From the IMG/VR virus record IMGVR_UViG_3300048865_000005: a stretch of 24,422 bases of DNA; one strand, given 5' to 3'. The notes beneath the pieces were generated by a model that was given only the letters and a program-made list of their open reading frames with translations, was not told the DNA's origin and did no database searches. Numbering within the stretch: the first letter of the stretch is position 1; each line of letters starts with the position of its first letter. Made by a program: the position numbers and the translations under genes. Source of the DNA: a virus (lineage: Duplodnaviria; Heunggongvirae; Uroviricota; Caudoviricetes). Shown in pieces: positions 1 through 24,422 of this stretch.

Positions 1-766
1 GATACAGAACACCGAACTGACCAGTTACACGGTCCAACAGCAGGTTACGTACACCGCCTGCAAGCTGAGCTTTCAGGATATCAGTTACATAAGCATTGCT
101 GATTAGCGCGTGGAAGTAAGCCGGGGAACACAGAGCGATAACGCGGCTAACGACTTCACCAGATTGCAGATTGTCTTGCAGAGCTGCAACAACTTGATCA
201 ACCATAGCGCCCGGATTGGTGGAGTTAACCAAATCAACTTCTACTTCAGTCCGCTTAACACCGAACACATCGTAGAAGTTTTGGGAAACTGTGCCACGAG
301 GAGCGTAAACAGAACCAGTAGTGATTAGGTGCATACGGGAAACTTCACGAACCCATGCGTGAGCACGACGAGCACGCTCCAACTTCTTAGTACGCAGATT
401 CTCAACCGATTCCAGATCGTTACCGGCATAAATCTGTGACCACTCAGCAATACCTTCTACGTCCTGCGGAGTAATCGCATAGGAAGCAGGGAAGTGCGGT
501 ACTGCGATTTGCGTGTACTGCTTGGTTTTGTCTTTCAGGGTTTGAGTTTTATCGCCCCAGTTATAATCTTCTAGAACGTTAACAACGTCAGTGAAGACAG
601 GAATCATCGCATTCTTGCTTTGAAGGAATACATCTTCAAAGATACCAAGTTGATCACAAAGGAAATACTGGTTAGGAATTACGTTAATCGGAGCAGTAAT
701 TTCAATGCGACGGGCAGCGTTAGCCGGATCAAAAGCTAGAGCTTTGCTGATTAAAATATCAGTCAT
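1..766 (-). CDS. Major capsid protein (capsid E/rV5-like family), 3' end truncated by the window edge
   Basis: Absent from the ORF track because there is no stop in the window. Manual translation from ATG at 766 is open to the edge (MTDILISKALAFDPANAARRIEITAPINVIPNQY...IAVPHFPASYAITPQDVEG...RAHAWVREVSRMHLITTGSVYAP...VIALCSPAYFHALISN). It lies directly downstream of the decoration gene. Confidence 0.9.
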   Translation of the reverse strand, partial: MTDILISKALAFDPANAARRIEITAPINVIPNQYFLCDQLGIFEDVFLQSKNAMIPVFTDVVNVLEDYNWGDKTQTLKDKTKQYTQIAVPHFPASYAITPQDVEGIAEWSQIYAGNDLESVENLRTKKLERARRAHAWVREVSRMHLITTGSVYAPRGTVSQNFYDVFGVKRTEVEVDLVNSTNPGAMVDQVVAALQDNLQSGEVVSRVIALCSPAYFHALISNAYVTDILKAQLAGGVRNLLLDRVTGQFGVLY

Positions 767-807
767 TTTTATTATTATCCTGTTATTATTATTATTTTTT
801 ATTGTTA

Positions 808-1227
808 TTAGACGGCAACTACTACTTCGATGCCTTGGGCTTTCAGAAGAGTTTTCAGAGTTTCGATTTGAGCAGCAGTAAGAGAAGTGTTAACTTTCTT
901 AATCAGGAAATCGGAAAGTTGCAGAGGACCACGAACATAAGAAAGAATCTTAGTATCTGTAGCTTTCGGAACAAAAACTTTCTCGGCGTGGTTGTACTTA
1001 TCGCCTAATACAATTGCAAAAGCAGTACCGGCAACTAGGTCAGCAGCAACAGCAGGAGCGAATGCAGTAGCAGTAGCGCCTTTCGCCAAAACAGCACCCA
1101 ACATCAGAGTGGTGTCGGCAGCAACGTTAACGATTACTTCGTCACGACACAGAGCTACGTCAGGACGATTTTCGTACATTACCAGTTCGCCTAGTGTACG
1201 GTTTTCAAGAGTTACAAGAGATGACAT
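808..1227 (-). CDS. Head decoration/stabilisation protein (139 aa)
   Basis: Ala/Val-rich protein with a LGAVLAK motif, located between scaffold and capsid genes as in this head-module type. Confidence 0.75.
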   Translation of the reverse strand: MSSLVTLENRTLGELVMYENRPDVALCRDEVIVNVAADTTLMLGAVLAKGATATAFAPAVAADLVAGTAFAIVLGDKYNHAEKVFVPKATDTKILSYVRGPLQLSDFLIKKVNTSLTAAQIETLKTLLKAQGIEVVVAV

Positions 1228-1251
1228 TTGTTTATTTACCTATTCTTATTA

Positions 1252-2220
1252 TTATTGTTTTGGAGCGTACTTTTGTTCGAGAGATTTAGTCAGAGCAACA
1301 ACACCGTCAACTTCTTCAGGCTCAGCACCTTGACCGCTAACACCTACTTCTTTCATCAGGTCAGATTCAGCAAGAGCTTTCTCTTTGACTTCCATCGCCT
1401 TTACAACCATCGCAAAAGCAGCGTCATCTAGTGCTTGCATACTCTTGTGAAGTTCTTCTAGTTTCTCATCAGCAACACCGGCTTCTTTCAAAGCAGCCTT
1501 ACGGCCTTTTTCGATATCTGCTTTTTCTTTCTCTTGTGCAGCCTTAACAATCTCAAGTGCTGCTTCTAGTTCAGCTTGCTTAGCAATAAGAGCTTGCTCT
1601 TGTTCTGCTTTAGCTTTAGCAATAGCTTCTTCAACTGCTTTAGTTACTGCTTCATCGTGTACAGCTTTAGTGACAAAATCACTCATTTGGTTAACCTTAT
1701 TATTATTATCTTCCGTAGAAGGTGTATTTGCAGCTTTCGCCATGTTTACGCCCTCAACAGAGGACAAGTTACTTTCGAACTGTTTTTGAACTTCCAGAAT
1801 CGAAAGGAATTCATCAGGAGTAAGGGAGGCGATTGATTTGTTAATTTCAGCTTCCGTCTTATCCATAACAAGAGACTTCATCAAAGTAACTGCACTAACA
1901 CGTTCGTTAATGTAGTTCTCGTACCAATCACCATCCGATTCAACAGGATCAGGTTCGGTATCAAGCCCCATAATCTTTGCAAGAACTACTGCATCTTCGT
2001 ACCAAATGCCGAAGAACTTAGTTAGAAAATCTGTAATAGAAAGAGTTACTTCAACTTTAGTTGCTTTAGCTACTTGCTCTTCGCTAATATTTTTAGTGCT
2101 CTTAGTAATTAAAGTGGTAATACCGTTAGCCGGTCCGCCTTGCTTCTTACTGACTAGAGCAACATGAGCGCCTTCAACTTCGAAATTAAAGTTGGAGAGG
2201 CGACGTTTCTTTTCAGACAT
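1252..2220 (-). CDS. Capsid scaffolding protein (322 aa), N-terminus with a protease-fold-like motif
   Basis: C-terminal half is an A/E/K-rich coiled coil. It sits between protease and decoration genes. N-terminal GAHVALVSKKQGGPANG motif; GAGGA SD. Confidence 0.7.
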   Translation of the reverse strand: MSEKKRRLSNFNFEVEGAHVALVSKKQGGPANGITTLITKSTKNISEEQVAKATKVEVTLSITDFLTKFFGIWYEDAVVLAKIMGLDTEPDPVESDGDWYENYINERVSAVTLMKSLVMDKTEAEINKSIASLTPDEFLSILEVQKQFESNLSSVEGVNMAKAANTPSTEDNNNKVNQMSDFVTKAVHDEAVTKAVEEAIAKAKAEQEQALIAKQAELEAALEIVKAAQEKEKADIEKGRKAALKEAGVADEKLEELHKSMQALDDAAFAMVVKAMEVKEKALAESDLMKEVGVSGQGAEPEEVDGVVALTKSLEQKYAPKQ

Positions 2221-2674
2221 TAATTAAATCCTCAACTGTTGCCCTACAGCCAACACTTACACCGACAATTTCTTCTTCTTTAACACCCTGCCAAAGCTCT
2301 TCGCTAACTTCATCTCCTTCAGGGAAATGCCACCATTGAAGCCATGTACCTTTTTTGATAGTGCGACCATCATCTAGGTTAAAATCAGCAGGGGAAATGA
2401 ATGATTGTTCAATCTTTGCTTTCTCTGTTTCTACTTGATGAAACAGATTTGCTTTCATGCAGTGTGTATTGAAACTAATGCAGGCTTTTTCTACGTCTTC
2501 AGCAGAATATGTATCGCCGTGTAGATCGAATACATCAGGTTCTAGTACAACAAACAACGCTCTACGTTGCTCTTCATCTAGTGCTTTAGTAACTTCTACA
2601 ACCGGCTCTACTTCTGCTTTAGAACCACCAAAGAACTTCTCTAGCAGTTCATAGAGTTTTACCGCTTTATCCAT
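2213..2674 (-). CDS. Prohead serine protease, XkdF/S78-like (153 aa)
   Basis: VLEPDVFDLHGD, ANLFH, IKKGTW and GVSVG (G-x-S-x-G) motifs; follows the portal gene. Confidence 0.8.
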   Translation of the reverse strand: MDKAVKLYELLEKFFGGSKAEVEPVVEVTKALDEEQRRALFVVLEPDVFDLHGDTYSAEDVEKACISFNTHCMKANLFHQVETEKAKIEQSFISPADFNLDDGRTIKKGTWLQWWHFPEGDEVSEELWQGVKEEEIVGVSVGCRATVEDLINV

Positions 2675-2676
2675 AT

Positions 2677-4158
2677 TTATGTGTTCTCTTTATTTGATGT
2701 GGAGGAGTTGCCACTATTCCCGGTAGCGTCACCTGTACCGGAAGGCAGACCGCTTTCCATACCAGCACCGGATTTACTTTCTTTTGCTGGCAGATATTGA
2801 GTTCGCGGCTCTTCTTCAGCATCAATAGGCTTAGCGCCCAATGCAGTTCGTGTGATGTTCAGAATTTCACGGTCAACTTCAACAGCACCGACTGCAACAA
2901 TTCGTTGAACTGCTTTAGATAGTGCATCCAAATCTTGAGATTCCAATTCTTCGAAATCCCAATAAGGCAAATCGCCTTCGAGTGACCATCCGTTCTGCCT
3001 AAACAAAGTGTCACGGAGTTCTTTAAGTGTTTCTCTCATTCCGATTAACTTATCTTGAACAGCCATTGTCACAAGACTTGTCTTAGTATCGGATAAGGAA
3101 TAACTACCTACACCGCTCTGTCCCATTTGCAGAACATCAGCCCATAGTGCCTGTAGGATTGTGTTGTTGTAGCGAGAGATAATTGCTCCTGTATCGTACT
3201 GCTTAGCTCCTGTTGAGCTAATAAGATCGAAGTCGAACATAAGTTCGCCTGACTCGTCGCGGTCTGATGGAACAATTACATAGGCTTGTTCATTAGATTG
3301 AATGTTTTTACCAATCTCTGTATAAGCCTTTGTGGTAGCTTTTTCTTCTTCGCTAGCATCATTTGCTAAGTAGCGAGAGGGAATCTTGAAACGAGGAATA
3401 CCGCCTAAATCACGAGTGACGCCAATGGCCTCTTGCTCTTCGATTGCAGTACGATATTTCCATGCGTAATAGCACTTAAGTAGTGGAGACTTACCTTGCG
3501 GGTTTCCACGAGTACTATCCGCAGTAAAAAGTAAGAACTTATTACGTCTTAGGAATTTCTTATCGAGTTTCTTATCTGCACTCTTTCCTGAAGTCCAGTA
3601 GTAAGAGTTGAAGAAATCTACGATTAAGTTAGGGTCTTGCCATACGCCTTTCAGTTCACGTCCGTCTTCGCTAAACTCCCAACGTTCGATTGTGTCTTGA
3701 GAGCGGATAGGAAGTTTACGAATACCATAGAGGTTATCGTCGTATTTACTTCCGTCTTTGTGGCGACGTTTACGAAGTACAATTTCATGTACTGAGAAAC
3801 CGTATGTATAAAACGATACTGCTTCTTTGATGAATGAGTACCAACTATGCTCCATATCATCTTGGCACTGGCGTAAATATTGAGCTTGTTTCTTGCACAG
3901 TTCCGAAGCGCTAGGGGGTTCTTTAACAACCCAATTTGTACGGCTAATCATCACTTCGAAGAGGCTCAGACCAGAGGCAATGATTGCGTCATTACCCATC
4001 TTTTTAAATGTCTTTGCCGCCATAGGAAATTGAAGGTCTCTTCGAGACTCTTCTAAAATGACACCGTTAATTTCTTTTAAACCGATAGTACCTGTTTCAC
4101 CTACCGGGATTTTCGGAACCGGCTGATTGCCTGCTTGTAATTGAAGTGTTTCAGCCAT
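2677..4158 (-). CDS. Portal protein (493 aa)
   Basis: Size, position immediately after terminase, and GNPQGKSPLLKCYYAW and RDLGGIP portal-type motifs. Confidence 0.85.
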   Translation of the reverse strand: MAETLQLQAGNQPVPKIPVGETGTIGLKEINGVILEESRRDLQFPMAAKTFKKMGNDAIIASGLSLFEVMISRTNWVVKEPPSASELCKKQAQYLRQCQDDMEHSWYSFIKEAVSFYTYGFSVHEIVLRKRRHKDGSKYDDNLYGIRKLPIRSQDTIERWEFSEDGRELKGVWQDPNLIVDFFNSYYWTSGKSADKKLDKKFLRRNKFLLFTADSTRGNPQGKSPLLKCYYAWKYRTAIEEQEAIGVTRDLGGIPRFKIPSRYLANDASEEEKATTKAYTEIGKNIQSNEQAYVIVPSDRDESGELMFDFDLISSTGAKQYDTGAIISRYNNTILQALWADVLQMGQSGVGSYSLSDTKTSLVTMAVQDKLIGMRETLKELRDTLFRQNGWSLEGDLPYWDFEELESQDLDALSKAVQRIVAVGAVEVDREILNITRTALGAKPIDAEEEPRTQYLPAKESKSGAGMESGLPSGTGDATGNSGNSSTSNKENT

Positions 4159-4173
4159 TTGTCCTTCTTATTA

Positions 4174-5607
4174 TTATTTTATTTTGAAAGCATTGGATTG
4201 AGTTTGGATTGGAACAGCAAACGCGGGAAGTCTTCGATCTTGAGCTAGCTCTATAAAAGCATCACTAGTAGCGTCTACTTGATCGTCTTTATCTTTTTTG
4301 CTACCAGTAAAGCCTTCAAGCTCGAAGAAGTAATCGTCGTTCCACTCGCCTTCAACATAATCAATAAGTTCAGCTTCAGAAGCAGCGGCAAAAGGCTGGA
4401 ATCGAACAATTTTCGACTTATTAGTAGGCCGCATCTTTGCGTAGAAGCCTTCTTCAATAAGCTCTTTAATCATCATCTGCCCGGAAGACTTACCGGCTTG
4501 TCCCGGTTCTTGGGGGAGAATGATTTTTGTACCGGGAGGGTCGGATTTAGCAGTACTTATAATGTTCTGCATTACCTCGCCAAATCTCGCCCTGAATCTA
4601 ACTACGTCAACTATGATGTATCTTCCGGCTTTCGTTTTCGCCATTAATACACCAGCCGTCCAGTCAGGATTCGGGTTTACATCAGAAGGTAGTGTTCCGG
4701 CTATATCCCATGCTCTTACATATGAAACAATATCTTGGTCCCATAGATTGACAGTTGTTAACCACTCCCGTTTGAAATAACCAGAAGCGCTTTCACGAAC
4801 ATACCAATTACCGTCTAGAAGTCTTGCCCGTTCAACGCCCTTCAAACCCATAAGGTTTGCTACGTATTTTGGGTTAATCTTCTGAACAATCGGATTATCA
4901 CGAACAGTTGCAGAGATGAAAGTGAAGCTAAGTGCGAACTCTTCAGGAATACCGTAGTTGGCTAATAGCTCTTCTTTAGTATCACCCCAAACGAAGTCAC
5001 CTTCTTGGAAGCTGAAGTAACGTAACGTACCGTCTTTACTTCTATCTGGTGTACCATCTTCGTTAAGATATGGCTCAACCCACTTTCTTAAGAAATGGTC
5101 TGCATCAGGGTTACACGTAATCTTTAAGTGTGGTCTAACTTCCGGGCAACTTGGGTTTCGCATACGAGACTGAATATACTGAATCATATGCTGGGTAAAT
5201 TGTGTTCCTTCATCTACATAGAATAAGTTAGCTTCGGAACCTTGCCAGTTAACATCAGCATCATCGTTTTCGAAGTGCTTTAAATAGATTTCTGCACCGG
5301 ACTTATGGAATACAAATTTCCCGTCTTTAGCTCTCCACGTAAACTCATCAGGGCTATAAGCCATACCGAACAATCGCTTACATTTAGTAAGCAAGCCACC
5401 CGGACCTGTAAGTTGTGGGGTAGTTCGACGAGTCATTACACCAATGAAGTTAGGTGTATCTGTGTATTTTAGAAAATCGATAACGCCAATTTCAGACTTA
5501 CCGGAACCTGCCGCACCGCCAAAAAGCGTAACATCAGCTTCAGAAGTCATGTACATTAACTGACGATCAGAACAGGGACCGGGAAGTTTTTTATTTTCTT
5601 CGGTCAT
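4174..5607 (-). CDS. terL: Terminase large subunit (477 aa)
   Basis: Walker A FGGAAGSGKS, Walker B FYVDEG, coupling motif TCNP, and nuclease domain RAWDIA ... DDQVDATSDA. Confidence 0.95.
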   Translation of the reverse strand: MTEENKKLPGPCSDRQLMYMTSEADVTLFGGAAGSGKSEIGVIDFLKYTDTPNFIGVMTRRTTPQLTGPGGLLTKCKRLFGMAYSPDEFTWRAKDGKFVFHKSGAEIYLKHFENDDADVNWQGSEANLFYVDEGTQFTQHMIQYIQSRMRNPSCPEVRPHLKITCNPDADHFLRKWVEPYLNEDGTPDRSKDGTLRYFSFQEGDFVWGDTKEELLANYGIPEEFALSFTFISATVRDNPIVQKINPKYVANLMGLKGVERARLLDGNWYVRESASGYFKREWLTTVNLWDQDIVSYVRAWDIAGTLPSDVNPNPDWTAGVLMAKTKAGRYIIVDVVRFRARFGEVMQNIISTAKSDPPGTKIILPQEPGQAGKSSGQMMIKELIEEGFYAKMRPTNKSKIVRFQPFAAASEAELIDYVEGEWNDDYFFELEGFTGSKKDKDDQVDATSDAFIELAQDRRLPAFAVPIQTQSNAFKIK

Positions 5608-5636
5608 ATATTTTTATTATTATTGTTATTATAAAT

Positions 5637-5713
5637 TGGTTTGGAATACTGTCTCTTGTCGATTCACAGTCTCGTGGGACAGACTACGCTGAGGTATCCT
5701 CGGATTATTCCAA
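5637..5713 (-). ncRNA. 77-nt tRNA-like element (acceptor-type stem plus ACCA, no canonical T-loop)
   Basis: TTGGAATA(5713-5706) pairs with TATTCCAA(5648-5641) and is followed by A-CCA. It starts 3 nt after the CCA of tRNA-Ser. Positions 32-36 read CUGUC. Confidence 0.55.
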
Positions 5714-5716
5714 TTT

Positions 5717-5804
5717 TGGCGGAGACGCTTCGATTCGAACGAAGGGAGCTTTTACACTCGGTGGGGTTCAAAGCCACTGCATTAAACCGCTCTGCCACGT
5801 CTCC
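5717..5804 (-). tRNA. tRNA-Ser(UGA), 88 nt
   Basis: GGAGACG/CGTCTCC acceptor, G73, encoded CCA, long variable arm, T-arm CTTCG-TTCGAAT-CGAAG, anticodon loop TT-TGA-AC. Confidence 0.85.
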
Positions 5805-5808
5805 ATGT

Positions 5809-5884
5809 TGGCGAATCAGGTAAGAGTCGAACTTACAACCTTCGGTTTTGGAGACCGACGCTCTGCCAATTGAGCTACTGAGAC
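5809..5884 (-). tRNA. tRNA-Trp(CCA), 76 nt, two acceptor-stem mismatches
   Basis: Anticodon arm TCGGT-CT-CCA-AA-ACCGA, T-arm GTAAG-TTCGACT-CTTAC, G73 and CCA. Confidence 0.85.
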
Positions 5885-5890
5885 ATATAT

Positions 5891-5974
5891 TGGTGGATGT
5901 TCTTGGACTCGAACCAAGGGTGTATCAAAGTACCGGGTTACAGCCGGTTGTCATCGCCGCTAGACTAAACATCC
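5891..5974 (-). tRNA. tRNA-Tyr(GUA), 84 nt
   Basis: GGATGTT/AACATCC acceptor, A73, CCA, anticodon arm ACCGG-CT-GTA-AC-CCGGT, extended variable arm. Confidence 0.9.
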
Positions 5975-5978
5975 AAAT

Positions 5979-6056
5979 TGGCTGGCATATCTGGAATCGA
6001 ACCAGACTCTATGCTGATTAACAGTCAGCCGCATACACCTTGTTTGCTTTATGCCA
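5979..6056 (-). tRNA. tRNA-Asn(GUU), 78 nt
   Basis: TGGCATA/TATGCCA acceptor, G73, CCA, anticodon arm GCTGA-CT-GTT-AA-TCAGC, T-loop TTCGATT. Confidence 0.9.
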
Positions 6057-6106
6057 ATAAATTGTTATTACAAAGAGCACTATTTCTAATGCTCTCTAAT
6101 TAACAA

Positions 6107-7405
6107 CTACTTGATTAGAACTTTAGCTACTTGCTTTGCCATGAGCGAGTAACCAAAAGGACTAGGGTGAGCGTTATCGCTTGAGATAGTCCCATCCATA
6201 GGGATGATTTGACCGTCAGCGTTCATCGCACCGCTAATAGAATCTGCATACCCGACAACAGGCGTTACTCCTGTCATGCCGTCACACATTGCATTGAAAG
6301 CAGTCCGCTTAGCGTCATTAGCTCCCATGTTGTTACGTGTAGTGGTGCATGGGATGCCTTGAGTCAAAAGCAACTCTACAGGCTTACCGTAAGCTCTAAT
6401 GTACTCCAAAACGTTAGCTAAAGCGTTTCTTGCACGATTTAGAGCGTCATCCGTGATCCCACCTGCCGCTACGTCATTAGGGGACCAAGGACAGTAGATT
6501 ACCTTCGTAGGCCGAACCACATCCAGCATATCTTTGATACGTGGAGCGTAGGTCAGAGGCACTTGAGCGTGCAGAGCACCGTTAAAATAGTCGATAGGGC
6601 TATCGGGAGTGCTATTTTCGAGAGCCACGATTTGAGAAGCTGCGTAACACAGTGGACGAGCTTGAATCCCTTCAGAAATCGAATCCCCAGAAATCAACAA
6701 CTGTTGACCAGCTTTCTTCGAAAAGTACTGTACGGCTGGTACGTGCGTCTGAGCTTCTGTGTTAGCTGTCTTGTTGAATGCAGCTTTATTGGTCACTCCG
6801 AGAATTTCTTGCTTCGAAGTCTTGAAGTATCTCGGAGCGTCTGTAGCTCGCCAGTTTGAAGAACCGTTTGCCGGGAAGCTCATTACTGAGCCTGTAGGCT
6901 GTTCAATACGGATCATAATGACAGGACGCTTACCGCCGTCAGTACGAGCCAAGCTTTCTACAGGTATAACGTCAGACCAAGTAATTGAAGTTCTCTCTTC
7001 TCCGAGTCTGGCAGGAAGGGTTACTGACGTTGTACCGTTAAATGTGCAATCAACCCATGTACTACCCGAGAGGGAAAATTCACCAGCCCAAACAGCATCA
7101 TCGCGGTTATAGTCCAATTTATCACGGACACTTACACAAGCTTTAACACCAGCAACAGGTTTGTCGGAAGCGTTATGAACACCGATACGAAAACCGATGA
7201 AATCCGATTCTAACTCCATAACAATGTTTGTTGTCATGTCTGTTGTTAGTGTCGTAGTTGAATAGCGACCGAACAAATTCTTAGTCAGCATGTTTGTTTT
7301 CATGCCGGGTTCAAGCTGATTAATACTTTCAGCAACTTTGCCAGTGCGTAGGGCAGCAGGTAAGCCGACCTTTAAAATGTATTGAGCTAACTCTTGTTGA
7401 TTCAC
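6107..7405 (-). CDS. SGNH/GDSL hydrolase-domain protein with beta-rich N-terminal region (432 aa)
   Basis: Block I LLISGDSISEG, block III-like PWSPND, block V DNAHP; GTG start with AAGGGG SD. Confidence 0.75.
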   Translation of the reverse strand: MNQQELAQYILKVGLPAALRTGKVAESINQLEPGMKTNMLTKNLFGRYSTTTLTTDMTTNIVMELESDFIGFRIGVHNASDKPVAGVKACVSVRDKLDYNRDDAVWAGEFSLSGSTWVDCTFNGTTSVTLPARLGEERTSITWSDVIPVESLARTDGGKRPVIMIRIEQPTGSVMSFPANGSSNWRATDAPRYFKTSKQEILGVTNKAAFNKTANTEAQTHVPAVQYFSKKAGQQLLISGDSISEGIQARPLCYAASQIVALENSTPDSPIDYFNGALHAQVPLTYAPRIKDMLDVVRPTKVIYCPWSPNDVAAGGITDDALNRARNALANVLEYIRAYGKPVELLLTQGIPCTTTRNNMGANDAKRTAFNAMCDGMTGVTPVVGYADSISGAMNADGQIIPMDGTISSDNAHPSPFGYSLMAKQVAKVLIK

Positions 7406-7426
7406 AATCGCCCCTTTTAGTTTTTA

Positions 7427-7801
7427 TTAATTAGGACGTTCTAGGTCCGCTTTAGTTGGTAGATAATCTAAGGAGAATCGCGGCACAACTTCCTGTTTAT
7501 CTTCATCAGCATCCGGGGCAGGAGGCTCTTCGCCTTTCACCATCAGACGCAATTCATTAAGTGTTGCCTCTTCAGTAAGAGCAGCACGAGAAACAGTAAC
7601 GAGCGTATTCACAGTCCATTTAGAGGAGGAGAGTATTTCTTTATCGACTGATATTCCGTTAACGCTATCTGAAATATTCTTAAATGCTTGATCTTGCAAG
7701 AGTAGAAGTTTTTCTTCAGTCTTTCGCAACTTTGACTTTTTAAGCCGAGGGCCGGGGGGAGCACCTTTGGGATTATTAACAGAGCCTTTCTTAGCAGCCA
7801 T
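7427..7801 (-). CDS. Candidate terminase small subunit (124 aa)
   Basis: N-terminal KKGSVNNPKGAPPGPR resembles the G-x-x-x-NP-x-G-x-P-x-G motif (DUF5681 type) seen in small terminases. First large gene of the packaging/head operon. Start revised to ATG 7801 behind a GAGGA SD. Confidence 0.5.
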   Translation of the reverse strand: MAAKKGSVNNPKGAPPGPRLKKSKLRKTEEKLLLLQDQAFKNISDSVNGISVDKEILSSSKWTVNTLVTVSRAALTEEATLNELRLMVKGEEPPAPDADEDKQEVVPRFSLDYLPTKADLERPN

Positions 7802-7857
7802 GTCATTCCTCATTATTGTTTTTATTTTGGATGCTTACTCCCTGAATAAACATTCGA

Positions 7858-7899
7858 AATAAAAATAAGGCTACTAAGCAAGGAGGGAACTTAGCAGCC
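7858..7899 (-). terminator. Intrinsic terminator
   Basis: GGCTGCTAAG-11 nt loop-CTTAGTAGCC (10 bp, with a G-U pair only on the minus strand), followed by TTATTTTTATT. Confidence 0.75.
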
Positions 7900-8030
7900 T
7901 ATAATGTAAACTCATGGAAGAGGAGGAGGAGACACAAGTTTACAAAGACACACTCGGTTAGAGTGTTACGCACATTTGCTTGAATTTCTTCTTATTAGTG
8001 CGGGAGGGAGGAAACATTATTTTAAATCAG
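7860..8030 (-). ncRNA. Candidate ~170-nt sRNA with anti-SD pyrimidine tracts (ends approximate)
   Basis: Consensus promoter upstream, terminator downstream, three hairpins, three CCUCC-containing tracts, no convincing ORF. Confidence 0.6.
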
Positions 8031-8036
8031 AGAACC

Positions 8037-8065
8037 ATTATAGCACGAAAAGTCGAAATTGTCAA
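8037..8065 (-). promoter_or_regulatory. Sigma70 promoter TTGACA-17-TATAAT with extended -10 TG
   Basis: Perfect consensus hexamers at 8065-8060 and 8042-8037. Confidence 0.85.
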
Positions 8066-8091
8066 TACTTATAATTGACTTTTTAATAATT

Positions 8092-8256
8092 TTATGGGTT
8101 ATTTCTCTTAAAAGCGCTAACTTTTTCAGTTAGAGACTCAAAAGCATATTCGAATTTGAAATCTTCGCTTTCATCATCTGCTAGGAGAAAGAGAATGTCT
8201 TGATTACATTCGCAGATTAGTTCACCGCAATCTTCACAGTAGGTAAGTTGTTCCAT
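8092..8256 (-). CDS. Small Cys-motif acidic protein (54 aa), not in ORF track
   Basis: MEQLTYCEDCGELICECNQDILFLLADDESEDF...; downstream of promoter 8387-8414; no clear SD. Confidence 0.5.
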   Translation of the reverse strand: MEQLTYCEDCGELICECNQDILFLLADDESEDFKFEYAFESLTEKVSAFKRNNP

Positions 8257-8386
8257 TATGATAATATCTTATGGGCTTTATGGATCAGGAATCCAAGCCT
8301 TCTTATTGTTAGAAAATGAATTACTCATAACGAACAACGTTACTTAGTAAATCACACCGATCTCCTCTCTTTCAAAACATGCACCT

Positions 8387-8414
8387 ATTATACCACGTTT
8401 TTCCAAATTGTCAA
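8387..8414 (-). promoter_or_regulatory. Sigma70 promoter TTGACA-16-TATAAT with extended -10 TG
   Basis: Consensus hexamers at 8414-8409 and 8392-8387. Flanks resemble those of promoter 8037-8065. Confidence 0.8.
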
Positions 8415-8471
8415 TACTTGTAATCAGATATTTATGCTTTTGTCAAACTTTTTTTTGCCCACTCTACAGCT

Positions 8472-8732
8472 TTAACGACGATTTTCCAAACTACTCATTC
8501 TGTACTCCAACTCCTCTAATTCGTTAGTTAGCTGCTGGTTCGTCTCATACAGTGCCTCAAGTTGGGCAGTGTTTTGTAATGATATCTCCCGTTGCAACTC
8601 AGCATTTTTATCTTTTGCATACTGCAACTGAAAGCGAGTGGACTGATACAGGCTCCACAAGGCCCTATACTGAATAAGCAACTCCCCATAGACAGGGGAG
8701 GGTGTTGGTATTGGTTGATAGCTTATTTTCAT
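8472..8732 (-). CDS. Hypothetical coiled-coil protein (86 aa)
   Basis: ORF abutting the upstream gene; heptad-like C-terminus. Confidence 0.65.
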   Translation of the reverse strand: MKISYQPIPTPSPVYGELLIQYRALWSLYQSTRFQLQYAKDKNAELQREISLQNTAQLEALYETNQQLTNELEELEYRMSSLENRR

Positions 8733-9119
8733 TTACGCTCCATTAATAAATCCGAAGTGGTCTTTTAATACCTTGTTCATAATCTCCCATATGTGCGGAG
8801 ATTTTTCTTGCATCATCGCTAGTCCGGTTCCAATTCCCGCAGAAGGGAATACAATCACACGATCTAGGCGCTGCATGTAAAGCTTCCTGAGTACCTTCAG
8901 TACTTCTTCTTTTTCAGAGTCTTTATCTGAGAAGAAGGCCCAAGGAGCTATAGAAGGGTGTCGTTTGGTAGGTACACCGAAAGCGTTAGGTACGTCCCTG
9001 ATAACAGCTTGTCCTCTCTTTCCATAACGTTTCAGGTTATCTCCGAACACAAATAGCTTATCGGGGTGCTGTCTCAGTAGGGCTTCAGAATACAAACCTG
9101 CATAGACTTCGACTTGCAT
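8733..9119 (-). CDS. Phage protein with FVFGDN motif, probable macro-like domain (128 aa)
   Basis: LFVFGDN...G-x-RGQAVIRDVPNAFGVPTK...VFPSAGIGTGLA; the Gly-rich loops recall macrodomain ADP-ribose-binding loops. Confidence 0.55.
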   Translation of the reverse strand: MQVEVYAGLYSEALLRQHPDKLFVFGDNLKRYGKRGQAVIRDVPNAFGVPTKRHPSIAPWAFFSDKDSEKEEVLKVLRKLYMQRLDRVIVFPSAGIGTGLAMMQEKSPHIWEIMNKVLKDHFGFINGA

Positions 9120-9130
9120 AAAACTTCCTT

Positions 9131-9619
9131 TTAGAACGGCAGTTGATTTAGTTCTTCAGCCGTTGCCCTTCTGCTTAGAATGAAATCGTTCTTTATAGTG
9201 GGTTTTTGAGGGGTATTCTCGACGATCTCTTCAGAGTCGTCCGAACGTACCGCTTCATCAATCAAAACGTGTTTACCGTCGATTTCTTCCCACAACTTTA
9301 AATCTGCTACATCTGTGTATACCCAATGGTAGTAATTGCTGTATTTCTGCTTCTCTCCTGTCACAACACCGTGGGCTATTAGTTTTTTCATCATGGTAGC
9401 GATAGAGCGTATGTCTAGTCGTAAGGCATCCGCTATATCTTGCTGTTTGTCTCGGTGCTTCCAGCCCTTTTCAATGGTGAAGAATCTGTTACGACTCTTC
9501 ATAAACACATAAACAAGCTTTTCGTTGTTGTTTAGCTTTACAAACTCTCCTGTCACCGTCGATACGAAACCACCAGCCTTCGCAAGACTGTATGGGTACT
9601 GCATAAACCGTTCGCTCAT
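9131..9619 (-). CDS. Winged-helix DNA-binding protein, Rep-like (162 aa)
   Basis: KQQDIADALRLDIRSIATMMKKLIAHGVV HTH followed by a beta-wing (KQKYSNYYHWVY); GAGGAG SD. Confidence 0.6.
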   Translation of the reverse strand: MSERFMQYPYSLAKAGGFVSTVTGEFVKLNNNEKLVYVFMKSRNRFFTIEKGWKHRDKQQDIADALRLDIRSIATMMKKLIAHGVVTGEKQKYSNYYHWVYTDVADLKLWEEIDGKHVLIDEAVRSDDSEEIVENTPQKPTIKNDFILSRRATAEELNQLPF

Positions 9620-9640
9620 ACTCTCCTCATTTGTACATAC

Positions 9641-9883
9641 GAAAATATTTCATATGTGCATGTCTCTCTTACAGTCCTACGGACTCATACCAAAACCGAT
9701 CCGATCAGGATTCATACCAAATCAGACATTTGTTTATACCAATCCAAAACGCTCTTGCTCTTAAAGCTCTTAAAATCTGTATTACTATCTGTATAAATAT
9801 GTCTGTATTACTATTATGTAAATTTTTCATGTGTACACCGGAAAAGATTTCATATGTATATAGGAAATAATTTCATGTGTAAG
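9641..9883. repeat. Iteron-like direct repeats and nested short repeats
   Basis: Four ~20-mers with core TTTCATRTGT (9641-9660, 9818-9837, 9841-9860, 9864-9883; the last three at a 23-bp period). Also TYATACCAA x3, GCTCTT x3 and TCTGTATTACTAT x2. Confidence 0.75.
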
Positions 9884-9939
9884 CCTACTAAATGAGAATT
9901 TCTGCAAAAAGTCGGCCTTTTCTTCGATAGAATCTACCT

Positions 9940-9967
9940 ATGATACAGTTGAGTTACCAACTGTCAA
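9940..9967 (-). promoter_or_regulatory. Sigma70 promoter TTGACA-16-TATCAT with overlapping inverted repeat
   Basis: -35 at 9967-9962, -10 at 9945-9940; inverted repeat ACAGTTG-N6-CAACTGT at 9945-9964. Confidence 0.6.
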
Positions 9968-10009
9968 CCATGAAACGATAAAAAGCCTGAATATTTTACT
10001 AGAAACAGC

Positions 10010-10037
10010 TTGCATTATCTGAAATGCGTGGTATTCT
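10010..10037 (+). promoter_or_regulatory. Sigma70 promoter TTGCAT-16-TATTCT with extended -10 TG
   Basis: Immediately upstream of the GGGAG SD of the first rightward gene. Confidence 0.55.
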
Positions 10038-10061
10038 AATATCTCTTTGGGAGTAAACAAA

Positions 10062-10673
10062 ATGTCTACAATTTTGAATAATACGGTAACAGGGGAGAGT
10101 ATGCAGGGATTTGGAATTGAAATGGTGAGCATGTTAACGAAGGCTCAAGCCTTCTGTATCGCGGCTCATAGCGCAATAGGACAGGTACGCAAATACTCAG
10201 GTGAACCATATTGGCTGCATCCTTGGGAGGTGGCTCAGATCGTGTATGAGCATTCAAGCGGAAGCAACGCAGGCATGTTATGTGCTGCATTCTTGCATGA
10301 TGTGGTTGAAGATACTCAGGTAAATATTTCTACAATTGAAGAGCAATTTGGGCCGTATGTAGCCAGTCTGGTAGCTGACCTTACGGACGTTTCGAAGCCT
10401 GAAGATGGGAATCGAGCAACACGTAAAGGGATTGACCGTGAGCACACAGCTAACGCAAGCCCCGATGCTAAGACGATTAAGCTCGCAGATTTAATTTCTA
10501 ATACGAAAGATATCCTGACTAATGATTTGGAGTTTGCTCGTGTGTATATCCCTGAAAAGCGAGCACTTCTAGAAGTGCTAAAAGAAGGTGATCCAGCGTT
10601 GTATGAAATGGCGAATGCCTTAGTAACAGAGGCAGAAAAGATTTTGAAGGAATTGGAGGTAGTATCGGCTTGA
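10062..10673 (+). CDS. HD-domain protein, small alarmone hydrolase (RelA/SpoT/Mesh1-like)
   Basis: AH..Q-x-RKYSGEPYWLHP, FLHDVVEDT, LVADLTD and KLADLISN motifs. Start revised to ATG 10062 after GGGAG. Confidence 0.85.
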   Translation: MSTILNNTVTGESMQGFGIEMVSMLTKAQAFCIAAHSAIGQVRKYSGEPYWLHPWEVAQIVYEHSSGSNAGMLCAAFLHDVVEDTQVNISTIEEQFGPYVASLVADLTDVSKPEDGNRATRKGIDREHTANASPDAKTIKLADLISNTKDILTNDLEFARVYIPEKRALLEVLKEGDPALYEMANALVTEAEKILKELEVVSA

Positions 10674-10888
10674 TTATTATTGGTGCTTTTGCAGTGTTGG
10701 TATATTTGATGTGTGGTAGCGGCTTCTATTTCGACGTGATTGGTCGAATTAAGTTTGAAAAGATCATGGACTATGAAGAGTGTCCAAGGTTTTATCAAAC
10801 TGCTACCGCGTTTGTTTCCCTGTTTTGGCCTTTGTTTGTAGTGTATGGGCTTGTAAGTAACAATTTTAAGAAGAAGGTGAGCGTATGA
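10670..10888 (+). CDS. Hypothetical membrane protein (72 aa)
   Basis: Two hydrophobic segments; ATGA-type overlap. Confidence 0.7.
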   Translation: MIIIGAFAVLVYLMCGSGFYFDVIGRIKFEKIMDYEECPRFYQTATAFVSLFWPLFVVYGLVSNNFKKKVSV

Positions 10889-11181
10889 AGAAGATGATTA
10901 GCACGAACCATGTGCATGTATTTGTAGAGCAAATTCTAGAAGCTGTAGCTGAAGGGTACAGCGTAGATTTCTCCCCAACACATTACCCGCGTCGAAATGG
11001 TTCTGCCTTGGTTTGCTACGTGGAGCTAATCAAACGCTTCACTAAAGAGGAATTAGAGGGTATGGAGTGGGAGAAGTTGAAGGAGACAGCCCAAGAGTTA
11101 GATTGCGGTACTCATCGGAGCCGTGATGTGCTGGTGAAGAGGATTCTTGATAAGCAGGAGGGTAAGGAGACTATAGAGTGA
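10885..11181 (+). CDS. Hypothetical protein (98 aa)
   Basis: Overlapping start/stop and an AAGGTGA SD. Confidence 0.7.
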   Translation: MKKMISTNHVHVFVEQILEAVAEGYSVDFSPTHYPRRNGSALVCYVELIKRFTKEELEGMEWEKLKETAQELDCGTHRSRDVLVKRILDKQEGKETIE

Positions 11182-11381
11182 AAATTAACGAGCTAATCGG
11201 TCATCTTCTAGTTGTTCTACTGAAGGAAGGTGATATTGAAGTAGTCTCTGCGAAAGATGCAGAGGGTAATGGCTACGATACTGTTCGTGGTGCAGATTTA
11301 GTATATATATGTTCAGATATGGAAACGGTATTTGACAATAAAGAGCCTGATACTAGCCCCGTTGCTTTGATTTTTCTATGA
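11178..11381 (+). CDS. Hypothetical phage protein with DAEGNGY motif (67 aa)
   Basis: AAGGAG SD; GTGA overlap. Confidence 0.7.
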   Translation: MKINELIGHLLVVLLKEGDIEVVSAKDAEGNGYDTVRGADLVYICSDMETVFDNKEPDTSPVALIFL

Positions 11382-11390
11382 GGAGTTGGA

Positions 11391-11609
11391 ATGCAAGTAA
11401 TTTCTGGTAAGAAAGAGTTTACGCCCGTAACTATTACTCTTGAGTCTCAAGAAGAGGTTGATGTTTTGTATGCTATGGCGGGAAGCGTTAAAGGGATCGG
11501 CAGAACACGCCAAATCACTAATATAATGTACGCTCTTCTTGAGGATTTTGTGGTAGATGATGCTTCGACACTGGAATTGTTCGAAGGTCAACTTAGTGCG
11601 AAGTATTAA
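11391..11609 (+). CDS. Hypothetical protein (72 aa)
   Basis: GAGGAG SD. Confidence 0.7.
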   Translation: MQVISGKKEFTPVTITLESQEEVDVLYAMAGSVKGIGRTRQITNIMYALLEDFVVDDASTLELFEGQLSAKY

Positions 11610-11610
11610 T

Positions 11611-11760
11611 ATGAAGTTTGGACAGTTCTATAGCGAAGTTTTATCTCTTGCTGTGCTCCTCGGGTATAGTCAAAGTCAAGTAGCTAAGTTTGAAAGCGAA
11701 ATATATATCTGCTTTGAAGAAGGTATGTCGGCTGAACATTGTGTAACAGAAGTGTTTTAA
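11611..11760 (+). CDS. Hypothetical protein (49 aa)
   Basis: Start revised to the ATG just after the upstream stop (MKFGQFYSEV...). Confidence 0.55.
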   Translation: MKFGQFYSEVLSLAVLLGYSQSQVAKFESEIYICFEEGMSAEHCVTEVF

Positions 11761-11768
11761 GGAGCGAT

Positions 11769-11984
11769 ATGGAAGATTTTATTTCTGGTTTACTGATAGG
11801 TGCGATCATTGCTGTAGGCATAGCGTTAGGGCTATCTAACTATACGATCCGTCCAGACGATATAGTAAAAGTATCTACGAAATGTGAGCGAAATGGCGGA
11901 CTAAGGGAGGCACTTATCACAGGCACTGGATACTATAAGATTAGCTGTGCAGACGGTGCAGGCTTCTCGATTGGTAAAGGGTAA
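11769..11984 (+). CDS. Hypothetical membrane-anchored protein (71 aa)
   Basis: AAGGAG SD; N-terminal hydrophobic helix; two Cys. Confidence 0.65.
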   Translation: MEDFISGLLIGAIIAVGIALGLSNYTIRPDDIVKVSTKCERNGGLREALITGTGYYKISCADGAGFSIGKG

Positions 11985-12280
11985 TGCTGGATAACGTAAT
12001 TCATGGGCTATTCACGCTAGGCAAAGGGCTTCTAATTCCTGCTCTGCTGGGAATCGTGGCGTGGTGCCTCACATACCCAATAGGGTATTACGGCTGTTCG
12101 TCCTACGCCCAAGCCAAAGAATTTTCTTTTTGGCGTTATCGTTACTTTGAGTGCTATTTACAGGCAAAAGACGGTATTTGGTACACTAAGCAAGAATATG
12201 TGTCAAGTCAAATAGGCGTTAAAGTTAACGTTTTACATGAAAATAACGTTGCAGAAATTACTAGGCTCGGAGAAAAATGA
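11984..12280 (+). CDS. Hypothetical membrane protein (98 aa)
   Basis: TAATG overlap; N-terminal TM segment. Confidence 0.65.
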   Translation: MLDNVIHGLFTLGKGLLIPALLGIVAWCLTYPIGYYGCSSYAQAKEFSFWRYRYFECYLQAKDGIWYTKQEYVSSQIGVKVNVLHENNVAEITRLGEK

Positions 12281-12309
12281 TTGGATGGATAATTTTTTTA
12301 ATTTTCCTA

Positions 12310-12338
12310 TGGACATTAAAGCTTAACTTCACTACAAT
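12310..12338 (+). promoter_or_regulatory. Sigma70 promoter TGGACA-17-TACAAT
   Basis: 5/6 and 5/6 matches in an intergenic gap. Confidence 0.6.
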
Positions 12339-12404
12339 TCTCGGCTACGACAGCGAATTATTCGAACAATTTATTCGTGATTTTGAAGTAAAGGATAATC
12401 GGTA

Positions 12405-12776
12405 ATGGCTACAGCAGACTACGAATTCGATCTCTATGTTGCAAACAAGCTACGGTCAAAGGCAGATAACGCTAAAGCTCGTGGTATTGAGTTCAAGATG
12501 ACTTTCCAATCGATGAAGAACCTCCTGAAAGCAAAACACTGTTACTACACAGGTGTGAAGCTAACGAAGGCTGGGGAGGGTAAGCAGCGTCCGTCAGATA
12601 TGACAATTGATCGAATTGATCCAAACAAAGGATATGTGACGGGAAACGTAGTCGCTTGCTGTTTTGGTTTTAATCAACTAAAGAGCCAAGTAGAGCACGG
12701 AGGCGTAGACGCGGTAGTCTTAATAAGTAAGGCGTTTTTGAAGGCATCAAAAAGAATGGCTTCGTCGTGCCCGTAA
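12405..12776 (+). CDS. HNH-like (beta-beta-alpha-Me) endonuclease (123 aa)
   Basis: CYYTG...TIDRIDPNKGYVTGNVVACC-x-x-FNQLK pattern. Confidence 0.7.
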   Translation: MATADYEFDLYVANKLRSKADNAKARGIEFKMTFQSMKNLLKAKHCYYTGVKLTKAGEGKQRPSDMTIDRIDPNKGYVTGNVVACCFGFNQLKSQVEHGGVDAVVLISKAFLKASKRMASSCP

Positions 12777-12817
12777 GAAAAATCTCAACTTTTTTGAAAC
12801 ATTTTCAGGTGAATAAG

Positions 12818-12961
12818 ATGAAAGACATAATTTGGTTCGTTCCGCCATTGCTGTGCTTCTCGGCAGCTATCTATTTGTTGGCTACAGGCGTAACTACTGG
12901 CTGGGGATGGTTACTGCTTATTGGTTGCCTTACTTCTCCTGTCAATCGTGGAGTTAAGTAA
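12818..12961 (+). CDS. Small membrane protein (47 aa)
   Basis: Start revised to ATG after AGGTGA; two short hydrophobic segments. Confidence 0.55.
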   Translation: MKDIIWFVPPLLCFSAAIYLLATGVTTGWGWLLLIGCLTSPVNRGVK

Positions 12962-12962
12962 G

Positions 12963-13250
12963 ATGCCTATTTCAAAGAGAGAGGTTGAAGTAAAAACTAC
13001 ACGTATCAATTTCCAAGATACTCATGGTGAAGAATTTCACGAACCAAGTAAGTTCTTCGTTCGTGACGGACTAGGAGACCATGTTTATTTTCACTGCCGT
13101 ACTCGTGATGCTGCTCAAGCCGCCTGTGATGAGATGTACGGAAAGGGTAAATATCTGATTCGTACTACAGCAACAATTAAACCTCGTGGCGACGTATCTG
13201 CACGCGGGACAAATAGTCGAAAAGGTTTCACTTATCTAAAGAAGCGTTAA
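12963..13250 (+). CDS. Hypothetical phage protein (95 aa)
   Basis: Start revised to MPISKRE after GGAG; AQAACDEMYGKGKY motif. Confidence 0.7.
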   Translation: MPISKREVEVKTTRINFQDTHGEEFHEPSKFFVRDGLGDHVYFHCRTRDAAQAACDEMYGKGKYLIRTTATIKPRGDVSARGTNSRKGFTYLKKR

Positions 13251-13253
13251 TAG

Positions 13254-13481
13254 ATGACTTATACAACGTTTGGTTTGCTTTGGTATTTAACAGGTGTAGC
13301 AACTATTATCTTCAACACTATTGTCTTTTATGGTCGTGTGACCGTGGACGATATTGTTAAAGCGTTAGTGTTAGGGTTTCTTGGTTTCTTCACTCTTGTT
13401 GTCAGTGTCTTTGCTTGGACAATGTTCTTTCTTGATAAGCATAGTGATAAGGTTATCTACGAACGGAAGAAGAAAGAATGA
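13254..13481 (+). CDS. Hypothetical membrane protein (75 aa)
   Basis: Two TM-like segments. Confidence 0.7.
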   Translation: MTYTTFGLLWYLTGVATIIFNTIVFYGRVTVDDIVKALVLGFLGFFTLVVSVFAWTMFFLDKHSDKVIYERKKKE

Positions 13482-13891
13482 AGTTCAAAGAAGTTGAAAC
13501 TTACATGGATTTTGCACGGAGAGTAGCAGAGAACTCCCATGCAAAGCGGCAAAAAGTAGGGGCTTGCCTTGTTACTCCTGATGATGTGATTTTTATCGGG
13601 TATAACGGGACACCTACAGGCTTTGACAATACTTGCGAAGACTCTGACGGTAATACGCTTCCTTACGTTCTACATGCTGAGTCAAATGCAATCATGAAAG
13701 CTACTCGTGCTGGTGTATCCCTGAAAGATAGCACCCTCACTGTGACGCTTTCACCCTGCCAGCCTTGTGCAAATTTAATCAAGCAGGCCGGTATAAAACG
13801 GGTTATCTACGATAAGGAATACAGAGACACTTCGCCGATTGATTTTCTAAAGGCTTGTGGAATTCAAGTAGTCAAAGAGGCGGAAGATTGA
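13478..13891 (+). CDS. dCMP deaminase (137 aa)
   Basis: KVGAC, GYNG, HAESNAI and SPCQPC zinc-deaminase motifs. Confidence 0.92.
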   Translation: MKFKEVETYMDFARRVAENSHAKRQKVGACLVTPDDVIFIGYNGTPTGFDNTCEDSDGNTLPYVLHAESNAIMKATRAGVSLKDSTLTVTLSPCQPCANLIKQAGIKRVIYDKEYRDTSPIDFLKACGIQVVKEAED

Positions 13892-14082
13892 AGTTAAGAG
13901 GGAAAAGAAAGAAATACGGTAGGTGTGTATGTAGTGGGCACGGTCAAGATTACGGAATAAGTAAAGAGATTCAATCAATACCAGTTACACGTCAATTCGA
14001 AAAGCAAGAAGCGTTCAGAGAGCTTTGCGAAGAAGCTTTTGATATTCCAATAGGCAGTAATCAAATTAATTGCAAAGTATAA
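13888..14082 (+). CDS. Hypothetical protein (64 aa)
   Basis: TTG start overlapping the upstream TGA; basic N-terminus with C-x-C-x-x-H. Confidence 0.45.
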   Translation: MKLRGKRKKYGRCVCSGHGQDYGISKEIQSIPVTRQFEKQEAFRELCEEAFDIPIGSNQINCKV

Positions 14083-14237
14083 CTCATTATCCACGAGGCG
14101 AGATTTGTTTGTCCTGTATTCACCTTCGTGATAATTGCTCTCATCTTCCTTTTAATACTTATCGTGTTATTGGGACTGATAAGACTACAGGACTTAAAGA
14201 AGTTAAATGCGAACAGTTCGATAGAGGAGAAAACTAA
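14070..14237 (+). CDS. Small Cys-rich phage protein (55 aa), not in ORF track
   Basis: TTG start; MQSITHYPRGEICLSCIHLRDNCSHLPF...VKCEQFDRGEN fills the gap exactly up to the next ATG. Confidence 0.6.
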   Translation: MQSITHYPRGEICLSCIHLRDNCSHLPFNTYRVIGTDKTTGLKEVKCEQFDRGEN

Positions 14238-14654
14238 ATGCAGACAGTATCAGTTCAATACAGAGCGACAGTAGAAGAGCAACAAGACACTTACTTGGTT
14301 CAACTGCAAAGCCTTCTAGGTTTCATGGAAGAGCTAGGCTATACCTTAAACGAGAAGTACAGCTTTGAACGTTTTGATATGGATTATAACGGACGTTCTG
14401 AGTTTGACGTAGTTTCATTCCAAACAGCAGTTAACCTACATAACACTCTTTGGTTTCGTCAAGGTTGGAAACTTTCCAATTTCCAACACAAATTCTTCAC
14501 GGTCGATGCTTTTACATTCAAACAGGCTCAAGCAAAAAGGATTGTTAAAGTAGTTAAGCTCCAATTGAACAAGAAGAAAAAACAACTTCAGGTTCAAAAT
14601 AACATGGTGAAGTTCGTCGATCCGGCTTATGAGATGATCTGGTTGGGTGTCTGA
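14238..14654 (+). CDS. Hypothetical phage protein (138 aa)
   Basis: GAGGAG SD. Confidence 0.75.
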   Translation: MQTVSVQYRATVEEQQDTYLVQLQSLLGFMEELGYTLNEKYSFERFDMDYNGRSEFDVVSFQTAVNLHNTLWFRQGWKLSNFQHKFFTVDAFTFKQAQAKRIVKVVKLQLNKKKKQLQVQNNMVKFVDPAYEMIWLGV

Positions 14655-14827
14655 TGGATAAAAAGACAATGGCACGGAAGGTAGTACGTGCCTTAGCAAA
14701 GTTAGAAGCTGCTAAGCGTCCGTTGGACGAGGTAAGTAGCGCCGCAGGCGTGCCGCCAAACCCGGATTTAGACCGGGTATTGGCAGAAGTTAAAGAGCTT
14801 AAGAAGGTACTGAAGAGGAAGAAATGA
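14654..14827 (+). CDS. Small basic helical protein (57 aa), not in ORF track
   Basis: TGATG overlap; MDKKTMARKVVRALAKLEAAKRPL... Confidence 0.6.
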   Translation: MDKKTMARKVVRALAKLEAAKRPLDEVSSAAGVPPNPDLDRVLAEVKELKKVLKRKK

Positions 14828-14873
14828 AGGGTGCTGAGATTAGAGTGATACGTACACAACAGGAGAAGCCTCA

Positions 14874-15035
14874 GTGATCCGTCTCCTTCGTACCCTGCTA
14901 GGGATGTGTAACCATGAATGGGACGTAATCCATCACGGTCGCATAATTAGCGACTACTCGGACTGCCCGATTGGGCACTATTTCTACCTAAGATGCAAGA
15001 AGTGCGGAAAGATCAAGAAGAGCAAATACATCTGA
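14874..15035 (+). CDS. Small zinc-finger-like protein (53 aa), not in ORF track
   Basis: CAGGAG SD, GTG start; C-x-H-x-W...CKKC. Confidence 0.6.
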   Translation: MIRLLRTLLGMCNHEWDVIHHGRIISDYSDCPIGHYFYLRCKKCGKIKKSKYI

Positions 15036-15230
15036 TAAACCCTTGATCTAGTAGACATTTCGTCCCAAGAAAAAGCCCGACAATTTTTAATAACACGTTT
15101 GGCTTACTAAATGTCTACCAGTCCACATAAAACCCACGATTTACCGGCATTTCATCCTCTTTTGCTACCCGTTTGTAGGAAAAATGTCGTCTTTTGTTCA
15201 CAAACATAAAATATAGGTTGCTATCCAATC

Positions 15231-15440
15231 ATGCAAAATGTACAATGGCTGAATTCTTCAAACGAAGTCGAAGACTTTTATCGTGAAATTGCAACACGAA
15301 ATGCTTTCGATCTCCTTGTGAGGGATGAATACCGCTCTCATCTGACAAAAGAGCAGAGAGACAAACTTAGCTTTCTTCTGCACGTAGATACATGCGAAGC
15401 CATTTTGAACATCGGGGAAACACATAATGCAAGCCAATAA
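15231..15440 (+). CDS. Hypothetical protein (69 aa)
   Basis: ORF in the co-directional cluster. Confidence 0.6.
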   Translation: MQNVQWLNSSNEVEDFYREIATRNAFDLLVRDEYRSHLTKEQRDKLSFLLHVDTCEAILNIGETHNASQ

Positions 15441-15666
15441 CGTTGTTAGCTTCAGTGAATTTAAGGAAATGTCGGAAAACGTTTACGTTGATCTGCCTGT
15501 AGACGACGAGTTCCTGTACATACCTGCGATTGCTATCAAGCACGCGGCTACAGCAGCCAGAGAAGGTGCAGAACACTTCCTGCTAAGCAATCCTAAATTC
15601 CTTTCGGCTATGTTAGACGAGCTTTACGCAAAATATATGGGCTTCGGTACGGAGATTGAAGAATGA
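15427..15666 (+). CDS. Hypothetical protein (79 aa)
   Basis: GGGGA SD; overlaps neighbours. Confidence 0.65.
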   Translation: MQANNVVSFSEFKEMSENVYVDLPVDDEFLYIPAIAIKHAATAAREGAEHFLLSNPKFLSAMLDELYAKYMGFGTEIEE

Positions 15667-15935
15667 GTAACTACCGCGTAGTGCAGACGAAAAACTATTA
15701 CGGTCAGACAGTCTTTAACATTGAGAAACACTGGCCTGAACGTGTAGTTAAATACACTATCCTCGGATTTATTCCTCGCTCTAAAGTTGTAGAGGAGGAG
15801 TGGAAGCTTGCGAGTGAAGCAGACTCTTTAGAAGAAGCTAAAGAGTGGATTGACATGAAAATTCAGCATCAGAAAATGGCTGATGCATACTTAAACCGTA
15901 CTTCTAAAATTGTATACGTTACAAGTATTAATTAA
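15663..15935 (+). CDS. Hypothetical protein (90 aa)
   Basis: ATGA overlap. Confidence 0.7.
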   Translation: MSNYRVVQTKNYYGQTVFNIEKHWPERVVKYTILGFIPRSKVVEEEWKLASEADSLEEAKEWIDMKIQHQKMADAYLNRTSKIVYVTSIN

Positions 15936-16004
15936 ATGTCGATGCAAACCTTAAAAGTCGTGGAGGATTTAATATAGAAAACAATAGAAAAGGAGTGAAC
16001 CCTA

Positions 16005-16343
16005 GTGCTTGTACCTATGACCGAAGAACAACGTAAAGAAGTCTCAAAACAACGCCAACTTTCACAAGAACACGCAAGACAAAACTTTAAAATTGAATAT
16101 GCCGACTCTGAGCACTGGAAAAAACTAGCAAGAGCAAAACAATTCAGGATGGCCCAATGGTGGCATCCGGGTTCAAATCTAAAATACGCACGTAGAGCAC
16201 TGAAGGCTATCGGCAAAGATTCTGTTTTCTTTAGGGAAATCACAGGCTTAACCCTGCAACAATTCGCCGCAGCCAATCCCACATATACAGCATTTGCAAT
16301 ACAAGGCTTGATTCTTGAAATGGAGCAAGAGACCTGTACATAA
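16005..16343 (+). CDS. Hypothetical protein (112 aa)
   Basis: AAGGAG SD, GTG start. Confidence 0.7.
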   Translation: MLVPMTEEQRKEVSKQRQLSQEHARQNFKIEYADSEHWKKLARAKQFRMAQWWHPGSNLKYARRALKAIGKDSVFFREITGLTLQQFAAANPTYTAFAIQGLILEMEQETCT

Positions 16344-16469
16344 AAACAGTGTCTCTTTTGTCAATTTATGCCGATTAAAACCCTCTCGACTCGTTGTAGG
16401 AGCTTCTTAGCGGTGCTAGCATTTAAATACTTCTCTTTTGTAAAGCCGTCACAGGAGTGAGAGGGACCG

Positions 16470-16751
16470 ATGATTAATCGCACAGTTACAACTATCATCG
16501 TTATTAATGCGACACCTGAAGAACTTACTGAATTGGAGCCGTATTTAGTAAAGACAAGGACTATTGCGTACACATTCTGGTACGGAAAAGAAGTAGACAT
16601 GCCTGATTATTCAAAAATAAAGAGCACTCAGGTTATGACACCTAGATATTTATGTGAAGACGAGGAAGAAGCTTTAATATTGGCAGCAGCAATAAGCCAT
16701 AAACTTAATCAAACTAAGCGTCACTGGTTGGGAAGCAACTCAAAACACTAG
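16470..16751 (+). CDS. Hypothetical protein (93 aa)
   Basis: GAGGG SD. Confidence 0.6.
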   Translation: MINRTVTTIIVINATPEELTELEPYLVKTRTIAYTFWYGKEVDMPDYSKIKSTQVMTPRYLCEDEEEALILAAAISHKLNQTKRHWLGSNSKH

Positions 16752-16845
16752 AATAGTGTTTACAATACATTTGTACTGATGTGCAGGTATTTTCTTTTCC
16801 CAAATATTATATCTAATAAATTTTGAAACATTTGAAGGAGGGGTT

Positions 16846-17397
16846 TTGATAGTTCAGGAGCACAAATCATCTAGTTACGCACCTCGCACATACCACAACG
16901 CTCATTCTGCCGATCTTACAGTAGCAATTGCAGTAGACTTTAGTACAGCAGGCGAACGATTGACACATAAAGCCGCTGGTGACGCCTACCTAGCTATTCC
17001 ATATCACACCGATATTACCGAAGCAGCACGCACCCTCTACCGAGAGATGCGAAAGCGTAATGCCAAGAGCCTGAATATCGCTGGTAATGGGCTGCATACG
17101 TTTACTAAGTATGGTGAATTGCAATACTCGGTGAATCTGTACGTGTATACCGTTCTCAGCCTCGTACACAAGCATTGGCCTATTGAGGCTATCGTGTCTG
17201 GTGGTCAGACTGGCACTGACTTAGCAGGGGGAGTAGCAGCAGAAGCACTTAATATCCCTTGTACAATGACGTTCCCGAAGGGCTTCAAACAGCGCTTTGC
17301 CAATGGCATTGACATAGTTCAGTCGGAAGAACAGGTTCTTGAACAAGTGAATATGTGGGTAGAGCTATTGAAAATGGAAGTTAGGCCAGCAGAGTAG
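16846..17397 (+). CDS. SLOG-superfamily protein (cpYpsA / putative MoCo-carrier-like, 183 aa)
   Basis: Y-x-x-RT-x-x-N...AD-x-T, LNIAGN and IVSGGQTGTDLAG motifs; AAGGAGG SD, TTG start. Confidence 0.7.
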   Translation: MIVQEHKSSSYAPRTYHNAHSADLTVAIAVDFSTAGERLTHKAAGDAYLAIPYHTDITEAARTLYREMRKRNAKSLNIAGNGLHTFTKYGELQYSVNLYVYTVLSLVHKHWPIEAIVSGGQTGTDLAGGVAAEALNIPCTMTFPKGFKQRFANGIDIVQSEEQVLEQVNMWVELLKMEVRPAE

Positions 17398-17398
17398 T

Positions 17399-17680
17399 AT
17401 GTCAATGTCTAAATACTATTGTCTAAAGTGCGAAAGACCGAACAATTGTAATTGCGGGACTGATGAACACCGATTTATTTTCGCTTATAAGCTCAGACCA
17501 CCACTGAATACACAAAACAAGGTACGTTTCAGGGAATTCTTAGCAGCTTGCCCTGAATTCTCAAACTGTGTACCAGAAAACTTACGGTCAGACTTTATAA
17601 AACTGTTGGAAAAGGTCAAATATACAAAAACAGGAGAGATTCGGTCGAAATGGAAGATGATTGACGAGAGATACAAGTGA
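17399..17680 (+). CDS. Hypothetical protein with N-terminal Cys cluster (93 aa)
   Basis: YCLKCERPNNCNCG. Confidence 0.65.
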   Translation: MSMSKYYCLKCERPNNCNCGTDEHRFIFAYKLRPPLNTQNKVRFREFLAACPEFSNCVPENLRSDFIKLLEKVKYTKTGEIRSKWKMIDERYK

Positions 17681-17985
17681 ATTACGACTCAGAAGCACGC
17701 GAATCCTTTAAAAAGTCTCCAAATACAACAATTTCTTGGTATTTAGCAGCGTCATACGCCTATTACACTCGGTATGAGTCGTTATTATCTGACGAAACAT
17801 ACGATAAGATGTGTAAATACATGCTAGATAACTACGAAAAGTTAGAGCACACCCATAAACACCTAGTAGATAAAGAAGCTTTACGTGCTGGTACTGGATA
17901 CCAGATAAAAGAATACCCACTAATCGTACAAGTAACTGCCGAAGGTATGATTAGAAAATTAGCATTAGAGAAAGGACACTCATGA
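17677..17985 (+). CDS. Stand-alone NAD-dependent ligase domain Ia-like protein (102 aa)
   Basis: YAYY-x-x-x-x-SLLSDETYDKM matches the YY...SD-x-x-YD motif of NAD+ ligase subdomain Ia; no adenylation domain is attached. Confidence 0.6.
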   Translation: MNYDSEARESFKKSPNTTISWYLAASYAYYTRYESLLSDETYDKMCKYMLDNYEKLEHTHKHLVDKEALRAGTGYQIKEYPLIVQVTAEGMIRKLALEKGHS

Positions 17986-18203
17986 AGAGCACTACAGATT
18001 ACGAAGCCAAGAAAGATTATCCACGCTTATTAATTAGTAAAGACACTGAGAACGTTTGGATGCAGATACGTGAAGACTTATCTATCTGTATCCACGTAAA
18101 TAACCCATTTAACAAGTACAATCCGCAGATAGGTAGTACGGCGTCTGAGCTTAATATGACTGCCTTCGAAGAGTACAGGGGGACAGTAACACTATCTAAC
18201 TAG
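17982..18203 (+). CDS. Hypothetical protein (73 aa)
   Basis: AAAGGA SD; ATGA overlap. Confidence 0.65.
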   Translation: MKSTTDYEAKKDYPRLLISKDTENVWMQIREDLSICIHVNNPFNKYNPQIGSTASELNMTAFEEYRGTVTLSN

Positions 18204-18228
18204 CCTCTTAATTGAGGCTTTTTTATTT
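18202..18228 (+). terminator. Intrinsic terminator
   Basis: AGCCTC-TTAATT-GAGGCT followed by TTTTTATTT. Confidence 0.75.
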
Positions 18229-18239
18229 CAGGAGGAATT

Positions 18240-18650
18240 TTGTACATCTGTAATTCCAGTAAATACCAATACACTCGAAAAAACTATAAGGAAAGTAATG
18301 ATTGTACGGTAGTCGCCTTTGCTGAATCTTTCAACACGACATATGAGAAAGCTCACTTCTTTCTGAAACATCATATTGGAAGAAAGAACGGTAGAGGTTT
18401 GTATTTAGAAGAGATACAAAAGATTAAGACGGTTTGCCAGAAGACAAAAATACGTTTTGGTCCATACACAGAACAGAACAGAACCACACTTAAGAAATTC
18501 TGTATCAATCATCCAGTCGGACGTTATTTTGTAGTCGTCAGGGGACATGCTCTTGCCGTTATAAATGGCGTTGTATATGACGGAGAAGATACGCCGAGAC
18601 TAAACAGGCAAGTCCAGTTTGCAATGAGAATTCACGTTCAGGAGGAGTGA
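18240..18650 (+). CDS. Hypothetical protein with papain-like Cys-His-Asp pattern (136 aa)
   Basis: NDCTVVAFA ... VRGHALAVINGVVYD; AGGAGG SD, TTG start. Confidence 0.6.
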   Translation: MYICNSSKYQYTRKNYKESNDCTVVAFAESFNTTYEKAHFFLKHHIGRKNGRGLYLEEIQKIKTVCQKTKIRFGPYTEQNRTTLKKFCINHPVGRYFVVVRGHALAVINGVVYDGEDTPRLNRQVQFAMRIHVQEE

Positions 18651-18889
18651 TGGAAGAATTAGAGAGTGACCTTATATACCTTGGAGAGCTATACACATTG
18701 ACAGATTACGAACAACAGACGGCAATACTGGCACTAGCAGAAGAGAGTTCTGGATTATCGGTTTCAGAATTGACGGATTTGTACTACACAGCAGCAATGA
18801 AGCAGTCATCTAAGCAAGTACTGAAGGAAGTGCTCATTGATGGATTGAAGCAAGCAAGCATTGAAGCAAGGAAGGGTGGATTGAACTAA
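18647..18889 (+). CDS. Hypothetical acidic protein (80 aa)
   Basis: AGGAGG SD; overlap with the upstream stop. Confidence 0.6.
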   Translation: MMEELESDLIYLGELYTLTDYEQQTAILALAEESSGLSVSELTDLYYTAAMKQSSKQVLKEVLIDGLKQASIEARKGGLN

Positions 18890-18891
18890 GC

Positions 18892-19257
18892 ATGACGTAT
18901 AGATTTCATGTTCTGAAGCTTTATAGTTCTTCAGTAAACGCTAGGAAAGGTATGGAGGAGTACGTTAAAAGAAACTACAGAATGCCGAAAGGTAAAGAAG
19001 GGTTTCAAATATACTTCGATGAGGTACTGAAAGTAGATTGGAAATCGGGCTATATCCTCTACGACAATAAGCACCAAATATTTTTCTATAACATGAACTG
19101 CATACATTTCCGTATGCGTATATGTGCAGCAGACTTCCAGCTTATTGAACTCGTAGACCCACTAGAAGAATATGTTGATGACGAGGACTGTACCGCAGCA
19201 GACAAGATAGCATACTGCTATTCAAGATATCGCGGCCCATTTAAGTGGATTGACTAA
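18892..19257 (+). CDS. Hypothetical protein (121 aa)
   Basis: Co-directional and tightly packed. Confidence 0.65.
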   Translation: MTYRFHVLKLYSSSVNARKGMEEYVKRNYRMPKGKEGFQIYFDEVLKVDWKSGYILYDNKHQIFFYNMNCIHFRMRICAADFQLIELVDPLEEYVDDEDCTAADKIAYCYSRYRGPFKWID

Positions 19258-19814
19258 TGGAAGCAAAAGAACAGGCTGCAATACTGAGGGCCGAAGGCAA
19301 TACATACCCGAAGATCGTGGAGCTATTAGACGGACAGGTATCGTTAGATTGGTGTAAGCGAAACCTGAAGAACGTACAGAAGGAGACGAAGAAAGAGACT
19401 CTAGACCGTAAAGCCAGAGAGTTAGCTATACGAAGGGAAGGTGTAAGTGACAGAGAGCTAGTGAACCTAGCTTTCGAAGTACTCGGTACAGTAGAGAAAG
19501 GAGACATTACTAAACTGAAGAGACGTATCAAGAGACGCGGCAAGCAAGACAAGACAATGCTTGTACGTCCATCGTGGCTATCTACTCAGAATCCAGTCGG
19601 TAGCTTACACACTATGAATACGCTAGCTCATACGCTCTATGAGTACACGCAAGAGATGGTAGACGACTACATGTCTGCATACCCGGAAGCCAATCGGTTT
19701 AAGGTGTTGCAGGAATTGGTGTATCTGGCAAATGGCTGGACACTAAAAGAGAGCTTGGATACCAGACTAGAACGCAACATACGTACAGCCGAAGAGATGC
19801 AGTCTAGGTTATAG
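19257..19814 (+). CDS. HTH-domain protein (185 aa)
   Basis: N-terminal AILRAEGNTYPKIVELLDGQVSLDWCKRNL HTH-like segment; second helical basic segment; last gene of the rightward arm. Confidence 0.55.
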   Translation: MEAKEQAAILRAEGNTYPKIVELLDGQVSLDWCKRNLKNVQKETKKETLDRKARELAIRREGVSDRELVNLAFEVLGTVEKGDITKLKRRIKRRGKQDKTMLVRPSWLSTQNPVGSLHTMNTLAHTLYEYTQEMVDDYMSAYPEANRFKVLQELVYLANGWTLKESLDTRLERNIRTAEEMQSRL

Positions 19815-19825
19815 CCTACTCAGAT

Positions 19826-19957
19826 TGCACTTTTTACACGTACACTCCATATCCGCACTGCTGAAAGCCCCGTATTTACTGCCCTCTAGAGCACTGCACT
19901 TTTGTACCTCTAATATTCATTATTACACTTCAAAGTGCACTTTCCTAAAGTGCGGAT
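19826..19957. repeat. GCACT(TT) motif array with palindrome AAAGTGCACTTT
   Basis: TGCACTTT at 19826, 19895 and 19936; 12-bp palindrome 19932-19943; inverted pair ATCCGCACT (19851-19859) / AGTGCGGAT (19949-19957). Confidence 0.65.
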
Positions 19958-20528
19958 TTCCCAATCCCCCGCAGAAAAAGTAAGCCTCTTCTTAGAAGAC
20001 GTTTATTCCATACCTCAGAAAATATCTGTATACTAGAGTTCTGCAATTCCCCTCAGTTACATATCTCTTCAAGAAGGGCTTAACGGCCCGACTTTCAGTC
20101 GAACTACCAGCCCTCCAAAATCTAGAAATATCTGACGAACACTACAGGACAGGAATATTTCGACTTCGTATAACCTCTATTATGTTAAATAGGACGTTAT
20201 GGGAGGTTATTTCCATGTATGTTTGTACAGTGCTTGGAGTGTTTCACCTATACCCGCTAGGAAAACATACCGTATAAGCTTATATGCTCTTCCTTATGCT
20301 TAGCATAGAATTTATATCAAATTTCCCCGGCAAGCGATAGCGTAGCGGGTGGGCTTAACAATAGAGAGAGAGGAAGGGTATAAACTGAGGGTATTTAGAC
20401 CTGAAAAGGTATACCAATATAGAGGCTATTTGTTCCATGTGGAACATCATTATAACTAGGGATAATGAGGCTTTCAGCGTATTCTATATACGTCAATAAT
20501 CTGTCTGTATTATCAATTTATTACAGGC

Positions 20529-20564
20529 ATAATAAAGCCCGCATTAAGCGGGCTATTGTTATTT
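20529..20564. terminator. Probably bidirectional intrinsic terminator between convergent arms
   Basis: AGCCCGC-ATTAA-GCGGGCT (20536-20554) with A/T-rich tails on both sides. Confidence 0.75.
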
Positions 20565-20602
20565 AAATGTTATTTATTTGATATTTAATTAATGTTTATT
20601 TA

Positions 20603-20800
20603 TTAAAAACTGTATTCATTTTCACTATTTTCAAATTCTTTATAGTAATCACTTTCAAAGAAAGTATTAGCAACTTTACAGCAAGTATCGCAGTAAGCTC
20701 CTGAACTTTCAAAATGAGTCCGTTCTGCCTCACTATTAGCAACATAAATAAAAGGAGTATGGCAATTCAAGCAATTAAGGGCTAGTTTAGATATGTTCAT
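20603..20800 (-). CDS. Small zinc-ribbon-like protein (65 aa)
   Basis: CLNC ... CDTC pairs. Confidence 0.65.
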   Translation of the reverse strand: MNISKLALNCLNCHTPFIYVANSEAERTHFESSGAYCDTCCKVANTFFESDYYKEFENSENEYSF

Positions 20801-20877
20801 TTAAATTCATCTCAGGGCTGTAAGGTTAGGTGTGAGGGTAGACATAGCGGCCTACCCTATCCGATTAGTATTGAAAT

Positions 20878-21204
20878 TTACTGTACATTCCGGCGCTGTT
20901 CTGCCTTGGAAAGCATCCGGTCTTGAACAGAGACGCGGCAGATATATTCACTATTAGGAATGGCATTCATCCACTCTTCAAACCCATTTTTAGCGTATCG
21001 GGCTTTCATCACTGACAAAAGAGCCTCTTTAACCTCGGAGACGGTCGGGGCTTTGTCTAGTAGGTCTTGATGGTATGCAGCGGCAGAAGTGTAGCCGTTC
21101 TGAGCATAGTAGCGCATGTTGTACGTTGCCAAGTCCCGGTTAGAGTCTTTAACATCGGCCATTACTTGACGCTGGATGTAGGTCGGCAGAGTGGAAAATT
21201 TCAT
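20878..21204 (-). CDS. Hypothetical early protein (108 aa)
   Basis: Start revised to ATG after GAGGTG. Confidence 0.7.
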   Translation of the reverse strand: MKFSTLPTYIQRQVMADVKDSNRDLATYNMRYYAQNGYTSAAAYHQDLLDKAPTVSEVKEALLSVMKARYAKNGFEEWMNAIPNSEYICRVSVQDRMLSKAEQRRNVQ

Positions 21205-21252
21205 GCTAATCACCTCGGATCAGGGAAGGCGTCTTGCCTTGGTATGGGAGAG

Positions 21253-21281
21253 ATTATAAATACTTATAACCTCCCGTGCAA
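21253..21281 (-). promoter_or_regulatory. Early sigma70 promoter TTGCAC-17-TATAAT with 18-bp palindrome
   Basis: Palindrome copy 21253-21270, 16/18 to consensus. Confidence 0.8.
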
Positions 21282-21294
21282 GCTTTTCTTTTGA

Positions 21295-21411
21295 TTACAA
21301 AGTAAACCATGCACCGATGACGAATGCAGAAATAGCAATCAAAGGTACAGAAAGCATGGCACACACAACAAGCATACCTACCGCATGGAACACCTCAAAA
21401 AACTTATCCAT
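21295..21411 (-). CDS. Single-TM peptide (38 aa), not in ORF track
   Basis: AGGAG SD; MDKFFEVFHAVGMLVVCAMLSVPLIAISAFVIGAWFTL; own promoter. Confidence 0.65.
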   Translation of the reverse strand: MDKFFEVFHAVGMLVVCAMLSVPLIAISAFVIGAWFTL

Positions 21412-21448
21412 CTGCCCGACTCCTAAGAACCAATAAAAAGATAGGCGA

Positions 21449-21477
21449 ATTATAAGTATATGTAATTATTCGGTCAA
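21449..21477 (-). promoter_or_regulatory. Early sigma70 promoter TTGACC-17-TATAAT with 18-bp palindrome
   Basis: Palindrome copy 21449-21466, 15/18. Confidence 0.8.
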
Positions 21478-21521
21478 CATATTTTTAAAAAGAGATAACA
21501 TTTATAGCCTTTAGGATTGCT

Positions 21522-21752
21522 TTAACAGTTACAGCCATTCCCTACCCTCCCGGCACTCTTAACAGGTATTACATGTACTTTTGTTTTAGACGTTTGGACA
21601 TAGGACAAGCTTACCTTGTACCCTTCGGACTCTGGAAATAGAGCTTTAAAATGACGAGTCAAGGCAATGGCCGATTCTTGGTCTTTAAGGCTCTTTTCTG
21701 ACGTTGCAAAATAGAGTCTACCATTCTTGTATACTGTAATTTCATAGTGCAT
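21522..21752 (-). CDS. Hypothetical early protein (76 aa)
   Basis: Start revised to MHYEITVYKNG after GAGGTG. Confidence 0.7.
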   Translation of the reverse strand: MHYEITVYKNGRLYFATSEKSLKDQESAIALTRHFKALFPESEGYKVSLSYVQTSKTKVHVIPVKSAGRVGNGCNC

Positions 21753-21820
21753 GGCCTGCACCTCTAAAGCGTTCCTGTTCTTACTTATCGGCATAGGTTA
21801 CTTAGACTTTAAAGCCCGGA

Positions 21821-22276
21821 TTACCGGGCTAGGCTGCTCAGCATGGCTTCATATTCTTGTAAGTCTCGCTTGTCTTGTTCCTGAGACTCTTCAAACAATG
21901 CTTCCGCACCTTTGTAGCTATCGCGGTTTGCTTCGCGTGCTTCGATAGCTTTCTTTAGGCGGTTAATTTCACGCTTTAGGCGCTTTTGTTCCTTAGCCTG
22001 CTTTGCCGCCTCTACTTCGTTGACAGTGCCTACAACATGGCGTAGCCATACGGTCTCACTCTTGCCGCTTTGCGGAAGGTACTTGATAACCTTCTCAACG
22101 CCTTGCGCATCGCAGTGGTAGAACAGGCTGAAGTTGTTGCCGTATACGTCACCGCCACAAATGAAAGTGTTTAGCTCTTGGCACTGTGACAGAAGGAACG
22201 CGGCCTGCTTCTCGGACTTGAACAGACCATTATTAGATTTGACAAGGGAAGCGAAAGAAACGGCAACGTTCGACAT
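21821..22276 (-). CDS. Hypothetical early protein with C-terminal coiled coil (151 aa)
   Basis: Start revised to MSNVAV after GGAG. Confidence 0.7.
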   Translation of the reverse strand: MSNVAVSFASLVKSNNGLFKSEKQAAFLLSQCQELNTFICGGDVYGNNFSLFYHCDAQGVEKVIKYLPQSGKSETVWLRHVVGTVNEVEAAKQAKEQKRLKREINRLKKAIEAREANRDSYKGAEALFEESQEQDKRDLQEYEAMLSSLAR

Positions 22277-22326
22277 GTTACAACTCCGAGAGCTGAGGAG
22301 GACCATTCCCCCTCTTCATGCTGGTA

Positions 22327-22355
22327 ATTATAAGTACTTATAATCCAATGCGCAA
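22327..22355 (-). promoter_or_regulatory. Early sigma70 promoter TTGCGC-17-TATAAT with perfect 18-bp palindrome
   Basis: ATTATAAGTACTTATAAT at 22327-22344. Confidence 0.85.
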
Positions 22356-22359
22356 GCTT

Positions 22360-22686
22360 TTATTCACCGCTTGCAAAGGTTTTTCCAACTACTTGCATAA
22401 AGGCTTCATAGTCTTTTTTAGCTTGTTCATCACAGGCTAGCCAGTCTCCGAAATCAGGCGACGGAATCATAACGATATCCAAACGATTATTTGCCTCTTG
22501 GGGAATAAGTGCCTGACTCCATGAAGGAACAGTACCAACCGAGTAAATGCGAAACAACATTTTCCGGTAGCCAAACAACATAACCTGATCCAAGCTGTAA
22601 GGGTTGAACTTTCCTTTCCAAGCTTTACCGCCATTTGCACAAAAGGCTTTGATGTATGCTTTAACTGTTGGGTGCTGCTTAGCCAT
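22360..22686 (-). CDS. Hypothetical early protein (108 aa)
   Basis: GAGGT SD. Confidence 0.7.
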   Translation of the reverse strand: MAKQHPTVKAYIKAFCANGGKAWKGKFNPYSLDQVMLFGYRKMLFRIYSVGTVPSWSQALIPQEANNRLDIVMIPSPDFGDWLACDEQAKKDYEAFMQVVGKTFASGE

Positions 22687-22737
22687 GATACTAACCTCAG
22701 AGACTAGGGAACGTCTACCGTCCCCTTTATGTCATTC

Positions 22738-22765
22738 ATTATAAGTGCTTATAATAATATGTAAA
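22738..22765 (-). promoter_or_regulatory. Early sigma70 promoter TTTACA-16-TATAAT with 18-bp palindrome
   Basis: Palindrome copy 22738-22755, 17/18. Confidence 0.75.
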
Positions 22766-22773
22766 GACTTTTA

Positions 22774-22983
22774 TTATCTGAATGGTTCATTACGCCATAG
22801 CTGCTCGACTTCTTCTAACTGAATATCCGCCTTGGTTACACTATCAGATGTGGATATGTCGAAGCGCTTACAGGTACGTTCGATCATATACATAGCGTTA
22901 TTAATCGCCTCTATTGTTTGCTTGTTCATACAAGGCGATTCAGCGAGTAAAGAGAGTTGATACATTACAGCTTGGATATTCAT
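22774..22983 (-). CDS. Hypothetical early protein (69 aa)
   Basis: AGGAG SD. Confidence 0.7.
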   Translation of the reverse strand: MNIQAVMYQLSLLAESPCMNKQTIEAINNAMYMIERTCKRFDISTSDSVTKADIQLEEVEQLWRNEPFR

Positions 22984-22997
22984 TATAAAGACTCCTA

Positions 22998-23300
22998 TTA
23001 GGCAAATAGAGCGGATTGTTCGGTATTGTACGTTGCTTTGTTTTCCATAGTCTTGCGGGCTACTTGGGAAAACTTGGCGGAGTATGTCACGTCATAGTCT
23101 AGACCGAAACACACTTTCACAACATGCTTGACGGTCTCGGTGCTTCCGTCGATTAGCAGCAAACCTTTACCGATGAAGTGACCGAATAGGGTACGCTGTT
23201 CTTTAGCAGATAGTTTGCCTTCCCATTTACCGCACACCGAGCCGGTACGCTCAAGAAGAAAGAAAGCTAGGTTTGCCACTGCTTCAAACTTGTCCATCAC
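22998..23300 (-). CDS. Hypothetical early protein (100 aa)
   Basis: GAGGTG SD. Confidence 0.7.
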   Translation of the reverse strand: MMDKFEAVANLAFFLLERTGSVCGKWEGKLSAKEQRTLFGHFIGKGLLLIDGSTETVKHVVKVCFGLDYDVTYSAKFSQVARKTMENKATYNTEQSALFA

Positions 23301-23347
23301 TTCACCTCTACCGTGTGAGGCGAGTTGTTCGCCTCTCTATAGGAATG

Positions 23348-23376
23348 ATTATAAGTATTTGTAATTTAGAGGTCAA
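23348..23376 (-). promoter_or_regulatory. Early sigma70 promoter TTGACC-17-TATAAT with 18-bp palindrome
   Basis: Palindrome copy 23348-23365, 16/18. Confidence 0.85.
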
Positions 23377-23379
23377 GAA

Positions 23380-23712
23380 TTATTTAATGAAATTTTCTAA
23401 GCTATTCGCAAAGGCTTTGTGCTGCTTATGGCTGTTTATATCTAATCCAAGCGCGGTAGCGTCGAGAGAACACAAAGCAAGCATAAACCTTGCCTTACCT
23501 TCGATAATATGTGCAGAAACAATACCGTCAAACTTGGACGTTTTAACGTATGCAGCAAACAAAGTGCCGTTAGGCTTATAAAACAAAACTTTGCCTTTCT
23601 TGTGTTCGTAATAACCTGAAGCTGTACGGCCTGCTAATGGTTTGAAAAGTGTATTAACTATAGCGTCAGAGCCTTTGACAAAGTATTGACCGTCGAACGT
23701 TGCAATAGTCAT
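23380..23712 (-). CDS. Hypothetical early protein (110 aa)
   Basis: GAGGG SD. Confidence 0.7.
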   Translation of the reverse strand: MTIATFDGQYFVKGSDAIVNTLFKPLAGRTASGYYEHKKGKVLFYKPNGTLFAAYVKTSKFDGIVSAHIIEGKARFMLALCSLDATALGLDINSHKQHKAFANSLENFIK

Positions 23713-23759
23713 TCTAAACCCTCACAAACTTTGATATTAAACTAAGTTTCCCTTCTCGT

Positions 23760-24053
23760 TCAAACCTTTACGCGACGTTTGATTAAACGATAACTTCCAG
23801 AGCCGTTTAATTGATACTCTTTTAAACGGACTTTCGCTTCTTTTTCATTATCTTCCGTGCTTTCGTCGTCCCAGCCGTAACCGTAGTTACCCTGCACTAT
23901 GAATTCCTGAACGGTCCGACGCGTTACCTTAATTTCCGGCTTATGCTCGCCACTGTCTACAAGCAACTTTTTTGCCTCTTCCGCTGTTGTGGCGTCAGTG
24001 AAAAATACTGTGTCAATCAGTTTACCGTTTAAACGCACATTAAAGCTTGCCAT
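23760..24053 (-). CDS. Hypothetical early protein (97 aa)
   Basis: AGGA SD; QGNYGYGWDD motif. Confidence 0.7.
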   Translation of the reverse strand: MASFNVRLNGKLIDTVFFTDATTAEEAKKLLVDSGEHKPEIKVTRRTVQEFIVQGNYGYGWDDESTEDNEKEAKVRLKEYQLNGSGSYRLIKRRVKV

Positions 24054-24084
24054 TTTCGAATTCCTATGCTTGATTTACAGAATA

Positions 24085-24113
24085 ATTATAAACACTTATA
24101 ACATTTAAGTCAA
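24085..24113 (-). promoter_or_regulatory. Early sigma70 promoter TTGACT-17-TATAAT with 18-bp palindrome
   Basis: Palindrome copy 24085-24102, 15/18. Confidence 0.85.
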
Positions 24114-24117
24114 GAAA

Positions 24118-24336
24118 TTATTCGTAATATTTTTCATCAGTAATTAACAGTGTACCGCCGAACATATTCACACGGTCTTTCATCTGCTCAACAGTCATGA
24201 AAGGTTCGATAGAAAAATCGATATAATAGCTATCGTTACACATGTAAACGTCGCCTGTATGGTACTGTACAGCTTGTGGAAAAGCCATAAATTTTGCTAT
24301 TTCTTTGGCGGTGGAGAAGAATGCGCAAGCTTTCAT
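24118..24336 (-). CDS. Hypothetical early protein (72 aa)
   Basis: AGGA SD. Confidence 0.7.
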   Translation of the reverse strand: MKACAFFSTAKEIAKFMAFPQAVQYHTGDVYMCNDSYYIDFSIEPFMTVEQMKDRVNMFGGTLLITDEKYYE

Positions 24337-24367
24337 GATTTTTCCTATGTCTGGTTAAGATGTGATC

Positions 24368-24396
24368 ATTATAAGTACTTGTAATATTGAGGTCAA
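24368..24396 (-). promoter_or_regulatory. Early sigma70 promoter TTGACC-17-TATAAT with 18-bp palindrome
   Basis: Palindrome copy 24368-24385, 17/18. Confidence 0.85.
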
Positions 24397-24422
24397 GCGT
24401 TTTTTACAGGTTCATAACGCCA

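Follow-up and report, generated by a model that had tools for sequence, protein, structure and literature searches.

The DNA analysed here, a 24,422-nucleotide stretch (the window) from an uncultured soil phage, carries on its minus strand a gene for a non-coding RNA of about 165-173 nt, running from ~8030 to ~7858, and comparison of related phage sequences indicates that this RNA belongs to a previously uncatalogued, modular phage RNA family which probably has a role in the control of translation. We give about an even chance to the reading that the RNA acts in trans by pairing with Shine-Dalgarno (SD) regions, as an independent phage analogue of the cuckoo RNAs of alphaproteobacteria. The original prediction of a discrete minus-strand non-coding RNA gene at 7858-8065 is supported by the presence of its own promoter and its own intrinsic terminator, which together with the lack of a conserved ORF are the features by which a stand-alone sRNA is recognised, and all of the coordinates given in that prediction agree with the sequence.

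The perfect leftward TTGACA-17-TATAAT promoter that had been described was borne out (8065-8037), and only one other promoter in the whole 24.4-kb window, that at 8414-8387, also scores 12/12; transcripts from this second promoter would be predicted to read into the RNA gene. The operator-like half-site lies in identical register at both promoters, being at -45 to -28 of the 8065 promoter, and at 21.2-24.4 kb seven early promoters have their -10 box covered by the full palindrome to which it is related. The features of the RNA gene and its surroundings are collected in the table.

Table. Features of the RNA gene and neighbouring genes in the window
Feature	Position	Strand	Basis
Second sigma70-type promoter, same upstream half-site	8387..8414	(-)	promoter (12/12) and palindrome scans
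54-aa gene, Cys-rich N-terminus, motif FKFEYAFES, upstream of the RNA	8092..8256	(-)	syntenic in relatives
Operator-like half-site ATTATAAGTA, adjoining/overlapping the -35 box	8058..8075	(-)	15/18 match to palindrome ATTATAAGTACTTATAAT
Sigma70-type promoter TTGACA (8065-8060), 17-nt spacer, TGcTATAAT (TATAAT 8042-8037); predicted start near 8030	8037..8065	(-)	12/12 plus TGn extension
Single-stranded 5' tract UUUCCUCCCUCCC, anti-SD-like display 1	8002..8014	(-)	mean unpaired probability 0.92
Hairpin H0, 5-bp stem, A/G-rich loop of ~24 nt containing UAAUAAGAAGAAA	7969..8002	(-)	folding, accessibility
Hairpin H1, 6-bp stem, loop UAACC	7950..7966	(-)	folding
Hairpin H2, 12-bp stem (7944-7933 / 7916-7905), 16-nt loop UCUCCUCCUCCUCUUC (7932-7917), anti-SD-like display 2	7905..7944	(-)	loop unpaired probability 1.00
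Hairpin H3, intrinsic terminator, 12-bp stem, loop UCCCUCCUU (display 3); hairpin 7900-7868, U-tail UAUUUUUAUUU 7867-7857	7857..7900	(-)	folding
124-aa gene, first of the packaging/head arm	7427..7801	(-)	RNA module always upstream of its family
TerL	4174-5607	(-)	gene scan
Portal	2677-4158	(-)	gene scan

Folding of the minus strand predicted four hairpins at -44.9 kcal/mol (z = -6.85; none of 200 shuffled sequences folded as well), and the plus strand folded at -39.7 kcal/mol (z = -3.27) with loss of the 12-bp stem. The G-U pairs that had been cited in support of the strand call are present, two of them in the 12-bp H2 stem and one or two in that of the terminator, and their plus-strand counterparts would be A-C mismatches. 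Hairpins H0 (8002-7969) and H1 (7966-7950) are additional to the original description, and the terminator was redrawn, 12 bp with the 9-nt loop fitting better; our automated terminator scan had overlooked it (7900-7857) because the scan allows loops of 8 nt or fewer only. The three pyrimidine tracts noticed previously (8014-8002, 7932-7917 and 7888-7880) are indeed C/U-only and unpaired, with mean unpaired probabilities of 0.92-1.00. A 19-codon ORF begins at 8017, has no SD and is not kept in relatives.

The module occupies an equivalent place in the genomes of at least 11 further phage lineages (at least 12 with the window) and was located in L017/L018/L019/L020, L022, L003, L004/L005/L006, L033/L037/L038, L031, L035, L039, L040 and L044; its layout in these relatives is a near-consensus promoter or a tRNA, followed by 2-4 hairpins and then a homologue of the 124-aa gene. 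Near-consensus promoters were found at the equivalent place in ten related lineages and an equivalent of the terminal hairpin in eleven relatives, mostly with UAUUUUAA after it, while a homologue of the 54-aa gene is the left neighbour of the RNA in L022, L003, L017, L033 and L040. All family members are on phage contigs adjoining terminase, portal and tRNA genes, and the nearest cultured relatives of the window phage are Pseudomonas phages.

Across these lineages the loops retain a pure C/U composition and a CUCC/UCCU core, and the stems are either unrelated between lineages or compensated. Among the hairpins listed, loops of at least 7 nt are 79-100% pyrimidine and nearly all have CUCC, with the exception of 5' hairpins with an A/G-rich loop; the counterpart of H1 displays a CU-rich loop in most relatives. 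A failure of the loops to be conserved in relatives had been named as grounds for abandoning the original prediction, and the opposite was found: they are kept C/U-only in at least 12 diverged lineages while stems are replaced or compensated, and the pyrimidine loops are the selected feature. Within lineages, L004 and L006 differ by one double compensatory change (C-G to U-A) with 0 broken pairs, L017 and L018 by four stem changes, each retained as a G-U wobble, and L033 and L037 by ten one-sided changes, mostly to G-U, and in L005 two hairpins have replaced stems with their CU loops retained. Sense folding equals or beats antisense in 11 of 14 members. No ORF within the RNA is common to the lineages and one loop has a 1-nt indel between L017 and L018, so coding was excluded.

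As a MAFFT alignment across the lineages was not structural, these comparisons were made with a simple hairpin matcher and within-lineage alignments rather than a covariance model; the matcher gave 31 matches in 254 kb, compared to 4-15 in shuffled sequences, and about two thirds of the matches were inside RNA modules. The 40-nt hairpin had no exact-pattern match in IMG/VR, and DNA similarity searches with the region and the whole window against 50,697 phage records and plasmids returned only tRNA fragments and no close relative in culture. One further loop, UUUUCUUUCAUUUU, is conserved in L017 and L022 and has no SD complement, and no complement or target for it was found in the related loci compared; a search with the pattern 'UUUUCUUUCAUUUU ... 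CCUCUCCU' gave three matches, of which L026, which is the same as L022, is true and the other two, L025 and L027, are false and lie within coding regions. A distant homologue of the 124-aa gene occurs in Pseudomonas phage vB_PpS_SYP, which has no CU-loop RNA.

Evidence of transcription came from assembled contigs of two soil metatranscriptomes, which cannot rank abundance. In one of these a single contig ran from 8362 to below 6800 and thus across the terminator, while in the other the contigs break at 8006/7997, a break which is not interpretable, and depth was not raised over the RNA. In two runs RNA-library contigs terminate in adapter sequence, at positions 8362 and 8366, and a discrete ~170-nt RNA was not delimited by the contigs of the two metatranscriptomes.

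That an RNA-library contig crosses the terminator favours the main alternative, in which the RNA serves the packaging/head operon in cis as its leader or attenuator, with the 8065 promoter as the operon promoter and the 170-nt RNA as its terminated leader. Late expression would then require read-through of the terminator, as in the lambda PR'-6S RNA-tR' arrangement, and alternatively or additionally the CU loops might fold back onto the first gene's purine-rich ribosome-binding region, setting the translation of that gene. The local arrangement is compatible with this, as the gap from the terminator to the ATG at 7801 is just 66 nt, in which our scan found no sigma70-like promoter (a phage-specific late promoter is possible), and as every downstream gene (the 124-aa gene, an SGNH-type gene, four tRNAs, TerL and portal) is on the same strand. 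The module is also invariably 5' of, and on the same strand as, the 124-aa gene family, as expected of a cis element. However, no antiterminator pairing that would compete with the 12-bp terminator stem was seen in the predicted fold, and the SD of the first gene is weak and varies between relatives (GAGGA, AAAGG, AGAGA, AGGAA), and no match between it and the loops is conserved. Several relatives also separate the RNA from the gene: in L020 a tRNA-Leu sits between the RNA terminator and the downstream gene, in L017, L003 and L039 the two are 180-300 nt of unrelated sequence apart, and in L004 the RNA directly follows a tRNA and has no promoter, which together argue that the RNA is independent of the downstream gene. 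Three displays, each selectively kept, are moreover more than a leader would need, and overall we consider a cis-acting leader possible, though on the doubtful side.

The 124-aa protein combines a basic N-terminus and an acidic tail with a helical hairpin, and its family comprises 108 representative clusters, one member of which matches DUF5681; the protein itself had no Pfam or PHROG assignment and no match in a PDB sequence search. Its structure model is a helical hairpin (pLDDT 75), for which Foldseek found nothing at E <= 0.001, with small terminases only among the weak matches, so that a small-terminase role is a guess.

Support for a cis role also comes from the cultured Pseudomonas phage PAK_P3, whose TerL is 52% identical to that of the window. 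At gp161 (DUF5681) of PAK_P3 and in other Nankokuvirus there is likewise, in this order, a small Cys-rich gene, a sigma70-like promoter, a hairpin with the 13-nt loop UUCCUCCUCCUUC and a gene opening with KG..NP.GRP, although the protein similarity covers 17 residues only (E = 5e-4). In PAK_P3 one 10-bp hairpin comes after the annotated promoter, within the 5' UTR of the DUF5681 gene at the syntenic place, and the CUCCUU of its loop exactly complements the SD of that gene, AAGGAG, which lies 9 nt past the stem in a geometry compatible with a pseudoknot. Between PAK_P3 and PAK_P5 the hairpin and leader are invariant, with the promoter region differing at 11 positions, but the PAK_P3 hairpin alone folds no better than shuffles (z = -0.1). 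Unlike the RNA of the window it is a single hairpin within an mRNA leader, lacking both the terminator and the A-rich hairpin, and it is probably a reduced relative; such a relative in a cultured phage makes the question testable at the bench. The published sRNA1 and sRNA2 of PAK_P3 are GC-rich, tRNA-linked RNAs (PMC4933390) and were rejected as relatives, being different from the window RNA.

Returning to a trans-acting, SD-pairing RNA, the proposed mode of action would begin with host RNA polymerase starting at the consensus sigma70 promoter, which bears the operator-like half-site, and transcription would end at the last hairpin and its U-tail. The RNA keeps three C/U-only tracts unpaired, the first as a single strand at the 5' side and the others in hairpin loops. 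Their conserved CUCC/UCCU core complements the SD core GGAG/AGGA, and the tracts would most likely pair with purine-rich ribosome-binding regions of mRNAs and so lower their translation. Candidate targets would be phage genes with a strong SD, genes of the host or both, while the head/packaging genes would be poor targets, having (AAU)n leaders and weak SDs. What the analysis establishes is the anatomy and structure of the RNA gene and the conservation of its loops and position, whereas the trans action, the SD pairing, the choice of mRNAs and any part played by Hfq are inferred.

The distribution of SDs in the window fits this idea, without amounting to proof of it. The weak SDs and A-rich leaders of the head-operon genes, a side observation of the original prediction, were confirmed, the head-gene leaders being (AAU)n, whereas the plus-strand block has strong GGAGG-type SDs. 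The best predicted duplex with the three tracts had a mean of -13.8 kcal/mol for 30 plus-strand genes (20 of the 30 at -12 or below) compared to -9.0 in the head/packaging set (7 genes) and -9.8 in internal controls, statistics which are near-tautological because CUCC loops match any SD. After masking of the RNA, the flavour of the loops (CCUCC or CUCUCC) followed that of the gene SDs (GGAGG or GGAGAG) in the expected direction, with ratios of 1.4-2.1 in L004, L005 and L006 compared to 0-0.4 in L033, L040 and L031, but with small counts and non-independent lineages this is not evidence.

If the RNA does act in trans, it could explain how the translation of SD-led genes and of those with A-rich leaders is kept separate in a phage without its own RNA polymerase. 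A more far-reaching version, in which RNA made abundantly from the consensus promoter on replicating genomes uses its three displays to mask GGAG-type sites, both in host mRNAs and in the SD-led early and middle mRNAs of the phage, freeing ribosomes for the (AAU)n-led head/packaging mRNAs, is a global translation switch that we think unlikely. Were it true, it would be an RNA counterpart of the T4 RegB endoribonuclease, conserved across a clade of 88-107-kb phages. By acting at the GGAG of their SDs, RegB inactivates one class of mRNAs, to the advantage of later genes; it is a protein nuclease that cuts such sites, whereas the phage RNA would mask them, so that the likeness would be one of function only, with no homology.

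The 5' hairpin H0 raises the further matter of Hfq. Its loop, AAU AAG AAG AAA (unpaired probability 0.78), is of the (ARN)n / AANAANAA type, and the equivalent 5' hairpin also has an A/G-rich loop in relatives L017, L022, L004 and L040. An unpaired (ARN)n motif in combination with a U-rich 3' end corresponds, at the sequence level only, to an Hfq class II-type sRNA, and this A-rich 5' loop and U-rich end would be the signature of an Hfq-bound sRNA. The 10-mer UAAUAAGAAG of H0 recurs exactly only in the leader of the portal gene (4173-4164). Pairing of the A-rich loop with the CU loops was considered and dropped, as it reaches just 5-6 bp.

These properties could also be those of a protein decoy, in which the C/U tracts load or trap Rho (as rut-like YC-rich sites between hairpins) or bind S1, and the A-rich loop and U-tail titrate Hfq, freeing late mRNAs from host control. 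The tracts are G-free, C-rich and unpaired, as such a decoy would need, the H0 loop has AAUAAGAAGAAA, and besides the identity of its 10-mer to the portal-gene leader there are near-copies elsewhere among the late leaders (10 matches when up to 1 mismatch is allowed, compared to 3.7 +/- 2.0 expected). The late leaders are themselves (AAU)n repeats, a motif class bound by the distal face of Hfq, and in Pseudomonas CrcZ is known to titrate Hfq. However, CrcZ has several A-rich motifs and the phage RNA one, the loops of 8-16 nt are short for the 60-80-nt site of Rho, and the conserved feature is the specific CUCC/UCCU core seen in essentially every loop, which goes beyond C-richness and points to pairing with GGAG; a decoy thus seems to us quite improbable. 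The same core complements (A)GGA motifs, and with the nearest phage relatives suggesting a Pseudomonas-type host, the CU loops could in principle pair with the GGA loops of Csr/Rsm-type host RNAs (RsmY/RsmZ-like) and sponge them, releasing CsrA/RsmA, an alternative already raised with the original prediction. That complementarity is the sole support for such a sponge, and nothing sets GGA loops apart from ordinary SDs as partners, making it very improbable indeed.

To our knowledge a function has been assigned to very few small RNAs of virulent phages, and we know of no explanation for the band C and D RNAs of T4 or the sRNAs of PAK_P3; our search of the literature found no described lytic-phage sRNA with anti-SD loops. 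The family described here has a clear anatomy, strong promoters, a fixed place in the genome and a conserved motif whose likely mechanism is pairing with ribosome-binding sites.

A parallel in arrangement is the late leader of lambda (PR' promoter, 6S RNA, tR' terminator and Q antitermination), which also has a strong promoter and a terminated RNA of ~170-190 nt just before the terminase/head genes, with no recognisable promoter between. The strong promoter and short terminated RNA are present in the window, but no Q-like protein was found among the neighbouring genes scanned and no qut site was recognised. The loop sequences are under selection here, whereas we know of no importance attached to the sequence of lambda 6S RNA. 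In the Firmicutes, sRNAs with C-rich loops, such as S. aureus RNAIII (H7/H13/H14) and RsaE, and Listeria LhrC with its UCCC motifs, block initiation at SD regions. Like the phage RNA these have several redundant C-rich loop motifs, one of them in the terminator loop, but there is no sequence relationship, they are host-encoded in Gram-positive bacteria, and the phage loops are longer (8-16 nt) and purely C/U.

The closest resemblance is to the cuckoo or alpha-r14 family (Rfam ar14, RF02344), which includes CcsR1-4 (RSs0680a-d) of Rhodobacter and NfeR1, SmelC397 and others of Sinorhizobium. No Rfam 15 family, curated cis-regulatory RNAs (riboswitches, leaders and thermometers) included, matched the window at gathering level, and the best match was ar14 itself, at 26.9 bits against a gathering threshold of 58.8 (E = 0.0039 in a 501-nt search), in an alignment taking in both CU loops; the eleven related loci gave no ar14 match at E <= 1. 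A model of the new family, missing from Rfam, would help to annotate the intergenic regions of phages better. In cuckoo RNAs 2-4 hairpins display anti-SD loops, each carrying CCUCCUCCC, on freely varying stems (PMC4615179). The phage RNA shares with them the adjacent hairpins, the anti-SD-like C/U loops, the 3' terminator and stems that vary freely, with compensatory changes in both, while only the loops are conserved. It differs in that the 9-mer is absent from the window loops, most phage loops being CCUCUCC or CCUCC variants, in its extra 5' hairpin with an A/G-rich loop, and in its location, at a fixed place before the packaging module of lytic-type phage genomes as opposed to the chromosomes of Rhizobiales and Rhodobacterales. 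On this comparison of motifs and layout the phage RNA is best treated as an independent analogue of the cuckoo/ar14 RNAs and not as a member, and if it does act in trans, phages would have independently evolved the same multi-loop anti-SD design.

Reading of the minus strand between 7600 and 8400 verified the promoter, the pyrimidine tract and both hairpins with their loops, as listed in the original prediction, and the RNA observation at 8065-7858 is confirmed. In a promoter scan the 8065 promoter scored 12/12 with a TG extension, a score reached at two sites only in the 24.4-kb window (8065-8037 and 8414-8387). The original prediction had assigned the RNA to the minus strand from G-U pairs in its stems, which become mismatches on the opposite strand, and folding bore this out: the minus-strand RNA reaches -44.9 kcal/mol (z = -6.85, with 0 of 200 shuffles equally stable) compared to -39.7 kcal/mol (z = -3.27) for the plus strand, on which the 12-bp stem does not form. 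Partition-function folding gave the three C/U-only tracts an unpaired probability of 0.92-1.00. A 19-codon ORF starting at 8017 has neither a Shine-Dalgarno (SD) sequence nor a counterpart in relatives.

Features of the RNA gene, its surroundings and the compared phage loci (L numbers; window coordinates unless a locus is named)
Feature	Position	Strand	Remarks
Promoter TTGACA	8065-8060	-	then 17-nt spacer, TGc + TATAAT 8042-8037
5' pyrimidine tract	8014-8002	-	UUUCCUCCCUCCC
Additional hairpin	8002-7969	-	A/G-rich loop; not in original prediction
Additional hairpin	7966-7950	-	not in original prediction
Hairpin, 12-bp stem	7944-7933 / 7916-7905	-	16-nt loop UCUCCUCCUCCUCUUC
Second 12-bp hairpin	7900-7868	-	loop UCCCUCCUU, then UAUUUUUAUUU
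Half-site copies	8058-8075, 8407-8424		abut -35 box of promoters 8065, 8414
Small acidic protein	8092-8256; L022 1998-2177; L003 2453-2617; L017 2365-2568; L033 977-1141		
Portal	2677-4158		
tRNA genes (n=4)	5717-6056		
A-rich leaders	portal 4164-4176; 139-aa gene 1242-1254; TerL 5608-5630; 124-aa gene 7802-7825		
PAK_P3 (L028, KC862299.1)	4634-4710		sigma70-like annotated promoter, 10-bp hairpin, 13-nt CU loop; gp161 5' UTR
Terminator-gene stretches	L017 2790-3000; L018 730-840; L019 40-280; L003 2806-2985; L039 1200-1438		

Homologues of the 124-aa gene downstream of the RNA were gathered from large protein collections (108 representative clusters) and IMG/VR and their contigs examined, TerL-related IMG/VR loci were added, and modules were detected by a simple matcher for pyrimidine-loop hairpins together with direct sequence reading. 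The module was found in L017/L018/L019/L020, L022, L003, L004/L005/L006 and L033/L037/L038, and likewise in L031, L035, L039, L040 and L044, on the same strand as the 124-aa homologue and 50-400 nt upstream of it. A near-consensus sigma70 promoter precedes it in ten lineages; the RNA begins immediately 3' of a tRNA in L004 and of a protein-coding gene in L031 and L006. Each of these RNAs has 3-5 hairpins, and most fold with z = -4 to -8 relative to shuffled sequences; the 5' hairpin has in most cases a loop of ~20 nt that is A/G-rich, other loops read, for example, CCUCUCCU, CCCUCCU, UUCCUCUCCUCCU, UCCCUCUCUCCUC or UUUCCUCCUCCUU, and UAUUUUAA usually follows the final hairpin. In these related phages the CU loops are kept and the stems vary: between lineages the stems have no common sequence, and the loops are 79-100% pyrimidine with CUCC in almost all. 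A single double compensatory change (C-G to U-A), which breaks no pair, separates L004 from L006; L017 and L018 differ by four changes which all keep pairing via G-U, and L033 and L037 by ten that alter one side of a pair, most of them giving G-U, while L005 retains the CU loops although two stems are wholly replaced. The matcher found 31 hairpins in 254 kb of non-redundant loci, compared to 4-15 in locally shuffled controls, and about two thirds of them fall within modules. The module was not found in the more distant carriers of the 124-aa gene L029, L036, L041, L042, L045 and L046, nor in another, Pseudomonas phage vB_PpS_SYP. The RNA is a member of a conserved, uncatalogued phage RNA family.

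The phage is uncultured, and no DNA-level relative of the window was present among 50,697 phage records. Its TerL (4174-5607) shares 52% identity with the TerL of Pseudomonas PAK_P3-type phages, and a 322-aa protein (1252-2220) has 38-40% identity with Pseudomonas syringae phage proteins. The RNA sits between a 54-aa gene (8256-8092) and the 124-aa gene (7801-7427), which opens a minus-strand arm with an SGNH-type gene, tRNAs, TerL and portal. A small acidic protein with the conserved C-terminal motif F/W-x-F/W-E-Y-A-x-E-S, in some copies with CxxC pairs, always precedes the RNA promoter. The half-site ATTATAAGTA lies directly upstream of the -35 box at both the 8065 and 8414 promoters, and the full 18-bp palindrome ATTATAAGTACTTATAAT covers the -10 boxes of seven early promoters on the minus strand (21253-24396), so the RNA promoter is probably controlled by a phage regulator and not simply constitutive. 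The two placements look like one phage regulator in two registers.

The loops expose a conserved core, CUCC/UCCU, that complements GGAG/AGGA, and pairing with SD regions is therefore the simplest mechanism: the CU tracts would pair with ribosome-binding regions of mRNAs in a cuckoo-like manner, as RNAIII and LhrC act by such pairing. We consider this trans action plausible and the best single reading, with about an even chance of being right; its extension to a global switch seems unlikely. Plus-strand genes between 10.6 and 20 kb mostly have GGAGG-type SDs, and the weak SDs and A-rich leaders previously ascribed to head-operon genes were found again, the head/packaging genes having (AAU)n leaders with the SD weak or absent. 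Such leaders, of (AAU)n or AANAANAA type, were seen at portal, TerL, the 124-aa gene and a 139-aa gene (808-1227). Predicted duplexes with the three tracts averaged -13.8 kcal/mol for plus-strand genes and -9.0 for head/packaging genes, with internal controls at -9.8; this is consistent with class-selective silencing, yet is an almost automatic result of SD strength. An A-rich loop (AAU AAG AAG AAA) and U-rich 3' end are sequence features of Hfq-held sRNAs and suggest that the RNA may be held by Hfq. An exact copy of the loop's 10-mer UAAUAAGAAG recurs only in the portal leader, and late leaders are enriched for near-copies of it (10 matches compared to 3.7 +/- 2.0 expected), so the RNA and late leaders may share a binding factor. 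G-free C-rich tracts and an A-rich loop would also suit a decoy RNA that binds the proteins Rho, S1 or Hfq, but retention of a specific CUCC core is then unexplained and we think this quite improbable; a sponge for GGA-rich Rsm/Csr RNAs, the original prediction's own alternative, is very improbable indeed.

A serious rival, though one we doubt, is that the RNA acts in cis on the packaging operon, as its leader or as an attenuator, since the module invariably lies immediately upstream of members of one gene family, the 66 nt leading up to the ATG at 7801 have no sigma70-like promoter and one RNA-library contig crosses the terminator. In the cultured Pseudomonas phage PAK_P3, moreover, the 5' UTR of the syntenic DUF5681 gene has, after an annotated promoter, one hairpin only, with the loop UUCCUCCUCCUUC; CUCCUU within this loop is complementary to the SD of the gene, which lies 9 nt past the stem. 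The hairpin segment is unchanged in PAK_P5, against 11 differing positions in the promoter region. Against this, several lineages have tRNA genes or long unrelated inserts between RNA and gene, the terminator stem has no antiterminator alternative, and the first gene's SD is weak with no conserved match to the loops. Across 33 Nankokuvirus genomes the PAK_P3 hairpin segment shows no difference. In the window, an SD-like GGGAG (7834-7839) with no start codon in reach lies ~25 nt past the terminator and is complementary to CUCCC of the 5' tract.

Between terminator and gene, close relatives have wholly different stretches of 110-300 nt that are GC-rich and apparently structured, and L020 has a tRNA-Leu there; this interval may be an insertion hotspot for RNA genes, or the stretches may be further non-coding RNAs. 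In L018 (844-1994) the 124-aa homologue is broken after ~13 codons by a 206-aa ORF (1015-1635), the remainder restarting at 1635; as L017 has an HNH/NUMOD4 ORF nearby, this may be a homing endonuclease. Group I introns (RF00028) lie downstream of the homologues in L040 (2812-3020, 82 bits) and L004 (5747-5973, 72 bits).

The stretch is present in five public soil runs, two of them metatranscriptomes, whose assembled contigs were placed on the sequence. Contigs from the RNA libraries cover the region and would fit either the presence or the absence of a discrete 170-nt RNA. Adapter-flanked contig ends at 8362 and 8366, from two soil metatranscriptomes, would fit 5' ends lying downstream of the 8414 promoter, and suggest a defined RNA end ~20 nt past its expected start.

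No Rfam family reached threshold in the window, and none came near it in eleven relatives. The best match to the window in a permissive scan was ar14 (RF02344; 26.9 bits, threshold 58.8), the alignment placing both CU loops on the model's CCUCCUCC loops. The published small RNAs of PAK_P3 were rejected as relatives, being GC-rich, tRNA-linked and unrelated (PMC4933390), and no described lytic-phage sRNA with anti-SD loops was found in the literature. ar14 is the "cuckoo" family, in which 2-4 adjacent hairpins have the anti-SD-like loop CCUCCUCCC on stems that vary freely; its descriptions are limited to alphaproteobacteria (PMC4615179). The window RNA shares this design but falls outside the family by score, exact motif and taxon; it has a multi-hairpin anti-SD design which is already known, and what is new is that it is phage-borne and fixed in position.

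What the first reader, a model, noticed from the sequence alone, without database searches (positions are those of the whole stretch)
8058..8424. The same palindrome is moved onto the -35 box at the two promoters feeding the sRNA/tRNA/head operon
Seen: ATTGTCAATACTTATAAT (8058-8075, 15/18) and ATTGTCAATACTTGTAAT (8407-8424, 14/18). Here the promoter-proximal half is the TTGACA box and the intact half lies just upstream (about -45 to -28). For the 17-bp-spacer promoter the centre is shifted 21 bp, about two helical turns, relative to the early promoters. Established: regulators bound over the -10/spacer usually repress, whereas sites abutting -35 can activate (class II activation, lambda cI at PRM). 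Inference: one protein could switch early genes off and the sRNA/morphogenesis operon on, forming a compact early-to-late switch coupled to the anti-SD RNA.
Basis: partly seen in the sequence, partly recalled or inferred. Interest (0 to 1): 0.72.

Follow-up and report, generated by a model that had tools for sequence, protein, structure and literature searches.

The report
Half an operator fused to two promoters
Two exceptionally strong host-type promoters at the head of a soil phage's small-RNA and virion-gene operon carry one intact half of the 18-base palindrome found on about twenty of its early promoters. The other "half" is just the promoter's own -35 box, so a shared regulator is plausible but the proposed early-off/late-on switch is unproven and sits badly with the geometry.

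Summary
The quoted sequences, coordinates, match counts (15/18, 14/18) and the 21-bp shift are correct. On the minus strand they belong to two perfect sigma70 promoters, P1 (TTGACA 8065-8060, 17 bp, TATAAT 8042-8037) and P2 (8414-8409, 16 bp, 8392-8387). Both have a TGn extended -10.

I rebuilt the whole 88,295-bp phage genome. The palindrome marks about 20 early promoters at -24 to -7. The P1/P2 block occurs only twice.

It is not "the same palindrome". The distal half scores 14.2 and 13.6 bits, as good as the best true half-sites. The promoter-proximal half scores 0.3 bits; the weakest true half scores 6.5. P1 and P2 share a sharply bounded block (-46 to about -27) inside otherwise diverged flanks, so the half-site looks selected.

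The dyad lies at -36.5, so the second subunit of a dimer would sit on TTGACA and compete with sigma region 4. Fully consensus promoters also need no activator. Escape from, or weak, shut-off therefore fits better than activation.

Metatranscriptome contigs hint that P2 is active in situ. No relative carries the palindrome, so conservation could not be tested. One candidate regulator is an orphan Xre-type HTH protein predicted to form a homodimer. An earlier scan report on this genome already described the early-promoter palindrome.

The parts
8060..8065 (-). P1 -35 hexamer, TTGACA
   Evidence: 12/12 consensus promoter with a 17-bp spacer.
8037..8047 (-). P1 extended -10, CGTGC-TATAAT (TG at 8045-8044). 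Predicted +1 at about 8030.
   Evidence: The +1 position is inferred from the -10 position.
8066..8075 (-). P1 distal operator half-site, ATTATAAGT(A), at -45..-36.
   Evidence: Exact match. 14.2 bits in the half-site matrix.
8409..8414 (-). P2 -35 hexamer, TTGACA
   Evidence: 12/12 consensus promoter with a 16-bp spacer.
8387..8397 (-). P2 extended -10, CGTGG-TATAAT. Predicted +1 at about 8380.
   Evidence: RNA contigs of two metatranscriptomes end at 8357-8366 with sequencing adapter attached and are at least 7-10 times deeper than upstream contigs. This is a weak hint.
8415..8424 (-). P2 distal operator half-site, ATTACAAGT(A), at -44..-35.
   Evidence: Exact match. 13.6 bits.
8092..8256 (-). 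54-aa ORF between P2 and P1. It has four Cys at the N-terminus and an acidic tail, and matches no family.
7858..8030 (-). About 170-nt structured RNA made from P1. It has three unpaired CU-rich stretches. It ends in a 12-pair hairpin (about 7867-7901 by my count) followed by a U-tail.
   Evidence: Fold at -45.3 kcal/mol, z = -6.7. No Rfam family matched.
21253..24385 (-). The seven full 18-bp palindromes inside the window, at 21253, 21449, 22327, 22738, 23348, 24085 and 24368. Each covers the spacer and -10 (-24..-7) of a minus-strand early promoter. They are the reference set for the half-site.

Best explanation
P1 and P2 are two related, intrinsically very strong host sigma70 promoters, with consensus -35, consensus -10 and TGn. 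They start the minus-strand unit made of a 54-aa ORF, a structured CU-rich RNA, a 128-aa gene, an SGNH-like gene, tRNAs, terminase, portal, head and tail genes.

Each keeps one intact half of the 18-bp operator that sits over the -10 and spacer of about 20 early promoters. That half is fused one base upstream of TTGACA. The other 'half' is the -35 box itself and is no longer a half-site. Two substitutions (TATAAT to GACAAT) would turn an early-type palindrome such as the one at 21253 into this -35.

Inferred mechanism: a phage dimeric DNA-binding protein occupies the full palindromes and blocks RNA polymerase at the early promoters. The candidate is the orphan Xre-type 105-aa HTH protein of the early region. 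At P1/P2 the protein finds only a hemi-operator, and its second subunit would have to displace sigma region 4 from a perfect -35. It would therefore bind weakly and in competition with polymerase. P1/P2 would then escape the early shut-off, or be only mildly damped, and keep firing. That gives an early-to-late shift without any activation.

Shown: the sequences, the geometry, the census, the matrix scores, the bounded conserved block, and RNA present downstream of P2. Inferred: that a protein binds, which protein it is, and the direction of its effect.
For: - Two 12/12 promoters with TG. They are the only such promoters outside the early region, and the only copies of the block in the rebuilt 88,295-bp genome.
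- About 20 palindromes lie at -24..-7 of early promoters. Their spacer half carries 1.1-1.8 bits per position, against 0.3-1.0 for the -35. In 11 of 20 sites that half has C at position 5, which rules out an antisense -10 as the reason for its conservation.
- Distal half 14.2/13.6 bits, proximal half 0.3 bits.
- P1 and P2 share -46..-27 (22 of 24 columns) and CGTGnTATAAT, while the spacer and flanks have diverged.
- The geometry puts the dyad at -36.5/-35.5, on the -35 hexamer (direct reading).
- RNA contigs in two metatranscriptomes run from 8362/8366 leftward at depth 43 and 30. Depth just upstream is 3-4.6 in one and 0 in the other. One contig runs on to about 6114, across P1 and the RNA's terminator.
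- In the syntenic region of PAK_P3, sigma70-like promoters drive genes expressed both early and late: gp160 log2 late/early -0.18 and gp163 +1.26.
- The HTH protein is the only Pfam-recognised HTH in the early region. It is absent from five relatives that lack the palindrome. It is predicted to form a homodimer: ipSAE 0.78, best control 0.00. That mark was reached by 21 of 30 proteins solved as pairs and 0 of 23 solved as single chains. The runs agree in at least 98% of contacts and pLDDT is at least 84. Dimers of this fold have been solved, so the pass may reflect likeness only.
Against: - No binding, timing or reporter data exist.
- Isolated strong half-sites occur at about chance frequency genome-wide (9 seen, about 8 expected by my estimate). 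If P1 and P2 are duplicates, they count as one event.
- If the hemi-operator had no effect, its perfect retention would be unexplained. If it represses, it is odd to place it on the promoters of the late operon.
- In PAK_P3 the sRNAs of the syntenic region are strongly late (sRNA1 log2 6.5). That leaves room for positive control.
- The link to the HTH candidate is circumstantial. It rests on one genome.
Confidence: 0.45

Rival explanations
1. The protein that represses the early promoters binds the half-site abutting -35 and activates P1/P2, in the manner of a class II activator or lambda cI at PRM. This would switch on the sRNA and morphogenesis operon as the early genes go off.
For: - An intact half-site sits at -45..-37, next to where sigma region 4 sits. 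This is close to the position of the promoter-proximal cI subunit at OR2 (from my own knowledge of lambda, not tested here).
- The block is conserved between P1 and P2.
- The sRNAs in the syntenic region of PAK_P3 are 91-fold and 12-fold higher late than early although the promoters there are sigma70-like. Some late-acting control therefore exists in this phage group.
- Two other promoters carry full palindromes centred near -50 (L062:1154 and L062:4393). Operator position does vary in this phage.
Against: - P1/P2 have perfect -35, perfect -10 and TGn. Promoters that depend on activators typically lack a good -35.
- The proximal half scores 0.3 bits. The orientation of the half-site forces a dimer's second subunit onto TTGACA.
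- The dyad at -36.5 is half a helical turn away from the classic -41.5/-42 position.
- No activation data exist and no conservation in relatives could be found.
Confidence: 0.15
2. Evolutionary leftover with no regulatory role. P1/P2 arose from an early-type promoter cassette whose -10 was converted into a -35. The upstream half-site persists as part of an AT-rich upstream region, or through recent duplication or gene conversion between P1 and P2.
For: - P1's 18-mer differs from the real early site at 21253 at only 3 positions. Two of those are the TATAAT to GACAAT change.
- Isolated half-sites occur at chance frequency elsewhere in the genome.
- P1 and P2 may be paralogues, so the shared register may reflect one event.
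- Both upstream regions are AT-rich with A-tracts.
Against: - Sequence on both sides of the block has diverged to near-random identity, while 9 of 9 half-site positions stay at consensus. The only difference is the tolerated C/T position.
- No trace of the ancestral -35 remains upstream (direct reading).
- The half-site is not an A-tract of the UP-element type.
Confidence: 0.25
3. An arrangement like the lambda late promoter PR'. P1 is constitutive and mostly makes a short terminated RNA. Late genes are reached by read-through or antitermination, and the element next to the -35 serves as a loading site for a factor that modifies RNA polymerase.
For: - A perfect promoter is followed by an RNA of about 170 nt with a strong hairpin and U-tail terminator, then a minus-strand module of about 27 kb with almost no intergenic space.
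- An RNA contig bridges the terminator.
- A TAAAAT, which resembles a -10, lies in the first about 15 transcribed bases of P1 (direct reading).
Against: - No Q-like or other antiterminator family appears in the precomputed Pfam lists for the genome's genes. This is only a partial test.
- P2 has the same block but no terminated leader RNA.
- The half-site is shared with about 20 early promoters, where a loading role makes no sense.
Confidence: 0.08

Closest known systems
Bacillus phage phi29 protein p4 at the A2b/A2c/A3 promoters
   Same: One small phage DNA-binding protein would turn early promoters off and late transcription on, purely through where its inverted-repeat site lies relative to each promoter. 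(From my own knowledge, not tested here.)
   Different: In phi29 the late promoter A3 lacks a -35, and p4 binds a full inverted repeat centred near -82. Here P1/P2 have a perfect -35 and only half a site, fused to that -35. No protein has been shown to bind.
Lambda cI at OR2 (activates PRM, represses PR)
   Same: An operator abuts a -35, and the same protein represses other promoters by covering their core elements.
   Different: PRM has a poor -35 and OR2 is a complete operator centred near -42, with its dyad upstream of the hexamer. Here the dyad falls on the hexamer (-36.5), the promoter-proximal half is degenerate (0.3 bits), and the promoters are consensus.
Pseudomonas phage PAK_P3 (Nankokuvirus): promoters 16-18, sRNA1, sRNA2, tRNAs and terminase
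   Same: The layout is syntenic. A divergent promoter region is followed by small genes, sigma70-like promoters, small RNAs, tRNAs and the large terminase (52% identical). Expression there is temporally graded.
   Different: PAK_P3 has no shared palindrome. Its early promoters carry promoter-specific GC-rich inverted repeats around the -10. No half-site occurs in the half of the genome examined (44001-88097), which holds these promoters.
Lambda PR' - 6S RNA - tR' - Q late control
   Same: A strong constitutive sigma70 promoter makes a short terminated RNA directly upstream of a very long late operon.
   Different: No Q-like gene was recognised. The promoter-adjacent element is shared with the early promoters. 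P2 lacks the terminated leader.
PeSL promoter/stem-loop cassettes of T4-type phages (PMC2839356, PMC4122927)
   Same: Many highly conserved near-consensus early promoters are repeated through a plastic early region.
   Different: PeSLs pair a promoter with a GC-rich terminator stem-loop. Here the symmetry is an AT-rich 18-mer that contains the -10 itself and has no terminator features.

Membership tests
Consensus sigma70 promoter with extended -10 | TTGACA and TATAAT hexamers 16-18 bp apart | tested here: met
   12/12 at both sites, with spacers of 17 and 16 bp.
Consensus sigma70 promoter with extended -10 | TGn immediately upstream of the -10 | tested here: met
   CGTGC-TATAAT and CGTGG-TATAAT.
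Consensus sigma70 promoter with extended -10 | Transcripts start just downstream | tested here: inconclusive
   For P2, RNA contigs in two runs end at 8357-8366, which is 14-23 nt below the predicted +1, and depth steps up at least 7-10 fold there. Contigs cannot map a start exactly. There is no clear signal for P1.
Class II activator-dependent promoter (CRP/FNR at -41.5; lambda PRM type) | Complete activator site overlapping or abutting the -35, centred near -41.5/-42 | tested here: not met
   Only the distal half is site-like (14.2/13.6 bits against 0.3 bits). The dyad lies at -36.5/-35.5.
Class II activator-dependent promoter (CRP/FNR at -41.5; lambda PRM type) | Weak or non-consensus -35, so that the promoter depends on the activator | tested here: not met
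   The -35 is a perfect TTGACA.
Class II activator-dependent promoter (CRP/FNR at -41.5; lambda PRM type) | Transcription requires the activator | not testable with these tools
   Needs reporter fusions or in vitro transcription.
Operator-repressed promoter of the phage's early regulon | Full 18-bp palindrome ATTAYAAGTACTTRTAAT | tested here: not met
   14.5 and 13.8 bits, against 17.6-28.5 for the 20 early sites.
Operator-repressed promoter of the phage's early regulon | Site overlaps a core promoter element | tested here: met
   The 18-mer spans -45..-28 and contains the -35 hexamer.
Operator-repressed promoter of the phage's early regulon | A cognate protein binds the site | not testable with these tools
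   The candidate HTH protein is predicted to dimerise. DNA binding was not tested.
Lambda PR'-type late promoter with Q antitermination | Constitutive promoter followed by a short terminated leader RNA ahead of the late operon | tested here: inconclusive
   Predicted for P1 only. An RNA contig crosses the terminator.
Lambda PR'-type late promoter with Q antitermination | Q-family antiterminator gene in the genome | tested here: not met
   No such Pfam family appears in the gene lists. The lists are precomputed, so distant forms could be missed.

The most novel reading that the evidence does not exclude
A hemi-operator fused to a perfect -35 lets the early-promoter repressor share the -35 region with sigma region 4. 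It might do this as a single subunit on the intact half, or as a dimer whose second subunit contacts sigma rather than DNA. The protein that shuts about 20 early promoters would then stimulate or stabilise transcription of an anti-Shine-Dalgarno small RNA and the 27-kb virion operon. That would be a one-protein early-to-late switch in a Felix-O1/PAK_P3-like phage, a group whose late control is still unexplained.
Probability: 0.15. Interest if true: 0.65.

Novelty: new variant of a known kind. Interest (0 to 1): 0.38.

Why it matters
Felix-O1/PAK_P3-like phages include therapy candidates. They use host RNA polymerase throughout infection, yet how they time late genes that sit behind sigma70-like promoters is unknown. 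This uncultured relative offers an unusually legible system:
- one palindrome on about 20 early promoters;
- a single hemi-site on the two promoters of the late operon;
- one orphan HTH protein as a candidate regulator.

A few gel-shift and reporter experiments would show whether operator strength and position alone sort promoters into 'shut off' and 'kept on'. If the hemi-site has no effect, the locus is still a clean example of a new promoter being made by converting a -10 into a -35. As it stands, this is a well-defined hypothesis, not a demonstrated switch.

Tried and rejected
- Close relatives for phylogenetic footprinting: none found. Megablast of 7000-10500 against deposited phages gave no match. 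A distant-mode search with the P1 block gave only chance hits, E of 2 or more.
- IMG/VR pattern scans for the P1/P2 18-mer and for the palindrome returned only single-copy chance matches.
Five look like unrelated promoters.
- A relative search with the 128-aa protein in IMG/VR found nothing.
- Homologues of the SGNH-like gene drop from 100% to 53% identity or less, with nothing between.
- All other contigs of this phage are 100% identical, so there is no population variation to use.
- Four relatives of 78-90 kb have no repeated 12-mer and only one TTGACN-18-TATAAT match each. L059, L020 and half of PAK_P3 have no half-sites.
- L019 has a similar perfect promoter with CGTGG-TATAAT upstream of its terminase, but no CU-rich RNA and no palindrome.
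- An antisense-promoter explanation for the symmetry was rejected. Eleven of 20 left halves would read TGTAAT on the other strand, which lacks the essential A at position 2 of a -10.
- A PeSL-type terminator explanation was rejected. The palindrome is AT-rich and has no U-tail.
- The host SrpA palindrome (TATC...GATA) is unrelated.
- Using shared proteins in unrelated contigs that carry TTATAAGTA clusters to identify the binder gave only an HNH/Srd-like protein, a primase-helicase and a polymerase. No DNA-binding regulator was shared.
- The winged-helix 104-aa protein is conserved in relatives that lack the palindrome and matches replication-initiator families. I rejected it as the binder.
- No close homologue of the HTH protein exists in the 5.8-billion-protein set, so no covariation test was possible.
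- The supplement of the ONT-cappable-seq paper is not held.
- RNA contigs give no timing information. They show no clear start for P1. The contig break at 7997/8006 and the parts without cover prove nothing.

Full report
WHAT THE WINDOW IS. The window is part of an uncultured soil phage. Its minus strand from 9619 down to 1 carries, in order:
- a replication-initiator-like gene, a DUF7831 gene and an 86-aa ORF;
- P2, then a 54-aa ORF, then P1, then about 215 nt with no long ORF;
- a 128-aa gene and a 432-aa SGNH-like gene;
- four tRNAs, the large terminase, the portal and the head genes.

The terminase is 52% identical to those of the Pseudomonas phages of the PAK_P3/PAK_P5 group. Coordinates 10047 to about 20000 hold plus-strand metabolism genes. 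Coordinates 20603-24336 hold small minus-strand early genes, each with its own promoter.

I walked along a 100%-identical Logan contig and rebuilt the circular 88,295-bp genome with no conflicts. This allowed a genome-wide census. It is a bacteriophage genome, used only for counting motifs.

THE OBSERVATION. Both quoted 18-mers are present exactly as written. They match ATTATAAGTACTTATAAT at 15/18 and 14/18. Read on the minus strand they are ATTAYAAGTA-TTGACA-AT. The TTGACA is the -35 of the two best promoter matches in the window:
- P1: TTGACA 8065-8060, 17-bp spacer, TATAAT 8042-8037;
- P2: TTGACA 8414-8409, 16-bp spacer, TATAAT 8392-8387.

Both are 12/12 and both have TG before the -10. With +1 at 8030 and 8380, the 18-mers span -45..-28 and -44..-27. 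At the early promoters the palindrome spans -24..-7, so the shift is 21 bp for P1 and 20 bp for P2.

THE PALINDROME FAMILY. In the full genome the palindrome, allowing up to 3 mismatches, occurs about 22 times. Apart from one site inside a gene and P1/P2, all lie in the early region (window-frame coordinates 21253-37593). Shuffled sequence gives almost none.

Each early copy forms the spacer plus -10 of a minus-strand TTGACY-17-TATAAT promoter. In an alignment of 20 sites:
- the flanks carry about 0 bits;
- the -35 carries 0.3-1.0 bits per position;
- the spacer half of the palindrome carries 1.1-1.8 bits, as much as the -10 half.

That half is therefore under its own selection. Eleven of 20 copies have C at position 5, which would read TGTAAT on the other strand. 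An antisense -10 is therefore not the reason for the symmetry. A sequence-specific dimeric binder is the simplest inference, and an earlier report of this scan reached the same view. I re-derived it here.

WHAT SITS AT P1/P2. A half-site matrix built from those 20 sites gives the distal halves of P1 and P2 14.2 and 13.6 bits, out of a maximum of 14.2. The promoter-proximal 'half' (ATTGTCAAT after reverse complementing) gets 0.3 bits. It misses two invariant positions and scores below every true half (6.5-14.2). The whole 18-mers score 14.5 and 13.8 bits, below all true sites (17.6-28.5). So this is a hemi-operator fused to a -35, not 'the same palindrome moved'.

There is a caveat. Strong isolated half-sites are not rare. 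There are nine genome-wide, seven of them inside genes, which is close to my composition-based estimate of about eight. What makes P1/P2 special is three things:
- both have the half-site in the same register, one base from TTGACA;
- the 12-mer AGTATTGACAAT occurs nowhere else in 88 kb;
- P1 and P2 share a sharply bounded block from -46 to about -27 (22 of 24 columns) plus CGTGnTATAAT, while the spacer, the upstream region and the transcribed region have diverged to near-background identity.

No remnant of an ancestral -35 survives upstream. P1's 18-mer differs from the real early site at 21253 at three positions, and two of these are TATAAT to GACAAT. An origin by converting a -10 into a -35 is therefore plausible, with later retention of the distal half.

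GEOMETRY AND WHAT IT IMPLIES. This paragraph is inference. The inner, dyad-proximal end of the intact half faces the promoter, so the dyad lies at -36.5 (P1) or -35.5 (P2). The second subunit of a dimer would then lie on -36..-28, which is the site of sigma region 4.

Classic class II activators and cI at OR2 are centred near -41.5/-42 and help promoters with poor -35 boxes (established knowledge). P1/P2 are fully consensus with TGn, so activation has little to add and the second subunit would clash with sigma. A regulator with only half a site, competing with polymerase for a perfect -35, should bind poorly. The simplest outcome is that P1/P2 escape the shut-off that full operators impose on the early promoters, or are only mildly damped by it.

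Activation through a single subunit on the distal half remains sterically conceivable, and I cannot exclude it.

CONTEXT DOWNSTREAM.
- P1 fires into about 170 nt that fold into four hairpins (-45.3 kcal/mol, z = -6.7). The RNA has three unpaired CU-rich stretches and a 12-pair terminator with a U-tail. No Rfam family matches.
- P2 precedes a 54-aa protein with four N-terminal Cys and an acidic tail.
- The virion module that follows is about 27 kb with almost no intergenic space, and it contains no other strong sigma70 match. P1/P2 are therefore the obvious entry points.
- Two soil metatranscriptomes hold the region. Their contigs run leftward from 8362 and 8366 and end there in sequencing adapter.
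- Depths downstream are 43 and 30. Just upstream of P2 they are 3-4.6 and 0. One contig continues to about 6114, across P1 and the terminator.
- Contigs cannot give exact starts, strand or timing. I take this as a weak hint that P2 is active in nature, and no more.

RELATIVES. No sequence of intermediate divergence exists in the collections searched, and the other contigs of this phage are identical to it.

Four relatives of 78-90 kb have no repeated 12-mers at all. PAK_P3 is syntenic here: divergent promoters, then promoters 16-18, sRNA1, tRNAs, sRNA2 and the terminase. However, its early promoters carry different GC-rich inverted repeats around each -10, and the half of its genome that I examined has no half-sites.

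PAK_P3 expression data do show that sigma70-like promoters in this region serve genes with mixed timing. The log2 late/early values are gp160 -0.18, gp163 1.26, gp161 2.6, gp162 4.6, sRNA1 6.5 and terminase 6.4. Both 'always on' and 'late' behaviours exist there, and the mechanism is unknown.

CANDIDATE REGULATOR. Pfam finds no HTH in the window's small ORFs. Beyond the window, the early region encodes a 105-aa Xre-type protein (HTH_37, E = 9e-18). The evidence linking it to the palindrome is this:
- It has no homologue in five relatives that lack the palindrome.
- It has no close homologue in the 5.8-billion-protein set.
- It is predicted to form a symmetric homodimer: ipSAE 0.78, best control 0.00. 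That mark was reached by 21 of 30 proteins solved as pairs and 0 of 23 solved as single chains. The runs agree in at least 98% of contacts and pLDDT is at least 84. Dimers of this fold have been solved, so the pass may reflect likeness only.
- Its operon promoter is one of the few early-region promoters whose -10 is not covered by the palindrome. A full palindrome lies upstream at -59..-42 instead.

This is circumstantial. The other HTH protein, a 104-aa winged helix, is conserved in relatives and matches replication initiators.

VERDICT. The idea of a shared factor is reasonable. The activation half of the proposed switch is unsupported and fits the geometry poorly. My ranking is:
- hemi-operator that lets two super-consensus promoters escape early shut-off: 0.45;
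- functionless leftover of promoter birth: 0.25;
- PR'-like loading site: 0.08.

All four can be separated by gel shifts and reporter fusions with the 105-aa protein.

Noticed in passing
window 7858-8030 (-): A structured RNA of about 170 nt made from P1, with three unpaired CU-rich (anti-Shine-Dalgarno-like) stretches and a strong terminator (z = -6.7). It matches no Rfam family.
   Followed up: partly
window 12788-12803 and six more sites outside the window (genome frame 42084, 42357, 49957, 55340, 55689, 65411): A 16-nt motif, ACTTTTTTGAAACATT on the plus strand, sits just upstream of the ribosome-binding sites of plus-strand DNA-metabolism genes. It is probably a phage-specific promoter class. 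An earlier scan report described it.
   Followed up: partly
window 9940-9967 (-); genome frame 47386 (+) and 62165 (+): A third promoter type, TTGACM-N11-CAWCTS-TATCAT. Three copies share the unusual TATCAT -10 and the bases before it.
   Followed up: no
window 9627-9880: The intergenic region next to the replication-initiator-like gene holds three families of direct repeats: 31 nt in 3 copies, 13 nt in 3 copies and 19 nt in 2 copies. It looks like an iteron-type origin.
   Followed up: partly
window 12405-12776 (+): A 123-aa HNH/endonuclease VII-like protein. Its PHROG matches include families named 'Srd anti-sigma factor' (E = 3e-22) and 'decoy of host sigma70'. This is of interest in a phage that relies on host sigma70.
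   Followed up: partly
window 8092-8256 (-): The 54-aa product of the P2 transcript has four Cys in its first 17 residues and a very acidic C-terminal part. It matches no family. It may be a small zinc-binding regulator.
   Followed up: no
L062:1154-1171 and L062:4393-4410 (outside the window): Two early-region promoters carry a palindrome centred near -50 rather than, or as well as, over the -10. One of them heads the operon that encodes the Xre-type HTH protein.
   Followed up: partly
early promoters, for example window 24355-24368 and L062 5170-9760: Many early promoters share CATCAA around the predicted start site. It reads TTGATG on the other strand, which makes the whole promoter quasi-symmetric.
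   Followed up: no
L042:3869-6500 and related IMG/VR contigs (L033, L038, L041, L049, L051, L055): Unrelated podovirus-like contigs carry clusters of four to six TTATAAGTA elements, including the full palindrome, in the intergenic region upstream of a small-terminase-like gene. They share no DNA-binding protein with this phage.
   Followed up: partly
L094 (PAK_P3) 3904-15360: PAK_P3 early promoters each have their own GC-rich inverted repeat bracketing the -10, so that the -10 lies in the loop. This looks like a composite promoter/terminator design.
   Followed up: no
window 7427-7813 (-): The 128-aa protein downstream of P1 has a basic N-terminus with the sequence NPKGAPPGPR. The syntenic PAK_P3 gp161 is annotated DUF5681. 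It may be a small terminase-like protein. I did not test this.
   Followed up: no

Follow-up and report, generated by a model that had tools for sequence, protein, structure and literature searches.

Early-gene shut-off in phages without an RNA polymerase of their own is poorly understood outside a few models. In the Nankokuvirus PAK_P3, the early region (gp74-gp112) is a block of small ORFan genes, each with sigma70-type promoters mapped or annotated by RNA-seq; these promoters read TTGACA-N16/17-TAGAAT, with -10 boxes that are mostly TAGAAT, and their spacers are mutually unrelated and carry neither a palindrome nor a repeated block (PMC4933390; PMC10914365). T4-type early promoters (Pe) and the PeSL of RB49 and phi1 are strong host-polymerase promoters, dozens in number, that precede non-essential early genes and show consensus beyond the hexamers (PMC2988021; PMC1524935; PMC2839356). 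In T4 these "additional regions of consensus" have no known operator, and AsiA does not explain the early shut-off (PMC2988021). In the virulent Bacillus phages SPO1 (TF1) and phi29 (p4/p6), a phage DNA-binding protein made early lowers the early promoters within the lytic cycle (PMC3100819). TF1 is HU-like and prefers hmU DNA; p4/p6 form a nucleoprotein hairpin at three promoters.

In the lambdoid phages (lambda, 434, P22), the operators of Cro, CI and Xre proteins are dyads of 14-18 bp whose half sites are spaced by roughly one turn of the helix, with little conservation in the middle; HTH dimers read them, and each overlaps the -10 or the -35 box of the promoter under repression. Repressors with many operators are characteristic of P1, phiC31 and L5: C1 of P1 (~17 or more operators), the conserved inverted repeats of phiC31 and the stoperators of mycobacteriophage L5 are cases in which a single repressor serves scattered sites at early or lytic promoters. 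Among them, P1 is also a partition-equipped plasmid prophage.

We analysed a window of 24,422 nucleotides from an uncultured soil phage (IMGVR_UViG_3300048865_000005), whose complete genome of 88,295 bp was assembled here from public contigs; coordinates past 24,422 are window-equivalent positions on the rebuilt genome, and L129 has its own coordinate frame. The phage is a PAK_P3/Felix-O1-like myovirus. It matches PAK_P3 in genome size and synteny, with a terminase 52% identical, and database searches found no close relative. Its leftward cluster of small ORFan genes, presumed early from synteny with the PAK_P3 region, extends 10 kb beyond the window edge. Whereas promoter spacers are free in PAK_P3 and in two related 88-90-kb IMG/VR phages (repeated 11-mers: none in one; a single A-rich word in five copies in the other), the promoters here share an 18-bp palindromic motif that occurs in no relative, five related IMG/VR records among them. 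In T4 the extra consensus consists of an UP element, GTTTAC and a GT-rich or TGn stretch, whereas the block described here is dyad-symmetric and TGn is absent; the stem-loop terminators that define PeSL are mostly missing. In dyad length, half-site spacing, weak centre and overlap with the -10 or -35 box the palindrome resembles lambdoid operators, but lambdoid phages have ~6 operators in one immunity region, against ~20-24 sites over 17 kb here, with one half serving as the -10 box. P1, phiC31 and L5 are demonstrably temperate, whereas the relatives of this phage are virulent; the sites of P1 and L5 are asymmetric, and those of L5 block elongation. As in SPO1 and phi29, the control that we propose would have a DNA-binding phage protein lower early promoters, but neither TF1 nor p4/p6 uses a simple palindromic operator repeated at ~20 promoters.

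A family of 18-bp sites in the early region

The sequence-only reading had described seven early promoters sharing an 18-bp palindrome at -24 to -7 that ends on TATAAT. All seven sites are present, in that register, with 0-3 mismatches to the 18-mer (Table 1), and the window holds 9 matches to it against 0.04 expected from shuffles. The palindrome is perfect only at 22327, and the genes and promoters of the seven sites lie on the minus strand. In that orientation the last six bases of every site are a perfect TATAAT, with five -35 variants among the seven promoters (TTGACC, TTGACT, TTGCGC, TTGCAC and TTTACA) and spacers of 17 bp, or 16 bp at one promoter (22738). The coding-strand consensus is (A/G)TTA(C/T)AAGTACTTATAAT, where half of the copies carry C at position 5.

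The seven promoters are real, but their number was set by the window edge. The motif search over the whole genome that had been suggested, run as a PWM scan, revealed a larger family confined mainly to the early cluster: 17 copies score at least 22 bits (22-29 bits, against a shuffled-genome maximum of 10-13 bits), all on the early strand and within 21253-29536, in one ~13-kb leftward cluster. With ~7 weaker or shifted copies the family amounts to ~24 sites over 4.5-38.5 kb, and the scan found none in the ~50 kb of DNA-metabolism and structural genes (39-88 kb). In 14 of the 16 strong copies scored, a perfect TATAAT is preceded at 16-17 bp by TTGxxx or TTTACA and followed after 20-90 bp by a start codon, which places the palindrome copies in predicted sigma70-type promoters; two copies have no -35 box at the usual position.

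That the element can be separated from the promoter is seen from its three registers and its upstream copies. It occupies -24 to -7 in 15 promoters and lies on the -35 box in four (8058, 8407, 29536 and 25886). In the 8058 and 8407 copies, which could be duplicates of each other, the left half is intact (10/10) and abuts TTGACAAT, so that the element covers the -35 box; at 8058 the right half of the palindrome doubles as the -35 box in a TTGACA-17-TGcTATAAT promoter, which feeds sRNA, tRNA and head genes. The copies at 29536 and 25886 start with TTTACA, a -35 box for a TAGAAT or TAAAAT that follows 16-17 bp further on. Agreement of the shifted copies with the 18-mer consensus is only partial (13-15/18 for those counted). 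Among the weaker copies, those at 33166 and 37576 lie upstream of a second promoter, and 37546/37576 form a tandem pair 30 bp apart.

Table 1. Copies of the 18-bp element, the cluster they serve and the candidate reader gene.
Feature	Position	Strand	Palindrome	Bits	Context
Early cluster of small ORFan genes, in-window part	20878..24336	-			served by palindrome promoters; syntenic with PAK_P3 gp74-gp112
Promoter TTGACC-17-TATAAT	24368..24396	-	24368-24385 (ATTACAAGTACTTATAAT on minus strand)	29.3	ahead of 72-aa ORFan 24118-24336
Promoter TTGACT-17-TATAAT	24085..24113	-	24085-24102	22.8	ahead of genes 23760-24053 and 23380-23712
Promoter TTGACC-17-TATAAT	23348..23376	-	23348-23365	26.8	ahead of genes 22998-23300 and 22774-22983
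Promoter TTTACA-16-TATAAT	22738..22765	-	22738-22755	27.8	ahead of gene 22360-22686
Promoter TTGCGC-17-TATAAT	22327..22355	-	22327-22344 (sole perfect copy)	28.8	ahead of gene 21821-22306 (Phage_T4_Y05D family)
Promoter TTGACC-17-TATAAT	21449..21477	-	21449-21466	23.2	ahead of 38-aa hydrophobic ORF 21295-21411
Promoter TTGCAC-17-TATAAT, last early promoter	21253..21281	-	21253-21270	25.0	ahead of 20878-21213, last gene of cluster
Shifted copy, ATTATAAGTA then TTGACAAT (8058-8075)	8037..8075	-	about -45 to -28	14.2
Second shifted copy, ATTACAAGTA then TTGACAAT (8407-8424)	8387..8424	-	on -35 box	14.7	TTGACA-16-TGgTATAAT promoter
Lone right-half match CAGTACTTATAAT	4546..4563	+		16.0	in terminase gene, antisense to it; without -35 box
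Weaker copies (PWM scan)	29893, 29927, 33166, 37546/37576, 38484 (window-equivalent)
105-aa Xre/HTH_37 protein (profile match)	32305-32622 (window-equivalent; L129:1715-2032)				in cluster, just outside window

Conservation, symmetry and the operator reading

Pairwise identity between copies is 0.79 in the spacer block (-24 to -13), as against 0.59 in the -35 box, and falls to 0.29 in the adjacent 5 bp (-29 to -25), 0.32 in the discriminator (-6 to -1) and 0.32 at +1 to +10, where 0.29-0.32 is the chance level. At -23 to -21 and at -19 to -17 the information content is as high as in the -10 box and higher than in the -35 box. By these values the spacer half is under selection. The sequence-only reading had named the duplication of promoter cassettes with equally conserved flanks as what would tell against it; chance-level flanks (29-32%) beside a 79% block rule out whole-cassette duplication.

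Four of the nine mirror-position pairs (2-17, 3-16, 4-15 and 6-13) are complementary in all 16 copies and a fifth (7-12) in 15, although part of this symmetry is forced because one half doubles as the -10 box. The inner AAGTACTT is symmetric even though -19 to -13 lie outside the -10 hexamer, and the dyad symmetry thus reaches positions that sigma70 does not specify. Perfect symmetry is broken by position 1, which varies, and position 5, often C. The central four positions (GTAC) and the outermost one are the least conserved, a weak centre like that of operators read by HTH dimers. Where mirror pairs deviate from the consensus, they are complementary in only 8 of 27 cases, and these uncompensated changes, together with a fold energy of 0 to -1.7 kcal/mol, rule out a hairpin. 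A MerR-type spacer operator was also rejected, since MerR sites lie in over-long spacers of 19-20 bp, from which distortion of the DNA activates the promoter, and the spacers found are the optimal 17 bp (16 in one).

A dimeric HTH protein would read just such a dyad of 14-20 bp, its half sites ~10 bp from each other around a weaker centre, and the overlap with core promoter elements is as expected of an operator that excludes RNA polymerase. On the symmetry, the flanks and the registers, the best-supported account is the core of the one first proposed, a symmetric operator joined to the -10 box and read by a dimer; binding, repression and its timing, like the reader's identity, are inferred. 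We give about an even chance to the 18-bp element being a separate cis-acting operator for a symmetric dimeric DNA-binding repressor. A dimer operator would then be fused onto the core elements of ~20 sigma70-type early promoters. Host RNA polymerase would fire these promoters once the DNA enters the cell; the reader would come to occupy -24 to -7 at most of them and the -35 box at four, occluding polymerase and turning the whole ORFan block off together, and, if made from the same cluster, would close a negative feedback.

A block of this kind might instead be read by the host RNA polymerase (sigma region 3, beta-prime zipper), or by a polymerase altered by a virion factor, and raise promoter strength, the palindrome being incidental. 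The premise of unconstrained sigma70 spacers holds broadly, but the T4 early promoters are proof that a promoter can carry extra consensus and no operator (PMC2988021), and their consensus outside the canonical elements is read as optimising contacts with RNA polymerase (PMC2988021; PMC1524935). Selection for strength would fit the perfect TATAAT of all 16 copies and the A-rich UP-like tract at -44 to -40, and the two copies without a usual -35 box look as if the block compensated. Yet a strength element, the extended -10 TGn, is missing from all 16 (which read ACT) although the phage uses it at 8058, 8407 and 29536, and the -35 boxes are sub-consensus, mostly TTGACC/T and only once TTGACA: the palindrome block is not tuned for RNA polymerase. 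The conservation peak at -23 to -21, moreover, lies well away from the known sigma contacts and is a mirror image of the -10 half, four promoters carry the element on the -35 box, and PAK_P3, with a Pseudomonas host and an equal promoter architecture, has free spacers. We therefore regard a polymerase-intrinsic consensus as unlikely.

If a repressor does bind the element, the phage would offer a simple operator-repressor route to early shut-off in a lytic-type myovirus, and a compact, strong and repressible promoter set for Pseudomonas-type hosts. It is a clean test case, with ~20 promoters, one operator-like site whose halves can be mutated apart from the polymerase signals, PAK_P3-type relatives of equal architecture that lack the site, and a single obvious candidate reader.

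Candidate readers and the lifestyle of the phage

That reader would most probably be a phage protein expressed from within the cluster, though it may come from the host. The best candidate is the 105-aa Xre/HTH_37 protein (HTH_37/HTH_3, E 8.6e-18), a candidacy that rests mainly on its being the sole Pfam-recognisable HTH of the early cluster. A database search found no close homologues. Modelled as a homodimer, the protein scores 0.78, against 0.00 for the highest of 3 controls; among solved homodimers 21 of 30 come up to that mark, among single chains 0 of 23. The pass may reflect likeness to a solved relative, 2a6c. The runs agree 100%, with pLDDT of at least 84; the interface comprises residues 16-38 and 69-103 and leaves the HTH segment 39-68 free. 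Members of the HTH_37 family are often antitoxins with a single operator. Compared with this protein, the two readers proposed earlier are poor candidates: 9131-9619 encodes a winged helix of DUF6945 that resembles a replication initiator and has an iteron array of its own next to it, and 19257-19814 has no family match and only a sub-threshold atlas lead.

The same operator could belong to an immunity regulon, in which early promoters are silenced for generations in a ParA-maintained, plasmid-like carrier or prophage state and not shut off on a lytic schedule. The description of the phage as non-integrating and lytic is uncertain, as the genome carries a ParA/CbiA (ParA-type partition) gene; together with a small RHH-like gene it is found ~2 kb upstream of the early cluster. 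The HTH_37 operon is preceded by the cluster's only two palindrome-free core promoters (L129 668-695 and 1178-1206), which could keep it on under repression, and both the tandem pair and the many dispersed sites are as such a regulon would have them. The support is positional throughout, however, and the genome shows no integrase, plasmid-type replication module beyond the phage's own, antirepressor or S24 cleavage domain; the relatives are strictly virulent phages used in therapy (PMC4309531). We consider such silencing in a carrier state quite improbable, and hold equally low the expectation of a P1-like global repressor network, in which one dimeric Xre-type protein, ~24 operators and a ParA cassette would make a PAK_P3/Felix-O1-like myovirus a silent plasmid-like episome. 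Such a network, if it serves a carrier state, would bear on the assumed strict virulence of PAK_P3/Felix-O1-like therapeutic phages.

Unlikely alternatives: cassette spread and antisense promoters

Promoter cassettes might also have been spread and homogenised by recombination, PeSL-like, with the block as recombination homology and a symmetry that has no reader. Some ~20 near-identical 29-bp promoter cores do lie between ORFan genes in a hyperplastic-looking region, and PeSL gene shuffling is documented in RB49 and phi1 (PMC2839356). Against such concerted evolution, identity is no better than chance (0.29 and 0.32) in the 5 bp that separate the promoter's two conserved blocks and in the discriminator, unlike the outcome of gene conversion or recent duplication. 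The PeSL pairing of promoter and terminator stem-loop is found ahead of only two of ~19 promoters (stem-loops L129 1117-1136 and 4357-4376, before promoters 1154 and 4393/4427), and the public contigs of the phage, being 100% identical to one another, can show no shuffling event. We judge this account very unlikely.

Least probable of all is that the promoters are bidirectional, the left half ATTATA (reverse complement of TATAAT) being a divergent antisense -10 with CATCAA (TTGATG) at +1 to +6 as its -35: a consensus scan finds antisense TTGATG-17/18-TATAAT at L129 8734-8706 and 5874-5845, CATCAA follows the -10 box at ~8 upstream promoters and PAK_P3 makes many antisense RNAs (PMC4933390), but CATCAA occurs in none of the seven in-window promoters, half of the copies read ATTACA and so give a weaker antisense TGTAAT, the antisense -35 box is a 4/6 match at a spacer of 18 bp, and the conserved AAGTAC centre and the copies on -35 boxes are left unexplained. 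The right-half match at 4546 is perhaps a stray half site, perhaps a promoter for antisense transcription.

A family of promoters sharing one palindrome

Every gene of 20.8-24.4 kb is on the minus strand, and the 18-bp dyad-symmetric element was found at each of the seven early promoters in which the sequence-only reading had placed it, with 0-3 mismatches per site. On the minus strand, every one of these sites terminates in TATAAT, with TTGACC, TTGACT, TTGCGC, TTGCAC or TTTACA upstream at a spacing of 17 bp (16 bp in one case) and a start codon 20-90 nt downstream. They are thus sigma70-type promoters in which the element lies at about -24 to -7, i.e., in the register on the -10 box that had been proposed. 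Only the copy at 22327 is a perfect palindrome among the seven. Two more matches bring the window to nine, vs 0.04 expected.

The window belongs to a myovirus resembling Felix-O1, PAK_P1 and PAK_P3 (head genes, portal, terminase and four tRNAs, the tRNAs being the only Rfam matches), and its terminase is 52% identical to those of Nankokuvirus/PAK_P3-type Pseudomonas phages. A near-identity DNA search with the early region gave no matches among 50,697 phage records; exact-protein look-ups traced the phage to a Logan contig of 88,310 bp and to a JGI soil contig, and walking along the former yielded its full genome. The two ends of the Logan contig have 15 bp in common (window 5849-5863), so the assembly is circular or circularly permuted, with a unit length of 88,295 bp once the overlap is removed (41.2% GC). 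Three public sequences (L130-L132) that resembled gene-content variants of L129, another public sequence of this phage, are 100% identical to it and show no gene shuffling. The genome is laid out like that of PAK_P3, in which experiments have defined the ORFan block gp74-gp112 as the early region (PMC4933390).

In a PWM scan of the entire genome (shuffled genomes peak at 10-13 bits), 17 sites scored 22-29 bits, every one on the early strand at 21253-29536 in window-equivalent numbering, which extends past the window end. The seven promoters first described are all real, but their family extends beyond the window and includes weaker, shifted and partial copies (see table). The scan gave no sites in 39-88 kb, where the DNA-metabolism and structural genes lie. 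The genome has 17 occurrences of the symmetric core TTAYAA-N4-TTRTAA, always within 21254-37577. A genome-wide enrichment of AGTACT was considered and rejected (12 observed vs ~10 expected in 34 kb). Exact-pattern scans with the palindrome, with or without the -35 box, in IMG/VR, JGI metagenomes and 185,579 species genomes returned only single, chance-level matches, with no multi-copy contig and no host regulon, and the exact sequence strings have no match in the literature.

Coordinates of copies of the element, candidate readers and neighbouring features (window or window-equivalent positions, unless L129 or L201, public sequences of the same phage with their own coordinates, is given)
Feature	Position	Strand	Basis or remark
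Weaker copies	29893, 29927, 33166		PWM scan
Tandem pair	37546/37576		PWM scan; 30 bp apart
Single site	38484		PWM scan
Shifted copies	8058, 8407		PWM scan
Lone right half	4546 (match 4546-4563)	plus	PWM scan; within terminase gene 4174-5607
HTH_37 protein	L129:1715-2032 = 32305-32622		Pfam/PHROG; outside window
Palindrome-free strong promoters	L129 668-695, 1178-1206		precede HTH_37 operon
DUF6945 gene	9131-9619	minus	
Gene-free repeat stretch	9627-9880		upstream of DUF6945 gene
Stretch lacking a convincing ORF	19990-20870		~900 bp
Promoter-like site CTGAAA-17-TATAAT	20449-20477	minus	within 19990-20870
Bidirectional terminator hairpin	20536-20554		within 19990-20870
38-aa hydrophobic ORF	21295-21411	minus	
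Leader hairpins	23313-23340, 22690-22720, 22280-22315, 21215-21240	minus	
CCTCCCTCCCC tract	L201 4700-4830 = about 37.6 kb		
Second DUF6945/MarR-like protein	L201 9450-9764 = 42384-42698		104 aa

Conservation, symmetry and competing readings

Pairwise identity and information content were scored over the 16 strong copies. Identity is 1.00 in the -10 box, 0.79 in the spacer block (-24 to -13) and 0.59 in the -35 box; it is 0.29 in the 5 bp separating the -35 box from the block and 0.32 in both the discriminator and +1 to +10. At -23 to -21 and -19 to -17, the information content is as high as in the -10 box and higher than in the -35 box. Neutral promoter positions have thus decayed to chance, and recent duplication of whole cassettes, for which the sequence-only reading had expected equally conserved flanks, is not the source of the similarity.

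Pairs 2-17, 3-16, 4-15 and 6-13, counted along the 18-mer, are complementary in 16/16 copies and pair 7-12 in 15/16; the inner AAGTACTT is symmetric although -19 to -13 fall outside the -10 hexamer. Conservation is lowest at the central GTAC and at the outermost position, and such a symmetric, centre-variable profile is typical of operators contacted by a pair of HTH domains. Half of the copies have C at position 5: the free left half accepts either C or T, whereas sigma70 fixes the right half as TATAAT. Deviations are one-sided (complementarity is kept in just 8 of the 27 mirror-position pairs departing from consensus) and a hairpin would have an energy of 0 to -1.7 kcal/mol, which makes a DNA or RNA structure unlikely; this fold energy and the absence of compensatory changes led to the rejection of a hairpin or cruciform.

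The element also changes register. In the copies at 8058 and 8407, TTGACAAT comes after a perfect left half (ATTAYAAGTA), which places the element over the -35 boxes of two TGn-TATAAT promoters (about -45 to -28). The promoters at 29536 and 25886 lack the usual -35 box; here the element starts with TTTACA, and TAGAAT or TAAAAT follows 16-17 bp downstream, so that the left half serves a second promoter as its -35 box. The copy at 33166 forms a weak promoter directly followed by a palindrome-free TTGACG-17-GATAAT promoter, and the tandem copies sit in a 600-bp gap. Overlap with core boxes in varying registers is better explained by an occluding repressor site than by a polymerase contact. On symmetry, block conservation and modular registers, the proposed operator for a dimeric repressor is the best supported reading of these sequences, and we put its chances at about even.

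The spacer block could instead belong to a consensus read by the polymerase itself, and T4-type early promoters have an extended consensus without a known operator, with UP, GTTTAC and TGn as extra elements (PMC2988021, PMC1524935). We hold this to be rather unlikely: the TGn extended -10 is found in 0/16 copies (they read ACT), though the phage has TGn at 8058, 8407 and 29536, and the consensus TTGACA -35 box occurs only once. PAK_P3 early promoters have an equal architecture but carry TAGAAT -10 boxes and unrelated spacers, instead of TATAAT and a common spacer block. The motif was absent from all five terminase-based IMG/VR relatives searched (such relatives are at most 59% identical), as was any homologue of the HTH_37 protein described below. 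In a k-mer census, two complete relatives (88-90 kb) showed no repeated promoter block: one has no repeated 11-mer, the other a single A-rich word, present five times.

It is quite unlikely that the same site serves a different purpose, as the immunity network of a carrier state in which the phage is silenced plasmid-like, a reading that the ParA-type gene and its RHH neighbour in the genome would suit. Concerted evolution of promoter cassettes is very unlikely, given the chance identity (0.29, 0.32) of promoter-internal neutral positions. Bidirectional promoters are most improbable, even if a conserved CATCAA follows the -10 box after 6 nt at ~8 promoters beyond the window end (L129 5146-8723, window-equivalent 25614-29191) and its complement TTGATG gives antisense TTGATG-17/18-TATAAT promoter-like matches at two of them.

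Among known systems, MerR-type spacer operators need spacers of 19-20 bp, whereas those here are of 17 bp. In function, the closest parallels are repressor networks with many operators, as in the temperate phages P1 (C1), phiC31 (inverted repeats) and L5 (stoperators), and, for lytic cycles, SPO1 TF1 and phi29 p4/p6. PeSL cassettes require a terminator stem-loop (PMC2839356), which is present here at two places only. The element and its promoters are unusually easy to test at the bench.

Candidate readers of the element

Among ~40 proteins from the early cluster (the leftward block of small ORFan genes) and its surroundings, Pfam and PHROG scans revealed one clear HTH protein inside the cluster, a 105-aa Xre/HTH_37 protein (E 8.6e-18), and no other clear DNA-binding domain there. 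Its homology search returned only itself, with no close homologue in 5.8 billion proteins, and its sole solved relative is 2a6c. The homodimer model scored 0.78 vs 0.00 for the best of three controls (a mark reached by 21/30 solved homodimers and 0/23 single chains), with 100% agreement between runs and pLDDT of at least 84; since a like structure is already solved, this pass would indicate likeness to a dimeric family, not DNA binding. The modelled interface is formed by residues 16-38 and 69-103, and the HTH segment stays free. The operon of this gene is preceded by the cluster's only palindrome-free strong promoters.

The two proteins that the sequence-only reading had put forward as repressors are weaker candidates: one is a DUF6945 replication-initiator-like winged helix adjoining its own repeat array, and the other (19257-19814) matches no family, its atlas leads to small HTH families being sub-threshold. 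Judging from domain content and the model, the HTH_37 protein would be the better candidate. The reader could also be host-encoded; no genome with several copies of the element was found among 185,579 species genomes.

Neighbouring features

The right half of the element has a 12/12 match antisense to the terminase gene. By analogy with PAK_P3, where early antisense RNAs are annotated over its own terminase gene, the match may mark an antisense promoter that has no -35 box. The gene-free stretch next to the DUF6945 gene contains a 31-nt repeat TCATnTGTAyA...ATTTCATrTGT (three times), TCTGTATTACTAT (three times) and GGAyTCATACCAAA (twice), and resembles an array of iteron or origin type within a divergent promoter region. 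The stretch lacking a convincing ORF separates a convergent rightward cluster from the early cluster, and the predicted genome terminus of PAK_P3 lies in the syntenic area.

Within the early cluster, the strongly hydrophobic 38-aa ORF is the sole product of the promoter at 21449 and probably encodes a small membrane peptide. In 4/7 in-window leaders, a GC-rich hairpin (e.g., GAGGCGA-acaac-TCGCCTC) lies a few bases past the predicted start site; these hairpins may be 5' stabilisers or translational elements. The CCTCCCTCCCC tract, which shares its gap with the tandem palindromes, lies downstream of a TTGACG-17-TTAGAA promoter-like site and resembles the anti-Shine-Dalgarno loops of the sRNA at 7858-8065, so a second such RNA may exist. 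The second DUF6945/MarR-like winged-helix protein is encoded just upstream of the primase-helicase and resembles the N-terminal part of the first.
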